From contig CATPCJ010000247.1 of assembly GCA_955652915.1 (NCBI GenBank), positions 1 through 60,479 on the forward strand: a stretch of DNA of 60,479 nt, given 5' to 3'. This document shows, in pieces, positions 1 through 60,479 of this stretch. The position numbers and the translations under genes were made by a program. Below the pieces are notes generated by a model. The model was not told where the DNA came from and searched no databases. It saw only the letters and a list, made by a program, of their open reading frames with translations. How positions within the stretch are numbered: position 1 is the first letter of the stretch; every line of letters starts with the position of its first letter. Origin of the DNA: an uncultured Bryobacteraceae bacterium. GTDB lineage: Bacteria; Acidobacteriota; Terriglobia; Bryobacterales; Bryobacteraceae.

Positions 1-1380
1 CTTCCCGAAGTGAAGCGCGCCATGGACGAAGCCTCGCGCGGTTACGTGCAGATGGACGAGCTGATGGAGGGCGTCGGAAAGCGGCTGGCTGAGCTCACTG
101 GGGCTGAGTGGGGCATCGTGACGGCCGGGTGCTGTGCTGCGTTGACCAATTGCACCGCGGCGGCGATCGCCGGCTATAACCCGGAAAGGATGCAGCGTCT
201 GCCCGACCTCAGGGGGTTGAAGAACGAGGTCATCATTCCCAAATATTCACGCAACGTGTACGACCATGCCATCCGAATGGTGGGAGTGAACATTGTCGAG
301 GTGCGCGACAAGGGCGAATTGGAGTCCGCCTTTCGTGACCGCACTGCAATGGTGTACATACTTGGCGGACCCGGTGATGACGGACCGCTTGGCACGCGGG
401 TTATCTCAGAGGTGGCCAAGCGAAAGAACGTCCCGGTGATCGTCGACGCGGCGGCGGAGATCCTGACTCTAAAACCAAATGTACACCTGGAGCGCGGAGC
501 GACGGCGGTGGCCTACAGCGGCGGCAAATGCATTCGCGGACCGCAGGCCGCCGGACTTCTTCTGGGAGAAAAGAAATGGCTCCAGGCCGCTTGGGCAAAC
601 AGCGCGCCGCATCATGCCTTTGGACGCTCCTTGAAGGTCGGTAAAGAAGAGATCATGGGGATGCTCGCGGCAGTGGAAATGTGGGTGAAACGCGACCATA
701 AAGCAGAATGGGCCGAATGGGAGGCTCGGCTGGACCGTGTCGCGACGCGGGTGAAGGGGATCGACGGCGTGACGGCGAAAATAGCGCAGCCGAGCGAGGA
801 CCTTTCGAATCGCACCCCACGGCTTGTCATTGAGTGGGATGGCGCGAAGCTCGGAATCACGGGTCAGGAAGTACACAAGCTTCTAGGCGATACGGAACCG
901 CGCATCATCCTGGCGTCGGGACGCGGCAGCCGGCCGGACAATATGGCGAGCTCGGTCTCGGTGGTTCCATATATGTTGATGCCCGGCGAAGAGAAGGTGG
1001 TCGCGGACCGTCTTTACGCGGTGCTTTCCAAACCCCCGAAATTTGAGAATCCCTCCGTGCCACAGGGCGAGCCCGCGGCAATCGGCGGTGTATGGGATGC
1101 GCATCTCGAATTCGGCCGGGGATCGGCGACCCATTCGATCCACCTGGAGCAGGACGGCACGAAATTGGAGGGACAGTACGTAACCGATATCTTCGGATCG
1201 GCTCCGCTGCGGGGCACGGTGGCCGCCAACACGGTTCGCTTGCAGACATCCTTCCAGATTCAGGGCCAGCGGCTTTCGTACACACTTACGGGAACCGTCG
1301 ATGGCGACAGGATGGCGGGTGTCGTCAATATGGGCGAGTACGGGGAAACGAGTTGGATCGCGCAGAGGAATCGGCACTGA
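1..1380 (+). CDS. SelA-family PLP-dependent enzyme (selenium-transferase-like / DgaE-type ammonia-lyase-like); 5' end probably outside window
   Basis: The frame of ORF 10..1380 stays open back to nt 1. The motif AYSGGKCIRGPQAAGLL resembles the SelA-family PLP-lysine segment. There is an extra ~110-aa C-terminal domain. A RidA gene follows 28 nt downstream. Confidence 0.6.
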   Translation, partial: LPEVKRAMDEASRGYVQMDELMEGVGKRLAELTGAEWGIVTAGCCAALTNCTAAAIAGYNPERMQRLPDLRGLKNEVIIPKYSRNVYDHAIRMVGVNIVEVRDKGELESAFRDRTAMVYILGGPGDDGPLGTRVISEVAKRKNVPVIVDAAAEILTLKPNVHLERGATAVAYSGGKCIRGPQAAGLLLGEKKWLQAAWANSAPHHAFGRSLKVGKEEIMGMLAAVEMWVKRDHKAEWAEWEARLDRVATRVKGIDGVTAKIAQPSEDLSNRTPRLVIEWDGAKLGITGQEVHKLLGDTEPRIILASGRGSRPDNMASSVSVVPYMLMPGEEKVVADRLYAVLSKPPKFENPSVPQGEPAAIGGVWDAHLEFGRGSATHSIHLEQDGTKLEGQYVTDIFGSAPLRGTVAANTVRLQTSFQIQGQRLSYTLTGTVDGDRMAGVVNMGEYGETSWIAQRNRH

Positions 1381-1408
1381 GATCGGTAATTAACTAAAGG
1401 AGACGTGA

Positions 1409-1873
1409 ATGACCAAATCGAATCGGCGTAATTTTCTTGGACGTGGAGCGGTGACAGCCGCTGCCGCCGCGGCGGTTGTAGCGGTCCCCGCCAAGGCACA
1501 GGACAAACCGGCCAAGCGAGTGATCTATCGCAACGGCAAGAAACCGGCCAAGACGCCGCTGTTCAGCGGCACTGTCGCTTACGGCAACTTGCTGTTCATC
1601 TCGGGCGTGGGGTACCACAAGGAAGGCGACATCGCGGTACATACCAAGGCGGTGCTGGACCAGATCCAGCAGCAACTCGAGAGCGCCGGCTCCTCAATGG
1701 ACAAAGTTCTCAAGTGCAACGTCTATCTGAACGACCTGAAAGACTACGCGGGAATGAATGAAGTGTTCCAGGGCCGCTTTGGCGAGGAGCCTCCGGTGCG
1801 TACGACCATCGCGGCCGCCGGCGGCATCCCGGGGAATTCGCTGGTGGAGATCGACGTAATCGCCTGCCTCTAA
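1409..1873 (+). CDS. RidA/YjgF/L-PSP family deaminase with twin-arginine signal peptide
   Basis: AAGGAG RBS. N-terminus SNRRNFLGRGAVTAAAAAAVVAVPAKA carries a Tat motif. The body and ending (PVRTTIAAAGGIPGNSLVEIDVIA) are typical of RidA. Confidence 0.8.
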   Translation: MTKSNRRNFLGRGAVTAAAAAAVVAVPAKAQDKPAKRVIYRNGKKPAKTPLFSGTVAYGNLLFISGVGYHKEGDIAVHTKAVLDQIQQQLESAGSSMDKVLKCNVYLNDLKDYAGMNEVFQGRFGEEPPVRTTIAAAGGIPGNSLVEIDVIACL

Positions 1874-1893
1874 GCACGAGACTCATTACCCCG

Positions 1894-4695
1894 TTACGGG
1901 GCGATCGCCAGGGTAGCTCCGGGTTGGGTGGAGACTCCACCGACGGTAATCACAATCGGCTGCAAGCCAGCAGGAACACCTTGGGGGATCTCCAAATTGA
2001 ATTGGTAGAGACCGACCGAGCCTGCCGACATGCCGGCGAATTTCACGTTCGACGCCGCAAGTTGCAGTCCTCCAATCGTGACTGTGATGGGACTGGCAAG
2101 CAGCACGGTACCCACCGTTGGAACCCCGGCCGTGGAAGGCGGAGTGGTGGCTCCAAAACCGGTGCCATAAATCGTCACGATTGCACCCACCGGGACTGGC
2201 GCGGCTTCTGAGATCGGTTGGCTAGTCAAGGCATTAATGCCAGCCACCAGTCCCTGCCCAAATTGCAATGTGAACAAGGCCGGAGAGAAGGCGGCGATAG
2301 GCACCGAGACGCTGTTGCCTGGCGTTCCCGTTGTGCAATCGTTCTCGACAGCTCCGGTGTTGACAACTACTGTCGCAGTGCCTGAATTTCCTAGCGTGGA
2401 AATCGCCTGCGCGTTAATTTGACCCGGCGAAACAAAGAACAACGGCGCGCACACTCCATTGATTTGAACGCCGGTACCCTGGATCACAAATGGCAGTGCC
2501 CCGTTCACCAGACTGACGACTCCAGCGGGCGCAAACGCCTCGTTGACGCCGAAGATGCTGATGATGGTATTGGCTGAGACCGCGTTGTTCGGGGCGGGGA
2601 TGAAGCTACCGCCGTTGATGGTTCCGCCGACGGAAAGCGTAGCGGGAATCACCATCGGATTGAAGCCTTGCTCAGCAAAAGCCGCGAAGGCTGTGGCGGA
2701 TAAGCTGAGACGAGCCGGGACACAGCCAAAGGGCGTGTTGATGCATTGATCGTAAGGTTGAACGTTTTGGCTCAAAATGGCGGCCACCAAACCATTGCCG
2801 TCGCCATTGGGTGCGTTTTGCTGAGCCTGCTGAATCTGGCTCAAGTAAGAATTGGCCTGGGAAACGAAGTCATCCGTGGCGCTTCCCCGATAAAGGCTCT
2901 GTACGAACTTCAGGGCCACGATGACCTGCCCGGTGTACTGCCAACCGATTCCGTCAGTCCCCGGCGCAACTCCCGCCGGAGCAACGGGCTGTTGAACCGC
3001 ATTAAATCCCAGGTAAGTCTGACCTCCGGCGGTTACCCGCTTGGACTGCGCCAAAACCCCACGCATCGCGCCGGCCCAGTTCAGGGTGCGGTAGGCCGGC
3101 GCCGAGGCCATCGCCAGCGCAGCCAATGTATTGGACTCGAGAGCGTCATAAGCATTGATGGCATCGTCACCCTTGAGCGTCCCGTTCGGCATAACCCCGA
3201 TAGTCAGGTCCTGCTGTTGGCCCCGAGGAACGGTGCCTTGGAAAAACTGGCCGTTCGGTTCCATCATGCTCTGCACAAAGCTTCCAGCAATGCCGGCTCG
3301 CCGCTCCCACTCGGCGGCCGCCATCGAATTCCCGGCCGACGCTTCGGCAGCGGCTAGGAAGTGAAATGCCGCATAGATCAAGGCGTTCCCTGAAGTCCAC
3401 TTGACCTTCAAGGGGGTCTGCGCTCCGTCCACGAATCCCTGGAAGTAACCGCCGTAGCCGGTTGTACTCGGATCGAGCATGGTTCCATAAATCCAATTTC
3501 CGATGGTCCTAGCGTCCGCCAGATAGTTCGATTTGTTTAAAGCAGTAAATCCATGCAAGAAGGCGAGGATGGCCCAAGCGTTCGACGTAGCGCCGGCGCC
3601 ATTGAAGACCACGTTGAAAGAAGGGCCAACGGAAAAGCCACAGAGGCGCACGTCTCCCGCTTTGGATCCGCCGGTTTGAACATTCAACAAAGCGATATCG
3701 CCAGCGCTGTAGCAGTTGTATAGTCCGCGCGAACCATCCGGGCTTGCGGGCAGCGGAAGCCCCTGGTTGGGATGCGCCAAGGCGTAATCGAGAGTGTCCA
3801 GAATCAGGCCCGCCGCCTTCATGTCGCTGGAACTTTTGCGCCGCAGGAAGGCAATTGCGGCCATGGAGACGTCGGCCGTGGGCGCCGCATTCCGGTACAA
3901 CTGGTCAGGAGGGATGGGGACCAGGCCGTTCCTCGCCGCCGACACGGGTAGGATTGGAAGGGTTGAATAGCCGAGCGGAAGCCCCAATGCGTTTGTTTGA
4001 GATGCGGGAACGGGTGTGTACACGATGTTCTGGACGTACAATGTTCCGCCCGAGGGCGCATGTTGGTCATTGGAGACAACGGTCCAAAGAAGATTCGTTT
4101 GGGAAAGATTCGGCGCCGGGGCGATCGCCGTCAGGTCCACGGACATCGGCGTCAAAGTGCCGGGAACGGCGATGTAGGAGCCGGTGGCCCCACCTGCGCC
4201 GAACGCTACATTGATCCCCTGCGGTGACATGGCTTGAAAGGACACTTTTGAGGAGCCCGCGAGATTGTACCCCGCACCGGCTGCGAAGTGAGCCGGCTCG
4301 GTAAAGATAATCCCGCAAAAGTCACCGGTGGATAAAGGAGGAAGCGTGACACGAAGAAGCAATTGGTCCGTGCGCGCCGGATCGGTGGAACACCCTTTCG
4401 GCGCCGAGGCATCGTAGTGACATGCGGTATCGATCGACATAAGGCTGAGGTTCGCGGTAGTGTTCGGCCCTCCGCAAAAGAATCCTCCCGGATCGCCGTG
4501 GTTATACGCCGAATCCGGACTCTCGAAGACCGTAAATGTGGTTTGTTGCCGGGTGACAGCACTGGTCAGGTAGCTATAGGCCTTGGTGCCTATGCCCAGG
4601 TTGGCCGCGCGTACACCTTCCCCGGCGGATGCGGAAGAAGCCGCTCCCAAGATCCCTACCAATAAAACACAAGCGTATGCGCTCAGACCCTTCAT
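1894..4695 (-). CDS. large secreted protein with Solibacter-type C-terminal Ig-like domain
   Basis: Signal peptide MKGLSAYACVLLVGILGAASSASA. The C-terminal ~200 aa (ISIFG...LFFVSPGQINAQ...IYGTGFG...FAGMSAGSVGLYQFNLEIP) follow the TIGR03437-like pattern, recalled from memory and not searched. Confidence 0.7.
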   Translation of the reverse strand: MKGLSAYACVLLVGILGAASSASAGEGVRAANLGIGTKAYSYLTSAVTRQQTTFTVFESPDSAYNHGDPGGFFCGGPNTTANLSLMSIDTACHYDASAPKGCSTDPARTDQLLLRVTLPPLSTGDFCGIIFTEPAHFAAGAGYNLAGSSKVSFQAMSPQGINVAFGAGGATGSYIAVPGTLTPMSVDLTAIAPAPNLSQTNLLWTVVSNDQHAPSGGTLYVQNIVYTPVPASQTNALGLPLGYSTLPILPVSAARNGLVPIPPDQLYRNAAPTADVSMAAIAFLRRKSSSDMKAAGLILDTLDYALAHPNQGLPLPASPDGSRGLYNCYSAGDIALLNVQTGGSKAGDVRLCGFSVGPSFNVVFNGAGATSNAWAILAFLHGFTALNKSNYLADARTIGNWIYGTMLDPSTTGYGGYFQGFVDGAQTPLKVKWTSGNALIYAAFHFLAAAEASAGNSMAAAEWERRAGIAGSFVQSMMEPNGQFFQGTVPRGQQQDLTIGVMPNGTLKGDDAINAYDALESNTLAALAMASAPAYRTLNWAGAMRGVLAQSKRVTAGGQTYLGFNAVQQPVAPAGVAPGTDGIGWQYTGQVIVALKFVQSLYRGSATDDFVSQANSYLSQIQQAQQNAPNGDGNGLVAAILSQNVQPYDQCINTPFGCVPARLSLSATAFAAFAEQGFNPMVIPATLSVGGTINGGSFIPAPNNAVSANTIISIFGVNEAFAPAGVVSLVNGALPFVIQGTGVQINGVCAPLFFVSPGQINAQAISTLGNSGTATVVVNTGAVENDCTTGTPGNSVSVPIAAFSPALFTLQFGQGLVAGINALTSQPISEAAPVPVGAIVTIYGTGFGATTPPSTAGVPTVGTVLLASPITVTIGGLQLAASNVKFAGMSAGSVGLYQFNLEIPQGVPAGLQPIVITVGGVSTQPGATLAIAP

Positions 4696-5094
4696 ATCGC
4701 CCTCCTTGTTGTTGAGCCCGGAACACCCCGACGACCCTCAGGGTAGTCGAGCCGGCGGTGTCCGCACCGTAATCGTACTTGCCAATTTCATATGCGGTAC
4801 GGGACCTCTTTATTTCAGTAGGGAACCTGACAGAAGGCCTCCGGAGGTTGCGCCGGCCAGCCGCGCGGCCCTTCCCCGGTGGCTGGGAGTGTCAGGGCGG
4901 ATGAAACAAGAGTTCAAATACCTGCATGGTTTATAGAAGAACAAGGCGCCTTTGCAATTCCCAGGAGGAGCGCGCTGATGCCCTTAGGGGTTGTCACGAA
5001 ATAACCATGTCCAAAGATCAGCGATCGGCCGCCCGATGCCGGGTTCCGCGGGCGGAAATTTACAACAACCCAATTGCTTAGGAGCAGACCCCAC

Positions 5095-6825
5095 ATGAGT
5101 AAGTTTTACTTGCCGTTGTTAATGACGATGGCTACCGCAGCGCTTTCCGCGGTTGACCGGCCGCGCGGACAAGATCCGTACGCGGCTTACGAATGTGCCC
5201 TGAAGGTGCGCCAGCAGAAATCGACAGGCGCGATCAAGCAATACATTCGCTCCGCCATTTCGGGGAGTCAACTTCCGGCCCCCAAGGATCAGTGTGTCGA
5301 GGACTTGGTCAAACAGAAAGAAACCGACGCCGGCAAAGGAAGCTGGCTGTTATTCATCGCCGAGGTGATGAAGAGCGCCGGCGATTACCGAGCGTTGAGC
5401 TATTATCGGCAGGCGATCAAGGCAGACGACAGAGAGGCTGCGTTTCCCTATTTTCTTGCAGAATATTTGAGGAACTTCAGAGGGCCTCAAGAACCGCTGT
5501 ATCCACAGGCCGAGCAGCAATACATACTTGCTCAACAGACGCTGGACAAGGTGAAGGCCGCGGACAATTGGCGAAAATGGGACGACGAAACTCAAACTCG
5601 TGTCTATCGTAGCCTGGTGGCTCTACACCAGAGAAATGGCCTGCCGCTGGTTTTGCGGAACGGCATTTCGCAGGTCCTGTCCTACGCCTCGATCTTTCGC
5701 CTGGCCCAAACCAACGCCGATTTGGATCGAACGTCAGACATTCGGGACTACACTGCCTCGGCCGCGTTTGCGCAAATCGGAGACCGGAACGGCAAACCCT
5801 TGAATCGTTTGGAATACCGCAGCCTGATCCGCACAGAGACGCCCGTCGACACTTTTGACCGGCTGCGTTTCCGGTACGAGAATCTGCCGGTTGTCGATCT
5901 CATTTATAACTATCGCCACACGACAAATGTGGCGCCCAAGATCTACAAACCGCCGTTCACATTCGTGCCTCTGCAACTGAATACCTGGGGCCTCAACGTT
6001 GCCAAGCCCTTCAGCGTGGGTAACGCCGTGGATGTTTCAATAGAGGGCTCCTTCCGGCAAAGCTGGCGGGAGGGATTGATTGAGTATGTTCCGGAAGGGG
6101 TCGAACATATCAATCAGTTTGAAGGCAAAGCGGCGCTTTCTCGCTTTGTCGGCCCGGACAAACTGAATGTATCGATGGTCTATGTTTACCAGGCGATCAG
6201 CCCGGACGTGCCCAACAATCCAAATCGGGAGCGCACGCTGCTTGCGCCAAGTATTTCGTACCAGTTCTTTCGTCCGTCCACCTTCGGCGAGCATTTTCAA
6301 ACCCGTGGCATCGAGGTGTTCGGCGGCGCACTGCTTGACCGCGAGACCTATCCTGTCCCGCCTGGGGCTAAAGCGGCCGACACCATAGTCCGGCGCCGGG
6401 ACTTTTTTGGCGGGATCGCGGCTCGGGGGCTGGGCGGTGGCCGCTGGGACTTTACCTTTCAGCCGACGTTCTTCTCATCGGTAGTGAGACCGGATCGTAC
6501 TCAGGATAATTCTCAATATCGTTCGAACGTGGTGATTCTCCGCCGAATCGTCGATGAAGAGAAGACTCCTGGCCTCCCCGGCCGGCGGCGGGGAAATCAC
6601 CTGGGGTTTCTGCATCTTGTATTTCCGCTGCAGCACGATGTCGCGCGCACGGGAATCGACGCTTATCGCAACTATAAGGCGGGCGTTGAGCTAGACACCA
6701 TGTGGTACACCACGGCGCGTTCGGGAGTTACCTTTTTAGGAACGTTCCGCTATGACTTTCAGCGTTTCTATGCTCTCAACAAAAATCAGAACCTGTTCGC
6801 TTTCGGCCTGAGCATGGGCTTCTAA
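5095..6825 (+). CDS. putative outer-membrane beta-barrel protein
   Basis: AGGAG RBS before ATG 5095. Signal-like MSKFYLPLLMTMATAALSA. Beta-rich C-terminal part ending FGLSMGF; a terminal Phe is typical of OMPs. The longer ORF begins at 5074. Confidence 0.5.
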   Translation: MSKFYLPLLMTMATAALSAVDRPRGQDPYAAYECALKVRQQKSTGAIKQYIRSAISGSQLPAPKDQCVEDLVKQKETDAGKGSWLLFIAEVMKSAGDYRALSYYRQAIKADDREAAFPYFLAEYLRNFRGPQEPLYPQAEQQYILAQQTLDKVKAADNWRKWDDETQTRVYRSLVALHQRNGLPLVLRNGISQVLSYASIFRLAQTNADLDRTSDIRDYTASAAFAQIGDRNGKPLNRLEYRSLIRTETPVDTFDRLRFRYENLPVVDLIYNYRHTTNVAPKIYKPPFTFVPLQLNTWGLNVAKPFSVGNAVDVSIEGSFRQSWREGLIEYVPEGVEHINQFEGKAALSRFVGPDKLNVSMVYVYQAISPDVPNNPNRERTLLAPSISYQFFRPSTFGEHFQTRGIEVFGGALLDRETYPVPPGAKAADTIVRRRDFFGGIAARGLGGGRWDFTFQPTFFSSVVRPDRTQDNSQYRSNVVILRRIVDEEKTPGLPGRRRGNHLGFLHLVFPLQHDVARTGIDAYRNYKAGVELDTMWYTTARSGVTFLGTFRYDFQRFYALNKNQNLFAFGLSMGF

Positions 6826-6982
6826 CTGGCCGGCGCGTACGCGATCCAATGCGCCTCCCGCAACCGCGACGCTAAGTCATCGTGAGACGAACTGTCCTGG
6901 GCAACCCCAGCGATCACGAAGACGCAGGCAGCGAGAGGCCAACGAATAGTTCTTATCATGAGACGCTCAAGCCCATTCCGAG

Positions 6983-7918
6983 CTACTTGCCGCAAGGTTG
7001 CTTGGAAAAATGGAGATCGTCCAGAAAGACGACACCACCGGTTGGGTTCATGGCCTTGGTCAGAACGATTGTGAACGCGCTCACCACGTTCTTCAAGTCT
7101 TCGCCAGACAAGTCCAGGCAGTACGGCTGCCAGTCTCCTTTTAACTGACGAAACTCGTCGACCACTTCGTGGGAAGCCTCATAGCCAATCTTTACCTGCG
7201 GTCCCGTACCGCCGCCGGATTTGAACTGCACAGTCGGAAAATCGCCTTCCGCGGACCTCAAGCCGCGAGCCCAAATTCGAAGCGAATGTATATCCTGGCC
7301 GGCCAAGTTTTTGCCTTTTGTTTCGCCCCAGTTCATCGTGCCCTGAGTGACGTACTGCCAGCTTACGGCGGCCCACCCGATGTCCCGGGGCTTGTAGTCC
7401 AGTCTGATACTGAATGGCTCGGAGTGCGGATGGTCACGAGAGCGTTCGTTAATAACAACGCCACCGCTCATGGCATCGCCCATGTAACCGGCGGCAACGA
7501 ATCCCAGTTTAATGATGTCGCCAGCCTCTGCAGGGCCGGGAGGTTGTTCAACGCGGGGCTGCTGCAATGGTTGTTCCGCGTTTGCCTTCGGTTTATCGTC
7601 TTTCGTTATTTCGAGGGACAGATCCCTGGTGATCTCGCCTCCGGGCGTGCGAATTCTGCAGATAATAACAAGCGGCCCCGGCGAATTCAGGACAATCTTG
7701 ACGGTGAGATCGGTGTTGGACCCCTCAATGCGAGCGGGCCCCTGCGCCTCCCAGGCCGGCTTCGCATCCCGTGCCAGCTTACCGGCCAACTCCAAGACAA
7801 TCGTTGCGCCAACTCGCGGCGGATCTCCAGATTTTAATTTGATCTCCTGGGCACTGATGGACCCAGTGAGAGCGGCCGCAAAGAAAAACGTGTTGCGAAT
7901 AAAACTATGCATGGTCAT
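6983..7918 (-). CDS. secreted protein, Ig-like N-domain plus beta-sandwich (CBM-like) C-domain
   Basis: Signal peptide MTMHSFIRNTFFFAAALTGSISAQE, a Pro/Gln-rich linker and a GGAG RBS. It starts 12 nt after the stop of the upstream gene. Confidence 0.55.
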   Translation of the reverse strand: MTMHSFIRNTFFFAAALTGSISAQEIKLKSGDPPRVGATIVLELAGKLARDAKPAWEAQGPARIEGSNTDLTVKIVLNSPGPLVIICRIRTPGGEITRDLSLEITKDDKPKANAEQPLQQPRVEQPPGPAEAGDIIKLGFVAAGYMGDAMSGGVVINERSRDHPHSEPFSIRLDYKPRDIGWAAVSWQYVTQGTMNWGETKGKNLAGQDIHSLRIWARGLRSAEGDFPTVQFKSGGGTGPQVKIGYEASHEVVDEFRQLKGDWQPYCLDLSGEDLKNVVSAFTIVLTKAMNPTGGVVFLDDLHFSKQPCGK

Positions 7919-7930
7919 TTTTGAGTCTCC

Positions 7931-9001
7931 TTATTCTTCTCGAACAATCGCATTACCAATACCAATCCCATCCCGACGTTGCAGAATAAACAAAAGCTTC
8001 AAAGGGAGGACAGAATTATTCTGCCGCACACGGTGAATTTCGAATTGCGCGTGGTACCTTCGCAGATCGCCATGGGACGTTCCGGGAAGTATACGCACTG
8101 AACCCAGCATGGGGAAGGTGCACGTCAGACTCGGTGAGCCTTTATCATCCGCGAGGCAGATTGCATGAACCCTCCGGCCCGATCGCGGCAGGTCCTCCGC
8201 GAACAAGTGCAAGACCGCCGGTAGAGGTCCCAATCCTGGCGGAACAAGGAAGACCGGCTCAGGTCCTGGGACTGGTTTCAATCCCAAAGTGACGGGTGTT
8301 ATCGGACCGTTCGGGGGGACTGCAAAACCGCTGATGTCGATCGCCCAGAAACGAGGCGGACAACCCTCGGCACACTGATGCGTAATGGCCCGGCCAATTT
8401 TTTCAATCGCCAGGGAAGGTAGGGCGTTGAGGGCGAGAAACAGGCAGAGTCCCGGCAACCAGAGCCACAGCATCCAGCGCCAAGGCCTGCCCCACCATAT
8501 TCCAGGCAAGCTCTGTCGAGAGATTTTTTGATTCTCGTGGGACTGCAAATAAAATCTTAGATTTTTAGGACAACCCTTTCGGCCGGCAAGTCTCCATAAA
8601 ATCCGAAGCCACCGGGGCCGGAGAAGGCCTGTTTGCCATTCGAAGAAACGTCGCATTACAGACGGCCGCGTGCGTTCGCCAGCGATAGCACGGAACATCG
8701 CCACCCATTCGCGTCGATCAAAGCACGCGCCGGGAATCACGAGCTGGATAGGTGTAGGCCGTCTCGAGCCTCGGTCGATACGCAAAAAGCAACCAAGTTC
8801 CAATACAAGAATGAAGAAGGCGGCAAACATAAACGCGAATTGGTCCATATTTTCCGTCCACCACCGGTTTTCCGGAAAAAACTTCAGGACCCAGAAGTCG
8901 CAGAAGAAAAACCATGCGAGCAAGCTGCCAACTCCCATACGCGCCATGGAACCCAGATTGCCAGTCAATAGGTACTGCAGCACAAGCAGGAAATGATGCA
9001 T
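7931..9001 (-). CDS. integral membrane protein of unknown function (last gene of the coupled operon)
   Basis: Start chosen at ATG 8999-9001, which shares one base with the TGA of the upstream gene (TGATG). Three hydrophobic helices: LLAWFFFCDFWVLKFF, FAFMFAAFFILVLELGCFL, WMLWLWLPGLCLFLALNALPSLAI. The ORF could extend to 9058. Confidence 0.5.
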   Translation of the reverse strand: MHHFLLVLQYLLTGNLGSMARMGVGSLLAWFFFCDFWVLKFFPENRWWTENMDQFAFMFAAFFILVLELGCFLRIDRGSRRPTPIQLVIPGACFDRREWVAMFRAIAGERTRPSVMRRFFEWQTGLLRPRWLRILWRLAGRKGCPKNLRFYLQSHENQKISRQSLPGIWWGRPWRWMLWLWLPGLCLFLALNALPSLAIEKIGRAITHQCAEGCPPRFWAIDISGFAVPPNGPITPVTLGLKPVPGPEPVFLVPPGLGPLPAVLHLFAEDLPRSGRRVHAICLADDKGSPSLTCTFPMLGSVRILPGTSHGDLRRYHAQFEIHRVRQNNSVLPLKLLFILQRRDGIGIGNAIVREE

Positions 9002-9654
9002 CACCCGCCACCTAGCAGAAGGCCCCGCGCCTGAAGCAGAAACAGCCTCTCGATGCACTCCTTACCGCTTGAACACTCGATGACCGGAAGACTTCTTCCA
9101 CCTTCTACCTGAAATTTGTGGACGACGGGTTCTTCCCCGTGTCGCGCGTTCCTCCACGGTACTCCTCCCTGATTCTGTGGGATGACGGCAATTGAAATCG
9201 CCGCCAAGTTCGCCAGCGCGGTGAGTTTGTCCAGGATGGATTTTGGTTCCACGTGCTGGAAGTAACCACAATCGTCGCCGGCGGCTGTAATACCGACGCG
9301 ATCAATACTCAGACACCGAATGTTTTCCGGCATGAGATGCGGATTCAATTCGCACGCCAGCTTGGCCAGGGCGAGAAAGGCCGCCCCAAATATCGATCCT
9401 CCACTTGCGCGCGGAGGAGTCCCTCCATTGAAAGTCACCATGTCCCATTCGATGTAAGTTCCCGCGAAGCATCCTGGGAAACATTCCTTGACCGCGACAT
9501 ATGCGGCTGTGATCACATCATCGAAGGATTTGGTGGCTAGCCGGCCCATTGCGGCCGAAAATTGCAACGGAAGACCGGCAGAGAGTTGTTTGACGATGAG
9601 CCGTGCAACGAAATATCCATTTGCCGAGCCGCATGGGGCGGTACAGAACGGCAT
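9001..9654 (-). CDS. hypothetical protein; possible Lon-protease-like (S16, Ser-Lys dyad) domain
   Basis: ASGGSIFGAAFLALAKLA...VGITAAGDDCGYFQHVEPKSILDKLTALA...IAVIPQNQ parallels the Lon protease-domain pattern DGPSAG.A...AMTGE...G.V.PIGG..EK...IIP..N. Similarity was judged by eye only. Confidence 0.45.
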   Translation of the reverse strand: MPFCTAPCGSANGYFVARLIVKQLSAGLPLQFSAAMGRLATKSFDDVITAAYVAVKECFPGCFAGTYIEWDMVTFNGGTPPRASGGSIFGAAFLALAKLACELNPHLMPENIRCLSIDRVGITAAGDDCGYFQHVEPKSILDKLTALANLAAISIAVIPQNQGGVPWRNARHGEEPVVHKFQVEGGRSLPVIECSSGKECIERLFLLQARGLLLGGG

Positions 9655-9657
9655 GAC

Positions 9658-10380
9658 TTAACTCCCTGCGTGCCAAGGGGCATAGACAAGTGTGATTACG
9701 TCAGTGCCTTCGGGAATTTCGAATCGTCCGTCCCAAGTGGCGATCCATCGTCCTGGCTGCACCGATTCATCGAATTTCGCACGGGCGGACACCAACTTAT
9801 GTTCCTCCGCTGTCCCGTAGCCGGATCGGAAGCTAAAAACTACCGATCCAGTCCCCAACTCCTTAACATTCGTTTCGAACAAGAGATTAAGCGCGGTCGT
9901 TTCAGACGGTATGAGCGTCACTTGAATTCGGGCGTCTATCGGCACAGAGTTGACTCGAACGGGCCGGGGCAAAGCGGAATCTGAAGTAGTGAAGGCAACC
10001 GCGACCCTTGCTTCGCCGATCTCTTCCCCAAGCGATTCCGGTCTGGCCAAAGCGTAGAGGCGATAGCTGGTTTTTTCATCTCGACCGATTTCAAAAATGT
10101 CTGTCGTGCCGTCCTCCCCGAAGTCCAGGAAGTTGATTTTTCCTGAATCGGATTCGAACATTGCTTCCAGCCGATTCCACTCTACTTCGGTGTGGGCGAA
10201 CGCGTGGCAGGCGATAAGCCCCCGCACCATGGCATCCCCTGGCTGGGAGGTGATGATCACGGACAAAGACAGATTCTCGCCCCGCACGTGAGTACCGTAG
10301 CGCGAGTCGAAGGCAAGTTTATTTAGCAATTTCTCGGCCTCCTGAAGCGCCGCGCTTTTTCGCTCAATTCTATCCGTCAT
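9658..10380 (-). CDS. hypothetical protein (beta-rich, no recognisable motif)
   Basis: 240-aa ORF. Its start overlaps the upstream stop by 11 nt, and its stop lies 3 nt before the next start. Confidence 0.5.
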   Translation of the reverse strand: MTDRIERKSAALQEAEKLLNKLAFDSRYGTHVRGENLSLSVIITSQPGDAMVRGLIACHAFAHTEVEWNRLEAMFESDSGKINFLDFGEDGTTDIFEIGRDEKTSYRLYALARPESLGEEIGEARVAVAFTTSDSALPRPVRVNSVPIDARIQVTLIPSETTALNLLFETNVKELGTGSVVFSFRSGYGTAEEHKLVSARAKFDESVQPGRWIATWDGRFEIPEGTDVITLVYAPWHAGS

Positions 10381-11896
10381 TTCTTCTCCCTCCTTTTCGC
10401 TGCCGGCGGACCTGGATGTCTTTGAGGCTTGGAACTTCTCCTGGTTTCAGACCGTAGTAGTCGTAGCCAACAATCCGCGCATGGGGGAAATTTTCGTTGG
10501 GCCGGTAGATTGTGGCCGGCGGCCAATTGTCCATGGTAGGCGCATCGCAGAAAGGACATACTCGATCCTGGTCCTCCAATAAATAGCCACAGCGGATCGG
10601 CTCTGGCTGGGCTTGCACCAAAGCACCGGTTTCCGGATCGGGAACAAATATCTTGATTAGCGGTGTGTACCGGTTCCGGCACCGGCGCACTCGAATCGAT
10701 TCGTAGGAGGGCGGGTCGCCTAAATAAAACAGGCATTCCATCGTGCCCCGGTACCGGCGATACTCACCACTCGGACTCGGACGCTCCTCCGGCTCCGCCT
10801 CGAATTTGCCGACCCGAATTTGCCCCCAACGAGTCCGCCGATCCGACCGGCGGAGTAGTCCGGCACCCAGATAGGCGCCGTACATGCCTTCGGCAAACGA
10901 ATTTGCATGGGGATTGGGTAGCTGGCCGCGGACCGCGTTAATAACTGAGCGTGACAAGCTAATATCCGCTGGACGCCATTTCTCCAGACGATGGCGGTCC
11001 TTACAGTACCATCCGCCACATTGGCACTCTAGCACGTCGAAGTCGCCTTCCAGGCGCGCCGAGCGCCCCGGTGGAACTGGACTCTCCGGCCCCAAATTCG
11101 CGGGACCTTTAAGTTCTTTGATCCTGACCTGCAAATCACCGCATCGTATCACGGCTCGATTTCCGTCGCGGAAAAGCCTCGATGCATCGTTTTGGAAGGG
11201 GGCAATGACCATGTCACCCTGTGGCTGAAGCGTCAAGTTCGATCCGGGCAGCATCGTTAGGGCACGCACGCCGTTCACGGCGATGTCTGCCGCTTCGCCG
11301 CGGTAAGAGACGGTAACTTGACCGTTTGAGTAACTCAGGCTGTGCTCCGGGTCAAGGTACCACGCTAGTAATTTGTCGGCGATTTTGTGGACCGTATCGG
11401 CATCCTCAAGATAGTCCCATCCGCCAGCCGTCATCAGGCAATTGACGGAGTTCTCAAGAAACCGATTTGCAATGTTCACAGCCTCGATGAATTGGAACCT
11501 GAGCCATGCTGCCGCCCGGGGCCATCGGTGTTCAGGAGTAGTTGGATGTCCGTTGAGGACAGTGCGTCGCCATCCCAGGCCGTAAGCGACACAGCAGTCC
11601 ACGGCGTGGTTGAACGCGGGAGCCGCATTGGCGGCGAACTCGATGGCGAGTTGATTCACGATGGCCTCGTGGTGGGCCGTAACTAGATGTGCCCACGCTA
11701 CCGCACCGCCGATTGGGGCGAAATCCTTTGTCAGAACTCCGATGCAAACGGCAACACGCACCTCGATTGCAGTTGGGTTTCCAACCATGACCGCTTGAAC
11801 TTGGGTCTCCAGGCTCTCGATTTCTGGCGAAACCAGGGCTTCGAGATGGTGATTGCCGGATATCTCAAGAGCGCATACCAGATCATCAAAATTCAT
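10370..11896 (-). CDS. hypothetical protein with Cys-rich C-terminal region
   Basis: The ORF extends to 12010. ATG 11896 (MNFDDLV...) has GGAG 6 nt upstream. The C-terminal part contains CQCGGWYC and CGY...CPFC clusters. Confidence 0.5.
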   Translation of the reverse strand: MNFDDLVCALEISGNHHLEALVSPEIESLETQVQAVMVGNPTAIEVRVAVCIGVLTKDFAPIGGAVAWAHLVTAHHEAIVNQLAIEFAANAAPAFNHAVDCCVAYGLGWRRTVLNGHPTTPEHRWPRAAAWLRFQFIEAVNIANRFLENSVNCLMTAGGWDYLEDADTVHKIADKLLAWYLDPEHSLSYSNGQVTVSYRGEAADIAVNGVRALTMLPGSNLTLQPQGDMVIAPFQNDASRLFRDGNRAVIRCGDLQVRIKELKGPANLGPESPVPPGRSARLEGDFDVLECQCGGWYCKDRHRLEKWRPADISLSRSVINAVRGQLPNPHANSFAEGMYGAYLGAGLLRRSDRRTRWGQIRVGKFEAEPEERPSPSGEYRRYRGTMECLFYLGDPPSYESIRVRRCRNRYTPLIKIFVPDPETGALVQAQPEPIRCGYLLEDQDRVCPFCDAPTMDNWPPATIYRPNENFPHARIVGYDYYGLKPGEVPSLKDIQVRRQRKGGRRNDG

Positions 11897-12204
11897 TCTC
11901 AACTCCAGTGAGAGGTTGCCGGCGGATGGAGGCAGTATGGCCGCCATTTCCAGGCCGCAACGGTTCCATAGACATATCGCACTGAAAACAAAGGATGATC
12001 GGGCACACATTGCTACCAGTCATCACTAGAAGTCGCATCCTTAAACCTCCGTCTTCGAGTGGCTATCAACTCCCAAACCTATTAGGGAGCTGCCCCCGGC
12101 AACTGAGCCTTCCGCTTCACCCGAATCACAATAACGTGACGTGACGAGCATTTTTATTTCAACAACTCTGGAAATCGCGGCAGTCAATCCCTGGTGCGCT
12201 ACAG

Positions 12205-12438
12205 TCAGGAGGTATCCCCCACCAGCGTGCGACTTAACTTTCTGGCCGCCTGGTTCTGACTCCAAGGCTCTAATCCAAAGTCGTACGGATTGTCGCGAGC
12301 AACCGCATCCCAGCGCGGAACTCCCCATACGGAACCACACTGCTCGCATTTCCACAGTTTGGCAAACCGTCCCATCTCGTTCTTGAATATTGTCACCGCG
12401 GCTTTGCCACGGCATCTTGGACAAATACGATCGATCAT
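12205..12438 (-). CDS. small zinc-ribbon protein
   Basis: AAGGAGAG RBS 5 nt before ATG 12438. The CPRC...CEQC pair suggests a Zn ribbon. 77 aa. Confidence 0.4.
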   Translation of the reverse strand: MIDRICPRCRGKAAVTIFKNEMGRFAKLWKCEQCGSVWGVPRWDAVARDNPYDFGLEPWSQNQAARKLSRTLVGDTS

Positions 12439-12528
12439 ATTCTCTCCTTCATTTCTCCGGGACCCAGCAGGCTGTTGAAATACATTCCGGTCCAGATTAT
12501 TGATCCACGCGACCGGCACGTTGCGTCT

Positions 12529-12601
12529 TCATTGCCTTTGGCTGTAGGCTCATGGAGCACTCCCTTACGGTCGCGGTTCTGTAAGTTTGGAACCATGACC
12601 G
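12529..12601. repeat. REP-like palindromic element, copy A
   Basis: Shares an exact 25-mer (gcactcccttacggtcgcggttctg, 12557-12581) and ~55 nt of homology with 56586-56641 on the opposite strand. It has an internal inverted repeat, cggtcgcggttc / gaaccatgaccg. Confidence 0.7.
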
Positions 12602-12808
12602 CTAGATAAGCATCCAGATCAAAGCGGCAATTTCGACTGCCGGAATAAACCAGATATAGAATTCGCTCCTGTATCGCGGAGAAGCGATGATCCGATCCTC
12701 GATAATGTGAGGATGTTTGGAGTTCTTGCAAGCAAAGACGAGGCGATCCCGCTCCCACCGATGCTCCACTTGTCTCCCGCATCGTCCGCAGTCCCAATAA
12801 ACTCGCAT
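12602..12808 (-). CDS. small Zn-ribbon-like protein with C-terminal TM helix
   Basis: GGAGG 11 nt before ATG 12808. Contains CGRCG...CKNSKHPH, and the C-terminus FYIWFIPAVEIAALIWMLI is hydrophobic. Confidence 0.35.
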   Translation of the reverse strand: MRVYWDCGRCGRQVEHRWERDRLVFACKNSKHPHIIEDRIIASPRYRSEFYIWFIPAVEIAALIWMLI

Positions 12809-13151
12809 GGCCAACCTGCCTCCAGCGAGAGTTAGGCCGCTGTCCGGCAGCCAGGAGGGTTTATCGAGTGAGGCGGCAAGGGCTGAAATGGGAGCTAAGA
12901 CTCAAAATCAGGAAAAGACCGACACGGTAGGGGCCGGATCGAACCGGATGAAGCTGTATTGCTCAGGTCAAGCGTGCGGTAGAGACATGCGCGTCGAGTG
13001 CAATTCCAACGTTTCAGAGGCGGATTGCACCCTCGGATTCTTTCCCCCGTCGAACCGTGTGCTCAACGCCTCGGCGCGAGTTTGCAGGACGCCCCCTGAT
13101 TCTTCTTTGAATTCAAGCAGTAGAAATGTGTTAGGATCTGTGCGTATTGGG

Positions 13152-13342
13152 CACCCGTAGCTTAATTGGTACGAAGACGCTCGCGGGAACCTTTGGAAGC
13201 TTGGTTTGGGAGACGGGCAGCTTTTTCCAGGGTATCAATGCCGGTAGCTCGTTCCTTGTGGAAGAAGCGGAACAAAAGGGTCTCAAAAGCACCAGTTTTG
13301 GGAACTGGGAGATGCGGGTTCGAATCCCGTCAGGTGCGCCAT
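13152..13342 (+). tRNA. tRNA gene, anticodon UGG (Pro-type anticodon arm), interrupted by a 115-nt insertion between A21 and nt 22 (possibly a pseudogene)
   Basis: 13152-13172 reads GCACCCG-TA-GCTT-AATTGGTA. 13288-13342 reads AAGC-A-CCAGT-TTTGGGA-ACTGG-GAGAT-GCGGG-TTCGAAT-CCCGT-CAGGTGC-G-CCA. Joined, they form a canonical 76-nt cloverleaf. Confidence 0.6.
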
Positions 13343-13413
13343 CTTTGCTCTTATTCTCCGGTCATTGTTTCCGGAAATGGCCGCGCGGTTTAATCTCTGT
13401 TTGGTCAGTTTCC

Positions 13414-13438
13414 GGCCCACCGGATGTTTCGGTGGGCC
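13414..13438 (+). terminator. stem-loop downstream of the tRNA (possible terminator, no U-tract)
   Basis: GGCCCACCG-gatgttt-CGGTGGGCC, a perfect 9-bp stem. Confidence 0.25.
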
Positions 13439-13468
13439 GATTCAACGATGAAAGGAGGTGATAACAAA

Positions 13469-13777
13469 ATGGACAACAACAAGGAGCTACAGAACCTGGT
13501 AGGCTCGCTGGGTGCAGTCAGCCGCAGTTTGGCTGATACCGCCGCGTCATTGGCGGAGAATGCTGTGCCAGTCGCCGTACCAGTAAAGACGTCCGGGAAA
13601 GCTGCTGCTCCACCGGGCGTTTTGGCTGCCATTGCGGCTGGCGCACCAGTCTCACTGCCACCCGCCGGGCTGCCACTGGCGCGAACCTTGAGCGACCACG
13701 CCGCACCAGTGGCGAGGTCTGCTCCATTGATCGCGCCAGCCGTTCCAGTCTTTGCGCCACTGGTTAAAGTCCAGTGA
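13469..13777 (+). CDS. small Ala/Pro-rich hypothetical protein
   Basis: AGGAGG 10 nt upstream of ATG 13469. The 102-aa sequence is low-complexity (AAPPGVLAAIAAGAPV...). Confidence 0.4.
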   Translation: MDNNKELQNLVGSLGAVSRSLADTAASLAENAVPVAVPVKTSGKAAAPPGVLAAIAAGAPVSLPPAGLPLARTLSDHAAPVARSAPLIAPAVPVFAPLVKVQ

Positions 13778-13839
13778 AGCGAAGATGAGAGCGTTGAAAC
13801 CCTGGAGTGAAACCCTGGAATAGATTACCCTGGACCGTG

Positions 13840-13864
13840 GGGCGCCGCTTGATACCCGGCGCCC
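13840..13864. terminator. GC-rich hairpin between convergent genes
   Basis: GGGCGCCG-cttgatacc-CGGCGCCC, an 8-bp stem between the stops at 13777 (+) and 13873 (-). Confidence 0.3.
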
Positions 13865-13872
13865 TCTATCGT

Positions 13873-14820
13873 CTATTTGCTCGCGCTCCGGGAATGCAAC
13901 GGGAATCCCTGTTCGAACATTGCGTCGGCAACCTCGCGCAACTCGAAGGCTCCCGCATCCCGGAACACCCGTAGCGTGGCCCGGCTGGCAGCGCGCGCAT
14001 TGGCGAGTAGCGTTTCCGGCGGGTAGCTCTCTTCCAGTATCGTTTCCGCCTCACGCACACTATAGTGTCGCCGGAGAAATGCGCGGATGGCGGGATCGTC
14101 GACCTTCAAGAATCCCAAAATAAACCGGGGCAGGGAGCTTCCGATGGTGACTTGGAGGCGCCGGGGCATCTGGGGCCATGCGATTCGACACACCTTGGCG
14201 AAGAACGCGTGGTGGTGAACCTCGTCCTCAGCGTGGTCCGCGGCCATTTCCCGAACCGCGGGAATCACATCGTCCGCTTGGGGAATACACAAGAGGGACC
14301 CGGAGATCAGAGTTTCGGAAACGACAACAAAGAATAGCTCTACCCAGGCCCGCGCTTCCGGCTCCGCCGCGGACACAGCCGAGTGGAAAAACTCCAACCC
14401 AGGATGCCCTGACCCTCCATCGAACCGGAATCCCGTTGCAGCCTGGATCTGAAACATCAGATCGGCCGAAAAGAGAGAATGATAACCCTCATCGCAGTAA
14501 ATTTTGCGGGCGTCCAAGAGGGCGTCTTGCGGAAGGGAGAGCCCGGCAAGTCCGTCGGCCAATTTCCGCACTGTCCGATTCACCACTTCGTGCTCCAGAC
14601 GATCCGTGAAATGAAGGTACGAAAATAACTGCTGCATCAAGCCTTCCCGGACGATCTTTGGGTCGGCGGAGGCGAGAAGGGGGTGCTTTATGAACGGAGT
14701 AAGTTCCGCGGGAAAACATCCAAGCCCTTGCTGTTCAAGCTGCTGCCCCAGCAACCTCCTTGGCCTGGAGCGGACGGTGGCTCGTTGATGCCAATCCCCG
14801 AGCACCGTCTTATACTCCAC
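13873..14820 (-). CDS. AurF/CmlI-family diiron (N-)oxygenase-like protein
   Basis: Ligand-like pattern DRLEHE ... CDEGYH (ExxH) ... VSETL ... ADHAEDEVHHH (HxxxExxH). GTG start. Confidence 0.65.
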   Translation of the reverse strand: MEYKTVLGDWHQRATVRSRPRRLLGQQLEQQGLGCFPAELTPFIKHPLLASADPKIVREGLMQQLFSYLHFTDRLEHEVVNRTVRKLADGLAGLSLPQDALLDARKIYCDEGYHSLFSADLMFQIQAATGFRFDGGSGHPGLEFFHSAVSAAEPEARAWVELFFVVVSETLISGSLLCIPQADDVIPAVREMAADHAEDEVHHHAFFAKVCRIAWPQMPRRLQVTIGSSLPRFILGFLKVDDPAIRAFLRRHYSVREAETILEESYPPETLLANARAASRATLRVFRDAGAFELREVADAMFEQGFPLHSRSASK

Positions 14821-14974
14821 CGTCTTCCCCCCACCCTTTCAGCATTTTTCCGCACGCGCCGGTTTGCCAGTTCCGATTAACGCGATATAGTCTTGAATCG
14901 TATCACAATCGCCGGACAACCCAAGACGGCCCGTCAAATTGTCGCGATTTTATTTCTGGTGATACGATAAGCTG

Positions 14975-15814
14975 GTGCAGAGCATCACCGAATCCTTACA
15001 GGCGGCATATCGTGAAAGATCCAAAATGTTCGATGCAATCTGTAATGCCTCTCCCTGGCATCGTTTGTATCGCGAAACCACGCTGACCGCGATCGATCGC
15101 ACGCTGTCCACACTCCCGCCAGGTCCACTCCGCATTCTCGATGCCGGCGGGGGTACGGGCTTGATGGCGGAGTGGCTCGCTAAAAAGGGTCATCACGTCG
15201 TGCTGGTCGACACTCTTCCGGATATGCTCGAGATCTCGCGAAAGAAGAGCCGCGAAACTCCCTTTGAAGTGCGTCAAGGCGATCTCTCGGATCTGTCCTG
15301 GCTCGATCCGGAATCTTTCGACGCAATCGTTTGCACCCAAGTGCTGAACTTTTTCCCAGACTTGGGCGCCGTGTTCCAGCAATTCGCCGGCGTGCTCAAA
15401 CCGTCGGGCATGGTGTTCGCCGATATCGACAATCCACTACGCTGGTGCCTGATTGAGGCGTTGGACGGTCAAATCGAGAATGCTATCGCGATCGTCCGGT
15501 CGGGAAAGGACGAACGCCGGAACATCGTCGGGGCGGATTATTTCTTTCACCGTAAGCAAGATCTGGCCGAGATCGTCGCATCCGCCGGGTTGAGACTGGA
15601 AGCTTCCTGGGGGGTTGCGTACATCGCCCCCTATGTGCATATTTTTGCGCGATCGCAAGAGTTCCTTACTCCTGAAAAGCTCCCTGAGCGAGCTGCGTTC
15701 TTCGCTCGCGAAGAGAACTATGAAAAGCTCAGGGCCCTGGAAGCGGAACTGGCGGCGCTCGACTTATGCGACGAAATGGCCGGCTACTTGCAGTTTTTCT
15801 GCGTTAAGCACTGA
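14975..15814 (+). CDS. class I SAM-dependent methyltransferase
   Basis: Motif I ILDAGGGTGLMAEWLAKKGHHVVLVD, with the acidic post-I residue and motif II/III spacing. Confidence 0.8.
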   Translation: MQSITESLQAAYRERSKMFDAICNASPWHRLYRETTLTAIDRTLSTLPPGPLRILDAGGGTGLMAEWLAKKGHHVVLVDTLPDMLEISRKKSRETPFEVRQGDLSDLSWLDPESFDAIVCTQVLNFFPDLGAVFQQFAGVLKPSGMVFADIDNPLRWCLIEALDGQIENAIAIVRSGKDERRNIVGADYFFHRKQDLAEIVASAGLRLEASWGVAYIAPYVHIFARSQEFLTPEKLPERAAFFAREENYEKLRALEAELAALDLCDEMAGYLQFFCVKH

Positions 15815-15825
15815 GGCGCCCTTCC

Positions 15826-16752
15826 ATGCTGAAACGAGGCTTCTTCTCCAATATCATGGTCGCCACCTACGTGGTGGACGCGGCCCTGATTGCAGCCGAA
15901 CATTCGCTCGGTGGCGACTGGCACGAAAAGATGATGCTGGCTCTCATCGTCCTTATGTTCGGCAAGTTCATCGACCTATCGGTCAGCTTGGCTAAGCTCG
16001 AGCGTGAGAATTCGCCCTGGAAGGAAGAGCAGCAGTTTATCGAGGACCACCCGGATTTCGCCGCCTGGGTCAGGTCGGTGATTGGAAACTACAACCGAGC
16101 CCAAGGCTTCACAAATAACACTTACCAGGAGCACCTCCAAGAGGATTTGGAGGAGTTCCGGGTCAGGATGGGCCGTTACAGCCACGGACATATCGAGAAT
16201 TCACAGGAGCGTCCGCCGGGCTTCTTCTACCGTCATCCGGACTATTTCGAACGGGACACAGAGAAGCGCATGGTGGCCACGTGCATTGTGGAGCGCGGCG
16301 CGTTTTGGGAGGTAGGTTCTTCGAAGTTGCTGCTGGAGCGGCAGGGCCAATTAGCGAGCAGGGGTATCGAAGTGATGCGTATCTTTATCGAGCGTAAAGA
16401 GGGGCTGGCCAGACTGCAACCCGCCATCGACCTGCATCAACAGAATTGCGTTCCCGTGCGCATCGCCTTGATCGATGACGACAGTAACCCGGTGCCGGAG
16501 CGGCTGCATAACGACTTCATGGTTATCGACGAGAGTGTGTTGATCCGGCAGGAAATGAGGAACGGTAAGCTCGCCAGCACCAAAGTCTGGCTCGGACAGG
16601 ATACCGAGGGAAAGCGCGAAATCGACATAGCTCTACTCGATTTTGAGTCGCTCAAGACGGAGTACAGCCTTCCTCCCGTGGAAGCGTTTCGCCGTGCTGG
16701 TATCCCAATGGTAGCGGCCACCAAACAACTTGCTCCGCCGCCTCAAAAGTGA
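15826..16752 (+). CDS. hypothetical protein
   Basis: 308-aa ORF starting 11 nt after the upstream stop. The N-terminus is hydrophobic. No motif recognised. Confidence 0.55.
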   Translation: MLKRGFFSNIMVATYVVDAALIAAEHSLGGDWHEKMMLALIVLMFGKFIDLSVSLAKLERENSPWKEEQQFIEDHPDFAAWVRSVIGNYNRAQGFTNNTYQEHLQEDLEEFRVRMGRYSHGHIENSQERPPGFFYRHPDYFERDTEKRMVATCIVERGAFWEVGSSKLLLERQGQLASRGIEVMRIFIERKEGLARLQPAIDLHQQNCVPVRIALIDDDSNPVPERLHNDFMVIDESVLIRQEMRNGKLASTKVWLGQDTEGKREIDIALLDFESLKTEYSLPPVEAFRRAGIPMVAATKQLAPPPQK

Positions 16753-16773
16753 TCGGGCGGCCATCGGCCTGGG

Positions 16774-17916
16774 GTGCTCATGCTGAATCGACAGCCTCTT
16801 CGCTGCTGGGCTGAAATCTCGCGGCGACAGATCGGGGAGAATTTCGACGCGGTCCGCCGCCTGGTCGCGCCGGCAGTGGAATTGGCGCCCGTGGTAAAGG
16901 CCGATGCTTGCGGCCATGGCGCTGTCGAAGTCTCGCGTATCCTCTGCGAGCGCGGCGCGCGGTGGCTGGCGGTTGCAAGCACCGGCGAAGGCGTCCGCTT
17001 GCGCGAAGCGGGTGTCGGTGTCCGCATACTCGTGATGGCGGATTTTCTCCAGGTCGAACCATCCGCGCTGATCGGGTATGGCCTGACGCCGGTTGTCCAT
17101 TCTTTGCCCGATATCCTCGCCTGGGACAAGCTCAACCGCCAGCACGGAGTCTCCCGCCCGTACCACCTTAAAGTGGATACGGGGCTGTGCCGACTGGGCA
17201 CTCGCGCCACCGCGCCGGAGATCGCCGAGGCCGTGAGGGGATGCTCGGCGGCACAGATCGAAGGATTGATGACTCACTTCGCGTCCGCCGCGGATTACAC
17301 CGGCGCCCAGACCACGGAACAAATCACGTCTTTTCTCCAACTCGCGGCTGCACTCAGACAGTGCGGCATTGCGATCCGCTATCTGCACCTCTCCGGGACG
17401 GTCCCGATTGCGTACGGGCGCAGGGAGGCATGGCAACAGATGGTGCGGCCAGGCCACGCGATCTACGGTTATGTCGCGCCGGCTTCGGGCGATGCCGCGC
17501 CGCCGAGCATGCTGCATGTTCGGCCCGCGCTGACATGGAAGGCTTCTATTCTCGCGATCAAGGATGTGCCTCTGGGCGCCGGCATCGGCTATCGAGCAAC
17601 GTACCGCGCACCCGCGCCCATGCGCCTCGCGATCCTGGCCGCGGGCTATGCCGACGGCATCCCGCACCAACTCGCAAACACCGGCCAAGTCATCGCGGGC
17701 GGCAAGCTCGCGCCCATCGTCGGCGCGGTCGGCATGGATCTGACATCCATCGACATCACCAGCTCACCGCACTTGCAGCCAGGGGATGCGGTTACTCTGC
17801 TCGGTTCAGAAGGCGGCATCTCGATCGACGCACAACAGCTCGGCCAAATGGCCGGCACAAGTTCTTACAGCATTCTCTGCGGGATCGCGGCCAGAGTCAA
17901 GCGTGTCTGGGTATAA
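16774..17916 (+). CDS. alr: alanine racemase
   Basis: PLP-lysine motif APVVKADACGHG (consensus VVKANAYGHG). Its length and C-terminal beta domain are typical. Confidence 0.85.
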   Translation: MLMLNRQPLRCWAEISRRQIGENFDAVRRLVAPAVELAPVVKADACGHGAVEVSRILCERGARWLAVASTGEGVRLREAGVGVRILVMADFLQVEPSALIGYGLTPVVHSLPDILAWDKLNRQHGVSRPYHLKVDTGLCRLGTRATAPEIAEAVRGCSAAQIEGLMTHFASAADYTGAQTTEQITSFLQLAAALRQCGIAIRYLHLSGTVPIAYGRREAWQQMVRPGHAIYGYVAPASGDAAPPSMLHVRPALTWKASILAIKDVPLGAGIGYRATYRAPAPMRLAILAAGYADGIPHQLANTGQVIAGGKLAPIVGAVGMDLTSIDITSSPHLQPGDAVTLLGSEGGISIDAQQLGQMAGTSSYSILCGIAARVKRVWV

Positions 17917-18058
17917 GGCTGGGAGGTACGGATGGTGCATCCGCACCCTTACGAAGCAGTGAAAAAATCGGTCACGGCTACGCCAGGATTCTCTCGTTTT
18001 GCCGGCGGGTGTAAATCGGCATGACGGCCAGCAAGGTAAACTATCATAATTGTACGTA

Positions 18059-27207: not shown

Positions 27208-28023
27208 TCATTTCTTTTCGTGCACGTCAGCCGCCTTCGCGCGTTCTGGCTCTCCCTTCACTCCGGTTTCATTCAGAATGACGATATCCACTCGCCGATT
27301 TTTCGCCCTGCCCTGATCTGTCTGGTTATTGTCGACCGGGGCTGTTTCGGCGTAGCCGGCAATGGAGAGTCTCTCGCGGGACTCTCCGAAGTGTACCAGC
27401 AGTTCCAGCAACGCGATGCTTCGGGCCGCCGACAGTTCCCAGTTGCTGCGGAACCGTGAAGTGTGGATGGGAATTGCGTCGGTGTGGCCTTCCAACCGCG
27501 CGGGATTCGGGACTTGCTTGATGGCTTTGGCGATCTTCTCAATGCTGTGGTAAGTGTCCGGCGCGATGATGTCCTCGCCCGAAAGGAATAACGCGGCTTG
27601 AGTGAAGCTGATTGTTATCCCGCGGGCGCCCATGCTGATTTGAAGCTTGCCGGCCTTGATCTCCTGCTCCAGTTCTTTGGTCAGGAGATTCATCGAGGGC
27701 AGCAGTTCCACCACCTGCGCTTGCGCTTTTGGGTCGGCAACTTTGGGTGTCGGTTTTGCTCCACCCGGCCCCCTCATTTGGGCGTTTCCAACCCCTGTCG
27801 TGTCCACCGTCCCGCCCATGATTACCTTCACCATGCTGGCAAAAGAATCGCCCTCGATCGCCTTATTGACTGAGTCCGAGACTTGCTGCGCTTTCGCTTT
27901 GTCGGTCTGCGAAGTGGCGAACATCACCACGAAGAAAGCGAACAGCAGCGTGATGAAATCGGCGTAAGACACCAACCACCGCTCGTGATTCGCATGTTCA
28001 GCGTGTTTTTTTTTCCGCGCCAT
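27208..28023 (-). CDS. motB: flagellar motor stator protein MotB (OmpA-like C-domain)
   Basis: N-terminus HERWLVSYADFITLLFAFFVVMF, and OmpA-like LEGHTD...SNWELSAARS...NRRVDIVI. Confidence 0.85.
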   Translation of the reverse strand: MARKKKHAEHANHERWLVSYADFITLLFAFFVVMFATSQTDKAKAQQVSDSVNKAIEGDSFASMVKVIMGGTVDTTGVGNAQMRGPGGAKPTPKVADPKAQAQVVELLPSMNLLTKELEQEIKAGKLQISMGARGITISFTQAALFLSGEDIIAPDTYHSIEKIAKAIKQVPNPARLEGHTDAIPIHTSRFRSNWELSAARSIALLELLVHFGESRERLSIAGYAETAPVDNNQTDQGRAKNRRVDIVILNETGVKGEPERAKAADVHEKK

Positions 28024-28041
28024 GTGGTTCGCGATCCGATC

Positions 28042-28908
28042 CTAGGCGCCCGCGCCTTCCGGCTGCGGCTCGGCGGCCGGTTGTTTTCCCTTTTTGGCTT
28101 TCGCCTCGGCCTTGACGCCATGACGATAGGCATCCAACTTGCTGCTGATCAATTTTGGATTCAACCCTTCCACGATTCCAATCACCCCTTCGAGCTTGAG
28201 TTCTTTTAGTTCCATATCGCTTTGAATGCGGCACTTGATCTTGTTTGCCGCCGGCAGTAGAAAGAGATTCGCGATAGCCACTCCGTACACGGTGGCCACG
28301 AAGGCCACCGCGATTCCGTGTCCGACCTCTTCGATGTTGGCGAGATTCTTCATCACCTGAATCAGGCCCATCACCGCGCCAATGATGCCGACCGTGGGCG
28401 AATAGCCGCCGGCGCTTTCGAAGACCTTGGCCTCCTCCTGCGCCCGGTGCTCGCTGATTTCCATCTCGAGCTGCATCATGCCGCGGATCTCTTGTATGTC
28501 GGTACCGTCCACCCCCAGGGTCAGTGCCTTCCGCAAAAAAGGATCCTTGATCTCCATGGCCTCGCGTTCCAGTGAAACCAGTCCGTTCTTGCGCGCCTTG
28601 GTGGCGTAGCCAATCAGTTCTTCGATGGCGGCGTCGGGCGGCTGCGTCTTGTCCAGAAACACGTGAATGAGCCGCAGCAACGCGCCTTTCAACACCACCA
28701 GCGGAGTACTCACCATGACCGCCCCGAAGGTGCCGCCGAGCACGATCAAGGCGGCGGTAAATTGCGCAACGTCTTTGATCTTGCCGCCTTCCAGCAACAG
28801 ACCTCCGAGAATCCCTCCCATTGCCAGTACAATTCCACCGATACTCGCAAAGTCCAGGCGCCCTCCCGCCGGTTTCTTGGTTTTCTCCGCCGCCACTTGA
28901 TCCGCCAT
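28042..28908 (-). CDS. motA: flagellar motor stator protein MotA
   Basis: MotA/TolQ/ExbB channel motifs (GGYSPTVGIIGAVMGLI, AFVATVYGVAIANL). Lies directly upstream of motB. Confidence 0.85.
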   Translation of the reverse strand: MADQVAAEKTKKPAGGRLDFASIGGIVLAMGGILGGLLLEGGKIKDVAQFTAALIVLGGTFGAVMVSTPLVVLKGALLRLIHVFLDKTQPPDAAIEELIGYATKARKNGLVSLEREAMEIKDPFLRKALTLGVDGTDIQEIRGMMQLEMEISEHRAQEEAKVFESAGGYSPTVGIIGAVMGLIQVMKNLANIEEVGHGIAVAFVATVYGVAIANLFLLPAANKIKCRIQSDMELKELKLEGVIGIVEGLNPKLISSKLDAYRHGVKAEAKAKKGKQPAAEPQPEGAGA

Positions 28909-28914
28909 ATCTTG

Positions 28915-29136
28915 TTAGTACCCCTCGTTGCGTGTCTGGCCAACGGGGGGAAGCTGATCGGTAATCGAGCGGCGAAATTCGATCACCTTTCGAATCACTT
29001 CATCGGCGGATTCCAACACCATGAACTTCTGCCCGGTGGTCATCGCGATCAGCGTATCGGGGGTGACCTCTAAGTGCTCAATCAGGTCGCAGTTAAGAAC
29101 GAGCGGCACATGGTTTATACGCGTGAGCCGGATCAT
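28915..29136 (-). CDS. flbD: flagellar protein FlbD
   Basis: MIRLTRINHVPLVLNCDLIEHLEVTPDTLI... is typical of FlbD. Lies 6 nt upstream of motA. Confidence 0.7.
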   Translation of the reverse strand: MIRLTRINHVPLVLNCDLIEHLEVTPDTLIAMTTGQKFMVLESADEVIRKVIEFRRSITDQLPPVGQTRNEGY

Positions 29137-29287
29137 TTGGATACCCAAACTCCTTATCGGTTCCACCCACCGGTTTGTTAGTAACAGGTTTTGTGGCGCG
29201 GCCTCTCAGGCTGCAGCATCGAGACTCGTCTCGATGCTCTTCGTGGGAAAGAGTCTCGAGGCCGCGGACAAAGTGTCCCCGCCACGC

Positions 29288-29704
29288 CTATCGCAGGATC
29301 GCTAGAATTTCCGTCAGGCTTTTGCGGATCTCACGGAACAATGGCGCCGGATCGCTAAAGAGATCGCCCTGCACTCGCGCCGATTTCTTCGCGGCGCCGT
29401 CGGAAGTCTTAGAATGCGGTTCACGGGTGCGCGTGTCGAGGTGTTTCCGCGCGCCCTCGATAGTGAAACGCTTGTCGTAGAGAAGACGCTTGATCTCCAA
29501 CACCAATTCCACGTCCTTACGCCGGTACAAACGGTGACCCTTGCCTGACTTCTTCGGGCCGAGATTTGAAAACTCCGTCTCCCAGAACCGCAATACGTAG
29601 GGCTTGATACCGGCCAACCGGCTGACCTCGCCAATGCGGAAGTACAGCTTATCCGGGATTTCGAGCACCTGATTTTCAGCGGCGGTGTCCAACATACTGC
29701 GCAC
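29288..29704 (-). CDS. MerR-family transcriptional regulator
   Basis: YFRIGEVSRLAGIKPYVLRFWETEF...HRLYRRKDVELVLEIKRLLY. Confidence 0.8.
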   Translation of the reverse strand: MRSMLDTAAENQVLEIPDKLYFRIGEVSRLAGIKPYVLRFWETEFSNLGPKKSGKGHRLYRRKDVELVLEIKRLLYDKRFTIEGARKHLDTRTREPHSKTSDGAAKKSARVQGDLFSDPAPLFREIRKSLTEILAILR

Positions 29705-30527
29705 ATTCTATCAAAGCCCGCTGTCCCTTACACTGGTAACTACGAAACGCGAGCCACACTCTTCGCCGCCCGAAACAAAACGCAACACCGGCATCCTGGC
29801 CGGGGTCCATCCGGTACGGGAAGCCTTTCGCGCCGGCAGAACGCTCGACCGCATTCTGATCGCCCGCGGCGCAGGCGGTCCGCGGATACAGGAAATTGTG
29901 GATCTGGCCCGCGAGCGTTCCGTGCCGGTGCGCTTCGAACCCCGCGATGCGCTCGACCGCGCTTCGAATAGCGCCACGCATCAGGGCGTCGTGGCGTTCA
30001 GCGCCGCGCAGAAATATGCCGGGCTCGACCAAGTTCTGGAAGGGGCGCGACTGCTGGTGGTATTGGATGGCGTGGAAGATCCGCACAACCTGGGCGCCAT
30101 CGTCCGAACCGCGCATGCCGCCGGCGCAGCGGCCATTCTGGTTCCCGATCGCCGTGCCGCCGGACTCACCGAAACCGTCGCGAAAGCCGCTGCCGGCGCG
30201 CTCGAACACCTGCCGGTAGTTCGCGTTGGCAACATCAGCCAGACCTTGGAAGGTCTGAAGAAAAAAGGCTACTGGATTTATGGGCTGGACGAACGCGGCG
30301 ATCACGTCTATAGCGAAACGGACTTCGCTACGCCCACGGTGGTCGTGCTCGGCGGCGAAGGTTTGGGACTGCACCAGCTCGTCAAAAAGCATTGCGATGT
30401 TTTGCTGCGCATTCCGATGGCAGGCGTCATTGCCTCGCTCAATGTGTCGGTGGCCGCCGGGATCGTACTCTTCGAGTGGAAGCGCCGAAGCAGTCTTCAA
30501 CCACAGCCTGCTAGAATGAAAACATAA
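29685..30527 (+). CDS. rlmB: SpoU/TrmH-family 23S rRNA 2'-O-methyltransferase (RlmB-like)
   Basis: GVHPVREAFRAGR...VLDGVEDPHNLGAIVRTA...LGGEGLGL...IPMAGVIASLNVSVAAGI. The true start may be downstream of 29685. Confidence 0.75.
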   Translation: MSNILRTFYQSPLSLTLVTTKREPHSSPPETKRNTGILAGVHPVREAFRAGRTLDRILIARGAGGPRIQEIVDLARERSVPVRFEPRDALDRASNSATHQGVVAFSAAQKYAGLDQVLEGARLLVVLDGVEDPHNLGAIVRTAHAAGAAAILVPDRRAAGLTETVAKAAAGALEHLPVVRVGNISQTLEGLKKKGYWIYGLDERGDHVYSETDFATPTVVVLGGEGLGLHQLVKKHCDVLLRIPMAGVIASLNVSVAAGIVLFEWKRRSSLQPQPARMKT

Positions 30528-30599
30528 CATCTGAGTGCGGCCGGACCGCTTTTCGCTCCGTCCGCCTGTCGTCATCATCCTGAGATCACTGATAGCCGC

Positions 30600-33500
30600 A
30601 TGTCTGCTGTTTCCGATCAATTCGAATTAGGTCTAGGCTTCGTCTTTGAGGATCTCTATCGCTACGAAGGCCTTGCGCGGCTGGATCAAGTATTCCTTTC
30701 GCACCTGGATCTGACGGATCCTGGGTTGCACGGGCGATTGATCGATGCTCGAACCGATCCCAAGAGGCTTTCGCCCAAAGAAGCGTCCGATCTGATCATT
30801 GACGTTGCTCCGTTCGTCGAAGATTTTCTCGGCGAATTGTTTGGCATCGCAAAAGAGATACAAGCGCTTCAAGCCCGTCACAATCAACTCGCCCCGATTC
30901 TGGCGTTCAAGCGTAAGTTCGTCCAAAAGCGTGCGATTAGCGGAGTCACAAGAGAACAAGCATCCGCCATCAATGGGCTGTCGCTCGCCGCCGAGCTGGA
31001 TTGCTTGTTCGGCGAACCCTTGACCCAATCGAGCTTTTTCCAACATGTTTCACGATGGCTTGAGAACGAAGTGGAGCATGCCCCTTGGATTCAAATCGCC
31101 GCCCGTTACGCCGCCTGGGCAGCGCTCTCGCCAGCCGGCGTTCGCAGGCACCACGGGGATGTTCTCTTCAAAGTTCCGCACAAACTTGACCCGTTCCACT
31201 TGATTCCGGTGGAGGAAACCGCCGGCCAGGGACTCGTAAAATTACGCTTGCCCGAGGAGCGTTGGCGCCATCGCCAAGGATTCAAACTCACTGACGCGGG
31301 CATGGATCTCGGCGGCGCGCTGGATCAGGCCCACTACTGCATCAAGTGCCACAACCAGGGCAAAGACAGTTGCTCATCAGGATTGAAAGAGAAGACGGGC
31401 GAATTCAAAAAGACGGTTTTCGGCGTTACCTTGGCGGGCTGTCCCTTGGACGAAAAGATTTCCGAGATGAACGTCGTCAAGGAGCGAGGCAACAGCGTGG
31501 GAGCTCTGGCCATCGTCACCATCGACAATCCGATGGCGGCGGGGACCGGACATCGCATCTGCAACGATTGCATGAAGGCCTGCATTTTCCAGAAGCAGGA
31601 CCCGGTGGACATTCCGCAGATCGAAACGCGCACGCTGAAGGATGTTTTGGAACTCCCGTGGGGCTTCGAGATTTACAGCCTGCTGACTCGCTGGAACCCG
31701 CTGAATTTCGCGCGGCCGATGCCGCTTCCACCCAGCGGATACAAAGTTCTGGTGGTTGGACTGGGACCGTCGGGCTTCACGCTGGCGCACTACCTGATGA
31801 ACGACGGCCACACCGTGGTGGGCGTCGACGGCTTGAAGATCGAGCCGCTGCCGGAGGAGTCGGCGGGAGTGAATGTGCTGGGCGAGCGCACTCGCTTCCA
31901 GCCCATCCGCGACATCCGCGACATTTATGAATCGCTCGACGATCGCGTGATGGCGGGATTCGGCGGAGTTGCCGAGTACGGCATCACGGTCCGCTGGGAC
32001 AAGAATTTCCTGAAAATCATCCGTCTGCTGCTGGAGCGGCGGCAGCAGTTCACCATGTTCGGCGGTGTGCGCTTCGGCGGCGCGCTGACTGTTGAGAGCG
32101 CCTTCGAAATGGGGTTCGATCACGTGGCGTTGTGCGCCGGCGCCGGCCGCCCCACCGTGATCCCCATGAAGAACGGGCTGGCGCGCGGCGTGCGGCAGGC
32201 TTCGGATTTTCTCATGGCCCTTCAATTAACCGGCGCCGCGAAGAACAACTCGGTGACGAATTTACAGATCCGCATGCCCATCGTCGTGATCGGCGGGGGC
32301 CTGACGGCCGTCGATACGGCCACCGAATCCCTGGCGTACTACGTGGTGCAGGTTGAAAAATTTCTGGATCGATTCGAGCACCTGGCCGCCGATAGAGGCG
32401 AGCACGAAGTTCGCGCGAACTGGAGTGACGAAGAGACCGAGACCGCCGGCGAGTTCATCTCGCATGGGCTGGCCATCCGCGGCGAGCGCGAAGCAGCCGC
32501 TCGCGAAGGCCGGCCGCCAAATCTTATCCGCCTTTTGAATTCCTGGGGCGGCGTCACCATTGCTTACCGGCGGCGGCTGATCGATTCGCCTAGCTATACA
32601 CTGAACCACGAAGAAGTTTGGAAAGCCCTCGAAGAAGGCATCCGCTTCTCCGAGTGCCTGGCGCCCGAAGCGGTGGAGGTGGACCGCTACGGACACGCGG
32701 CGGCGTTGCATCTGACGCGCCGGCCCATCGATCCAACCACCGGAAAAATGGCGGAGACTGGCGACCCGGCCGTGCTGCCGGCGAAGTCGATTCTGGTGGC
32801 TGCCGGAACACAGCCGAATACCGTGCTGGGCCGCGAGGATCCGGAAAACGTATTTCTGGATGGCCGCTGGTTCCAGGCCGTGGACGAGGATGGGCAGCCG
32901 GTGAAGCCGGAGAGAATCGCGAAGCCCAAGATCGCGCGCGTTCTTACTTCCATTCGCCCCGATGGCCGGGGCATCAGTTTCTTCGGTGACCTGCATCCCT
33001 CTTTCGCCGGCAACGTCGTAAAGGCCATGGCGAGCGCGAAGCAAGGCTATCCGGTGGTGTCGCGCCTGTTGTCTCGAAGGCCGCCCGCGCAGCCCGCACC
33101 CTCCGAACTGGTAACGCGCTTGAACGCGGAATTGCGTGCGGTGGTCCAGGATGTGGTCCGCCTGACGCCGAATATCGTCGAGGTGGTGGTGCGCGCGCCG
33201 ATGGCCGCGCGCGCTTTCGAGCCCGGCACGTTTTACCGTCTTCAGAATTACGAGACGCTGGCGATGCGCGTGGAAGGCACCACGCTTGCCATGGAAGGCC
33301 TGGCGCTCACGGGCGCGTCCGTGGATCGCGCCCGGGGCCTGCTCTCCACCATCGTGCTCGAAGTCGGCGGGTCCTCCGATCTCTGTACGCTCTTGAAGCC
33401 CGGCGAACCGGTGATTCTCATGGGGCCCACCGGGACGCCCACGGAAACTCCGTCGCGCGAAACCGTTCTGCTGGTGGGTGGCGGATTGGGGAACGCTGTG

Positions 33501-34118
33501 CTGTTCTCCATCGGTCTCCAATTGCGCGAAAGCAAATCGAGAACCATATATTTCGCCGGCTACAAGCGAATGATCGATCGCTACAAGGTGGAAGAAATCG
33601 AGAAAGCGGCCGACATCGTGGTATGGTGCTGCGACGAAGCGCCGGGGTTCACCCCAAATCGGGTCCAGGATAAAGCTTTTGTGGGAAACATCGTGGACGC
33701 GATGGCTGCATACGCGCGTGGGGATCTGGACGAACCCGAAATTCCCTTCAGCCAGGTGGACCGGCTGGTGGTGATTGGCTCGGACGCGATGATGCACGCG
33801 GTACAACGGGCGCGCCACGGAGTTCTTGCGCCCTATCTCAAGCACGGCCACAAGGCGATCGCCAGTATCAACTCCCCGATGCAGTGCATGATGAAGGAAA
33901 TTTGCGCGCAGTGCCTGCAACAGCACAAAGATCCGATAACGGGCGAGGAGACCGTGGTTTTCTCGTGCTTCAATCAGGACCAGCAGATGGATCACGTGGA
34001 CTTCGCCAGTCTTCACACCCGCCTGTCGCAAAACGGCGTGCAGGAGAAGCTGACCAAGCAGTGGATCGATCGCTGCCTGCGGCAGATCGGCGCGCGCGAT
34101 GAGCTAGTGGCCGGCTAG
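30600..34118 (+). CDS. large multidomain FAD/NAD(P)-dependent oxidoreductase (glutamate-synthase-small-subunit-like plus PyrK/ferredoxin-reductase-like)
   Basis: Rossmann motifs VLVVGLGPSGF and VVIGGGLTAVD, Cys clusters CIKCHNQGKDSC and C..CMKAC, and a C-terminal CMMKEICAQC 2Fe-2S-like motif. Confidence 0.65.
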   Translation: MSAVSDQFELGLGFVFEDLYRYEGLARLDQVFLSHLDLTDPGLHGRLIDARTDPKRLSPKEASDLIIDVAPFVEDFLGELFGIAKEIQALQARHNQLAPILAFKRKFVQKRAISGVTREQASAINGLSLAAELDCLFGEPLTQSSFFQHVSRWLENEVEHAPWIQIAARYAAWAALSPAGVRRHHGDVLFKVPHKLDPFHLIPVEETAGQGLVKLRLPEERWRHRQGFKLTDAGMDLGGALDQAHYCIKCHNQGKDSCSSGLKEKTGEFKKTVFGVTLAGCPLDEKISEMNVVKERGNSVGALAIVTIDNPMAAGTGHRICNDCMKACIFQKQDPVDIPQIETRTLKDVLELPWGFEIYSLLTRWNPLNFARPMPLPPSGYKVLVVGLGPSGFTLAHYLMNDGHTVVGVDGLKIEPLPEESAGVNVLGERTRFQPIRDIRDIYESLDDRVMAGFGGVAEYGITVRWDKNFLKIIRLLLERRQQFTMFGGVRFGGALTVESAFEMGFDHVALCAGAGRPTVIPMKNGLARGVRQASDFLMALQLTGAAKNNSVTNLQIRMPIVVIGGGLTAVDTATESLAYYVVQVEKFLDRFEHLAADRGEHEVRANWSDEETETAGEFISHGLAIRGEREAAAREGRPPNLIRLLNSWGGVTIAYRRRLIDSPSYTLNHEEVWKALEEGIRFSECLAPEAVEVDRYGHAAALHLTRRPIDPTTGKMAETGDPAVLPAKSILVAAGTQPNTVLGREDPENVFLDGRWFQAVDEDGQPVKPERIAKPKIARVLTSIRPDGRGISFFGDLHPSFAGNVVKAMASAKQGYPVVSRLLSRRPPAQPAPSELVTRLNAELRAVVQDVVRLTPNIVEVVVRAPMAARAFEPGTFYRLQNYETLAMRVEGTTLAMEGLALTGASVDRARGLLSTIVLEVGGSSDLCTLLKPGEPVILMGPTGTPTETPSRETVLLVGGGLGNAVLFSIGLQLRESKSRTIYFAGYKRMIDRYKVEEIEKAADIVVWCCDEAPGFTPNRVQDKAFVGNIVDAMAAYARGDLDEPEIPFSQVDRLVVIGSDAMMHAVQRARHGVLAPYLKHGHKAIASINSPMQCMMKEICAQCLQQHKDPITGEETVVFSCFNQDQQMDHVDFASLHTRLSQNGVQEKLTKQWIDRCLRQIGARDELVAG

Positions 34119-34121
34119 CCG

Positions 34122-34556
34122 ATGCAACGCCGCTCGGGAACGACATCCATCAGCGGGGGACAGGATTCAATTCTCACACGGGCCAAGCAAGCAGTGGATC
34201 GGGCGCTTCCATTGTTGGACGGGCTGTCCCCGTTGAATCCGGACGCTGGGGATGACGTTGAGGCCCTCAAAACCATCGTGCGAAAACAAATGCTTGCCTT
34301 GGTTGAAGAACTCGGCCCGCCCCGTGTGTCGCGCGTGGGGCAAATATTCCGCTTGCTGGGTGGCCCTGATATCAGTGCGGCTCGCATCTCTCCCAATTCG
34401 ATTGGCGGAACACTGGGAACTCTTCGAGACCAATTCGGTTTCACCTCCTCGACGGAACGGGAGCCGAATCTCGCGAATTTTCGCGCTATCGCCCAGTCGA
34501 TAATTTCACTAGCGCAGACTTGGTTCTCGGTCCGGCGGCTCGGCCGCGGGCATTAG
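34122..34556 (+). CDS. hypothetical protein
   Basis: 144-aa ORF starting 3 nt after the upstream stop. No motif recognised. Confidence 0.4.
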   Translation: MQRRSGTTSISGGQDSILTRAKQAVDRALPLLDGLSPLNPDAGDDVEALKTIVRKQMLALVEELGPPRVSRVGQIFRLLGGPDISAARISPNSIGGTLGTLRDQFGFTSSTEREPNLANFRAIAQSIISLAQTWFSVRRLGRGH

Positions 34557-34575
34557 TCGTGCTATCGTTGCTCCG

Positions 34576-35427
34576 ATGCCGACCGCGCGTGACATTCTTT
34601 TCGTGGCCCTCGGTCTTTTTGGGGCCGCCTACAGTTGGATCTGGTTCACCGGCAAGGGACGCGCTCCAATACTCGAACTGGTGATCGGGTTTGTCACTAA
34701 TTTTTTTGACACGCTAGGAATCGGTTCGTTTGCTCCCACGGCGGCAATTTTCAAGTTCCGGAAAATAGTTCCGGATGAACAAATCCCGGGAACGCTGAAC
34801 GTCGGCCATACGCCGCCCACGATACTCCAGGCATTTCTGTTCATCGCAATGGTTAAGGTGGACATGCTGACCCTGGTGTTGATGATCTCCGCGGCTGTAA
34901 TTGGGGCCTGGTTTGGAGCCGGGATCGTGGCCGGTCTCTCCCGGCGTAAAGTGCAGATCGGGATGGGTGTCGCACTTCTGGCCGCGGCGGTATTGTTTTT
35001 GATGAAGAACTTGAGTCTTCTTCCAGCGGGCGGAACCGCGATGATTCTCCAGAATTGGAAACTCGCGGCGGGCGTAGTTGGAAGTTTGGTGCTGGGGGCG
35101 CTCATGACCCTAGGCATCGGCTTGTACGCACCCTGCATGATTCTGGTGAGCCTGCTGGGAATGGATCCGACGGCGGCGTTTCCAATCATGATGGGCTCTT
35201 GCGCATTTCTGATGCCGGTCGCCAGTGCGCGATTCATTCGCAAGGATTGCTATGCCCCGCGAGCATCACTTGGCTTGGCATTGGGAGGCCTGCCCGCGGT
35301 CTTGATCGCGGTGCTGATCGTGAAGTCGCTTCCGTTGACGGCCGTGCGATGGCTGGTGGTGGTCGCGGTGACTTACGCGGCGATTACGATGTTGCGCTCC
35401 GCGCGGGAGAGCGATTCCCGAAACTAA
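34576..35427 (+). CDS. TauE/SafE (TSUP) family membrane transporter
   Basis: Multiple TM helices and FFDTLGIGSFAP, with an internal repeat architecture. Confidence 0.75.
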   Translation: MPTARDILFVALGLFGAAYSWIWFTGKGRAPILELVIGFVTNFFDTLGIGSFAPTAAIFKFRKIVPDEQIPGTLNVGHTPPTILQAFLFIAMVKVDMLTLVLMISAAVIGAWFGAGIVAGLSRRKVQIGMGVALLAAAVLFLMKNLSLLPAGGTAMILQNWKLAAGVVGSLVLGALMTLGIGLYAPCMILVSLLGMDPTAAFPIMMGSCAFLMPVASARFIRKDCYAPRASLGLALGGLPAVLIAVLIVKSLPLTAVRWLVVVAVTYAAITMLRSARESDSRN

Positions 35428-35429
35428 CA

Positions 35430-36335
35430 TCACGCCAAGAAGTCGAACAGCGTCGTCCTCGGAAGTTTTCCCCGGGATTGCAGCGCCGCCTGTTGCTGCA
35501 GTTGGGCCTGGTTCAGCTCCGTGATGGACTGGGTCAGATCGGCGTCTTGGATACCGCTTAGCGCCGTTTCCAACTGGGTCTGCCGGTTCTTGCTGAAATC
35601 CAGACCACTCGTCACCTGATTCTGAAGGTTTCCATAGGATGCTAACTGGCTGTTGAGGTAGGCTCCCGAGGTTTGAAGATCGGCAACGGCGCTGGTGATG
35701 CCGGCTTGATCGTTGTTCAACAGGGCCGTCCGAAGATTAGCGACCACCACAAAGACGTTCTGCTGCCGACTCGGGCCGTCGAAAATCTCTTGAGCGGTCT
35801 TGCCGGCCGGGATGAGCGTACCATTCCCATCCTGGACCTGGCGCGTGGCAGCCGACCCTAGATAGGCGCTAACAGGATTCGCTTGCGTGAGATCGATCGT
35901 GTATGGCGCTGTCTGGTCGCTATTGCCGCTGAAAATATAACGGCCATCGACAGTGGTGTTGGCGATAGCGACCAGGCGTTGGAGTAACGAGCCAACTTCG
36001 CCCGCGAGATCTATTCGATTTTGCGCGCTTGCGGTTCCCGTGGCGCCTTGCGTGGCCAAGGTTTGAGCCCGTTCCAGGATCGTAACCGCGGACTGAATCG
36101 CCGTTTCCGCCGAGTCTACTTCTGTTTTTACGCGTCCAAGGTTAGCCTCCGTCTGTTTGGCGCTAGCCAGCTCCGACCTCGTTTGCCACAGAGCGCCGAT
36201 CTGATCGGGAGCGTCGGAGATGGTGTTGAGCTTGAGGCCCGAGGTCAGCTCCCGTTGCGCGCGCTCGCTCCGCTGCTGGATTTGGTTCATGCCGTACAGG
36301 AAGCGTAGAGATTCGGAATCAAGGGAGCTTATCAT
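35430..36335 (-). CDS. flgL: flagellar hook-associated protein 3 FlgL
   Basis: Flagellin-type N- and C-terminal helices (RELTSGLKLNTISDAP...; ...QAALQSRGKL). Confidence 0.8.
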   Translation of the reverse strand: MISSLDSESLRFLYGMNQIQQRSERAQRELTSGLKLNTISDAPDQIGALWQTRSELASAKQTEANLGRVKTEVDSAETAIQSAVTILERAQTLATQGATGTASAQNRIDLAGEVGSLLQRLVAIANTTVDGRYIFSGNSDQTAPYTIDLTQANPVSAYLGSAATRQVQDGNGTLIPAGKTAQEIFDGPSRQQNVFVVVANLRTALLNNDQAGITSAVADLQTSGAYLNSQLASYGNLQNQVTSGLDFSKNRQTQLETALSGIQDADLTQSITELNQAQLQQQAALQSRGKLPRTTLFDFLA

Positions 36336-36390
36336 TGTCTTCTCTTCTGGTGTCTTCTCTTCTGGTGTCTTCTCTTCTGGTGTCTTCTCT
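36336..36390 (-). repeat. perfect 15-nt tandem repeat x3.7 filling the whole flgK-flgL intergenic region
   Basis: On the plus strand the unit tgtcttctcttctgg starts at 36336, 36351, 36366 and 36381 (partial). On the mRNA strand it reads CCAGAAGAGAAGACA. Confidence 0.9.
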
Positions 36391-37751
36391 TATTTGATGA
36401 TGTTAATCAGCGTTTCCGTCAGAGTATTCAGAACGCCGATCATCTTCGAGGTGGCCTCGAAAGAACGCTGAAAAGCGACCAGATGTTCGGCTTCTTCATT
36501 CAGCGAAACCCCCGAAACCTGGGATCGCAGTTGCTGCGTCTGACTCAGTAGTAGTTGCGCGGTGGACCGATTGTTCCTGGCCAAGGATAGATCGCCGCCT
36601 ACGCGTCCCCCCAAGTTTCCGTAGAATTGCGCAAAGGTGTAGCCGTTTATGCTTTTCGCATCCGCCAGAGCGGCCAAGTTTAGCGCGTTTCCGTTTCCTC
36701 CGGCGGCGCCGGGTGAAGCAGCCGCGATTTGGTCCGGCGTGAGCGGATTTGCCGCCAGGGACACAGCCGCCCCCACAACCGGGTCGTAAGTGAACAGATT
36801 TGTGGTGGGCGCCGCTCCATTTTGGTCGATGCCTTGCGCGAGCGTGGTGTTCACTTTATCGGCCACGCCCTGAGCCAGAGTATTGAGGTCGGTGATGTAC
36901 GAAGGAATGACAGTATTCCTGTCTTCCAGCAAAGCTCCCAATTCCCCTCCCGTCAATTGACCGCTGATGTCGTTGCCGGTGCTGCTCAAGATCTTGGTTC
37001 GCGACGTAGAGAAATCGCCCTGGATAGCATAGGACCGATCGTTTGTCACCAGCGCCGTCTGTCCGCCAATGTACACGGCAACAGAGCCGTCCGGCTGCTG
37101 CAAAGTGGTGAAGTTCACCAGTTGCGATAGTTCCTCGAGGGACGAATTCAATTGCGCATCCACGCCGGCGTCGCTGCTCCCCGCCCTTCCCGACTGGTTG
37201 TGAACGTTGATTTGGGCGATTACCGTGGCCAGATGATTGATCGCGTCAATAGCGCCGCGCGACTCGCGATCCAGGCTCGATTCTTGCGAGAGCAAACCGG
37301 ACGCCGCGCCTCGAAAATTCTCCCCTACTATGCCTGCCTGCTGCACCACTGCTTGGCGTGACACGGTGTCGTTCGGATTGATACTGAGTCTCGAAAAACT
37401 CTGAAACAAGGTGCTAAGGGACGGCGCGATCCCCGAAGTTCCCGATAGGCTGAAGGATGTTTCCAGCGGCGTGAGATTCGTGGTCTTTTGATTGGAAAAG
37501 CCAAATCCAGTTTGCTGATCCCGAACGGCGCGTTCGGCATACCCATCGCGTGAACTCACCACCGGACCCGCCCGTACTCCACCCGGTAGCCCGACAGTGA
37601 GGTCAAATGGCAGGGCATCAAAAGACTGGACCTGTTTAACGAATCCCGGCGTGGACGCGTTCGTGACGTTATTCTGTGTCACCGCCAGCGCCTGTTCATA
37701 GGCCCGCAGTCCATTGGCGGAGTTGAGCAACGAAGTGAATAGACTACCCAT
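36390..37751 (-). CDS. flgK: flagellar hook-associated protein 1 FlgK
   Basis: Start at MGSLFTSLLNSANGLRAYEQALAVTQNNVTNASTPGF. C-terminus VSLNEEAEHLVAFQRSFEA. The ORF extends to 37931 but the conserved N-terminus begins at 37751. Confidence 0.85.
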   Translation of the reverse strand: MGSLFTSLLNSANGLRAYEQALAVTQNNVTNASTPGFVKQVQSFDALPFDLTVGLPGGVRAGPVVSSRDGYAERAVRDQQTGFGFSNQKTTNLTPLETSFSLSGTSGIAPSLSTLFQSFSRLSINPNDTVSRQAVVQQAGIVGENFRGAASGLLSQESSLDRESRGAIDAINHLATVIAQINVHNQSGRAGSSDAGVDAQLNSSLEELSQLVNFTTLQQPDGSVAVYIGGQTALVTNDRSYAIQGDFSTSRTKILSSTGNDISGQLTGGELGALLEDRNTVIPSYITDLNTLAQGVADKVNTTLAQGIDQNGAAPTTNLFTYDPVVGAAVSLAANPLTPDQIAAASPGAAGGNGNALNLAALADAKSINGYTFAQFYGNLGGRVGGDLSLARNNRSTAQLLLSQTQQLRSQVSGVSLNEEAEHLVAFQRSFEATSKMIGVLNTLTETLINIIK

Positions 37752-38130
37752 GCACCACCAACCCCGTGGAGTCTGCCGGAATGGGCCGGCCAGACTTGCC
37801 ACGCGCGCTGTAGCTAGCGGTGTCATCCACCACCCTGGATGCCAAACGCGCCCAGCCTTGGTGGAAGTTGCCCGCGCTTTCGAACAACATCGTGACGTTC
37901 TGCAATTCTTGGCGCATGGCTGAGATTTCAAATTCGAGAGCGCGTTCTGAACCGGCGCCGCGCCAACCGCGCGAGGTCAGATCCAATTCGAGCCGCTGTA
38001 AAGAATCCACCGCTGTCATTAAATCCGATGCGCTGCTGTCTAAATTCCTCACAGTTGGACGAAGCAACTTTATCCGAACTTTTTCCAAACTCCGCCGCGC
38101 TTGCATTGCTCTTTCCAATTGAACGTTCAC
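37744..38130 (-). CDS. possible FlgN-like flagellar chaperone
   Basis: 128-aa helical ORF between flgM and flgK. Its stop overlaps the flgK start by 8 nt. Assignment rests on position only. Confidence 0.4.
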   Translation of the reverse strand: MNVQLERAMQARRSLEKVRIKLLRPTVRNLDSSASDLMTAVDSLQRLELDLTSRGWRGAGSERALEFEISAMRQELQNVTMLFESAGNFHQGWARLASRVVDDTASYSARGKSGRPIPADSTGLVVHG

Positions 38131-38142
38131 TGTAAGTCCCGG

Positions 38143-38439
38143 CTACAGCGCATGCTTCGCGCCAAATCGAAGGTGATCTGCTATCACTCGACCGCTTACG
38201 TCGTGGGCGTCCACCCGGTAAGCGCCACTCCCCACCGCAGCCGCCAGATGGGACAGTTTTTGGAGTTGGGCTGGGGAGTTACCTTGAGCCGCGGCGAGAT
38301 GTGCGCCAAGATTAGAGAGCTGAACTTCATCGGCCGCAACCGATTGACCCGCAGGACCGCGGCGAGGCCCACTTTGGTTTGGTGTGATCTCCGGGGATTT
38401 GCTCAGTCCCGATATGTTGTTAGAATCGCTGATCTGCAT
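38143..38439 (-). CDS. flgM: anti-sigma-28 factor FlgM
   Basis: 98 aa with a disordered N-terminus. The C-terminus GSGAYRVDAHDVSGRVIADHL is typical of FlgM. Confidence 0.7.
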   Translation of the reverse strand: MQISDSNNISGLSKSPEITPNQSGPRRGPAGQSVAADEVQLSNLGAHLAAAQGNSPAQLQKLSHLAAAVGSGAYRVDAHDVSGRVIADHLRFGAKHAL

Positions 38440-38483
38440 GGTTCCCCTTCATCAATGAGTCTGGCGCTCCGCTCCTATAGACT

Positions 38484-38491
38484 GTATCGGC
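38484..38491 (-). promoter_or_regulatory. possible sigma-28 (FliA) -10 box upstream of flgM
   Basis: The minus strand reads GCCGATAC (consensus GCCGATAA) 45 nt upstream of the flgM ATG. The -35 is poor (TGGA versus TAAA). Confidence 0.25.
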
Positions 38492-38571
38492 GCGAGTACG
38501 CCTGATTCCATGGAATAAGTAAGAACGGGTTAGGGAGTATCTCTACGTTGTGGGAGGGGGATAAGGGGCGC

Positions 38572-38934
38572 TTAACGCTGCGCTTGCGCCGGGATTCCGA
38601 GCCAGCGATCCAGCAGGCTACGGCTGCCATCCTCGCGCTGTGGCCCTTTCGGGCTCGTGGTCACATTCATCTTAAGGTCATAATGCGCCAGCAGTTCGCC
38701 TGCATCGTACCCGATGGCCGCGGCGTACTGGCGAAGATAGCTGGTATTGAAGATGCCACCGGGAAGCTGGTCGAAGTCCTCCGCCTCAATGGCTCGGAGA
38801 AACCTTAAGCTAATCTTTGTGCCGGCGGCGATCTCTTCCAACGAGATGCCGGCCGTGTCCCGTAATCGTGACAAGCCGAGAGGGCGGACACATGCACTGC
38901 AAGGCGGTGCGGGGGCACCGGTTTTTGGTGGCAT
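38572..38934 (-). CDS. HTH (XRE/RodZ-like) domain protein
   Basis: ISLEEIAAGTKISLRFLRAIEAEDFDQLPGGIFNTSYLRQYA matches the RodZ-type HTH. ATG 38934 has AGGA upstream. The ORF extends to 38982. Confidence 0.6.
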   Translation of the reverse strand: MPPKTGAPAPPCSACVRPLGLSRLRDTAGISLEEIAAGTKISLRFLRAIEAEDFDQLPGGIFNTSYLRQYAAAIGYDAGELLAHYDLKMNVTTSPKGPQREDGSRSLLDRWLGIPAQAQR

Positions 38935-39190
38935 ATTGATCCTAGAATAGTACTTACTGCGTAAGGGTCTATGATAACCCATCTGTCAAGTGCAAGACAT
39001 TATGAAAATATCTTAAAGCTCTGCCAGGGACCACGTACGACCTCAGAAGTAGAGCTACTACAACCGACAGGCACTCTTTGACTGGTTCAACAACCTCAAA
39101 ACAACCGTTTTTTTCGGCTTCGTTCGTACTTTCCTAGAACGAAATCGGTCGTCCATCCCGTATCATAATAAAAGAACCCAGCAGGGAGGA

Positions 39191-40528
39191 TTGTTAATGC
39201 GCTTACTTGGACTATCTCTTGGAACCGTGGCTTTGATTTCCGCAGCCACCGCCCCGCCACCAGTCACCTTTTACAAGGATGTGTTACCGGTCTTACAGAA
39301 AAACTGCCAGACCTGTCACCGTCCGGGCGAAGCCGCCCCTATGTCCTTTTTGAACTACGAAACAGCCCGTCCATGGGCGAAGGGCATCAAGACGGCGGTT
39401 GTCACTAAGAAAATGCCGCCGTGGTACGCCGATCCGCATTACGGCAAGTTCTCCAATGACCGATCCCTCTCACAGGCGGAAATTGACACGCTGGTATCCT
39501 GGGCGGACACCGGGGCACCGGCGGGCAATCCCAAAGACGCTCCCAAGCCGGCCGAATGGTTAGAAGGCTGGCGCATCAGTAAGCCGGACGCGGTTCTCTC
39601 CATGTCGGTGCCATTCAATGTGCCGGCGTCGGGCACAATCGATTATCAGTACATTGTGATCCCGACTGGCTTTACCGAAGACAAGTATGTCCAGCTTGCC
39701 GAGGCTCGGCCGGGCAATCCCGCGTTGGTTCACCACATCATCGCGTTCATCCGCGAGCCGGGCAGCCCCTGGCTAAAGGATGCCAAACCCGGTATACCTG
39801 TGGTTCCGCGCGAGCGGCAGCGTCAGGCCGAAGCGTCCGGCAATCAGAACAAGAACCAGGACGGCGGCGGATTTGGCGGCGACTTCTTAGCCGGTTACGC
39901 TCCTGGCACATTGCCCAACACGCTGAAGCCCGGTCAGGCCAAGCTGGTGAAAGCCGGCTCCGACATCGTGCTGCAGATGCACTACACGGCCAACGGGACT
40001 GCGGGCTCGGATGTTTCGAAGATCGGTGTTGTTTTCGCGACCGTGAAGCCGACCGAACGCATTCTGACCCTGGCCGCCGTAAATGGCAACTTCGCCATTC
40101 CGCCGGGTGATCCGAACTATCGCGTGGATTCGAAGATCACCCTCCAAGACGATGCCACTCTGATCAATCTGTTGCCTCACATGCATTTCCGAGGCAAGGA
40201 TTTCGAATATCGCGTCACGTATCCGAGCGGCGAGAAGGAAACGCTCCTGGCCGTGCCCCACTACGATTTCAATTGGCAGCTTACCTACGATCTGGCGCAG
40301 CCCAAGTTATTGCCCAGGGGAACGGTGATTGAATGTACCGCCCACTTCGATAATTCGGCGAACAACAAATACAATCCCGATCCCACCAAGGAAGTTCACT
40401 TCGGTGAGCAAACCTGGGAGGAGATGATGTTCGGGTTCTTCGATGTGGCGGTTCCCATGAATAAGACGGTAATGGATCTGATGCGGCCGAAGAAGCCTGC
40501 GGCGGCACAAGCTGGTTCGGGGTTCTAA
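39191..40528 (+). CDS. secreted heme-c (CxxCH) domain fused to a PHM/DBH-like type-2 copper monooxygenase fold, paralogue 1
   Basis: Signal peptide and CQTCHRPGEAAPMSF. HH (ALVHHIIAF), H (LQMHY), HxH (LPHMHFRGK) and Met (EEMMFGF) occur in the order of the CuH/CuM ligands. Confidence 0.65.
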   Translation: MLMRLLGLSLGTVALISAATAPPPVTFYKDVLPVLQKNCQTCHRPGEAAPMSFLNYETARPWAKGIKTAVVTKKMPPWYADPHYGKFSNDRSLSQAEIDTLVSWADTGAPAGNPKDAPKPAEWLEGWRISKPDAVLSMSVPFNVPASGTIDYQYIVIPTGFTEDKYVQLAEARPGNPALVHHIIAFIREPGSPWLKDAKPGIPVVPRERQRQAEASGNQNKNQDGGGFGGDFLAGYAPGTLPNTLKPGQAKLVKAGSDIVLQMHYTANGTAGSDVSKIGVVFATVKPTERILTLAAVNGNFAIPPGDPNYRVDSKITLQDDATLINLLPHMHFRGKDFEYRVTYPSGEKETLLAVPHYDFNWQLTYDLAQPKLLPRGTVIECTAHFDNSANNKYNPDPTKEVHFGEQTWEEMMFGFFDVAVPMNKTVMDLMRPKKPAAAQAGSGF

Positions 40529-40531
40529 ATC

Positions 40532-41845
40532 ATGAAGTACACCAAATTCTTAACATTCGGTTTGTTGGCCGCGGCCGCGGCTTGGGCGGCGAACGCGCGG
40601 CAACAAGTTACGTTCCACAAGGACGTCGCTCCCATCCTGCAGAGCCATTGTCAGGAATGCCATCGGCCCGGCGAGATCGCGCCGTTCTCATTGCTTTCCT
40701 ATACGGACGCGCGTCCGTGGGCCAAGGCGATCAAGTCGGACGTCGTCACCAAGAAGATGCCGCCGTGGTTTGCCGATCCGCGGTACGGCCACTTCGCGGA
40801 CGATCGCTCGCTCAGTAAACAGGAAATCGACACGCTGGTGGCGTGGGTAGATGGCGGCGCCAAGGAAGGCGATCTGAAAGATGCGCCCAAGCCCCGCCAG
40901 TACGTGGATGGATGGAACATTCCGAAGCCCGATCTGGTGCTGGACATGAACACCTTCCATATCCCGGCCAAGGGCGATATCCAGTATATGTATGTCGTGC
41001 TTCCAACGAAGTTCACGCAGGATCAATGGATCCAGGCGGCGGAAGCGCGGCCCAGCGATCGCACCGTGGTGCATCACGTGGTGATCTTTGTTCGCGATCC
41101 GGAATCCAAATGGCTTCGTGAAGCCGAGCCAGGTGTTCCCTATGTTCCGCCAGGCCATGGAAAGGATTTCAACAACACCTCCGGCGGCGGAAATGACATC
41201 CTCATGATCTATACGCCAGGCAAGGTGCCGGAAATGTGGCGGCCCGGCCTGGGCAAGATGATCAAGGCCGGTTCGGATCTGGTGCTGCAGATCCACTACA
41301 CGGCGAGCGGCAAGGAAACCGACGACCATACGAAAGTCGGACTTGTTTTCGCCAAGGAAAAGCCGACCGAGCGCGCGCTCACGATCGGTGGAAACAATCT
41401 CAGCTTTAAGATTCCGCCGGGCGATCCGAACTATCGCGTGGACGCCAAGAACGTGTTCCCGAACGGCGTGACGATTCTGAACTTCTTCCCGCATATGCAC
41501 GTGCGCGGGAAGGCGTTCGAATATCGCGCGGTTTATCCGGACGGAAAGAGCGAGGTTCTGCTGCGAGTGCCGAAGTACGACTTCTTCTGGCAACTCGATT
41601 ACACGCTAACCCAGCCATTGATTCTTCCTCCTGGATCGCGCATCGAAGTCACGGGGTGGTTTGACAACTCACCCAACAATCCGGCCAATCCCGATCCGAC
41701 GGCTACAGTTCGTTTCGGCGAACAGAGCTGGGAAGAGATGATGATCGGGTTCTATGATGTGGTGATGCCGGCGGACATGAGCATGAAAGAGTTCTTCACT
41801 CCGAAGAAGCCGGTCACCGCGCCAACCACGACCAGCGGCCAGTAG
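40532..41845 (+). CDS. secreted heme-c / PHM-like copper monooxygenase-like protein, paralogue 2
   Basis: Collinear with 39191..40528: CQECHRPGEIAPFSL, VVHHVVIF, LQIHY, FPHMHVRGK, EEMMIGF. Starts 3 nt after paralogue 1. Confidence 0.65.
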   Translation: MKYTKFLTFGLLAAAAAWAANARQQVTFHKDVAPILQSHCQECHRPGEIAPFSLLSYTDARPWAKAIKSDVVTKKMPPWFADPRYGHFADDRSLSKQEIDTLVAWVDGGAKEGDLKDAPKPRQYVDGWNIPKPDLVLDMNTFHIPAKGDIQYMYVVLPTKFTQDQWIQAAEARPSDRTVVHHVVIFVRDPESKWLREAEPGVPYVPPGHGKDFNNTSGGGNDILMIYTPGKVPEMWRPGLGKMIKAGSDLVLQIHYTASGKETDDHTKVGLVFAKEKPTERALTIGGNNLSFKIPPGDPNYRVDAKNVFPNGVTILNFFPHMHVRGKAFEYRAVYPDGKSEVLLRVPKYDFFWQLDYTLTQPLILPPGSRIEVTGWFDNSPNNPANPDPTATVRFGEQSWEEMMIGFYDVVMPADMSMKEFFTPKKPVTAPTTTSGQ

Positions 41846-41871
41846 GACAAGCCTCCGGCCGGTCAGCTCCA

Positions 41872-42537
41872 ATGAAGTTTGGGTTATTCCTATTTATCGT
41901 GGGCGTCGGCATTTCGCTGAGCGCCCACGATGTTTTTTCAACCAAGATTACCTGGTCGCGCGAGATCTCGCGCATAATCGACAAGCGCTGCGCATCCTGC
42001 CACCGCGAGGGCGGCTCATCCTTCGCCCTGACCACCTTCGAACAGGCTCGCCCTTGGGCTAAGGCAATCAAGGAAGAGGTGCTGGAACGCCGCATGCCCC
42101 CGTTTGGAGCGATCAAAGGCTTCGGGGACCTGGCCGACGACGAGGCCCTGACCCAGGAAGAGATTCATCTGATCGCGGATTGGGTGGAAGGCGGATCGCC
42201 GGAAGGCGATCCAGCATTGTTAGACAAAAATCCAGAATATGGTCCGCACTCGAAACGTAATCCGAAAACGGGAGCCGAAGTAGTGGTCCACGGCACTCTC
42301 ACGCTGAAGCATCCCCTGACCATCGCCGCTCTCCGTCCGAAGAATCTGAAACAAGGCAGTTCCGTAAAGGTCGTCGCCGATAGCCCGGCAAGCGCCATTG
42401 AGCCACTCCTTTGGGTCTATAACTATAGGCCCGAATTCGACCGCACTTACTACTTGCGAACGCCGCTCACACTGCCCGCCGGCGCCAGGATCGAGACGTT
42501 CCCGCCTGATTCGGACATTGCACTTTTCAGCAAATAG
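41872..42537 (+). CDS. secreted heme-c domain protein (short paralogue without the PHM-like ligand set)
   Basis: CASCHREGGSSFALTTFEQARPWAKAIKEEVLERRMPP is homologous to the N-domains of the two upstream genes. The ~110-aa C-terminal part is unrelated. Confidence 0.6.
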   Translation: MKFGLFLFIVGVGISLSAHDVFSTKITWSREISRIIDKRCASCHREGGSSFALTTFEQARPWAKAIKEEVLERRMPPFGAIKGFGDLADDEALTQEEIHLIADWVEGGSPEGDPALLDKNPEYGPHSKRNPKTGAEVVVHGTLTLKHPLTIAALRPKNLKQGSSVKVVADSPASAIEPLLWVYNYRPEFDRTYYLRTPLTLPAGARIETFPPDSDIALFSK

Positions 42538-43470
42538 CCGGACTTGCCCCTGTCGTCCGCATCCGGCGACTTTCCCGACCCGACGGTCTTCAGGCGCGTC
42601 TCGTCGAATTTGAAATTCTGCGTAGTGTAATCGCGAACCACCATGCTGCGCGCTTCAGTGAGCAGCATGCCGGTGGAGGCGGCCACTACGGCCAAACCGA
42701 ACTTGTTCGTTTCCAGAAATCGTCCGGCCTCGTCCAAGGCTTTCCGATTTTTCAGTTTCGCCGTATCCGGTTTGTCGAAAATCTTTACCGGGTCATACTC
42801 AAACTTCTTCAGCGATGGCTCCACCGGCAATTGAGCGATTTCGTGAGCGCGCATTTCGATCGAGTCTTATATCCACGCCTCTTGAAAAAGCCACGCAGGA
42901 AAAAGTTATGCTTCAATGCCTCCATGTTTTCCTGGAAAGCGGTAGCGCCCGCGGCCGCTTCGCGATAGATCGTCTTGTCGTTGACTAGCGCTCCCACATT
43001 ACCCTGCCTTCGTTCACTTGGGCGCTTGCCGATTTCAAATAGTCCGCCGCTCCCTCGATGTTCTCCACGGCTCCTTTGGTGCTGTCCAGGATGGTGCTGG
43101 TCTTTGCGATCGGATCTGAAATGTCGCGCGGAAGGGCACTAGCGATGGTATCCCCATTTCTTAATTTGGGCGCATCCGGCGATCCGAACGAGATCTCCAC
43201 CTACTTGTCGCCCAACAAGCCTTCCGGCTTGATGGACGCCACAGAATCGTTCTTGAGAACCTCGCTCGTCGCCCGGTACATGTCCATTACCACCGTGACT
43301 TTTTCATCGGCCGTTTCGGTAATTCAATGCGCTTGACCGTTCCTTCGTGGATTCCGCCGACGCGCATATCGGCGCCTTCCCGATTACCGATCAGGAATAC
43401 CCCGATAGCGAGGATGATCAGGCCGCACACAATAAAGAGACCTAAACGGTAGCCTAGCGCTGTATTCGCT
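42450..43470 (-). pseudogene. decayed MlaD/MCE-family gene
   Basis: N-terminal TM ALGYRLGLFIVCGLIILAIGVFLIGNR without a start codon. Frameshift near 43312 (IELP/ETADEK). In-frame TAG at 43211-43213 inside the conserved EGLLGDK*VEISFG. Further frame changes near 42990 and 42850. Confidence 0.7.
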
Positions 43471-44211
43471 TGTACCCTGGATGACTTCCGGCTGCTTCAG
43501 GCAGCGTCTCTTTTTCCGGTTCTGCGCGACTCGTCAGCGTGGTTATATCTTTAATGATTAATGATTCGCCACCATGGGTAGGTCTTTTCAGGCCATCCCG
43601 CCAACTGGTGCGTCAGAATAGTCAAGTAATCACTATGCTATGGGGAGCATCTCTCGACGTACACCGGCATACACTCATCACTTTCTTGCAACTTCGTCAC
43701 GGCTTGGGCTTTTTATCACGATTTGTCGTTCTGATAAGAGTGTCGTTGAGCCGCCTCCTTTGGTTTGTTTTCGTGTTCCGTGGCCGGAAAATACGAAAGT
43801 AGTTGGCATCATCGACGCCGGCTGTCTGACTCCTGTCGGACGAAAGCGTTACGGCCGTCAAAGCTCTTTGAATAGTTGGATGGGCGGTGATATTTCATTT
43901 GAGTTTTTACTTGACTTCGCTACCGTCTTCACTTAGTCTTAAAATTAATTCGCAGCAATAGGCGAAGAGCACCGTTTGGATTCCTTCTTCCCCGCGTCCT
44001 GGGTCAGTCCTGTGGATGCGCCTCCCGCCGTGATGCGCGTTTGAAAGGTGTTGTTCATCATTTAAATAAAGGAAGGTGGCCCATGCTCAACGGTGGACTC
44101 GAAGTTTAACGTTCCGGTGCGCAGAAGGGTCTGGCTCTATGATTCCGGAGCTTTGCGCGCCTTCTCCAGGCCTGCCGAGTCCATGGATATTATCCTATCG
44201 GGGCGACACTC

Positions 44212-45156
44212 ATGGAACTATCAGACACGTGTACCATCTATGACTGGAATGGATCGCCGGAATTTCTGTTGTTTCGCACTCTTCCGGGGAGCAGGGTATT
44301 GACCGCAAGCATCGCTCAGCCCTGGCGTGACGTGGCACTCCAGATGAACCCGCAGTGCAAATTCTTCTTCTTTCACCTGAACGCGACGCTCACCTCCGGA
44401 TTCGTGGAAGGACGGGATGAGCTGACCGGCGAGCTGTCGCACCGCGGAATCCGCTGTTTCAACGCCGCCGCCACCAGCGTCTCCAAGCGGCTTCTACACG
44501 CAACTTGTCTGCGTTTGGGCCTGCCGGCTTCGCTTACCTCGCAGGAAGGCGACCCGGACGAGTTGGTCATTGTAAAAACGAACATGAACGCCGGCGGCGA
44601 GATCGAGTACCGGATGTTAGCGAAAGAGCGTGCCGCGTTGGGCATTGAAGAGCCCAGCCAAACACTGATGAGCCTTCGCGAAACGTTGCTGGCGCGTCGC
44701 GTCAGCGTCCAGAACATGTATCCCGTCCTGCCGCGCAAATCCGTTCCGGTGGAATGGTGGAACGATTCACAACTGGTGGTGGAGCGGTTCATCGAGAATC
44801 GCGAGCAACGCTTCTGCCGCATTCACTTCTTTCTGGATCAGATCAGCGTCGCGAACGCAATCTGCCGGACCACAGTCAAGAAGTTGCCCTATTGCGACGC
44901 CTGCACTCACTACCATTTCCACGGGAACTCTCCGGTCTCGGGCAGCATGCCTGAAGACCTCCCGGCTGGGCTCGTGCCGGCGGCGCGCGCGGTGTGGGAA
45001 GCGATGCAGTTGGAGTTCGGCGCGGTGGACGCCGTCTTCGATGACGATTCGCGATTCTTTTTTGTAGATATGAATCACACGCCATACGGTGGCAAATCGG
45101 AAGCGCACCCGGTATATTCCCACCTGCGGCATGCGCTTGTCGGCGCCGCGAACTGA
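44212..45156 (+). CDS. ATP-grasp-like protein (RimK-like fold); 5' end uncertain or possibly frameshifted
   Basis: ELVIVKTNMNAGGE and FGAVDAVFDDDSRFFFVDMNHTPYG resemble ATP-grasp motifs. A strong RBS plus ATG sits 129 nt upstream in the same frame but is separated by two stops. Confidence 0.45.
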   Translation: MELSDTCTIYDWNGSPEFLLFRTLPGSRVLTASIAQPWRDVALQMNPQCKFFFFHLNATLTSGFVEGRDELTGELSHRGIRCFNAAATSVSKRLLHATCLRLGLPASLTSQEGDPDELVIVKTNMNAGGEIEYRMLAKERAALGIEEPSQTLMSLRETLLARRVSVQNMYPVLPRKSVPVEWWNDSQLVVERFIENREQRFCRIHFFLDQISVANAICRTTVKKLPYCDACTHYHFHGNSPVSGSMPEDLPAGLVPAARAVWEAMQLEFGAVDAVFDDDSRFFFVDMNHTPYGGKSEAHPVYSHLRHALVGAAN

Positions 45157-45226
45157 CCAGACCAACCCCACTCGACCTCAACGACAGTAGAGCACTGTTG
45201 CCACCGTTACAAGGCAGGAGATTCAG

Positions 45227-46129
45227 CTATTTGAGTTCAGATACGGGGACCGTGAACGACGCCGTGTTTACGACGCCTTTGCGCTGGAACTGGACCCAGA
45301 TCTTGTAGGTACGCGCTCGCGGGAAGATGATGTTGAACTGCATCCGCGGCCCGCCATCGGCTATGAAGGGATGATCGTGGATCAGATCGATCAGGTCGTC
45401 GCTAGCCACCAGCATGTGTCCCCAAGCGCTCAGATATTGCTCGATGCCATCCGCCGGCTTGATGCGGAAGAAGAGCAGGGTTTTCGTGCCGGCGATCGGC
45501 TCCGGCGGATCCATCGCCAGTTCCACATCCATGTTCTCACAATGGCTGACGCCGAGCGCGGGCTTTAGATGCGGTTCAGCGACGCTGAGATCGCTACCTG
45601 CGGCGCCCGGTACGATTACCGTACGCGCGATCAATTGCGGGGTTCCGCCGGCGGGATAAAAGTCAGCGCCTACGCGATACATTCCCGGCTTGGGAAAAAC
45701 GGCGTCGAATACGAATGTGCCATCCGCTTGTGGTACGGGGTGATCGTGCAGGAAATACCCAAGGTCCTGGCTGACCACAAACATGTGGAAGAACTTATCG
45801 TGAACGATCTCGAAATGATCGACGGTTTTCCCGGTCTTGGGATCCCGCACGCGGAAGGTGAGTTGAACTTTGCCGCCGGCCTGGAACCTGCGGGGCGAAA
45901 TGGTGAGGTCCACGGGAAACTCGCTATCGCCGGGAACACCCAGCACCAGTTTCATGTGGCAGCGCGGGCAGTATCCCGGCTTGTCGGCGCGCACATCCTT
46001 GTCCATCGGACATACGTAATCGAGCGGGCCTTGCGCGAGCGGCGCAACGGCTTGCTTGTCGTCTGGAGCCGTCGTTTGCGCCACGGCGCACAGGCTCATG
46101 GAAAGCAGGAGCGACAGGAAGATCCGCAC
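45227..46129 (-). CDS. secreted heavy-metal-binding-domain protein
   Basis: Signal peptide. YVCPMDKDVRADKPGYCPRCHMKLV (HMBD/YHS-like CPM...CPxC motif) followed by two beta-sandwich repeats. Confidence 0.6.
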   Translation of the reverse strand: MRIFLSLLLSMSLCAVAQTTAPDDKQAVAPLAQGPLDYVCPMDKDVRADKPGYCPRCHMKLVLGVPGDSEFPVDLTISPRRFQAGGKVQLTFRVRDPKTGKTVDHFEIVHDKFFHMFVVSQDLGYFLHDHPVPQADGTFVFDAVFPKPGMYRVGADFYPAGGTPQLIARTVIVPGAAGSDLSVAEPHLKPALGVSHCENMDVELAMDPPEPIAGTKTLLFFRIKPADGIEQYLSAWGHMLVASDDLIDLIHDHPFIADGGPRMQFNIIFPRARTYKIWVQFQRKGVVNTASFTVPVSELK

Positions 46130-46178
46130 GCTTCTATTATCTCAACAATTACCGCTCACCGATCACTAAAATGGAGCG

Positions 46179-47240
46179 ATGCAACGATTTTCCATCGCTG
46201 TCATTCCGGGCGACGGCGTCGGCCAGGAAGTGGTTCCGGCGGCGCTCCGCGTTTTGGAAGCCATCGGCCCGCGCTACGATGCAAGCTTCGATCTAAAAGC
46301 GTTCGATTGGGGCGCCGATTACTACTTCCACCATGGCCGCATGATGCCGGCCGATGCGCTGGAGCAGTTGCGTCCCATGGATGCGATTCTGCTCGGCGCC
46401 GTCGGCGATCCGCAGATACCGGACCACATCACGCTGAATGGATTGCTGCTGCCTATTCGCCGCGCCTTCGATCAATTCGCCAATGTTCGTCCCGCGATCC
46501 TGTACGACGGCGTCCCTTCGCCGCTGGCGCGGCCGGGCGCGATCGACATGGTGGTGGTGCGCGAAAATACCGAGGGCGAATATGCGCAGGTCGGCGGGTT
46601 CGTCTATCATCATCAACCGGAGGAAGTGGCCATTCAGACCGCCGTTTTCACGCGGCGCGGTATCGATCGCGTGGTACGGTTCGCTTTTGAGCTGGCGCGC
46701 AAGCGCAATAAGCAACGGCGCGTCACTTCCATCACCAAGTCCAATGCGCAGGGCTTCGGCATGGTGTTGTGGGACCGGGCGTTTCAAGCCGTCGCCTCGG
46801 AATATCCGGATATTGAAACCGAATCGCTGCTGGTGGACGCCGCCGCGATGAACTTTATCAGGCGTCCGGAAAGTTTTGACGTGGTGGTCGCTTCGAATCT
46901 GTTCGGGGATATCCTGAGCGACGTTTCGGCGATTCTGACCGGCAGCATCGGTCTGGCCCCCAGCGCGAATCTCGATCCTACGCGGCGCTTTCCTTCCATG
47001 TTCGAGCCCGTGCATGGATCGGCTCCCGGTATCGCCGGCAGGGGCATCGTGAATCCACTGGCGTCCATCTTGTCGGCGGGGATGATGCTCGAGCATCTGG
47101 GACTGGAGGAGGCCGGACGATCCGTGGAGCGGGCCGTGGCGGGTGTGTTGGCAGAGGGGAAATTCAAGACGCCGGATCTGGGCGGGACAAGTCACACGAA
47201 CGAGGTCACGAGCGCCGTGATCGACCGCATCGCCGGGTAA
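46179..47240 (+). CDS. tartrate / D-malate dehydrogenase (isocitrate-isopropylmalate dehydrogenase family)
   Basis: IAVIPGDGVGQEV..., VVRENTEGEY, NLFGDILSD and FEPVHGSAPGIAG blocks, collinear with E. coli DmlA as recalled. Confidence 0.8.
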   Translation: MQRFSIAVIPGDGVGQEVVPAALRVLEAIGPRYDASFDLKAFDWGADYYFHHGRMMPADALEQLRPMDAILLGAVGDPQIPDHITLNGLLLPIRRAFDQFANVRPAILYDGVPSPLARPGAIDMVVVRENTEGEYAQVGGFVYHHQPEEVAIQTAVFTRRGIDRVVRFAFELARKRNKQRRVTSITKSNAQGFGMVLWDRAFQAVASEYPDIETESLLVDAAAMNFIRRPESFDVVVASNLFGDILSDVSAILTGSIGLAPSANLDPTRRFPSMFEPVHGSAPGIAGRGIVNPLASILSAGMMLEHLGLEEAGRSVERAVAGVLAEGKFKTPDLGGTSHTNEVTSAVIDRIAG

Positions 47241-47714
47241 AAACCGCTCCCTTGGCGAGGGGCGCGAGCTTGTCGGCGGACAAGACCGGTCGGAGAGGAA
47301 GCCTCTGGCCGACGCATCATGCCCCGATCTTCGTGGACGAGAATTCGGGCTTGCACCATCACGAATAGGTGGTCCGCGCCTGATTCAGTTTTCAGTGAGG
47401 GTTCAATTCTAAGAGGCACCGCGGGCTCTTGCAGACTCGGTAAGAAAGATTGCCCGCGCATCGACCCTGCACCTGCCTCGCGAGCAATAACGGAGCGGAC
47501 CATCCTCATCCGTTGAACTTTTCTCCACGCCGGTGCGTAGAAAAGTTTGTGATCCCGCCGTCACGATGTTCGGAGAACCAGGGTAATCCGCTGAAATCGG
47601 ACACTTGCGCGGCGGAGGATCGGTGGCCCGACCCTCGGATGTACTTCATTTACCGTGAATTCGGCCATGCACTTGCATCTGGCCTGAACGATTCCACTAA
47701 CGACTGGAGGACAC

Positions 47715-48476
47715 ATGGAACCCGTTATCGATCTGAACTGCTCACTTCCGAGTGAAGGTACTTTTCTCACACCCTTTGCCCTGATCTGGCAAGACATCCT
47801 GGCGCAGGCTATGACCGGCGAACTCGTCGCGGCGTTGAACTACACCGCCTTATCGACGATATGTGACGATCCCGCGGAAGCAGCCGACGCGTTGGAGCAT
47901 GCGGCGGGTGAACAGGGGCATGCTGCCGCGTTCGCCGCCGAGGGCCGCAAGATTGGAGTGGACGTGCCCAATAACGTCAACGCAAAGCATTGGAAGCGGC
48001 TCCGCGAGGCCTTCATGCGCCGCATCGCGGAGCGCGACTTCATTGGCTGCCTGATCGTCCAGGAGATCATGCTTGAATCCTTCGCCGTCGCAAGCTATGC
48101 ACGCGCCGGGAAGGTGGCGCCGGGGAGCATGGGTAGGACGTTTGCCTCCATCGCGGCGGAGGAAGAAGAGCACATTGAACACGCGATGGCGATACTCAGA
48201 ACCGAGCGAGCCTTGGATGCGCAGCGCTTCGACGACAAGGTGCACGGGCTGCACCTTGAGGTGATGACCACGCTGGCGGAGATGCTTGCGAGGGAATGCA
48301 CGCATGGGCACTGCGAAGTGTGCCACGACAGTTGCGTGAAGCCATCCCTGTCCGAAGTGAGCTTGACCGCGGCCGAGCTGCGCGGAGCGTCGTTGCGGCA
48401 GTACCTCAAGACGCTGGACATGCTGGGACTGCCCGGGGAGGTAACACTTGCATGGGTGAGTCAGTTGCCGGTGTAG
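47715..48476 (+). CDS. ferritin-like diiron protein homologous to aldehyde-deformylating oxygenase (ADO), with Cys/His-rich C-terminal extension
   Basis: GGAGG RBS. Ligand pattern E(GELVAAL) ... ExxH(GEQGH) ... E(IMLESFAVASY) ... ExxH(EEEEH). IVQEIMLESFAVASY resembles ADO LIQSLIIECFAIAAY. Confidence 0.65.
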   Translation: MEPVIDLNCSLPSEGTFLTPFALIWQDILAQAMTGELVAALNYTALSTICDDPAEAADALEHAAGEQGHAAAFAAEGRKIGVDVPNNVNAKHWKRLREAFMRRIAERDFIGCLIVQEIMLESFAVASYARAGKVAPGSMGRTFASIAAEEEEHIEHAMAILRTERALDAQRFDDKVHGLHLEVMTTLAEMLARECTHGHCEVCHDSCVKPSLSEVSLTAAELRGASLRQYLKTLDMLGLPGEVTLAWVSQLPV

Positions 48477-49600
48477 CCGCCAATGTAGCCCAGCAAGCGC
48501 CGGCGATCGACGTCGATTTCGCTTTGATCGGGCATCAGGAATGTTGGAGAGCGGCCGCGGACGTGCTCGCAGTCCTGCGCGGACCTGAACATCCGCCTCT
48601 GCCGGATGACGAGATCAGGGACATCTTTCCATGGATTCCGCCCAGAGCGATCTGTCACGTCGAAGCCGGATCGATCGCCGGCGGGAAGGCGCGCGGTGTC
48701 TACATCGATTCCTTCATTCCTCCGGACCGCCTGGATGCCAACTACATGCGCGACAACCTCGCCCGCGTTCGAGGGGCGGCGGCCTACGCGATCAAGGCAG
48801 GAGCGAAGATCGTCAGTCTCGGCGGATTCAGTTCCATTTTGATCGAGGGCAATTTGGATCAGCTTCCAGAAAGACACGGTACGGTCTTCACCACCGGCAA
48901 TACGTTGACAGTTGGTTTCATCGTTCAGGGCATCAAGAAGATGTGCGCGCTGGAGGGTCGAAACCTCCGAAGATCCACGCTGCTCATCGTGGGAGCGACA
49001 GGAGATGTGGGGTCCGGCTGTGCCCGTTGTTTGGCGCCTGTCGTGAAGCGGGTGCTGCTCAATGCACGCAACATGGAGCGGCTGCGAACGCTCGCCGCGG
49101 AGTTGGAGGCCGATGGAGTTCAGGTAGAGATCGCGACCGGGCTCCAGCAATTCTCCGCGGAGGCCGACGTCGCGATCTGCGCGGCGAGTTTGGCATCCCC
49201 TTCGCTTCTATTGGGCCGGATCGCGCCCGGCGCGATCGTTTGCGATGCGGGTTACCCGAAGAACTTGTCCCCAAGCGGGCAGATGGCCGGCGCCAAAATC
49301 TTCTTCGGAGGTCTGGGACAGATCACTGGCGGATTGAGATTCAAGCCGGATTTTCAGGGCATTCTGAATCGGCATCCATTCCCCGATGTAGTTCACGGAT
49401 GCCTGCTCGAAGGCATGGCTCTGGCTCTGGAGCGCCGGTTCGAGCCTTTCTCCCAAGGAAGGGGGTTCATCACTCCGGAGCGGGTTGAGGAGATCGAGAC
49501 AATTGCCGCGCGGCATGGAATCTTTCTCGCACCGCTCTACAACGCCGATGGACCAGTAGAGGACGGCGTTGAGTGTCTTGCCGGATGGTCGGCAGGATGA
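48452..49600 (+). CDS. acyl-ACP reductase (AAR)-like NAD(P)-dependent reductase
   Basis: GGGGAGG RBS. FALIGHQ..., SLGGFSSI, FTTGNTLT, IVGATGDVGS, CDAGYPKNL and HGCLLEGMALALE are collinear with cyanobacterial AAR (FGLIGHL, ALGGFTSI, FTTGNTHT, VVGATGDIGS, IDGGYPKNL, FACFAEAMLLEFE). Confidence 0.75.
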   Translation: MGESVAGVAANVAQQAPAIDVDFALIGHQECWRAAADVLAVLRGPEHPPLPDDEIRDIFPWIPPRAICHVEAGSIAGGKARGVYIDSFIPPDRLDANYMRDNLARVRGAAAYAIKAGAKIVSLGGFSSILIEGNLDQLPERHGTVFTTGNTLTVGFIVQGIKKMCALEGRNLRRSTLLIVGATGDVGSGCARCLAPVVKRVLLNARNMERLRTLAAELEADGVQVEIATGLQQFSAEADVAICAASLASPSLLLGRIAPGAIVCDAGYPKNLSPSGQMAGAKIFFGGLGQITGGLRFKPDFQGILNRHPFPDVVHGCLLEGMALALERRFEPFSQGRGFITPERVEEIETIAARHGIFLAPLYNADGPVEDGVECLAGWSAG

Positions 49601-49888
49601 GCGCGTGGGCGAAGAACCAGGTCGAACTGTAATGCTGGTTTGCACGCCGGAATCGACTGTTCGGTTAGCCGACTATACGTGAAAATGACGCACTACACAA
49701 GACACTAGCGACAGACACTAGCAATCCCAAGACAAACCAGTTCGGCGGGCCCTGCCCTTCACTCGAGAGGATAGATTCGTCACAACACGTCGACCGAAAT
49801 GGCCAAACGCCAGTGGCAGCCAACGACAGGCTGCACCATGGGGATGGTACAAACCGGTTCGTGAGCGATTCAATACCGGCAGAACAAG

Positions 49889-51556
49889 TTACACAAGCGC
49901 GTGTACGGCGTTGCGATTCATTAACAGTGTTTCCGTCGCCTGGCGGCTCAGCGACGGACCGTAAACATGTCCCTGCACCTTGTCGCACCCTAGCACACGG
50001 ACCAAGTCCAACTCCGCGGCCGTTTCGACGCCTTCAGCCACCACCGTAAGATTCATGCTGTGCGCCAATCGCACGATGCTTTGGACCACCGGCAGTGAAC
50101 CCTCGGGCTCTTGTAGATTTCGCACAAATGATTGGTCTATCTTCAGGGAATCCACTGGAAGCTTGGTCAAGTAGCTGAGCGAGGAATAGCCCGTGCCAAA
50201 ATCGTCAATCGAGATGCTGACGCCGAGATCCCGGATCCGAGACATGCGGATCACCGATCCGGCAAGGTCGCGCATCACACAGCTTTCGGTCAGCTCGAGC
50301 TCCAGGCACTTCGAAGGAAACCCGCTGAGCGCCAGTGCGTCCGCCACGGTTTCCGCAAAATCTCCGCGCTCGAACTGCAACGCCGACACATTTACCGAAA
50401 TGCGAATTGGAAGATAACCCGCCTTTCGCCAGCGAGCGCCCTCCAGACAAGCTTGCCGAAGCACCCAGGAGCCGATCGGAACAATGAGGCCAGCCTCTTC
50501 CGCGATCGGTATGAATTGTTTGGGAGAAATAGTTCCATGGAGCGGATGTCTCCAGGTGAGCAGCGCTTCCAGGCCATCGATTTCCCCATTCATCCGCATC
50601 ACGGGCTGATAGAGGAGATCGAATTCGCGATTCTCGATCGCGCGGCGGAGCGCATTCTCCAGGCGCAGACGTTCCAATCCCAGGGCGAGGTCTTCCGTTA
50701 CGAAGACTTCTAGGGCATCCTTGCCCGCGTTCTTGGCGCGGTACATGGCCAGGTCGGCGTTGTGCAGCAAGTCGGCGGCAGTGTTGCCGTGTTGCGGAAA
50801 CATCGCGATTCCGGCGCTGGCGGTGACGAATAGCTCGTGACCGTCGAAGCGATAGGGCTCACGAAGCGCGTCCAGAAATTCCTGAGACGCCCCGATGACC
50901 GAGTGGACATCCCGCGGGCGCGGCAACACAACAGTGAATTCATCGCCGCCCATGCGGCCCGTCAGATCGCCGGCCGTGAGCAGGCTCCGCAAACGCACCG
51001 CTACGTTCTGCAGCAAACGATCGCCGATAGCGTGTCCCAGCGTGTCGTTGATCTGCTTGAATCGATCCAGATCGATGAACAGCACGGCCAGCAGGCCCGC
51101 ACGCTCCCTGGCCTGGACTAGCGCCGACTCCAGGAGTTCAATGAAGAACACCCGATTGGGCAGGGCGGTCAGTGAATCGTGCCGGGCCTGAAACTTCAGA
51201 CGATCGAGTTGACGATGCTCCAGGATGATTCGCCCGAGGCTGCGGGCCATCAGTTCGATCAGTTCCTTTTCCGCGCCCGAGAAGGTCCGCGCAACGTTCG
51301 CGGACGGTGAGGAAAAACTGAGCGTGGCGAATGTTTCCGATTCCACGACGATCGGCGTTTCGATGCGCGGTCCGCTTCCCGCCGATATTTCCGGCGAGTC
51401 TTCCTCCTCCCGCCTGATCGTTCCCTCGGATAATTTGAACAAACGGCGGCCAGTTCTCAGATGGTCCTGAAAGGCGTCACTGAGCGTTTCATACGAAGTC
51501 GTGCTGAGGCGATGCAGTTCTTTCCAATGATCCGCAAGGTTGCACAAAATTGTCAT
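49889..51556 (-). CDS. GGDEF-EAL domain protein (c-di-GMP turnover) with N-terminal sensor region
   Basis: RMGGDEFTVVL (GGDEF), EALLTWRHP (EAL), and DDFGTGYSSLSYL. Confidence 0.85.
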   Translation of the reverse strand: MTILCNLADHWKELHRLSTTSYETLSDAFQDHLRTGRRLFKLSEGTIRREEEDSPEISAGSGPRIETPIVVESETFATLSFSSPSANVARTFSGAEKELIELMARSLGRIILEHRQLDRLKFQARHDSLTALPNRVFFIELLESALVQARERAGLLAVLFIDLDRFKQINDTLGHAIGDRLLQNVAVRLRSLLTAGDLTGRMGGDEFTVVLPRPRDVHSVIGASQEFLDALREPYRFDGHELFVTASAGIAMFPQHGNTAADLLHNADLAMYRAKNAGKDALEVFVTEDLALGLERLRLENALRRAIENREFDLLYQPVMRMNGEIDGLEALLTWRHPLHGTISPKQFIPIAEEAGLIVPIGSWVLRQACLEGARWRKAGYLPIRISVNVSALQFERGDFAETVADALALSGFPSKCLELELTESCVMRDLAGSVIRMSRIRDLGVSISIDDFGTGYSSLSYLTKLPVDSLKIDQSFVRNLQEPEGSLPVVQSIVRLAHSMNLTVVAEGVETAAELDLVRVLGCDKVQGHVYGPSLSRQATETLLMNRNAVHALV

Positions 51557-51620
51557 CCGCTACAGTTTTAGCGTGGACCTGCCGGGATTACAATGCGCAC
51601 TTGGCCCAGAACGGTCATTA

Positions 51621-52172
51621 CTATGTTGCTGGAAGAATTTCCAGCAACAAGAACACCATGGTTCCAAGCGCGATGGAAACGCCGTGGGGCAGGGTCACGG
51701 CGCGCGGATGGCCGATATCCAATGCCGGATCGCCTTGATATGGCATACGCAGCCGTACCAGTTCCCCCAGGATGAATAGTACGTTTTTGAACGTCCGAAT
51801 CAATCCTCCACGGATCGACAGCAGGCAGATCGCGAGAATACCTCCCAGAATCGCGGTCATGAGAAACAGGATGAGCCAGTTTCTGGCGCCCACGAACGCT
51901 CCGATTGCGATCATCAATTTCACGTCCCCGGCTCCCATTGCGCGCAGGGCGAAAAATGGAAGGTAGACGGCGAACGCCAGGAGCGCGCCGAGGAGCGAAA
52001 CAATCAAGCCGTCCACGCGAAAGAAAAATAGATTTAACGCCAGGCCCAGGAAGAAGCCTGTTACCACGAGCCAATTGGGAATTCGGCGGAACCTAATATC
52101 GTAGATGGAAGCCACGACCACCAGCGCCGCCAGCACAATCTCGGACACCAGGGGCAGTGGAGTCATGGACAT
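51621..52172 (-). CDS. A24-family prepilin peptidase (CpaA-like)
   Basis: YDIRFRRIPNWLV and MGAGDVKLMIAIGAFVG, with several TM helices. The ORF extends to 52211. Confidence 0.7.
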   Translation of the reverse strand: MSMTPLPLVSEIVLAALVVVASIYDIRFRRIPNWLVVTGFFLGLALNLFFFRVDGLIVSLLGALLAFAVYLPFFALRAMGAGDVKLMIAIGAFVGARNWLILFLMTAILGGILAICLLSIRGGLIRTFKNVLFILGELVRLRMPYQGDPALDIGHPRAVTLPHGVSIALGTMVFLLLEILPAT

Positions 52173-52247
52173 TCGTATTATAAGCCGCGAAAAAATCGCT
52201 CTACGGTCCACACAGGCAAGAATGCATGTGCCGCACGGACTTCTATG

Positions 52248-53747
52248 TCAGCGCTCTTGGTATTCGCCGAACACCGCGCGCAGCCGATCGGAGATTTCTC
52301 CCACGGTGCCCATGGCTTCGGCGCACGCCAGGATGTGCGGCATCAGATTGTCGCTGGACCTTGCCGCCTGTTCCAACGCAAAGAGCCGCTCCTCCAGAAT
52401 GGACGCGCTGCGCGAGGCGCGCAGATCGCGCAATCTTTCAATTTGCCGCCGCTCGAGTTCGGGATCCAGGCGGAACGTTCCGGCCGATTCCTTTTCCTGC
52501 TGCTTGAACCGGTTTACTCCGACCACGATCGTATCGCCGCGCTCCACCGCCTGTTGGTATTCGTAGGCCGCGTTTTGGATTTCGCTTTGAATGAAGTTAT
52601 TTTCGATGGCGGCCAGCGTTCCGCCCATGGCATCGATGCGCGCGATATAGTCCTGGGCGCCGCGTTCGATTTCACCGGTGAGCTGTTCGATGTAATAACT
52701 GCCGCCCAGCGGATCCGCTGTGTTGGTTACGCCGCTCTCGTGCGCGATGATCTGTTGCGTTCGCAGCGCCAGGCGCGCCGATTCCTCGGTCGGCAACGCC
52801 AGCGCTTCGTCCTTGCCATTCGTGTGCAGCGATTGCGCGCCGCCCAGTACCGCCGCCAGCGCCTGCATCGAAACCCGCACCACGTTCACGTCCGGCTGTT
52901 GAGCCGTCAGCGTGGAGCCGCCGGTCTGCACATGGAAACGCATCGTCATCGAGCGCGGATTCGCCGCTCCAAAGCGATCGCGCATGATGCAGGCGTATAG
53001 ACGCCTCGCGGCGCGAAACTTCGCGATCTCCTCCAGAAAATTATTGTGCGAGTTGAAGAAGAAAGAGAGCCGCGGGGCAAAGGAGTCTACCGCCAAACCG
53101 GCTTCGACGGCGGCGGCGATATACGCGATGGCGTTGGCCAGCGTGAAGGCAACTTCCTGCACGGCGGTGGAGCCCGCTTCGCGAATGTGATAGCCGCTGA
53201 TGGAGATGGTATTCCACTCGGGCATTTCACGCGCGGCCCAGGCGAACAGATCGGTGATGATGCGCATCGCGGGACGAGGCGGATAAATGTAGGTTCCACG
53301 CGCGATGTATTCCTTGAGAATGTCATTCTGCACCGTGCCGGAAATCGTCCGCAGGTTCGCGCCTTGGCCGCGCGCCACCAGTGCGTAGAAGCTAAGGAGT
53401 ATCGACGCGGTGGAGTTGATGGTCATCGAGGTGGTGATATCCGCCAGGCGAATGCCGTCGAACAGGCGCTGCATGTCGGCTAAAGAGCAGATCGCGACGC
53501 CCGCGCGGCCAACCTCACCGGCGGCGAGTGGATGATCGGAATCCAGTCCCATCTGTGTCGGCAGATCGAACGCGACCGAGAGTCCGGTGATGCCTTGCGA
53601 AAGCAGGTACCGGTAACGGCCGTTGCTTTCCTCGGCCGTGCCGAAGCCGGCGTATTGACGCATGGTCCACAGCCGCCCCCGGTACATGTCGGGATAGATC
53701 CCGCGGGTATAGGGAAATTCACCGGGCTGGGCGCCGGAGTCGGTCAT
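52248..53747 (-). CDS. methylmalonyl-CoA mutase family, catalytic (large) domain only
   Basis: [42 protein letters not shown], and the TIM-barrel body. There is no B12-binding domain in this ORF. Confidence 0.85.
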
Positions 53748-53995
53748 GACCTGTCGATCTTGCGAGCTTTCAAAAACGACGACACACCGAACCAGCCCAT
53801 GATCAGAACAAACGGAATGGTCAAAGCCAAACGAGGACCGCTGCCCTCCTTGCCAAATATCCGTATCGCGCCGGGAACAGGAATCAAGGCGAAGACGATG
53901 AAAAGCAAGCCGATGAACTGATTCCAAAGGCTATGTATGGGGCGGGCAACCCCAGGGATCACGTGATCCAAGAACTTCTTCGCGAGTGCAAACAT
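53744..53995 (-). CDS. small membrane protein, translationally coupled to the mutase
   Basis: 83 aa with two hydrophobic helices. Its stop overlaps the mutase ATG (ATGA). Confidence 0.45.
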
Positions 53996-54204
53996 GCTGC
54001 CAATACCAGTGTAGCGGAAGCAGAAACTAAGGCCCCTTAGGGGCTCTTCGGCTACTGGGAATGTTTGCTTTTGCCGATATCTTTTGCAAGAGCGGAATCC
54101 TATGCCGGGGCCACTTTCATATTGTCTGAAACTGTACTTGCCTTGCCAACATCAAGAAGGTAGAGTGATATGCTTAGAATGGCCCACCAAGAAAGGGGCA
54201 AGGT

Positions 54205-54528
54205 GTGGAAGAAAAACTGAAAGAGTTGATGCAGGAGCTTGGCAACGCGATCAACGAGTCTCTCTCGGATTCCGATCGCATTGCCGCGGCTATCGGAGAG
54301 ATCAAGCGAGCCGGATACGACGTCTTCCTGGTTCTGGAAGCCACCATCGGATTCAACAAACGTGAGGAATCCGAGGGCTTCGAATCCGACGATGCGGAAC
54401 TCGAGGCGGAGACCGAAGCCGCGCCACCCAAGCGCCGGTTTGAATCAACCGGCAAGATCAAGCTGACAACACAGGATCACAAGTTTTTGAAGGCTCTTAA
54501 GATCGCGATCGACGAAGAAAAACATTAA
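54205..54528 (+). CDS. hypothetical acidic protein
   Basis: 107-aa ORF with a GTG start. No motif recognised. Confidence 0.4.
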   Translation: MEEKLKELMQELGNAINESLSDSDRIAAAIGEIKRAGYDVFLVLEATIGFNKREESEGFESDDAELEAETEAAPPKRRFESTGKIKLTTQDHKFLKALKIAIDEEKH

Positions 54529-55559
54529 CCGCCGAGCAGTTCCAGATAGACATTCCAGGTTTGTTCCACCGCTTTCTCCCAGTTAAACTCTTTGCTGCGC
54601 TCCAGACCTTTGCGTATCAACTCGTCCCGCAGGGTTTGATCCCCGGTGAGCCTGCGCAATCCAGCCGCGATGGACGCTACGTCCGACGGATCCACCAGCA
54701 AGGCCGCGCCGCCGCTCACCTCCCGCAGCGCCGACGCGTTGGAAGTAAGCACCGGAACGCCCCTGGCCATCGCGTCTAGAACGGGCATGCCGAATCCCTC
54801 ATCCAAGGATGGAAACGCGAAAACAGAAGCGCGTTGGAAGAGTTCTTCCAAAGTAATGCCGGGTACGTATCCCGGGGTTCGGATATCTGCCTTCCGGGGA
54901 CTGCGCTGAATTCGCGCCAGGATCTCTTCCGCGCCAAAGCCGAGCGAGCCGGCCAGCACCAGCTTCCAGCCCGGTGCGGTTTCTTCGAACGCCTCCACCA
55001 GCCGGACGATATTCTTTCGACGCTGTAAGGCGCCGACGAACAGGATCATTCGGTCTCGCGTCGCCGGTTGCGCAGGTGCCGTTGCCGGCGTTGCTCCGTG
55101 CGGAACCACGCGGATCCTGGCCGCCTCAACCTTCAGCAGATCCTGCACCTGACCGGCCGTGAAGCGGGACACTGCGATGATGAGATCGGAGCGCTCGGCT
55201 GCCGTCCTGGCTTGCCCGGTGAATCTCCGCCGGAATTCCGGCGTGGAATAGTCGCCCGTCATCACGAATAGATCGTGGAAGGTCGCTACTGTACGCCGGT
55301 AACGGAGCGAATCGATGCGCTGGTTGAGTCCGTGAAATAGATCGGGTGAACTCGGCCAACCGTTCCACAAGAGCGTGCGGCGGCAGTTTCGCGGGAGCCG
55401 CTCGGAAAACGATTGACGGAAACGATGCGGGCGATAGCAGAATGAATAGTCGGCTTCGGCATGCGCCTGCGCCAGCCCGCTTAGAATCGCTCGTGAGTAC
55501 ACGCCGACGCCCGACAGATTCGGGCCCAGGCTATAGGTTGCGTCGAGAGCGATTTTCAA
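54525..55559 (-). CDS. GT4-family (group 1) glycosyltransferase
   Basis: C-terminal half FAFPSLDEGFGMPVLDAMARGVPVLTS carries the EX7E-type motif. Confidence 0.8.
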   Translation of the reverse strand: MKIALDATYSLGPNLSGVGVYSRAILSGLAQAHAEADYSFCYRPHRFRQSFSERLPRNCRRTLLWNGWPSSPDLFHGLNQRIDSLRYRRTVATFHDLFVMTGDYSTPEFRRRFTGQARTAAERSDLIIAVSRFTAGQVQDLLKVEAARIRVVPHGATPATAPAQPATRDRMILFVGALQRRKNIVRLVEAFEETAPGWKLVLAGSLGFGAEEILARIQRSPRKADIRTPGYVPGITLEELFQRASVFAFPSLDEGFGMPVLDAMARGVPVLTSNASALREVSGGAALLVDPSDVASIAAGLRRLTGDQTLRDELIRKGLERSKEFNWEKAVEQTWNVYLELLGG

Positions 55560-55582
55560 TCAGCCAGAATAGCGGTTTTCGC

Positions 55583-56470
55583 CTACTGCCGTACTTCGGC
55601 CAATCGATCCGCATAAATGCCGAATTGTTCTTCAAGGCCGGTGTCGAGATCCGCTTCTTGAATTGAAAAGCGCGCGGCCGCGCGAGACTGTCCCTGGTTG
55701 CGCGCCGCTTGCTCGATTTCAAGCGCGCCGCGATGCAGCAAATTCTCCACGATGCTCTCGTTCATTCCGGCCACGATCAGTCCGAAACGGCACGCCGCCA
55801 GCCTGCTCACCAGCGCCGGCGCCTCAAAAGTTCGCCGGAGCACTTCCGCCGCGCGGATGAAAACCAGCTCTCGTGCTTCCCGATCGTCCTGCGTCTTTTC
55901 CGCAAGCTCTAAGATCTCGATCGTTGCGGCAAAGAGGACTGAGCGGTTCTGCCGCGAGAGCTGAACGGAATGTCCGGCAATCGTGAAGAATGCCCGCGAG
56001 GTCAACGCGCCGGTGAGCTCGTCCAGGAACGGAGAGGCCCGAAGCGTTTCGATTTTGCGCTGGCGCTCGATGGCGTAACGCAAGGACCGCGCCATGGGCG
56101 CGCACTCCAACTCGGACTTCAGCAACACGTCCTGGGCGCCTTCGCGCAGCAACCAATTGGCGAGCTTGTCGTCTTCGGCGTCCGCCAACACCACGATAGG
56201 CGCGCCCCGCGCCGCCGCGTTCGTTTCCAGAAAGGAGTCCAGCAGGATCGGGCTGTCGGGTAAGCTCAGGTTCAGCAGGATGATGTCGAATGTCTGTTGC
56301 CGCAAACAAGCCACCGCGTCCGCCAGCCGTTCCACCTGAACGATGCTGGACGAGCGCCAGTTGCGCCACTGCCATTGTTCTTCAATCTCGATGAGCGCCT
56401 CGCATATGAGCTGTTCATCTTCGAGATCGTCTTCCACTAATAGGAGTTTGAGTGCTTTTGAGTCCGCCAC
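55583..56470 (-). CDS. response regulator receiver fused to a degenerate GGDEF domain
   Basis: REC: LLLVEDDLEDE...ILLNLSLPDS. GGDEF fold: DELTGALTSRAFF, but the signature position reads RLAACRFGLIV instead of GGDEF. Confidence 0.75.
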   Translation of the reverse strand: MADSKALKLLLVEDDLEDEQLICEALIEIEEQWQWRNWRSSSIVQVERLADAVACLRQQTFDIILLNLSLPDSPILLDSFLETNAAARGAPIVVLADAEDDKLANWLLREGAQDVLLKSELECAPMARSLRYAIERQRKIETLRASPFLDELTGALTSRAFFTIAGHSVQLSRQNRSVLFAATIEILELAEKTQDDREARELVFIRAAEVLRRTFEAPALVSRLAACRFGLIVAGMNESIVENLLHRGALEIEQAARNQGQSRAAARFSIQEADLDTGLEEQFGIYADRLAEVRQ

Positions 56471-56538
56471 TCATGTGAGTGCTGGCGAGCGCCGTTTTGT
56501 ATCAGGATTTCTGAGCCCTTAGACGCTGCCGGCGCTTG

Positions 56539-56641
56539 CTTACGCGCGCGGTTCTGTAAGCGCTGCGGTATCAGTCGCCGCCTTTCAGAACCGCGACCGT
56601 AAGGGAGTGCCCATTGGCCTGCGGCCCACCAAAGGTGATGA
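56539..56641. repeat. REP-like palindromic element, copy B (two inverted arms)
   Basis: Arm cttacgcgcgcggttctg (56539-56556) and arm cagaaccgcgaccgtaaggga (56586-56606) are inverted repeats. 56586-56610 is the reverse complement of 12557-12581. Confidence 0.7.
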
Positions 56642-56669
56642 AATTTGCACCGCGCCTTCAACGGAGCGC

Positions 56670-57695
56670 TCAGACCGCGAGCTGATACTCTTTGAGCTTT
56701 CGATACAGGGTCGTCCGGCCGATGCCTAGCAGATTCGCCGCGATGGCTCGATCGCCCTTGGTATACGCGAGGGCATCGATGATGGCGCGGCGCTCGATTT
56801 GATTGAGCGGGACAATGGGTGACCGCCCAGGTTGGGAATCGGAACGATGCTCGTGGGCGAAGGCCTCGCCCGGGGGCTTGGGAAAGGGATTGGAACCGAC
56901 GGCCAACGACAGAAGCTGGGTCCTCCTGGCCATCAGATGATTTTGCAACATGGAAGGGAGTTCGGCCACGTGCAGCAGAGGTCCGGAATTAATCGCCACC
57001 AGGTGCTGGATGCAATTTTCGAGCTCGCGCACGTTGCCCGGCCAATCGTAAGAGATCATGGCCTCCAGCGTTTCCTGCGTCAAACTGTGATTCTTGCCGT
57101 AGCGCGCCAGGAAATGAGCGATCAGCGCGGGAACATCTTCCTTGCGGTCGCGCAGCGGAGCGATCTTTACGTTCACCACATTCAGGCGGTAGAACAGGTC
57201 GCGCCGGAAGGTTCCCTTTTCCACTTCCTTCGCCAGGTCGCGATTGGTAGCTGCTATAACGCGAAAATCCGACTTACGCTGGATCAGCGAACCGACTGGG
57301 CGGAATTCCTTCTCTTGCAGGACTCTAAGAAGCTTGGCTTGCAGATCGAGGGGCAACTCGCCGATTTCGTCGAAAAAGGCCGTGCCCCCATTGGCTGTTT
57401 CAATCAGGCCGGTTTTGGTGCCGACCGCGCCCGTGAAAGCGCCTTTCACATGACCGAACAGCTCGCTCTCCATGAGCGGGCCCACCAGCGAGGAGCAGTC
57501 GATGGTGACAAACGGACCGACGGGACTAACATCATGGATAGATCGCGCAACGACTTCTTTACCCGTGCCGGTCTCGCCTAGTAAAAGTACTGGCCAACGG
57601 CAGCGGCCCAATTTCTCCACAAGCCGCAATATGGTTCTGATCCGTGGCGACTGGCCAACTAAGACGTGTGCCGATGCTTGAGCTTGCGCAGACAT
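56670..57695 (-). CDS. sigma-54-dependent transcriptional activator, AAA+ plus Fis-HTH only (no N-terminal sensory domain)
   Basis: Walker A GETGTGKE, GAFTGA loop (VKGAFTGAV), and C-terminal HTH RAIAANLLGIGRTTLYRKLKEY. The AAA+ core begins about 15 aa from the start. Confidence 0.85.
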   Translation of the reverse strand: MSAQAQASAHVLVGQSPRIRTILRLVEKLGRCRWPVLLLGETGTGKEVVARSIHDVSPVGPFVTIDCSSLVGPLMESELFGHVKGAFTGAVGTKTGLIETANGGTAFFDEIGELPLDLQAKLLRVLQEKEFRPVGSLIQRKSDFRVIAATNRDLAKEVEKGTFRRDLFYRLNVVNVKIAPLRDRKEDVPALIAHFLARYGKNHSLTQETLEAMISYDWPGNVRELENCIQHLVAINSGPLLHVAELPSMLQNHLMARRTQLLSLAVGSNPFPKPPGEAFAHEHRSDSQPGRSPIVPLNQIERRAIIDALAYTKGDRAIAANLLGIGRTTLYRKLKEYQLAV

Positions 57696-57890
57696 TCACC
57701 GAATCCGTGAGGGCGGGACGGCCCTTAGCAACGTAGTGCCACCCGCCATCATAAACTCTACGGTTACTTTAAGATTTCAGCAAGCCCTCGACCTCTTAGA
57801 TTCGTGGGTTATTTGCGGTAGCGCCGCCACCTCATTTGGGGGTAGCGAATTTAGTACTTCCAACCCAGCACCTGAGGCGGTGCGTAGGAA

Positions 57891-57946
57891 AATGGGGTGG
57901 CAGTCACCTCAATCACCTCAAACAATGGGGTGGCAGTCACCTCAAT
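57891..57946. repeat. two identical 23-nt direct repeats spaced 33 nt (possible regulator binding sites)
   Basis: aatggggtggcagtcacctcaat occurs at 57891-57913 and 57924-57946. The spacer cacctcaaac repeats the 3' part of the unit. Confidence 0.85.
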
Positions 57947-58163
57947 TATCTGCCAACGATAGCGACCGCTCGTTCTGAGATGACTAATTTCGCCGCCCTC
58001 CGGATAATGTGGGCAATAATGTACAATGAACGCCTACCATTATGCCCAACCTGCTCCACAACTCAGCATGGCTTTGCCAGTTGTGGGTGGGCCTTCCCCA
58101 GCTTCAATCCATGCTTGACTCCAACGGTCGGCCGCAATTCGGGAATCGGAATACATCGCATCC

Positions 58164-60428
58164 ATGAGCACGGAGCGAAAAGCGCCGGAGTTGCAGCATG
58201 TTTCGGTTTTGTTTACGGACGTGGTCGGATATTCGAAGCTGCCCACTGATAAACAGGCCGAGATCGTTCAGCAGCTCACCGCGGCGGTTCAGAGAAGTCG
58301 CGCTTACCGGAAGGCGGAGGACAGGAAGGAGATGATTCCGCTGCCCACTGGGGATGGTGTTGCGCTGGCTTTTCTCGGGGACCCGGTTACCGCTGTTCGG
58401 TGCGCGCTCGAGTTGGCCGCGACGATTCGCGAGGATTATCCGAAGCTCGAACTCCGGATGGGTCTCAATGCCGGGCATGCGATCCAGTTTGAGGATATTC
58501 GTAATAACTCCAATCTGGCGGGCGGGGGCATAAACATGGCCCAGCGCGTGATGGATTTCGGGGATGGCGGCCACATCCTGGTCTCCGGAAGCATGGCTGA
58601 GATCCTGTTGGACCTGAGCGAGTGGCGTGACTGCCTTCACGATTTCGGTGAGCACGCCGCGAAGCACGACGTCATGATCCATGTCTACAACCTGCTCCAG
58701 GACGGGCTGGGGAATCTGGAAACTCCGGCGAAGCTCGCCGCCGCCCGGAAGGCTCCGCCCGTTTCGCCCAGGCGGATTCATATGGCGAAGGCGCCGCGAG
58801 GGGAATTGGTGGCACGGCCGGCGGAGTTCGACGAGGCGAAAAAGCAACTGCTCCATCGTCACGCTCCACCGACCGTGGCTCTTTCGACGGCGCTGTCCGG
58901 TGCGGGCGGGTACGGCAAGACGACACTGGCGCAAATGCTTTGCGACGATCGCGATGTTCAAGAGAATTTTCCGGACGGCATCCTCTGGGTGGATGTGGGG
59001 CAGACTCCGAATATCCTCCGGGAGCTCGGGCGGCTGTATCGGGAGCTGACCGGCACGAATCTCGCGACCGCGGACGAAAAAGAAGCCAGCGAGCTGGTAG
59101 CGCGTGAGTTGAAAGACCGGTCCGTGTTGCTGGTGATCGACGACGTTTGGCAGCGGACGCATCTGAAGGCGTTCCTGGACGCTGCGCCCAACAGTGCGCG
59201 GTTGATCACGACGCGGATCGTGGAAATTCTCGATCCGGACGTGACGCCCGTGCGAGTGGATGAGATGCTGCCGGACCAGGCTGTGGAGGTTCTGCTCAAG
59301 GGCATCCCGGAACGGCCAGCGGACATGCATCCGCTGCTGGATCTGGCAAAGCGTCTGGGGCAATGGGTACTGTTGCTGGAACTGGCGAACGGCAAACTTC
59401 GCACCTTGATCAACAGACAGCGCGCAACGCTCGCCGCAGCCGTGGATTTCGTTTCACGGCTGTATCGGCGGCATGGACTCGAAGCCTTTGATCGCGAAGA
59501 TCCCGCGCAAAGGAACGAGGCGGCCGGGAAGTCGATCGCGCTCAGTCTGGAGATGCTTGACCCCGCTGAGCGGGGCCGGTATCTCGATTTAGGGATCTTT
59601 CGGGAAGATACCGCCGTGCCATCGCTCGTAGCAATGGAGCTTTGGGGCGTGGATGCGCTCGAGACTGAGGAGGTGTTGTTGCGCCTGAACGATCTGTCGC
59701 TGCTGAAGTACGAAGTCGCCGGCGGGACCTTTCGGCTGCACGACGTGTTTTACGATTGGCTGCGGAGACAGGGCGCGGGTGCGGCGACGCATGCCCGGCT
59801 TTTGGATCGCTGGGGTGATTTGTACCACCTTTCCCACGCCTATGCCTGGCGATGGATCGGCTGGCACTTGATGCAAGCCGGACGGGCGGCGCAACTCCAG
59901 GAGCTTCTCCTGGACGTCTCCTGGATGGAGGCCAAACTCAAGGACGCCGGCCTGGATTCCCTGGTGGTGGAATACGATTTCGCGCCGTCGAGCGAGCCCC
60001 ACCGGTTGGTTCAACGCGCGCTGACCCAGTCCTCGCACGTTATCGTCAGAGAGCCCGCTGAATTAGCGGGGCAACTGTACGTCCGCCTGCTGGGGGTCGA
60101 GGAACCGGGAGTCGCCGGGTTGCGCGCGGAACTGCTGTTGCGCCTGGGATGTATCGTTCCTCTTTGGCCGGCGCTCACGCAGGCCGATAGCCCACTTGTT
60201 CGCACTCTCCAAGGCCACGCGGGAAGGGTGATGTCACTGGCGCTGAGTGGGGACGGGCGGACGCTGGTGTCGGGCTCGTACGACAAAACGATCAAGGTGT
60301 GGGAGCTGGAGACGGGCCGGGAAGTGCGGACGCTGGCAGGCCACGCGGGTGGGGTGATGTCGTTGGCGCTGAGCGGGGACGGGCGGACGATGGTGTCGGG
60401 CTCACACGACAAAACGATCAAGGTGTGG
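58164..60428 (+). CDS. STAND NTPase: class III adenylate/guanylate cyclase domain, NB-ARC, helical domain and WD40 repeats (3' partial)
   Basis: Hand translation from ATG 58164 shows 755 codons with no stop. VSVLFTDVVGYS...TGDGVALAF...GGGINMAQRV (cyclase); LSGAGGYGKTTLAQ and LLVIDDVW (NB-ARC Walker A/B); GHAGRVMSLALSGDGRTLVSGSYDKTIKVW (WD40). Not in the ORF track because it lacks a stop. Confidence 0.8.
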
Positions 60429-60429
60429 G

Positions 60430-60479
60430 CTCTCTCTTATACACATCTAAAGCTGCCGAAGACAAACAGAGTGTATATC
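60430..60479. other. Illumina Nextera adapter read-through (assembly artefact), not genomic
   Basis: CTCTCTCTTATACACATCT matches CTGTCTCTTATACACATCT at 18/19. AAAGCTGCCGAAGA matches GACGCTGCCGACGA at 11/14. An 8-nt index-like CAAACAGA follows, then GTGTATATC versus GTGTAGATC. Confidence 0.85.

What the first reader, a model, noticed from the sequence alone, without database searches (positions are those of the whole stretch)
6983..12010. Translationally coupled operon of unknown function with a Lon-like protease domain and a membrane protein, in a lower-GC patch next to a tRNA
Seen:
- Four ORFs on the minus strand are tightly coupled: 508/546 aa with Cys clusters, 240 aa beta-rich, 217 aa, and a ~356-aa three-TM membrane protein.
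- The junctions are an 11-nt overlap, a 3-nt gap and a TGATG overlap.
- A secreted 311-aa protein follows 12 nt downstream.
- Two tiny Zn-ribbon ORFs (12205-12438, 12602-12808) lie upstream.
- By eye, stretches here are far more AT-rich than the rest of the contig; for example, 8521-8580 has about 20 G+C out of 60.
- The 217-aa protein has a GGS...K pattern resembling the Lon S16 Ser-Lys protease domain.
- I recognised no motif in the other proteins.

Inference: a horizontally acquired island. Protease plus membrane effector plus unknown sensor proteins is an arrangement common in conflict or defence systems, but no known system matches from memory.
Basis: partly seen in the sequence, partly recalled or inferred. 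Interest (0 to 1): 0.7.

Follow-up and report, generated by a model that had tools for sequence, protein, structure and literature searches.

The report
Uncatalogued Lon-like protease sensor operon
This five-gene operon belongs to a rare, uncatalogued bacterial family built around a stand-alone Lon-type protease and two unknown partner proteins, and its relatives' domain fusions suggest a sensor-triggered proteolytic switch of the immunity or conflict type.

Summary
The five minus-strand ORFs and their junctions exist as described and are real genes. The whole A-B-C-D-E cassette recurs in the same order in Paludibaculum fermentans and in one metagenome contig, in different flanks.

None of the five matches Pfam, NCBIfam, PADLOC or PHROGs. 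The Lon idea survives by indirect routes:
- C links by profile (hhalign 93.6%) to domains in related loci that pass Pfam's Lon_C threshold.
- Ser87 and Lys143 are two of only six invariant columns.
- PDB profile hits and fold hits are weak, but many of them are Lon or BrxL.

A is a Zn-binding multidomain protein (model pLDDT 85) with no structural neighbour in PDB or BFVD. A plus B is the conserved core in about 30 loci. Elsewhere the Lon-like domain sits N-terminal to NACHT-WD40, or is fused to a TM/CHASE2-like region. Neighbouring genes there carry RelA/SpoT-TPR, SLATT or eCIS domains, and one A relative is fused to CHAT-TIR. In the window, membrane protein D and exported glycan-binding-type protein E take the sensor position.

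The island claim is weak. GC is only 3 points lower, GC3 and codon usage are atypical, there is no intact tRNA, and I found no att repeat.

Verdict: a new variant of sensor-protease conflict systems. Function is inferred, not shown.

The parts
10370..11896 (-). Gene A, 508 aa (the alternative upstream ATG at 12010 gives 546 aa). A Zn-binding multidomain protein: helical N-domain with an AYGxGWRR motif, a beta-sandwich, a C-x-C-G-x3-C-x3-H knuckle, and a C-terminal Cys-rich beta/Zn-ribbon domain.
   Evidence: ORF. Full HMMER scan: 66 distant relatives with the core at residues 95-345. Invariant G218, C291, C293, C298, H302, G324. AF2 model pLDDT 85.4, pTM 0.84. No PDB or BFVD fold match at E<=1e-3. 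No family in Pfam, NCBIfam, PADLOC or PHROGs.
10991..11026 (-). Codons of the invariant Cys291-x-Cys293-Gly-x3-Cys298-x3-His302 motif of A, a putative zinc knuckle.
   Evidence: Invariant in 44 aligned family members. Codons read.
9658..10380 (-). Gene B, 240 aa: an N-terminal helix followed by mainly non-helical regions that I read as beta-rich (no structure model). It is the constant partner of A.
   Evidence: 11-nt overlap with A. A B-like gene follows A in nearly all loci long enough to show it. Alignment A6. No PDB or family match. B is fused to the Lon-like-NACHT-WD40 protein in L033.
9001..9654 (-). Gene C, 217 aa: a stand-alone Lon-fold (S16-like) Ser-Lys peptidase domain without an ATPase module.
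   Evidence: hhalign to NACHT-associated domains: 93.6%, E 2e-7. Those domains pass Pfam Lon_C: 30.3 and 23.9 bits against a cut-off of 21.1. The profile finds Lon structures in the PDB, weakly. Foldseek top hits are Lon and BrxL, not significant, from a low-confidence model. One 55% identical homologue with the same neighbours.
9394..9396 (-). Codon of Ser87 of C, the predicted nucleophile, in the motif G-G-S.
   Evidence: Invariant in the 8-sequence alignment at 14-56% identity to the window's C. Aligns with the GPS/GDS Ser of the domains that match Lon_C.
9226..9228 (-). Codon of Lys143 of C, the predicted general base.
   Evidence: Invariant. Aligns with the Lys of 'LPIGGAFQKLLAA' in L016 and with the 'GGVTQKIEAA' Lys of A. 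fulgidus LonB 1z0e.
7931..9001 (-). Gene D, 356 aa: a three-TM membrane protein with a basic loop of about 110 aa (predicted cytoplasmic) and a C-terminal domain of about 145 aa (predicted outside).
   Evidence: TGATG coupling to C. Hydropathy and K/R counts. Homologues directly after C in L001, L002 and L003.
6983..7918 (-). Gene E, 311 aa: an exported protein with a signal peptide, a small N-domain, a Pro-rich linker and a C-terminal domain of about 180 aa of the kind found in or beside GH17 glycosyl-hydrolase proteins.
   Evidence: 12 nt after D. Best-conserved cassette member: E 3e-49 to 6e-58 against L002 and L003. Alignment A7. tblastn hits on plasmids inside a 'glycosyl hydrolase family 17 protein' and beside another.

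Best explanation
The locus is a five-gene operon of a previously uncatalogued, apparently rare family.

The conserved core has three parts:
- A, a Zn-binding multidomain protein with no known structural relative.
- B, a protein of about 245 aa that always follows A.
- A Lon-fold Ser-Lys peptidase domain without an ATPase, which is C in the window.

In most relatives the peptidase domain sits at the N-terminus of a NACHT-WD40 (NLR-type) protein, which is the effector position. In one relative it is fused to a TM/CHASE2-like membrane region. Neighbouring genes in some relatives carry SLATT, RelA/SpoT-TPR or eCIS-core domains, and one A relative is fused to CHAT-TIR.

The family therefore most likely works as a sensor-activated proteolytic switch of the conflict/immunity type. 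In the window's clade the cytoplasmic NTPase sensor is replaced by the membrane protein D, translationally coupled to C, and the exported glycan-binding-type protein E.

Proposed working (inferred, not shown):
1. E and the outer domain of D detect an envelope or extracellular cue.
2. D relays it to C at the inner face of the membrane.
3. C (Ser87/Lys143) cleaves A and/or B.
4. Cleavage releases an active fragment, possibly A's Cys-rich C-terminal module, which is a separate gene in other loci.

Shown: gene order and coupling, conservation of the cassette as a unit, the Lon homology and dyad conservation, and the domain associations. Inferred: the direction of signalling, the substrates, and the biological output.
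For: - Real, coupled genes.
- The cassette A-E is conserved in order in Paludibaculum (L002) and in metagenome contig L003, while the flanks are unrelated to the window's.
- The A-B pair is conserved across about 30 loci. A's C-terminal domain is a separate gene in some of them.
- Lon homology. The profile of the four C proteins hits the gene after B in L017 (E 2e-6). After adding L017 it hits L016, L010, L018 and L012 (1e-12 to 1e-9). hhalign gives 93.6%. The L016 domain passes the Pfam Lon_C gathering score, both joined (3.8e-7, 30.3 bits) and unjoined (3.4e-5, 23.9 bits). Ser and Lys are invariant. Lon structures are recovered weakly by profile and by fold.
- Conflict-type associations: NACHT-WD40 in L016, L023 and L033; RelA_SpoT-TPR in L027; weak SLATT hits in L023; eCIS_core in L012; CHAT+TIR fused to A in P0006; weak Avs1b and PDC-S33 hits.
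- L017 fuses the Lon-like domain to a TM region followed by a stretch with a weak, sub-threshold CHASE2 match. This is a precedent for membrane-linked sensing.
- D topology. E is exported, with a glycan-enzyme-associated domain.
Against: - No direct HMM or PDB-sequence hit of the window's own C to Lon. The link is transitive. The C model is poor (pLDDT 42), so fold hits are only suggestive.
- No experimental or catalogued defence function. PADLOC finds nothing for A-E.
- The window version lacks every recognisable toxic effector and any NTPase.
- The C-D-E combination was seen in only three independent sequences beyond the window (L001 fragment, L002, L003), and L002 and L003 share flanks.
- In L002 and L003, E is followed by NAGPA-like and oxidoreductase genes, which could mean E belongs to glycan metabolism rather than sensing.
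- Substrates and cleavage were not tested.
- The family was not found in viral contigs or, for A, on plasmids, so no mobility vehicle is known.
Confidence: 0.5

Rival explanations
1. The same components act as a non-immune envelope-to-cytoplasm regulatory pathway, a regulated proteolysis analogous to anti-sigma cascades. E and D sense an envelope or polysaccharide state. C cleaves A or B. A, through its Zn-ribbon module, changes transcription.
For: - D and E are envelope proteins, and E carries a domain shared with GH17-type proteins.
- A's C-terminal region weakly resembles the Spt4/RpoE'' Zn ribbon (E 0.003).
- One family member (P0057) carries a CarD/TRCF RNA-polymerase-interacting domain at the same position.
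- No toxin domain in the window's cassette.
Against: - The Spt4 similarity is borderline and Zn ribbons match promiscuously.
- There is a single CarD-fusion example.
- The relatives' partners (NACHT-WD40, CHAT-TIR, SLATT, RelA/SpoT, eCIS core) are typical of conflict systems rather than housekeeping regulation.
- Distribution looks sparse and sequences are very divergent (27-37% identity between the window and Paludibaculum).
Confidence: 0.2
2. E, and perhaps D, belong to extracellular glycan metabolism, and A-C are an unrelated adjacent module. The five genes are not one functional system.
For: - E's C-terminal domain occurs in or beside GH17 proteins.
- In L002 and L003, E is followed by NAGPA-like and GFO/IDH/MocA genes.
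Against: - E follows D by 12 nt in the window and by about 18-20 nt in L002 and L003. D overlaps C.
- The A-E block is retained while the flanks differ completely between the window and L002/L003.
- The downstream NAGPA and oxidoreductase genes are absent from the window.
Confidence: 0.1
3. The ORFs are a decaying or inert horizontally acquired remnant with no current function.
For: - Atypical GC3 and codon usage.
- Almost no close relatives in 5.8 billion protein clusters.
- A degenerate tRNA-like element lies nearby.
Against: - All five reading frames are intact, with tight translational coupling.
- The catalytic dyad and the Zn ligands are retained.
- Protein-level conservation is higher than DNA-level conservation against L001 (55% aa identity; the best DNA segment is 69% over 285 nt).
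- A folds confidently.
Confidence: 0.05

Closest known systems
Bacterial NLR-type STAND systems with N-terminal protease effectors (bNACHT/Avs, Apaf-1-like proteins with caspase-like N-termini, gasdermin-protease systems)
   Same: In relatives (L016, L023, L033) the Lon-like domain occupies the N-terminal effector position of a NACHT-WD40 protein, with a weak Avs1b NTPase hit. Small partner proteins are encoded alongside and could be protease substrates. Bacterial Apaf-1-like proteins with N-terminal caspase-like proteases are described in PMC13581612.
   Different: The protease is Lon-fold Ser-Lys, not caspase/CHAT or trypsin-like. The partners A and B are not gasdermins: there is no PADLOC or Pfam hit. 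The window's version has no NTPase or repeat sensor at all, but a membrane protein and an exported protein instead.
CalpL-CalpT-CalpS (CRISPR type III SAVED-Lon protease, anti-sigma factor, ECF sigma factor)
   Same: An ATPase-less Lon-type protease acts as a signal-activated switch that cleaves a co-encoded partner to give a downstream response (abstracts). The system has three parts.
   Different: There is no SAVED domain, no CRISPR context and no sigma or anti-sigma homology in A or B. The activating input here would be protein sensors, not cyclic oligoadenylate.
BrxL C-terminal Lon-like domain (BREX)
   Same: It is among the top fold hits of the (poor) C model: 8emh, 8emc and 8eil, probability up to 0.87 over about 88 residues. 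It is a Lon-like domain used in a defence system.
   Different: There is no AAA+/MCM-like module and there are no BREX genes. PADLOC finds none.
Canonical Lon/LonB proteases (MEROPS S16; Pfam Lon_C)
   Same: A Ser-Lys dyad in the same order and spacing. Relatives pass the Lon_C threshold over profile positions 105-189. LonB and Lon structures are recovered weakly.
   Different: There is no AAA+ ATPase and no N-domain. The window's C does not itself reach any Lon HMM. Stand-alone ATPase-less Lon-fold proteases are known from birnavirus VP4 (my own knowledge, not tested here).
Multi-component conflict systems of multicellular bacteria (Kaur, Burroughs, Iyer and Aravind, eLife 2020, PMC7159879)
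   Same: The same vocabulary of associated modules (STAND NTPases, WD40/TPR, TIR, SLATT, peptidases) and the same theme of variable sensors and effectors around a constant core.
   Different: Neither that paper nor PMC8195603 mentions a Lon-type component. Word searches did not link A or B to any system described there.

Membership tests
Lon protease family (S16, Pfam PF05362 Lon_C) | Sequence matches the Lon_C profile above the gathering score | tested here: inconclusive
   The window's C, its 55% homologue and the Paludibaculum C give no Pfam hit even at E<=5. Related domains (L016) pass at 30.3 and 23.9 bits against 21.1, and C links to them by hhalign at 93.6%.
Lon protease family (S16, Pfam PF05362 Lon_C) | Catalytic Ser-Lys dyad in the conserved motifs | tested here: met
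   Ser87 and Lys143 are two of six invariant columns in 8 sequences at 14-56% identity to the window's C. They align to the GPS...K positions of Lon_C-matching domains and to the AfLonB Lys.
Lon protease family (S16, Pfam PF05362 Lon_C) | Lon proteolytic-domain fold | tested here: inconclusive
   The C model has pLDDT 42. Foldseek top hits are mostly Lon P-domains and BrxL, but E is 0.05-0.4 and TM about 0.3.
Canonical LonA/LonB | AAA+ ATPase module fused to the protease domain | tested here: not met
   C is 217 aa with no P-loop and no AAA hit. It is not a canonical Lon.
BREX (BrxL) | BrxL with an ATPase/MCM-like module plus PglX, PglZ and BrxC neighbours | tested here: not met
   No PADLOC hits for any of the seven ORFs scanned (A-E and the two Zn-ribbon ORFs). 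The window neighbours that matched a family are housekeeping-type.
CalpL/T/S | SAVED domain on the protease, sigma/anti-sigma partners, type III CRISPR context | tested here: not met
   No SAVED, sigma or CRISPR-associated hits in A-E.
Bacterial NLR-like (NACHT/STAND) defence proteins | STAND NTPase domain with a repeat sensor | tested here: not met
   Absent from the window's cassette. Present in relatives L016, L023 and L033. The window is a relative of such systems, not a member.
Bacterial gasdermin-protease systems | A gasdermin-family pore-forming protein next to the protease | tested here: not met
   B and A give no Pfam or PADLOC hit. B's profile finds nothing in the PDB. The fold of B was not modelled.
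tRNA-integrated genomic island | Intact tRNA at one boundary, a direct repeat of its 3' end at the other, and an integrase | tested here: not met
   No tRNA with default ARAGORN or Rfam. The 3' segment of the tRNA-like element is unique in the window. No att-like repeats. No integrase was seen, although the small ORFs at 12-14 kb were not all scanned. Composition is only mildly atypical.

The most novel reading that the evidence does not exclude
A, B and the ATPase-less Lon-fold peptidase form a new immune or conflict signalling core, and A represents a new protein fold family. This core can be plugged into interchangeable sensors: cytoplasmic NACHT-WD40, membrane CHASE2, or, as in this window, a membrane protein plus an exported glycan-binding protein. 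The window's variant would then be a bacterial defence or cell-fate switch triggered from outside the cytoplasmic membrane, with proteolytic activation of a Zn-binding effector.
Probability: 0.3. Interest if true: 0.8.

Novelty: new variant of a known kind. Interest (0 to 1): 0.62.

Why it matters
If the model is right, it adds three things:
- A Lon-type Ser-Lys protease as a further effector class for bacterial NLR-like sensors.
- Two unknown partner families, one with no structural neighbour in the PDB or BFVD, as candidate substrates or executors.
- A natural example of the same proteolytic core being rewired from an intracellular NTPase sensor to an envelope sensor.

It also gives concrete experiments: S87A and K143A mutants, cleavage of A and B, and D-E binding. 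The system is small and cloneable at 5 kb. More generally, the case shows that a protein with no hit in four profile libraries can still be placed through the variable partners of its distant relatives.

Tried and rejected
- Direct profile scans of A-E against Pfam, NCBIfam, PADLOC and PHROGs gave nothing.
- Word-seeded homology searches found only self for A, even with a 44-sequence profile, and one relative for C.
- PDB sequence searches with single proteins and with profiles of A, B and E gave nothing meaningful. The Spt4/RpoE'' hit to A's C-terminus (E 0.003) is kept only as a lead.
- The C-only profile against the PDB gave nothing.
- The structure of C from a 2-sequence alignment was poor.
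- Foldseek of the good A model against PDB and BFVD found no relative.
The metagenome scan anchored on C found none. The viral-contig scan found none. A against plasmids by tblastn found none.
- The window's own record could not be retrieved, so the organism is unknown.
- tRNA and island boundary: default ARAGORN and Rfam were negative, there is no repeat of the tRNA-like 3' end, and there are no att-like repeats. The promoter/terminator scan was at chance level.
- The alpha/beta-hydrolase or patatin reading of G-x-S-x-G was rejected. The window's motif is G-G-S-I-F, and the downstream [ST]A..D..G...V...K...A..IP/Q pattern and the Pfam hit fit Lon instead.
- The gasdermin idea for B was rejected for lack of any hit.
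- The literature searches found no description of this system.

Full report
**1. The observation**

The five minus-strand ORFs and their junctions are exactly as described.
- A is 10370-12010 (546 aa). The 508-aa form, starting at 11896, is the one in the protein database (P0001) and the one that aligns with homologues.
- B is 9658-10380, overlapping A by 11 nt.
- C is 9001-9654, 3 nt after B.
- D starts at the ATG of TGATG (9001) and is 356 aa. The homologue on L001 confirms this start.
- E is 6983-7918, 12 nt after D.

The codon-position pattern is coding-like (GC1 > GC2). GC3 is 0.57-0.61 in A-D against 0.64-0.74 in the other long ORFs of the window. Synonymous-codon adaptation to the rest of the window is about zero.

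Bulk GC is only 55.7% against 58.5%, which is -1.6 SD, although the lowest-GC 5-kb window of the whole 60 kb starts at 8501. The quoted 60-mer at 8521-8580 has exactly 20 G+C.

No tRNA is called by ARAGORN or Rfam. It has a perfect T-arm/acceptor/CCA end and a tRNA-like 5' end separated by about 100-130 nt. ARAGORN calls it only with intron or low-threshold settings. Its 3' end is not repeated in the window, and there are no att-like repeats.

**2. The genes are real and travel as a unit**

C has one 55% identical homologue, on a 1.2-kb Logan contig (L001). That contig shows the same B|C|D order, a 3-nt B/C gap and an ATGA-type C/D overlap.

A genome scan found one locus, in Paludibaculum fermentans (L002). 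All five genes are there in the same order with overlapping or near-abutting junctions:
- A, E 4e-14
- B, 9e-5
- C, 7e-14
- D, 3e-4
- E, 3e-49

A 49.6-kb metagenome contig (L003) has the same cassette. The flanks of L002 and L003 share nothing with the window's flanks, apart from a generic C-terminal domain of a secreted protein. So A-E behaves as a unit and E belongs to it.

The two small Zn-ribbon ORFs upstream have no counterpart in any locus. The window's other genes with family matches are housekeeping-type: alanine racemase, LeuRS and a sigma-70-family factor.

**3. What the proteins are**

None of A-E matches Pfam, NCBIfam, PADLOC or PHROGs at E<=1.

*Protein A*
- A full HMMER scan of 1.84 billion representatives found 66 distant relatives sharing residues ~95-345.
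- Conserved motifs are AYGCG[WK]xR, PPGxK, and an invariant C-x-C-G-x3-C-x3-H followed by RL..W.P...SAVKGP...GSF.GMY.
- With that alignment, AlphaFold gives a confident model (pLDDT 85.4, pTM 0.84).
- The model has four parts: a helical N-domain, a beta-sandwich, the Zn knuckle with helices, and a C-terminal beta/Zn-ribbon domain.
- Foldseek finds no relative in the PDB or BFVD. The best E is about 1e-3 and TM is at most 0.15, with only galectin-like beta-sandwich noise.
- In loci with short A genes, the Cys-rich C-terminal domain is a separate gene of about 190-210 aa between A and B (hhalign 98.9%).

*Protein B*
- B-like genes of about 245 aa follow A in almost every locus long enough to show it.
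- The B profile finds nothing in the PDB.

*Protein C*
- Direct searches fail.
- A profile of the four bona fide C proteins hits the gene after B in L017 (E 2e-6 among 1248 ORFs).
- After adding L017, the profile also hits the third genes of L016, L010, L018 and L012 (1e-12 to 1e-9).
- In L016 the domain is split. One ORF ends just after '...LTGPSMGGAFALGLVKLLATA'. After AGGAGG-N6-GTG, the next ORF begins '...LAGVAITAQVGSDGALLPIGGAFQKLLAAA...' and continues into a P-loop NTPase and WD40 repeats.
- Joined, the two halves match Pfam Lon_C at E 3.8e-7 and 30.3 bits (gathering score 21.1) over profile positions 105-189.
- The second half alone scores 23.9 bits.
- hhalign of the window-type C alignment against the NACHT-associated set gives 93.6% probability (E 2e-7, 145 columns). 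Ser87 and Lys143 fall on the GPS and QKLLAA positions.
- In an 8-sequence alignment at 14-56% identity to the window's C, only six columns are invariant. Two of them are Ser87 and Lys143.
- That profile gives just 15 weak PDB hits, 8 of them Lon sequences from four different proteins: AfLonB 1z0e (E 0.034), 8dvh, 1rr9 and 1xhk.
- The poor C model (pLDDT 42) retrieves mostly Lon P-domains and the BrxL C-terminal domain as top Foldseek hits, none significant.
- I conclude that C is a divergent, ATPase-less Lon-fold peptidase with an intact dyad.

*Protein D*
- D has three TM segments, a basic loop (22 K/R in 114 residues, so probably cytoplasmic) and a C-terminal domain of about 145 aa on the other side.

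*Protein E*
- E has a signal peptide and a C-terminal domain that, by tblastn, also occurs inside a 'glycosyl hydrolase family 17 protein' of Chlorohelix and next to one in Haliscomenobacter.
- This suggests a carbohydrate-binding-type module.

**4. What the relatives say about function**

Around the constant A-B(-Lon-like) core, the other components vary in the manner of conflict systems.

| Locus or protein | Arrangement |
|---|---|
| L016 | Lon-like domain N-terminal to NACHT/AAA_16 plus WD40 |
| L023 | Lon-like domain plus NACHT (contig ends within the gene), convergent on A-B |
| L033 | One 1925-2092-aa protein joining B, Lon-like, NTPase and 14 WD40 repeats |
| L017 | Lon-like domain fused to a TM region, then a weak, sub-threshold CHASE2 match |
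| L027 | RelA/SpoT-TPR gene after B (PADLOC candidate PDC-S33) |
| L023 | Protein with weak SLATT hits upstream of A |
| L012 | eCIS-core (DUF4157) gene downstream |
| P0006 | CHAT-TIR-A fusion |

PADLOC recognises only these generic parts, never A, B, the Zn-ribbon module or the Lon-like module. Word searches inside the surveys of such systems (PMC7159879, PMC8195603, PMC13581612) found no Lon component and no match for this architecture.

**5. Most likely mechanism**

The Lon-like domain occupies the effector position of NLR-type proteins. B is physically fused to it in L033. A and B are the only invariant partners. The simplest reading is a sensor-activated protease whose substrates or co-effectors are A and/or B.

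In the window's clade the NTPase-repeat sensor is missing. C is instead translationally coupled to the membrane protein D, which is followed by the exported E. L017 shows that a membrane-linked version exists as a fusion.

I therefore propose an envelope-side input (E plus D's outer domain), relay through D, activation of C, and cleavage of A and/or B. All of these steps are inferred.

A non-immune regulatory reading is a serious rival. It would be proteolysis-controlled transcription through A's Zn-ribbon. The leads for it are the weak Spt4-like match and one CarD-RID fusion at the same position.

**6. Comparison and novelty**

The locus works like protease-armed NLR systems and like CalpL/T/S. 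It fails the defining tests for canonical Lon (no AAA+), BrxL/BREX, CalpL (no SAVED or CRISPR context), gasdermin systems and STAND proteins (none in the window).

I rate it a new variant of a known kind, the sensor-protease conflict modules. Its core families are uncatalogued in the libraries available here. Function remains unproven.

**7. Limits**

- Only two structure predictions were possible, and C's alignment had two sequences.
- B, D and E were not modelled.
- The genome scan pattern covered only the 'AYG[CL]GW' subclade, so rarity in genomes is not established.
- The source organism is unknown. A Solibacter-type C-terminal domain in a neighbouring secreted protein and the Paludibaculum relative hint at Acidobacteriota; this rests on my own knowledge and was not tested.

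Noticed in passing
window 13151-13341 (+): A split tRNA-like element. The 5' part is GCACCCGTAGCTTAATTGGTA... and there is a perfect T-arm/acceptor/CCA 3' end about 100-130 nt later. Default ARAGORN and Rfam do not call it. ARAGORN -i reports a 'tRNA-Glu(ctc) with a 97-nt intron', and -ps90 reports a tRNA-Leu(caa)-like 3' fragment at 13251-13341. It could be a pseudo-tRNA, an interrupted tRNA or an old attachment-site remnant. Its 3' end is unique in the window.
   Followed up: partly
L016 8226-8966 and 8984-11611; also L010 6876-7697 and L012 2140-2949: In L016 the Lon-like domain is split between two ORFs, exactly between the Ser helix and the Lys half, with a strong AGGAGG-GTG restart 17 nt downstream. 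In L010 and L012 the ORF stops at the same point and no Lys half follows. This may be a two-chain protease, recoding, or decay.
   Followed up: partly
window 10370-10860 (C-terminal domain of A); protein P0057 residues 376-431: A's C-terminal Cys-rich region weakly resembles the archaeal Spt4/RpoE'' Zn ribbon (PDB 3lpe_B, E 0.003). One family member carries a CarD/TRCF RNA-polymerase-interacting domain at the equivalent position. This is a possible link to RNA polymerase.
   Followed up: no
L002 18369-19274; L003 18423-19442: A second ORF with a B-like C-terminal domain (E 7e-16 and 1e-18 against Paludibaculum B) lies about 3.6 kb downstream of the cassette in both full-length relatives. It has a different N-terminal region.
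   Followed up: partly
window 13873-15814: An AurF-like p-aminobenzoate N-oxygenase family gene (Pfam 1.8e-17, minus strand) lies next to a SAM-methyltransferase gene (plus strand), just beyond the tRNA-like element. This may be a small tailoring or biosynthetic pair.
   Followed up: no
window 1894-4695 (-) and 5074-6825 (+): Two large ORFs without Pfam hits. The 933-aa one has a signal-peptide-like start and a C-terminal domain shared with a secreted protein on L003 that has a GH16-like motif. I recall this as the Solibacter-type C-terminal domain, which would hint at Acidobacteriota. The 583-aa one ends in ...GLSMGF, like an outer-membrane beta-barrel.
   Followed up: partly
window 43001-44000: This is the lowest-GC 1-kb bin of the window (51.8%). 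One of only three places with at most 20 G+C in 60 nt lies here (about 43886-43955). Not examined.
   Followed up: no
alignment A6, around residue 129 of window B (window ~9994-9996): An invariant Ala, usually within L-A-A, sits in an otherwise variable-length linker between the two halves of B. It could be a cleavage site for the Ser-Lys protease. This is pure inference.
   Followed up: no

Follow-up and report, generated by a model that had tools for sequence, protein, structure and literature searches.

A bacterial tRNA(UGG) family with a 115-nt structured D-loop arm, complementary to repeats downstream of a CCA-rich small ORF

We describe a kind of tRNA that was previously undescribed, in which a structured arm of 115 nt extends from the D-loop of a cloverleaf with the anticodon UGG. 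The gene was found in an uncultured Bryobacteraceae bacterium, in a window (the whole stretch of DNA that was analysed) of 60,479 nt, and it belongs to an RNA family conserved in several bacterial phyla. The tip of the arm is complementary to tandem repeats 3' of a small ORF (sORF) whose prolines are mostly encoded by CCA, and this module is linked to a gene cluster containing a synthetase paralog. From the sequences, we give an even chance to the reading that the 3' UTR of this mRNA serves as the docking site for its own dedicated tRNA, which decodes CCA there, probably with a residue other than proline. No prior description of this RNA was found in the literature searched, which left subscription journals mostly outside its coverage; this absence is not proof.

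The preliminary description of the locus reported a tRNA gene split by a 115-nt insert. Both the split gene and the insert are real, and their coordinates were corrected by one position (13151-13341 and 13172-13286, instead of 13152-13342 and 13173-13287; Table 1). The insert boundary at 13172/13286 has a 1-nt 'A' ambiguity. When the insert was deleted, ARAGORN called a 76-nt tRNA-Pro(tgg), in agreement with the cloverleaf drawn earlier, and the C6:A67 mismatch of that drawing is present. U8, A14, G18G19, A21, T54T55C56, the A15-U48 pair and the encoded CCA were also confirmed in the sequence. The intact locus escaped both search programs: ARAGORN called no tRNA in the intact window, and no Rfam match reached the gathering score. 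At E<=10, Rfam returned for the window RNA nothing beyond sub-threshold partial T-arm matches (tmRNA, 12.4 bits; YrlA, 14.7 bits), and a family-model match that would identify a T-box, tmRNA or Y-RNA-like mimic was absent. In its intron modes, ARAGORN proposed only a tRNA-Glu that had a long variable arm and a 97-nt 'intron'; this call was rejected as implausible. The folding energy of the RNA was close to that of shuffled sequence (z=-0.09 and +0.80), and thermodynamics alone is uninformative here. Covariance model R1 scored the window RNA at 153.5 bits (E=1e-43).

Table 1. Features of the RNA module and of the linked genes in the window.
Feature	Position	Strand	Basis or remark
Whole RNA gene, tRNA(UGG) with D-loop arm	13151-13341	+	191 nt including encoded CCA
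5' tRNA part, GCACCCGTAGCTTAATTGGTA	13151-13171	+	sequence reading and family pair counts
Acceptor 5' strand, then U8 A9	13151-13157	+	within 5' tRNA part
D-stem 5' strand GCTT	13160-13163	+	within 5' tRNA part
D-loop A14 to G19	13164-13169	+	within 5' tRNA part
Structured arm, 115 nt, D-loop variable region	13172-13286	+	length kept in family; cognate-specific helices
P1 closing helix, 5' strand AGAC	13175-13178	+	pairs with 13280-13283
Apical hairpin, GGCA 13216-13219 / TGCC 13239-13242, 19-nt loop 13220-13238	13216-13242	+	
Docking motif in apical loop, CCAGGGTATC	13227-13236	+	family consensus YCAGGGYRUC
P1 closing helix, 3' strand GTCT	13280-13283	+	swap test and CM alignment
3' tRNA part	13287-13341	+	terminal letters GCGCCA
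D-stem 3' strand AAGC	13287-13290	+	
Anticodon arm, then variable loop	13292-13308	+	
Anticodon TGG, reads CCA	13299-13301	+	TGG in 54/54 listed members
T arm	13314-13330	+	
Acceptor 3' strand	13331-13337	+	
G73	13338	+	
CCA	13339-13341	+	
Shine-Dalgarno of small ORF, AAGGAGGT	13452-13459	+	near-perfect
Small ORF, 102 aa, Ala/Pro-rich	13469-13777	+	Pro codons 11 CCA, 1 CCG, 1 CCC
Tandem docking units TGAAACCCTGGAG 13795-13807, TGAAACCCTGGAA 13808-13820, TAGATTACCCTGGAC 13821-13835	13795-13835	+	complementary to apical loop
GC-rich hairpin, GGGCGCCG...CGGCGCCC	13840-13864	+	direct sequence reading; possible transcript end
Degenerate fourth unit, TGATACCCGG	13850-13859	+	in/around GC-rich hairpin loop
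AurF-like diiron oxygenase	13873-14820	-	PF11583, E=1.8e-17; kept in relatives
Class-V PLP enzyme	18050-19276	+	Pfam Aminotran_5; gene directly 5' of RNA in most relatives
LeuRS-like class-I synthetase paralog, 783 aa, candidate charging enzyme	19998-22349	+	co-located with RNA in other phyla
SAM-dependent methyltransferase	22241-23257	+	Pfam Methyltransf_24/3; kept in relatives
ATP-grasp ligase-like protein, 539 aa	23254-24873	+	fold comparison; conserved in cluster

Relatives were retrieved with a loose pattern, which left the anticodon positions free and required the loop motif and the T arm, and then with nhmmer and covariance models (CM), which removed pattern matches of unrelated origin (e.g. 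Paenibacillus). The family comprises at least 54 distinct full-length relatives of 185-194 nt from at least five phyla, with hosts in Acidobacteriota, Eremiobacterota, Alpha- and Betaproteobacteria and Myxococcota. Burkholderia, Ralstonia solanacearum, Stappia and Hoeflea are cultured carriers, and complete Ralstonia genomes are included. The members exceed the length of a canonical elongator tRNA (~70-100 nt) and scored 114-172 bits with R1, versus 32-80 bits for ordinary tRNAs. One apparent insert-less member (L185, a 77-nt match of 80 bits) was an ordinary tRNA-Pro(CGG) after a chance CAGGGCGTC. Every relative has the insert at the same position, and no insert-less (empty-site) allele occurs among the matches listed. 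ARAGORN missed the RNA at the five relative loci tested.

Across the 54 distinct relatives listed, 89.7% of the cloverleaf cells were paired, versus 40-44% when the partners were slid. The acceptor, D, anticodon and T stems were 99% paired, and two-sided changes were found at 4:69, 6:67, 7:66, 13:22, 29:41 and 31:39 (acceptor, D and anticodon stems). The D stem closes across the insert with covariation, as 13:22 changes from UA to CG in 4 sequences. U8, A14, G18G19, A21, U33, U48, T54T55C56 and A58 are invariant in all 54, and so is the anticodon TGG, which the retrieval left free. Position 37 is always a purine (G37 in 49 members, A37 in 5). The invariance of the loop motif and the T arm is partly due to ascertainment, because both were required by the retrieval patterns. 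These results establish a conserved RNA family with cloverleaf structure, far beyond chance.

A tRNA gene inactivated by a MITE or IS, as the preliminary description had considered, or a chimeric assembly could account for an intact locus that ARAGORN and Rfam do not recognise. However, the insert is single-copy in the window, where the BLAST check for other copies gave only the self-match, the same architecture recurs in at least 54 distinct sequences whose assemblies are independent and include complete Ralstonia genomes, and covariation is found throughout the RNA. The comparative data thus refute the gene-killing MITE, the dead gene and the assembly artefact, to which we assign a negligible chance. 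No duplicated tRNA 3' end, a sign of an integration site, was found within the window. A prophage or integration-site origin of the upstream unknown genes was also considered and dropped, with no PHROG or Pfam matches for these genes and the RNA on no viral contigs.

The arm is 111-120 nt long across the family. Its placement in the D-loop stood, and its exact site was moved from behind A21 to the variable part of the loop: G18G19 and 2-5 nt precede the insert, and the conserved A21 follows it. The comparative arm structure covers the closing helix P1 and the apical helix. For P1, covariation was seen in 5 of 5 modelled pairs, and the CM alignment has 83% of its cells paired. Pairing in the apical helix reaches 88.8%, with as many as 5-6 pair types at a position and covariation at every modelled pair. 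In partner-swap tests, cognate arms paired better than swapped arms both in P1 (-9.8 versus -6.4 kcal/mol, p=5e-15) and in the apical helix (-9.0 versus -4.7 kcal/mol, p=1e-16). Of the two hairpins proposed earlier for the insert, GCTCGTTCC-TTGT-GGAAGAAGC exists as sequence, but the GAGAC...GTCTC pairing has no comparative support and is replaced by P1, in which the GTCT strand pairs with AGAC.

The most conserved part of the arm is complementary to the neighbouring mRNA. Arrays of 2-7 tandem units (GAYRCCCUGR) lie 22-57 nt past the sORF stop codon, 3' of the sORF and on the same strand, in 43 of 47 loci; a recognisable array or sORF downstream is absent in the other 4. In the 10-bp register between loop and unit, 43/43 loci show pairing at 9 of the 10 positions. 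Two positions showed perfect two-sided covariation (C-G in 38 and U-A in 5 loci; C-G in 40 and U-A in 3), and the independent events behind it are few, at least two for one loop position and possibly one for the other. In the window, WACCCTGGA occurs 6 times versus 0.46 expected; three copies cluster at the array, and one is the loop itself on the minus strand. The array is followed by a GC-rich hairpin, where a simple terminator scan made no terminator call (13840-13864), and in the Ralstonia homologue a GC-rich inverted repeat and ATTCTT directly follow the array. Tethering through the variable interior of the arm was also considered and rejected, as a test of cognate against swapped duplexes showed no difference (z about 0). 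Selection on the arm tip to pair with the neighbouring mRNA points to a functional, retained arm. The docking loop YCAGGGY is also complementary to positions 30-36 of the tRNA itself, including U34-G35-G36, and both sides are near-invariant. Because of this complementarity, the free tRNA may mask its own anticodon through the loop and may become competent for decoding only once the array captures the loop by stronger pairing.

Homologous sORFs were found downstream of the RNA in other phyla, with the Shine-Dalgarno GAAAGGAGGTGA kept upstream of 12/12 starts examined. CCA, to which UGG is exactly cognate, is rare in the GC-rich genomes of the carriers. In 14 sORFs, CCA made up 8-26 of the 9-30 Pro codons per sORF, versus 27/275 in the window genes, and the Ala codons were mixed. 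Family-wide, the sORFs use CCA for 580 of 722 Pro codons (~80%), and the operon enzymes use it for 0/90, 2/112 and 1/78. The CCA excess is strictly in frame, and Fisher tests of codon use gave p from 5e-5 to 7e-26. Among 76 Pro-Pro pairs in the sORFs, 71 were CCA followed by a CCN codon other than CCA, and only 2 were CCA-CCA versus ~49 expected. The invariant UGG, the invariant tRNA core and the CCA-laden adjacent ORF indicate an RNA that decodes and is more than a scaffold. On this point the tRNA-scaffolded ncRNA put forward in the preliminary description fell short, though it came closest in spirit. The sORF, its codon bias, the 3' repeat array and the linked synthetase paralog had been missed there.

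The RNA module is linked to the gene cluster. It is always accompanied by genes for an oxygenase, a PLP enzyme, an ATP-dependent ligase and a class-I synthetase paralog that is either LeuRS-like or ArgRS-like. PLP-enzyme homologues with 59-82% identity adjoin the RNA in 13 loci. In a variant cluster, an ArgRS-like paralog and a non-homologous oxygenase, PLP enzyme and ligase surround the same module of RNA, sORF and array. The 539-aa protein had no sequence-family match; its AF2 model (pLDDT 90.8) gave ATP-grasp peptide or amino-acid ligases as top Foldseek matches (8YND, 3WVQ/3WVR, BesA). No extra conserved gene was found between the ATP-grasp and PLP genes, where a ~290-aa ORF was present in L012 and L017 only, and the conserved gene set contains no nuclease, ligase for splicing or splicing enzyme.

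The 783-aa protein of the window scored 520.9 bits against the NCBIfam LeuRS equivalog, below the cutoff of 548.4. It keeps HLGH and KMSK, its editing motifs are degenerate (TTRPDT and the Asp of PAHD are lost), and it is without the leucine-specific domain and the elbow-binding C-terminal domain. Consistently, its alignment to T. thermophilus LeuRS ends at residue 805 of 878 and omits 578-637. With the catalytic HIGH and KMSK motifs retained, it is a class-I synthetase paralog and not a bona fide LeuRS. Positions 4:69 and 22 of the tRNA track the synthetase type (18/18 LeuRS-like loci; 5/7 and 6/7 ArgRS-like loci), a correlation that could also be co-divergence of two clades.

Bacterial ProRS requires C1-G72, A73 and G15-C48 (PMC9976931). 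In the family, G1-C72 and A15-U48 are invariant, and 46 of the listed members have G at position 73, with A in 6 others and U in the remaining 2, a set that departs from the ProRS one; G35 and G36 are present in 54/54 and G37 in 49. The acceptor and hinge features are non-Pro. E. coli LeuRS uses A15-U48, G18G19 and A20a of the D-loop (PMC9976931). A73 is critical to canonical LeuRS, while the family mostly has G73. Since the anticodon bases are strong ProRS determinants (PMC9976931), and G35, G36 and G37 are the strongest of them, the host ProRS might still load proline.

In the mechanism that we favour, the tRNA body is an L-shape-competent canonical cloverleaf with the UGG anticodon, from which the ~115-nt arm projects at the variable part of the D-loop. 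The synthetase paralog of the cluster (LeuRS-like here, ArgRS-like in the variant) would charge this tRNA. The loaded amino acid is probably not proline, and it may be made or tailored by the oxygenase, the PLP enzyme, the ATP-dependent ligase and the methyltransferase. The arm would then dock several charged copies on the 3' UTR of the mRNA of the adjacent sORF, which is probably translated strongly. The special tRNA would read CCA there, and the normal tRNA-Pro would keep CCA elsewhere. For this model we infer that the mature RNA keeps its arm, that the paralog charges it, which amino acid it carries, that it docks in vivo and that ribosomes use it. The ribosome contacts the tRNA elbow through the L1 stalk, the A-site finger and the L11 region. 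A 115-nt arm at the elbow may clash with these contacts, which makes ribosomal use of the unprocessed RNA uncertain.

Three other explanations accept the RNA as functional. One is a dedicated proline isoacceptor, which host ProRS would charge via G35/G36 and which would supply a rare-codon, proline-rich small protein or gate it in a bldA/TTA-like manner; the arm would raise local supply, and the paralog and the enzymes would serve, for example, self-resistance or post-translational tailoring. In its favour, the anticodon arm with its G37 looks like that of a tRNA-Pro, and the rest of the tRNA is also similar to genuine tRNA-Pro, with 80 bits under R1 for an ordinary tRNA-Pro(CGG). CCA is rare in the carriers' genomes, and ProRS relies strongly on the anticodon bases (PMC9976931). 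However, G1-C72, G73 and A15-U48 are at odds with the identity elements of bacterial ProRS, and the near-absolute CCA-then-CCG/CCC order (71/76 Pro-Pro pairs) would need a purely kinetic or steric cause. A resistance role is also hard to reconcile with a paralog whose catalytic motifs are intact, whose editing site is dead and which accompanies the module in two unrelated cluster types. We consider this explanation unlikely. Another is an aminoacyl carrier for non-ribosomal chemistry: the paralog would load the RNA, the oxygenase, PLP enzyme and methyltransferase would modify the tethered residue, and the ligase or another enzyme would transfer it to the sORF peptide or a small molecule. Some AurF-family oxygenases act on amino acids tethered to a carrier, a precedent in favour of this idea. 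The predicted fold of a core protein resembles ATP-grasp peptide ligases such as 3WVQ/3WVR, and the cluster, with its small precursor-like ORF, is reminiscent of those for peptide natural products. tRNA-dependent PLP chemistry also has precedents, SelA and SepCysS (PMC7609411). The transfer would proceed in the manner of PEARLs or tRNA-dependent transferases, with docking placing the donor beside the nascent peptide. A carrier, however, leaves the invariant UGG with U33 and purine 37, the in-frame use of CCA for ~80% of sORF prolines and the avoidance of CCA-CCA unexplained, and Pfam detected no PEARL/LanB-type domain in the cluster. We hold it to be distinctly improbable.

The third explanation is a new intervening sequence, in which a ribozyme, or a host endonuclease and a ligase such as RtcB, would excise the arm to give a 76-nt tRNA(UGG). 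The pairing between loop and repeats would then act on the precursor or the excised arm, for example by coupling maturation to the sORF mRNA or as an sRNA on the 3' UTR. Removal of the insert indeed yields a textbook 76-nt tRNA, a bulky elbow arm may not suit the ribosome, and the conserved insert length and closing helix would be expected if a processing machine measured the insert. Known bacterial tRNA introns are group I or II elements in the anticodon loop, a statement of the preliminary description that we judged correct. In contrast, this insert lies in the D-loop, its 115 nt are well below the group I size (~200 nt or more), and it had no Rfam intron or ribozyme match at E<=10. A BHB motif (3-4-3) could not be drawn at the junctions by inspection; they form a 5-7-bp helix with an asymmetric loop, and the hosts are bacterial. 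The conserved gene set is without nuclease or ligase, and the matches listed are without an intron-less allele. The insert occupies the 20a/b region of the D-loop, where extra nucleotides are tolerated, with the D-loop complete around it, and its most conserved part pairs with the mRNA, which fits a mature functional domain. Excision is, in our judgement, very unlikely, also in the forms that would accommodate the pairing. The docking tRNA remains our preferred reading.

Even in the most conservative view, the results describe a family of structured RNAs of ~190 nt that is widespread, wholly unannotated and associated with a cognate small protein and a repeat array, and they expose a blind spot of tRNA finders. 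Its occurrence in soil bacteria, Burkholderia and the plant pathogen Ralstonia solanacearum makes it genetically testable. If the docking model is true, this would be the first tRNA with a large functional expansion domain. It would also be the first case of direct tRNA-mRNA docking outside the decoding centre that confines a tRNA to one message, and the first instance in nature of a sense codon that a dedicated tRNA/synthetase pair reassigns in one message. This would bear on the long-standing question of how codon reassignment evolves without proteome-wide damage, and would give synthetic biology a ready design for incorporating non-canonical amino acids in an mRNA-selective way.

Several known systems share features with this module. 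As with the group I introns in the anticodon loop of bacterial tRNAs and with archaeal BHB introns, whose positions vary and include the D arm, deletion of the insert restores a canonical cloverleaf. Here, however, there is no group I/II signature and no BHB, the host is bacterial, no intron-less allele is listed, and the tip targets an mRNA. Class II tRNAs, tRNA-Sec and allo-tRNA also use extra or altered arms as identity elements and keep the L-shape core. Their known arms reach at most ~20 nt in the variable region, whereas the present arm has ~115 nt in the D-loop of an RNA of ~190 nt in total. Reviews give tRNA lengths of 70-100 nt, with no D-loop expansion among the types given (PMC7609411, PMC11415595). 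T-box riboswitches likewise bring mRNA and tRNA into contacts that are sequence-specific and lie outside the ribosome. A T-box, however, is located in the 5' leader, recognises ordinary tRNAs by their anticodon and 3' end, and controls transcription or translation; here an extra tRNA arm is predicted to contact a 3'-UTR repeat array, and Rfam gave no T-box match. ProRSx/tRNA-ProX of Streptomyces has a similar mismatch between anticodon and acceptor identity and an adjacent dedicated synthetase paralog (PMC11415595). tRNA-ProX carries Pro identity with Ala, Asn or Thr anticodons at normal size, whereas here the anticodon is that of Pro and the body is non-Pro, and the RNA has in addition a 115-nt arm, a cognate ORF with biased codon use and a docking array.

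The pyrrolysine cassette (pylT-pylS-pylBCD) is a portable cluster with an unusual dedicated tRNA, a dedicated synthetase and biosynthesis enzymes, including the ATP-grasp ligase PylC. The parallel set here would be the tRNA, the synthetase paralog, an ATP-grasp/GS-like ligase, a PLP enzyme and an oxygenase, and tRNA, synthetase and enzyme genes are co-located in two cluster types (a functional analogy without homology). Pyl uses the stop codon UAG and has neither a tRNA arm nor an mRNA docking array; here the codon would be the sense codon CCA, the paralog is a class-I enzyme of LeuRS or ArgRS type, and specificity for one mRNA apparently comes from RNA-RNA pairing. We tentatively propose that the module may be a natural and portable cassette for sense-codon genetic-code expansion, in which the paralog would load a cluster-made non-canonical amino acid onto an orthogonal tRNA(UGG), and CCA would be recoded in one message. 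This possible cassette could also be seen, by analogy, as a protein-free counterpart of the 3'-UTR SECIS of archaea and eukaryotes, an mRNA element outside the recoded codons that recruits a special tRNA for that mRNA. The selenocysteine tRNA itself is told apart by an unusual D arm, and its bound residue is the substrate of a PLP enzyme (PMC7609411). SECIS acts at UGA through a protein factor (SelB/eEFSec/SBP2), whereas here the tRNA's own arm would pair with 2-7 tandem sites, the cluster has no gene for a specialised elongation factor, and the codon would be CCA. Finally, bldA (tRNA-Leu UAA) in Streptomyces similarly connects a rare codon of a GC-rich genome (TTA) in particular genes with one tRNA gene. 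It is an ordinary tRNA that acts genome-wide on TTA genes, whereas here the tRNA, its target ORF and its docking sites form one physical module.

In the window, the tRNA gene interrupted within its D-loop was confirmed as the preliminary description had it, with positions that differ by one base. No tRNA was called by ARAGORN when the whole intact window was scanned. Rfam gave no match at the gathering score, and just sub-threshold T-arm fragments at E ≤ 10. After the insert was deleted in silico, ARAGORN called a 76-nt tRNA-Pro(tgg). Neither the insert (z = +0.80) nor the whole RNA (z = -0.09) folded better than shuffled sequence, so thermodynamics is uninformative on its own. The acceptor mismatch C6-A67 (window 13156 and 13332) is common to three members of a 43-sequence alignment, the window included, and the other members have U-A, C-G or U-G at 6:67. 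The mismatch is a conserved lineage feature, not damage.

Features of the RNA, the docking array and the extra cluster genes in the window
Feature	Position	Remark
5' tRNA part	13151-13171	
Insert	13172-13286	115 nt
3' tRNA part	13287-13341	
Closing helix P1	13175-13178 with 13280-13283	
Apical helix	13216-13219 with 13239-13242	presents a 15-19-nt loop
Near-invariant loop motif YCAGGGYRUC	13227-13236	within the apical loop
Docking array	13795-13835	units TGAAACCCTGGAG, TGAAACCCTGGAA, TAGATTACCCTGGAC
Second methyltransferase	14975-15814	homologue in no related locus
308-aa unknown	15826-16752	homologue in no related locus
Alanine racemase	16774-17916	homologue in L030 only
237-aa unknown	19273-19986	homologue in L030 only

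Species-representative genomes were searched with a pattern of the anticodon and T arms. Five loci shared the interrupted architecture (four Eremiobacterota MAGs and one Xanthobacteraceae MAG). Each Eremiobacterota MAG held two tandem diverged RNA copies, and ARAGORN called none of the RNAs at the five loci. In a second search the PLP enzyme of the window cluster was employed as bait, followed by an nhmmer profile for the RNA; every homologue at least 59% identical adjoined full-length RNA copies. The hosts were Acidobacteriota, Eremiobacterota, Alpha- and Betaproteobacteria and Myxococcota, with Burkholderia multivorans, B. pyrrocinia, Ramlibacter and Hoeflea poritis as named proteobacterial carriers. 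Anticodon-free pattern scans of genome and metagenome collections raised the total to at least 54 distinct RNA sequences of 185-194 nt, and added Stappia stellulata, Stappia sp. and Breoghania sp. among the matches listed. Nineteen megaplasmids of Ralstonia solanacearum carry the RNA, unannotated there, and none of the viral contigs searched contained it. The covariance model R1 scored members at 114-172 bits, compared with 32-80 bits for ordinary tRNAs. The earlier suggestion of a gene killed by a MITE-type insertion is refuted, because the insert is single-copy in the window and the architecture is conserved in at least 54 distinct sequences. A dead gene or an artefact is excluded.

When 43 members were aligned by plain MAFFT, the cloverleaf and two insert helices were 89.7% paired, versus 40-44% with the partners slid by 1-3 columns. 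Compensatory changes were observed in this alignment in the acceptor stem (4:69, 6:67, 7:66) and the anticodon stem (29:41, 31:39). The D stem, closing across the insert, changed from UA to CG at 13:22 in four sequences. U8, A14, A21, U33, U48, T54-T55-C56 and A58 are invariant in 54/54 sequences. The insert starts 2-5 nt past G18G19 and ends directly before A21, in a stretch of the D-loop that normally tolerates extra nucleotides (20a/20b). Two-sided changes were seen at every modelled pair of both P1 and the apical helix, which were 83% and 89% paired after realignment to the model, an alignment that leans towards the model. We also used an alignment-free swap test, in which each 5' arm was paired with its own 3' arm or with the arms of other members. 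Own arms were favoured in P1 (-9.8 versus -6.4 kcal/mol, p = 5e-15) and in the apical helix (-9.0 versus -4.7 kcal/mol, p = 1e-16). Between the two helices, the arm interior contains purine-rich motifs and a putative small hairpin on its 3' side.

Within the tRNA itself, positions 30-36, U34-G35-G36 included, are likewise complementary to the docking loop YCAGGGY (columns 86-92 and 160-166 of alignment A2, window 13227-13233 and 13295-13301), with 99% of cells paired. Covariation cannot confirm this pairing because both sides are nearly invariant; the complementarity may represent anticodon masking or coincidence.

Positions 34-36 were unconstrained in the retrieval pattern, and the anticodon was TGG in 54/54 members, with U33 and a purine at 37. 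The family is a widespread tRNA-shaped RNA of about 190 nt, with a structured D-loop arm and an invariable UGG anticodon. A small ORF (sORF) of about 80-140 aa (102 aa in the window) starts 37-127 nt downstream of each RNA, behind a conserved near-perfect Shine-Dalgarno sequence (GAAAGGAGGTGA). Its products are homologous across phyla, Ala/Pro-rich, and share a C-terminal ..AAPVA.SAP..VP.. region. CCA made up 8-26 of the 9-30 proline codons in each of 14 sORFs. The window sORF has 11 CCA, 1 CCG and 1 CCC, and the other window genes use CCA for 27 of 275 proline codons. The excess was exclusively in-frame (e.g. 26/0/2 over the three frames), and alanine codons inside the sORFs were mixed. The cluster enzymes were nearly without CCA (0/90, 2/112 and 1/78 proline codons; Fisher p for sORF versus enzymes, 5e-5 to 7e-26). 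An automatic survey of all candidate sORFs, a few mis-called ORFs included, gave CCA at 580 of 722 proline codons. Among their 76 Pro-Pro codon pairs, 71 were CCA followed by CCG, CCC or CCT, and just 2 were CCA-CCA versus about 49 expected from codon frequencies. The sORFs therefore do not treat CCA as interchangeable with other proline codons. The adjacent ORF, with its strong conserved ribosome-binding site, is written in the cognate codon CCA and avoids CCA-CCA.

No complementarity to the sORF mRNA was found for the variable arm interior. For the conserved apical loop, complements of 10-13 nt were found downstream of the RNA. They form tandem arrays of 2-7 units with a period of 13-15 nt (consensus GAUGCCCUGGAA), starting 22-57 nt past the sORF stop codon on the same strand in 43 of the 47 loci examined. 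The register is fixed: loop 5'-YCAGGGYRUC-3' faces unit 5'-GAYRCCCUGR-3', and nine of ten positions are paired in 43/43 loci. Two positions covary perfectly. At one, 38 loci have C-G, and the 5 loci with U-A fall into two distinct lineages (L004/L215/L310 and L210/L313). At the other, 40 loci have C-G and 3 have U-A (the window, L007 and L297). Mixed cases were zero at both. WACCCTGGA occurs 6 times in the window versus 0.46 expected; three copies lie in the array and one is the apical loop itself on the opposite strand. After the window array, a GC-rich hairpin contains a degenerate fourth unit. In Ralstonia, the array runs directly into a GC-rich inverted repeat (CGCTACGGCG...CGCCGTAGCG) with ATTCTT behind it; by sequence this resembles a terminator hairpin, in which case the array would lie in the 3' UTR. 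The arm tip and the 3'-UTR repeat array are kept complementary by selection.

Several variants were observed. In Eremiobacterota, tandem RNA-sORF-array modules, two per locus and about 700-800 bp apart, occur at L001, L002/L009, L003/L008, L006 and L010/L129. Their tRNA bodies are nearly identical; the divergence lies in the arm interiors and in the sORFs, of which one type is a GAPALAVPAG-like repeat of low complexity. Four metagenome contigs (L274, L318, L241, L266) form a sub-family with discriminator A73; the 3' strand of the D stem is AAGT in three and AAGC in L241. Their sORFs end in ..AAPDVALAAPD.. and have merely 3-7 CCA codons, yet the arrays are full, with 3-4 units. For the RNA copies at L176, L104, L240 and L243, the 800 nt downstream contain neither an array nor a CCA-rich sORF that could be recognised, and a LeuRS-like gene lies nearby at L104 and an ArgRS-like gene at L240; the partner ORF may be elsewhere or the modules may be decaying. 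In Burkholderia pyrrocinia, R1 gave a tRNA-like match of ordinary size (L016 11936-12022, minus strand; 87 nt, 32 bits), opposite in strand to the docking array and about 250 nt past it. Many Paenibacillus genomes (L086-L163 and others) contain the loose pattern CAGGGYRTC-N40-70-...CGGGTTCRA close to contig ends. None of these matches passed the family profile, and the pattern may be a conserved rRNA/tRNA-operon feature.

At about 58% G+C, the window is part of a bacterial chromosome. It carries flagellar and motility genes together with housekeeping enzymes and a protein with a Solibacter-type C-terminal domain, and its nearest relatives are Terriglobia/Acidobacteriaceae MAGs. The RNA is followed downstream by the sORF, an AurF-like diiron oxygenase on the minus strand, two methyltransferases and an alanine racemase, and further on by the class-V PLP enzyme, a LeuRS-like protein that scores under the LeuRS cutoff and a protein of 539 aa without family match. 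This is a rearranged form of the usual order: LeuRS-like, methyltransferase, AurF-like oxygenase, 539-aa protein, PLP enzyme, RNA, sORF, array. The extras at 14975-17916 and 19273-19986 are common at most to the Terriglobia relative L030, and the racemase hints at D-amino-acid chemistry in the window lineage. Directly upstream of the RNA, seven consecutive minus-strand ORFs (6983-12797; 311, 375, 217, 240, 546, 127 and 120 aa) had no Pfam or PHROG match and no homologue in related loci, and this block is possibly an island. A PLP enzyme of the SelA-related/DgaE family (10-1380; 142.7 bits with TIGR01437, below cutoff) is encoded 12 kb away from the RNA. Other loci do not keep this gene beside the RNA, so its nearness is probably coincidental.

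HLGH and KMSK are retained in the LeuRS-like protein. Its alignment to T. thermophilus LeuRS (878 residues) spans residues 9-578 and 637-805, so the leucine-specific and C-terminal domains are missing, and the protein's editing-site motifs are degenerate (TTRPDT to VAHPSL, PAHD to PAHL). These features are common to nine family members. E. coli LeuRS takes no account of the anticodon and relies on A73 together with the hinge elements A15-U48, G18G19 and A20a; bacterial ProRS requires C1-G72, A73, G15-C48 and G35/G36 (PMC9976931). The RNA family has G1-C72, mostly G73 and invariant A15-U48. By sequence, it amounts to a proline anticodon with a Leu-type hinge and a non-Pro acceptor end, the arm leaving at the 20a region.

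The 539-aa protein belongs to a rare family, with 83 clusters at 90% identity in a set of 5.8 billion proteins, and its AlphaFold model (pLDDT 90.8) matches ATP-grasp peptide and amino-acid ligases (8YND, 3WVQ/3WVR, BesA). In the metagenome protein P0026 (876 aa), an AurF-like oxygenase domain (PF11583) is naturally fused to the ATP-grasp-like protein, which suggests that the two share a substrate. Two betaproteobacterial loci (L012 4692-5543, L017 8416-9306) have an extra ORF of about 290 aa between the ATP-grasp-like and PLP genes, which we suspect from its N-terminal sequence to be a TauD/TfdA-type dioxygenase. At L004 and relatives, the enzymes around the same RNA-sORF-array module are non-homologous members of these classes: the oxygenase is of the fatty-acid-desaturase family, the PLP enzyme of the Cys/Met family, the ligase is glutamine-synthetase-like, and the class-I synthetase paralog is of the ArgRS family. 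In both cluster types, a synthetase paralog and enzymes of amino-acid chemistry are thus linked to the module. LeuRS-like loci have 4:69 C-G and A22 in 18/18 RNA copies, and ArgRS-like loci have 4:69 U-A in 5/7 and G22 in 6/7. The two positions track synthetase type as identity elements would; co-divergence of clades could produce the pattern too.

Our confidence is high in the RNA family, in its link to the codon and in the pairing of loop and array. The most economical reading is a dedicated tRNA, which would be charged by the synthetase paralog, dock in several copies on its own mRNA and decode CCA there, probably with a non-proline residue. We judge this full docking-and-recoding mechanism about evenly poised between right and wrong. 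Avoidance of CCA-CCA could arise if two arm-bearing tRNAs are sterically excluded from adjacent ribosomal sites, or if two special residues react poorly with each other. On the ribosome, an elbow arm of this bulk could itself be a problem.

Three other readings were weighed against the dedicated recoding tRNA. The RNA could be a plain dedicated proline isoacceptor, which the UGG anticodon favours and the CCA-CCA deficit speaks against; we regard this as unlikely. Slightly less probable is an aminoacyl carrier for non-ribosomal chemistry, a reading in line with the amino-acid-chemistry enzymes that leaves the in-frame codon excess unexplained. Least probable of the three is that the arm is an intervening sequence that is excised. 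The preliminary description had proposed a small intervening sequence, and by the tests for group I/II and BHB introns this found no support; its option of a tRNA-scaffolded RNA came nearest the mark of the three it offered.

By their defining tests, the RNA is not a group I/II intron, a BHB intron, a MITE, a T-box or a bona fide tRNA-Pro, and the LeuRS-like protein is not a bona fide LeuRS. Reviews of non-canonical tRNAs give a size range of 70-100 nt and do not list D-loop expansion among the forms (PMC7609411, PMC11415595). No earlier description of the module was found in the full-text literature searched, in which subscription journals are incompletely covered. Three systems function most similarly: the pyrrolysine cassette, with a tRNA, a synthetase and biosynthesis genes including an ATP-grasp ligase; recoding directed by a 3'-UTR SECIS, in which an element of the mRNA brings a special tRNA to that single message; and the ProRSx/tRNA-ProX pairs (PMC11415595). 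The module belongs to none of them. It is an apparently undescribed RNA-mRNA-synthetase module, and cultured Ralstonia and Burkholderia allow it to be tested.

Follow-up and report, generated by a model that had tools for sequence, protein, structure and literature searches.

A conserved gene pair in uncultured Acidobacteriota distantly related to the ADO and acyl-ACP reductase of cyanobacteria

Two adjacent genes, here termed A and B, lie on the forward strand of a contig of 60,479 nucleotides from an uncultured Bryobacteraceae bacterium, the whole of which was analysed and is referred to as the window. They encode a diiron protein and a reductase which resemble, respectively, the aldehyde-deformylating oxygenase (ADO) and the acyl-ACP reductase (AAR) of the cyanobacterial alkane pathway. 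The features of the pair are as follows, with coordinates given in the window.

47241..47714 (+): intergenic region of 474 nt 5' of gene A, presumed location of the promoter, and of any regulator site, of the two-gene operon
47715..48476 (+): gene A (ORF A), ADO-like ferritin-fold diiron protein, 253 aa
47820..48173 (+): codons of the six predicted diiron ligands of gene A, E36 (47820-22), E66 (47910-12), H69 (47919-21), E121 (48075-77), E150 (48162-64) and H153 (48171-73)
48297..48341 (+): Cys-rich loop of gene A, C195-THGH-C200-EV-C203-HDS-C207-V-K209, a 14-residue insertion between ADO helices 6 and 7
48452..48476 (+): overlap of genes A and B, 25 nt, with an RBS-like GGGGAGG at 48437-48443
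48452..49600 (+): gene B (ORF B), AAR-like NAD(P)H-dependent thioester reductase, 382 aa
48992..49012 (+): dinucleotide-binding loop G181-A-T-G-D-V-G187 of gene B, aligning with SeAAR 162-GATGDIG-168
49400..49402 (+): codon of gene B Cys317, predicted acyl-thioester nucleophile, aligning with SeAAR C294

A GGAGGA sequence is found 6 nt 5' of the gene A ATG, and gene B starts at the ATG at 48452, the window's own entry in the protein collection (P0121) also being 382 aa long. An earlier note on this DNA, made from the sequence alone, had described adjacent co-directional genes overlapping by 25 nt in the ado-then-aar order of cyanobacteria; the ORF coordinates agree with this, the pair is kept as a unit outside cyanobacteria and gene calls of related contigs show the identical overlap, which constitutes translational coupling. 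Around the operon no sigma-70-like promoter site was found, an Rfam scan returned no match at threshold (the best sub-threshold match, DUF3800-XI at E = 0.67, falls within the upstream Iso_dh gene) and the three terminator-like sites detected were not above shuffled sequence (mean 2.2). The pair is flanked by this Iso_dh gene and, downstream, by a convergent GGDEF-EAL gene, and its G+C content of 0.60 is the same as that of the remainder of the window, with no compositional anomaly. When compared with eight related loci both genes gave dN/dS values of 0.09-0.18; A and B are real genes under purifying selection.

Gene A matches the Pfam family PF11266 at 45.7 bits (gathering score 28) over profile positions 14-145 of 218 only, and NCBIfam TIGR04059 with E = 1e-12 and 48.6 bits, missing the equivalog cutoff of 222.65. 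In a sequence search of the PDB each of the best 20 matches was to a cyanobacterial ADO, with E values reaching 1.4e-8, and a Dps-like protein came next as the first non-ADO match (E = 0.007). An AF2 model of the protein (pLDDT 85) gave cyanobacterial ADO as the top 26 Foldseek matches, with TM (target) of 0.84-0.89 and rmsd of 2.4-3.1, and every non-ADO match had E > 1e-3, the more distant ones including the azoxy synthase VlmB and other diiron oxygenases. Alignment with SeADO by hhalign had a probability of 98%, and identity to cyanobacterial ADO is ~19-22%. Gene A scores 81.6 bits with a distant member of its own family (P0311) versus 38 bits with ADO, and distant members of this family show fusions to ArsM-like methyltransferases, not pairing with a reductase. 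In common with cyanobacterial ADO (PF11266 / TIGR04059; SeADO 4RC5, PmADO 2OC5), gene A has the eight-helix ferritin-like fold, the same diiron ligands, several aromatic channel residues and a position immediately 5' of an AAR-type reductase gene. It differs in having an N-terminal extension, a Cys insertion, the invariant residues H62, H156, H180 and Q31 and a non-acidic helix 7, and in occurring in Acidobacteriota and Bacteroidota with lipid and exporter genes nearby.

The predicted diiron ligands follow the pattern E36, E66-x2-H69, E121, E150-x2-H153, align with SeADO E32/E60/H63/E115/E144/H147 and are invariant in 118/118 family members. Their spacings of 30, 55 and 29, and an IMLESFAVASY block, had been picked out in the earlier note and both are present in the gene A sequence. 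C112, Q116 and Y128 are conserved and correspond to SeADO C106, Q110 and Y122. By sequence alignment only, the SeADO channel residues F67, F87, F117, A118 and Y122 are kept as F73, W93, F123, A124 and Y128, and polar changes occur near the irons, namely I27 to Q31, A121 to S127, F150 to H156 and L56 to H62; the SeADO Y125 position is A or V in the gene A family. Q31, H62 and H156 are invariant, as is H180, and the family-specific H62 and H156 are located a single helical turn from diiron ligands, while position 127 is Ser in 99/101 sequences from pair-only loci and Met in 12/17 from the cluster-type loci described below. The resulting H-x3-E-x2-H arrangement resembles that of diiron N-oxygenases such as AurF. 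With these polar residues near the irons, gene A may differ from ADO in its chemistry or in the head group of its substrate.

The Cys-rich loop is not present in SeADO in the alignment and defines the separate family to which gene A belongs. C200, C203, C207 and K209 are invariant and the loop length is constant at 16 residues (118/118), whereas position 195 is Cys in 100/101 pair-only and Asp in 17/17 cluster-type sequences. In the metal-free AF2 model the loop has a pLDDT of ~55. It is probably a metal or Fe-S site, the metal content of which we purely infer. Rubrerythrin, in which a Cys4 iron site relays electrons, is similar in concept only, in that a ferritin-like diiron centre and a Cys-ligated site share one polypeptide; the Cys residues of gene A instead sit in one short internal loop of 14 residues, there is no C-terminal rubredoxin-like domain, the overall fold is that of ADO and the match to PF02915 (Rubrerythrin) reaches 19.8 bits, under the Pfam cutoff of 22.8.

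Gene B matches TIGR04058 over profile positions 2-334 of 339 (136.7 bits, E = 1e-39; equivalog cutoff of 449.7 missed) and aligns with SeAAR 6JZQ over residues 2-334 (E = 5e-30). It contains the motifs FALIGH, LGGFSSI, FTTGNT, VGATGDVGS, GYPKNL and HGCLLEGMALALE, and these together with the two full-length alignments confirm the collinearity with acyl-ACP reductase that the earlier note had proposed from sequence blocks. As the AF2 model of gene B is poor (pLDDT 51, with 30 close homologues as input), this collinearity rests on the primary sequence. In the dinucleotide-binding loop G181, G184, D185, G187 and S188 are invariant in the family, and C317, inside an H-G-C-L-L-E motif, is invariant in 118/118. 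Gene B thus shares with SeAAR its whole-length collinearity, the catalytic Cys and the GATGD(I/V)G, GYPKN and LGGF(S/T)SI motifs, and differs from it by an insertion in the Fr-I region forming the end of the acyl tunnel and by extensions of ~22 aa at the N-terminus and ~25 aa at the C-terminus. A second, more distant comparison is with PigE of the prodigiosin MAP branch, whose reductase activity we take to reside in its AAR-like N-terminal thioester-reductase domain. Gene B matches the PigE model NF053554 at 85.8 bits (cutoff 850) over only profile positions 84-340 of 837 and the PigE structure 4PPM at E = 4e-15, but it is closer to AAR, has no fused class-III aminotransferase domain and is partnered by a diiron protein. 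AAR-like thioester reductases that form aldehydes are known outside alkane synthesis, the example being PigE, whose reductase activity turns a thioester into an aldehyde (PMC8341465). The products of genes A and B are true but distant homologues of ADO and AAR.

The charges by which the cyanobacterial enzymes dock are largely lost. SeADO residues E196, E200 and D201 of the acidic helix 7 align with A220, G224 and A225 of gene A, whose helix 7 is neutral or basic with R223 and G224 invariant, and the ADO-binding residues R73, R79 and K80 of SeAAR align with Y98, A104 and R105 of gene B, a basic residue being found across the family at the K80 position only. As the cyanobacterial docking charges are absent, it is from co-evolution only that we infer a physical A-B complex. 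Gene B lies directly 3' of gene A on the same strand in 82/82 genome and context loci, and also in virtually all metagenome loci that leave room for it, at identities as low as 38%. Over 6903 pairs the identities of A and those of B correlate at r = 0.975; NJ trees of the two proteins are congruent. Their adjacency and order are much more conserved than the positions of the GNAT or DUF3419 genes that accompany them in some relatives.

Surveying co-occurrence, we found the pair to be widespread in Acidobacteriota with its adjacency conserved: at least 197 GTDB species hold a relative, the best 80 all being uncultured Acidobacteriota MAGs, and the protein databases contain 2082 clusters for A and 2829 for B. 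The window's clade appears to be uncultured. A Bacteroidota branch of the family exists, and the pair has its own deep phylogeny spanning the two phyla, in which the clade of the window is nested inside Acidobacteriota and Bacteroidota lineages with cluster-type A-B; relatives closer than ADO occur in non-cyanobacterial lineages. We read the pair as a long-standing trait of Acidobacteriota that has been passed on vertically. The earlier note had left the choice between horizontal transfer and an ancient relative; the second fits the data, while transfer from cyanobacteria is contradicted by identity, G+C content and this phylogeny. Its description of the pair as cyanobacterial-type likewise finds no support, both proteins scoring far under their equivalog cutoffs; the docking residues are lost and gene A falls in a Cys-loop family of its own. 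JGI and NCBI pipelines already label the family 'fatty aldehyde decarbonylase' and 'fatty aldehyde-generating acyl-ACP reductase', and full-text literature searches turned up no description of an ADO/AAR pair in Acidobacteriota or of a DUF3419-AAR cluster. Ferritin-like proteins have reportedly been screened for alkane formation by Mak et al. (2020, Biochemistry 59:3834).

In sister lineages the pair is part of larger clusters, arranged as GNAT-A-B-DUF3419, A-B-GNAT-DUF3419-PrpD or FA_desaturase-GNAT-A-B-DUF3419 and, in Ca. Acidiferrum contigs, as the seven-gene cluster A-B-DUF3419-unknown 264-aa protein-FA_desaturase-MMPL-GNAT, which spans 6156-14504 of locus L163. A BtaA-like protein and a GNAT occur in 17/17 cluster-type loci with room, and a fatty-acid-desaturase-like protein, an MMPL exporter or a PrpD-like protein is added in some. 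The contigs with DUF3419 matches that were looked up are cluster-type loci bearing their own A-B copies. Both forms are represented on large contigs, the pair-only one on CAWBUU010000001.1 (4.8 Mb) and the cluster type on ERZ26871208 contig_5205 (8.4 Mb). The DUF3419 proteins adjoining A-B match the BtaA family PF11899 at 220-250 bits, pointing to a lipid alcohol as the acceptor of a 3-amino-3-carboxypropyl head group. This is the feature shared with the BtaA/BtaB betaine-lipid pathway; the A-B clusters show no BtaB-type N-methyltransferase and have a GNAT instead, and the association with a reductase and a diiron oxygenase is foreign to the known DGTS pathway. Searches of the PDB and NCBIfam with the cluster GNAT, DUF3419, 264-aa and desaturase-like proteins gave no informative match. 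More than 100 loci keep A-B without GNAT or DUF3419 genes inside 4 kb, and a GntR-ABC ATPase-ABC-2 permease set lies 5' of the pair in 55/70 species of the window's clade; it is missing in the window. Across its 60 kb the window has no DUF3419, GNAT-type, MMPL, PrpD, GntR-ABC, fam4 or DUF4386 homologue of the cluster genes, and it represents a reduced, stand-alone form of the A-B module.

On balance we favour, with somewhat better than even confidence, a reading of A-B as a translationally coupled two-enzyme module from an uncharacterised sister family of AAR/ADO which feeds an exported-lipid pathway. In such a module B would load a fatty acyl thioester (acyl-ACP or acyl-CoA) on Cys317, as its conserved catalytic residues indicate, reduce it using the NAD(P)H that the GATGDVG loop binds, and release a fatty aldehyde. 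Given its fold, its ligands and the obligate pairing, A would then bind the aldehyde at the diiron centre and convert it with O2, most likely by C1-C2 cleavage (deformylation) to a Cn-1 hydrocarbon or Cn-1 alcohol; the alcohol is considered because the active site is more polar and His-rich. Cyanobacterial ADO itself can reportedly also give n-1 alcohols and aldehydes, as described by Aukema et al. (2013, ACS Catal). Cyanobacterial ADO gets its electrons from ferredoxin and, more speculatively, the loop of three Cys residues (plus Cys/Asp and His) beside helix 7 of gene A might bind a metal or Fe-S centre and relay electrons in its place. The product could be an exported envelope lipid or a building block of one, as suggested by the context in relatives, where the module is accompanied by the BtaA-like SAM:3-amino-3-carboxypropyl transferase, the GNAT acyltransferase, a membrane desaturase/hydroxylase-like protein and the MMPL exporter, and where most genomes of the window's clade have the GntR regulator and ABC-2 exporter immediately 5' of it.

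A possible but on the whole unlikely alternative is that the pair is a genuine cyanobacterial-type pathway, with B producing a C16-C18 aldehyde from acyl-ACP and A converting it to a C15-C17 alka(e)ne and formate, and with the alkane as what the clade finally makes. Among characterised proteins ADO and AAR are much the nearest relatives, the diiron ligands and catalytic Cys are all retained along with several hydrophobic channel residues, F73, W93, F123, A124 and Y128, the gene order is ado then aar and the BtaA-like and GNAT genes have been shed from the neighbourhood in the window's clade. Against this, the proteins reach just 22-30% of the equivalog cutoffs, gene A has the Cys-loop insertion and the additional invariant His and Gln near the irons, and the docking residues are lost. 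An exporter also often adjoins the pair; to our knowledge cyanobacterial alkane synthesis needs none. A plain alkane has no group on which the BtaA-like and GNAT enzymes of the ancestral cluster could act, and it cannot be what the module supplies to a cluster that adds head groups; since the window's clade is nested among BtaA-like/GNAT/exporter lineages, a plain alkane as the product is doubtful. The earlier note had allowed for either a hydrocarbon or aldehyde product or a different acyl substrate, and the possibility of another substrate or product fits the data.

It is improbable that A is a hydroxylase, desaturase or N-oxygenase which acts on another amino-lipid or lipo-amino-acid intermediate and does not cleave an aldehyde. 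An example of such a substrate would be an aminocarboxypropyl amine later acylated by the GNAT, the BtaA-like and GNAT partners then being unlinked in the window's genome. The constant presence of these two genes in cluster-type loci (17/17), the His-rich active site, the distant structural matches to VlmB and other diiron oxygenases and the relatives fused to ArsM-like methyltransferases are consistent with this. However, the adjacency and order of A-B outlast the GNAT and DUF3419 positions, A and B co-evolve tightly, more than 100 loci keep the pair with neither of those genes inside 4 kb, none was found in the whole 60-kb window, and ADO is much the closest structural match.

A recent horizontal acquisition of the pair from cyanobacteria, for which only the general belief in a cyanobacteria-specific AAR-ADO pathway speaks (e.g. 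PMC6361979), has next to no probability and is refuted by identities to ADO and AAR of merely ~19-30% and by consistent A and B phylogenies with the pair in hundreds of acidobacterial species and closer relatives outside cyanobacteria than ADO, as also by a G+C of 0.60 like its surroundings.

Returning to the two-enzyme module of an exported-lipid pathway, a more far-reaching version of it, which we think unlikely as a whole, would make A-B the tail-forming core of an unrecognised class of exported amino-lipids in Acidobacteriota and Bacteroidota. An alcohol from oxidative deformylation of the fatty aldehyde would receive an aminocarboxypropyl group from the BtaA-like transferase and be N-acylated by the GNAT, giving an O-alkyl or hydroxy-alkyl homoserine-type lipid; A would be 'self-sufficient' with its own Fe-S or metal relay in the Cys loop, and the window's clade, an abundant one in soil, would form a free Cn-1 hydrocarbon or alcohol for export via the ABC-2 pump. 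If this were true, mid-chain hydrocarbons or alcohols would have a non-photosynthetic origin in one of the dominant phyla of soil.

Metagenomic surveys of 'hydrocarbon production' score K14331/PF11266 matches as alkane synthesis (e.g. PMC10176705, PMC13170169). The gene A family calls for caution here, as it clears the Pfam threshold yet is no equivalog of ADO, and its product may not be a plain alkane given an uncharacterised family, the extra Cys loop and the lipid-type cluster in sister lineages. AAR/ADO, which the literature regards as peculiar to cyanobacteria, is the workhorse of bio-alkane engineering. To find its two-enzyme logic in another, deeply diverged lineage that is frequent among uncultured Acidobacteriota of soil and peat, with at least 197 species and thousands of metagenome proteins, would be new. 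It could provide new enzymes, one of them perhaps with a built-in electron relay in contrast to the notorious dependence of ADO on external reductants, and may point to a bacterial origin of soil C15-C17 hydrocarbons or alcohols, compounds which are used as biomarkers. The pair would also offer an entry to an uncharacterised lipid cluster of BtaA-like, GNAT, desaturase-like and MMPL proteins common to two phyla.

Two overlapping genes on the same strand of the window (25-nt overlap) encode relatives of the cyanobacterial alkane pair, aldehyde-deformylating oxygenase (ADO) and acyl-ACP reductase (AAR), and are referred to here as A and B. The motifs quoted in the earlier note, which had described a cyanobacterial-type ADO/AAR pair in a non-cyanobacterial genome, are all found in the window sequence of both genes. 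The pair and some features upstream of it are as follows.

47715-48476, + strand: gene A, ADO-like diiron protein, 253 aa
48452-49600, + strand: gene B, AAR-like thioester reductase, 382 aa counted from the ATG after GGGGAGG
45227-46129, - strand: protein of 300 aa with a signal-peptide-like start and an N-terminal heavy-metal-binding domain (PF19335), two genes upstream of the pair
39191-42537 and 44212-45156, + strand: four ORFs (445, 437, 221 and 314 aa) upstream of the pair, without a Pfam match at E <= 1e-5

A 474-nt gap lies 5' of A, preceded by an isocitrate/isopropylmalate-dehydrogenase-family gene, a GGDEF-EAL gene is convergent 3' of B, and the farther flanks include the heavy-metal-binding-domain protein, a prepilin peptidase, a methylmalonyl-CoA mutase and a GT4 glycosyltransferase; no lipid link was seen in the genes flanking the pair within the window. 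The G+C content of A-B (0.60) is in line with the remainder of the contig. Neither a promoter-like site nor a known RNA element was found around the pair, and terminator-like sites there were not enriched over shuffled sequence. The DUF3800-XI RNA of Rfam is matched weakly in the 3' end of the dehydrogenase gene (47041-47090, + strand; 18.1 bits, gathering score 37.8, E = 0.67), most likely by chance.

Searching the PDB sequences with A returned cyanobacterial ADO for all of the best 20 matches (E from 1.4e-8), the first non-ADO match being a Dps-like protein at E = 0.007. For the AF2 model of A (pLDDT 85), 26 ADO chains superpose at TM 0.84-0.89 and all non-ADO folds have E > 1e-3, and hhalign against the reference SeADO (probability 98%, 204 columns) pairs E36/E66/H69/E121/E150/H153 of A with E32/E60/H63/E115/E144/H147. 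A nevertheless differs clearly from cyanobacterial ADO, scoring far under the TIGR04059 equivalog cutoff (48.6 bits against 222.65), and its PF11266 match (45.7 bits, gathering score 28) does not extend beyond position 145 of the 218 in the profile. In addition A has H62, H156, H180 and Q31, invariant in its family, at positions where ADO has hydrophobic residues or none, with H62 and H156 one helical turn from the predicted iron ligands.

B is likewise matched end to end by the AAR profile TIGR04058 while scoring far below its equivalog cutoff (136.7 bits against 449.7). Comparison with SeAAR (6JZQ, E = 5e-30) aligns C317 of B with the catalytic C294 and the loop 181-GATGDVG-187 with 162-GATGDIG-168. 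The AAR-like N-terminal domain of PigE, in which we take the thioester-to-aldehyde reductase activity of that protein to reside, is also matched by B. This activity has been reported for PigE (PMC8341465). Electrostatic docking of the cyanobacterial partners, with SeAAR R73/R79/K80 contacting E196/E200/D201 of SeADO helix 7, has been shown experimentally (PMC7089970), whereas these residues are not kept here, where B has Y98/A104/R105 and A has A220/G224/A225.

A further difference of A from ADO is a 14-residue insertion, C195-THGH-C-EV-C-HDS-C-V208, placed exactly between ADO helices 6 and 7. Across 118 family loci its length is constant and C200, C203, C207 and K209 are invariant, position 195 being Cys in 100 of 101 members of the window's clade and Asp in 17/17 from sister lineages. 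We infer that the loop forms a metal or Fe-S site, as the fixed-length C/D-x4-C-x2-C-x3-C pattern with Cys/Asp alternation fits the expectation for one. The loop is poorly modelled (pLDDT ~55), which is expected because the metal is absent from the model. It is predicted to lie on the face that in cyanobacterial ADO binds AAR and admits substrate (helix 7), and may serve as a metal site for electron relay or at the interface.

An exhaustive search with A of 1.84 billion representative proteins gave only 169 clusters at the 50% identity level (E < 1e-3), and most of 24 aligned full-length divergent representatives have an insertion with Cys at the position of the A loop. Such divergent members outscore ADO against A (e.g. 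81.6 vs 38 bits), which sets A in a separate Cys-loop ADO-like family, of which cyanobacterial ADO is placed by sequence comparison as the sister group. Three members with 25-30% identity to A (P0311, P0331, P0339) are fusions in which an arsenite-methyltransferase-like domain (NF008823, up to 281.7 bits, cutoff 263) at the N-terminus precedes a C-terminal ADO-like domain, and several distant stand-alone members (P0326, P0340, P0350, P0365) end in ...CC, which together suggest that the chemistry of one branch of the family may involve thiols or metalloids.

Clustered at 90%, the relatives number 2082 for A and 2829 for B. They are mainly from soil and peat metagenomes, and pipelines already use for them the names 'fatty aldehyde decarbonylase' and 'fatty aldehyde-generating acyl-ACP reductase'. 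With one genome searched per species, a relative is present in at least 197 GTDB species. The 80 best of these (76-85% identity) are all Acidobacteriota MAGs with no cultured isolate among them, their labels including Terriglobia, Ca. Acidoferrum/Acidiferrum, Ca. Sulfotelmatobacter, 'Bryobacteraceae' and gp1/gp2. A few of the 80 (L030, L038, L041, L060; A 78-81% identical) bear the labels Methylomirabilota, Ca. Udaeobacter, Binatia or Thermoanaerobaculia and are probably mis-binned, and the label of protein P0067 reads Eremiobacteraceae. Because the sequences are so close to acidobacterial ones, contamination during binning looks a likelier source of these labels than true cross-phylum occurrence.

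B lies downstream of A on the same strand in 82/82 loci, and the order persists as far as 38% identity in those metagenome loci whose contig extends far enough, two of them with an inserted gene. Identities between pairs of loci correlate between A and B (r = 0.975, 6903 pairs), their neighbour-joining trees, which are distance-based and without support values, are congruent, and dN/dS is 0.09-0.18 for both, so the two genes evolve together, as a unit, and are under purifying selection. In L002 (8738-9502; MAG contig_23102, with identical DNA in L004) the AAR-like gene is called at only 254 aa, with tblastn coverage limited to residues 140-310, probably through a frameshift or misassembly in the long-read data or because the gene is a pseudogene. 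P0285 (538 aa) joins an ADO-like fragment (residues 135-197) and an AAR-like part (389-517) in one called protein, perhaps as an artefact of read-through or frameshift, perhaps as a true A-B fusion.

Where flanks are available, all lineages with A at most 69% identical to that of the window carry extra conserved co-directional genes. The recurrent partners are a GNAT protein of ~350-390 aa and a DUF3419/BtaA-like protein (PF11899, 220-250 bits; JGI name S-adenosylmethionine-diacylglycerol 3-amino-3-carboxypropyl transferase), joined in some loci by a PrpD/MmgE-like protein, a fatty-acid-desaturase-family membrane protein or an MMPL transporter. Arrangements include:

GNAT-A-B-DUF3419
A-B-GNAT-DUF3419-PrpD
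FA_desaturase-GNAT-A-B-DUF3419
A-B-DUF3419-unknown 264-aa protein-FA_desaturase-MMPL-GNAT (Ca. Acidiferrum contigs, 1.3-8.4 Mb)

One cluster-bearing branch comes from Bacteroidota MAGs. The seven-gene co-directional cluster, from ADO-like to GNAT, is seen at 6156-14504 of L163 (a 2.2-Mb Ca. Acidiferrum MAG contig; also L164-L166), where the 264-aa protein is without a Pfam or PDB match and a cytochrome P450 gene is convergent on the cluster end. In the A and B trees the window's clade, which has the pair without the lipid cluster, is monophyletic and branches from within the lineages that carry the cluster, its sisters being the Ca. Acidiferrum clusters, from which it follows that the two-gene operon is derived and reduced. 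Among the 70 pair-only species with enough upstream sequence, 55 have same-strand GntR (PF00392), ABC ATPase (PF00005) and ABC-2-like permease genes upstream, with or without a DUF4386 protein (e.g. L005 372-2584, equivalents among L003-L082), the permease being directly 5' of A in 34 of the 55. This exporter set is often preceded by a ~190-aa secreted protein without a Pfam match, and the DUF4386 membrane protein sometimes follows it. The set is missing upstream of A-B in the window and in 15 species, and the entire 60-kb window holds no lipid-cluster partner or GntR/ABC exporter gene.

From sequence, structure prediction and synteny, the best-supported reading is that B would act as a Cys-dependent NAD(P)H thioester reductase releasing an aldehyde, and A as an O2-activating diiron enzyme using it. 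By analogy, ADO-like deformylation would be the default reaction. A Cn-1 alcohol or other functionalised lipid appears at least as plausible a product as a plain alkane, which we doubt because the site of A is polar and His-rich and because the ancestral partners are a head-group transferase, which requires a nucleophile such as an alcohol, and an N-acyltransferase, with recurrent exporters in addition. Surveys count PF11266/K14331 matches as alkane synthesis (PMC10176705, PMC13170169). Full-text literature searches turned up neither an account of such an ADO/AAR pair in Acidobacteriota nor one of the cluster that contains DUF3419. The two-enzyme logic is known; the family itself, the Cys loop, the phyla in which it occurs and its descent from a lipid cluster appear to be new.
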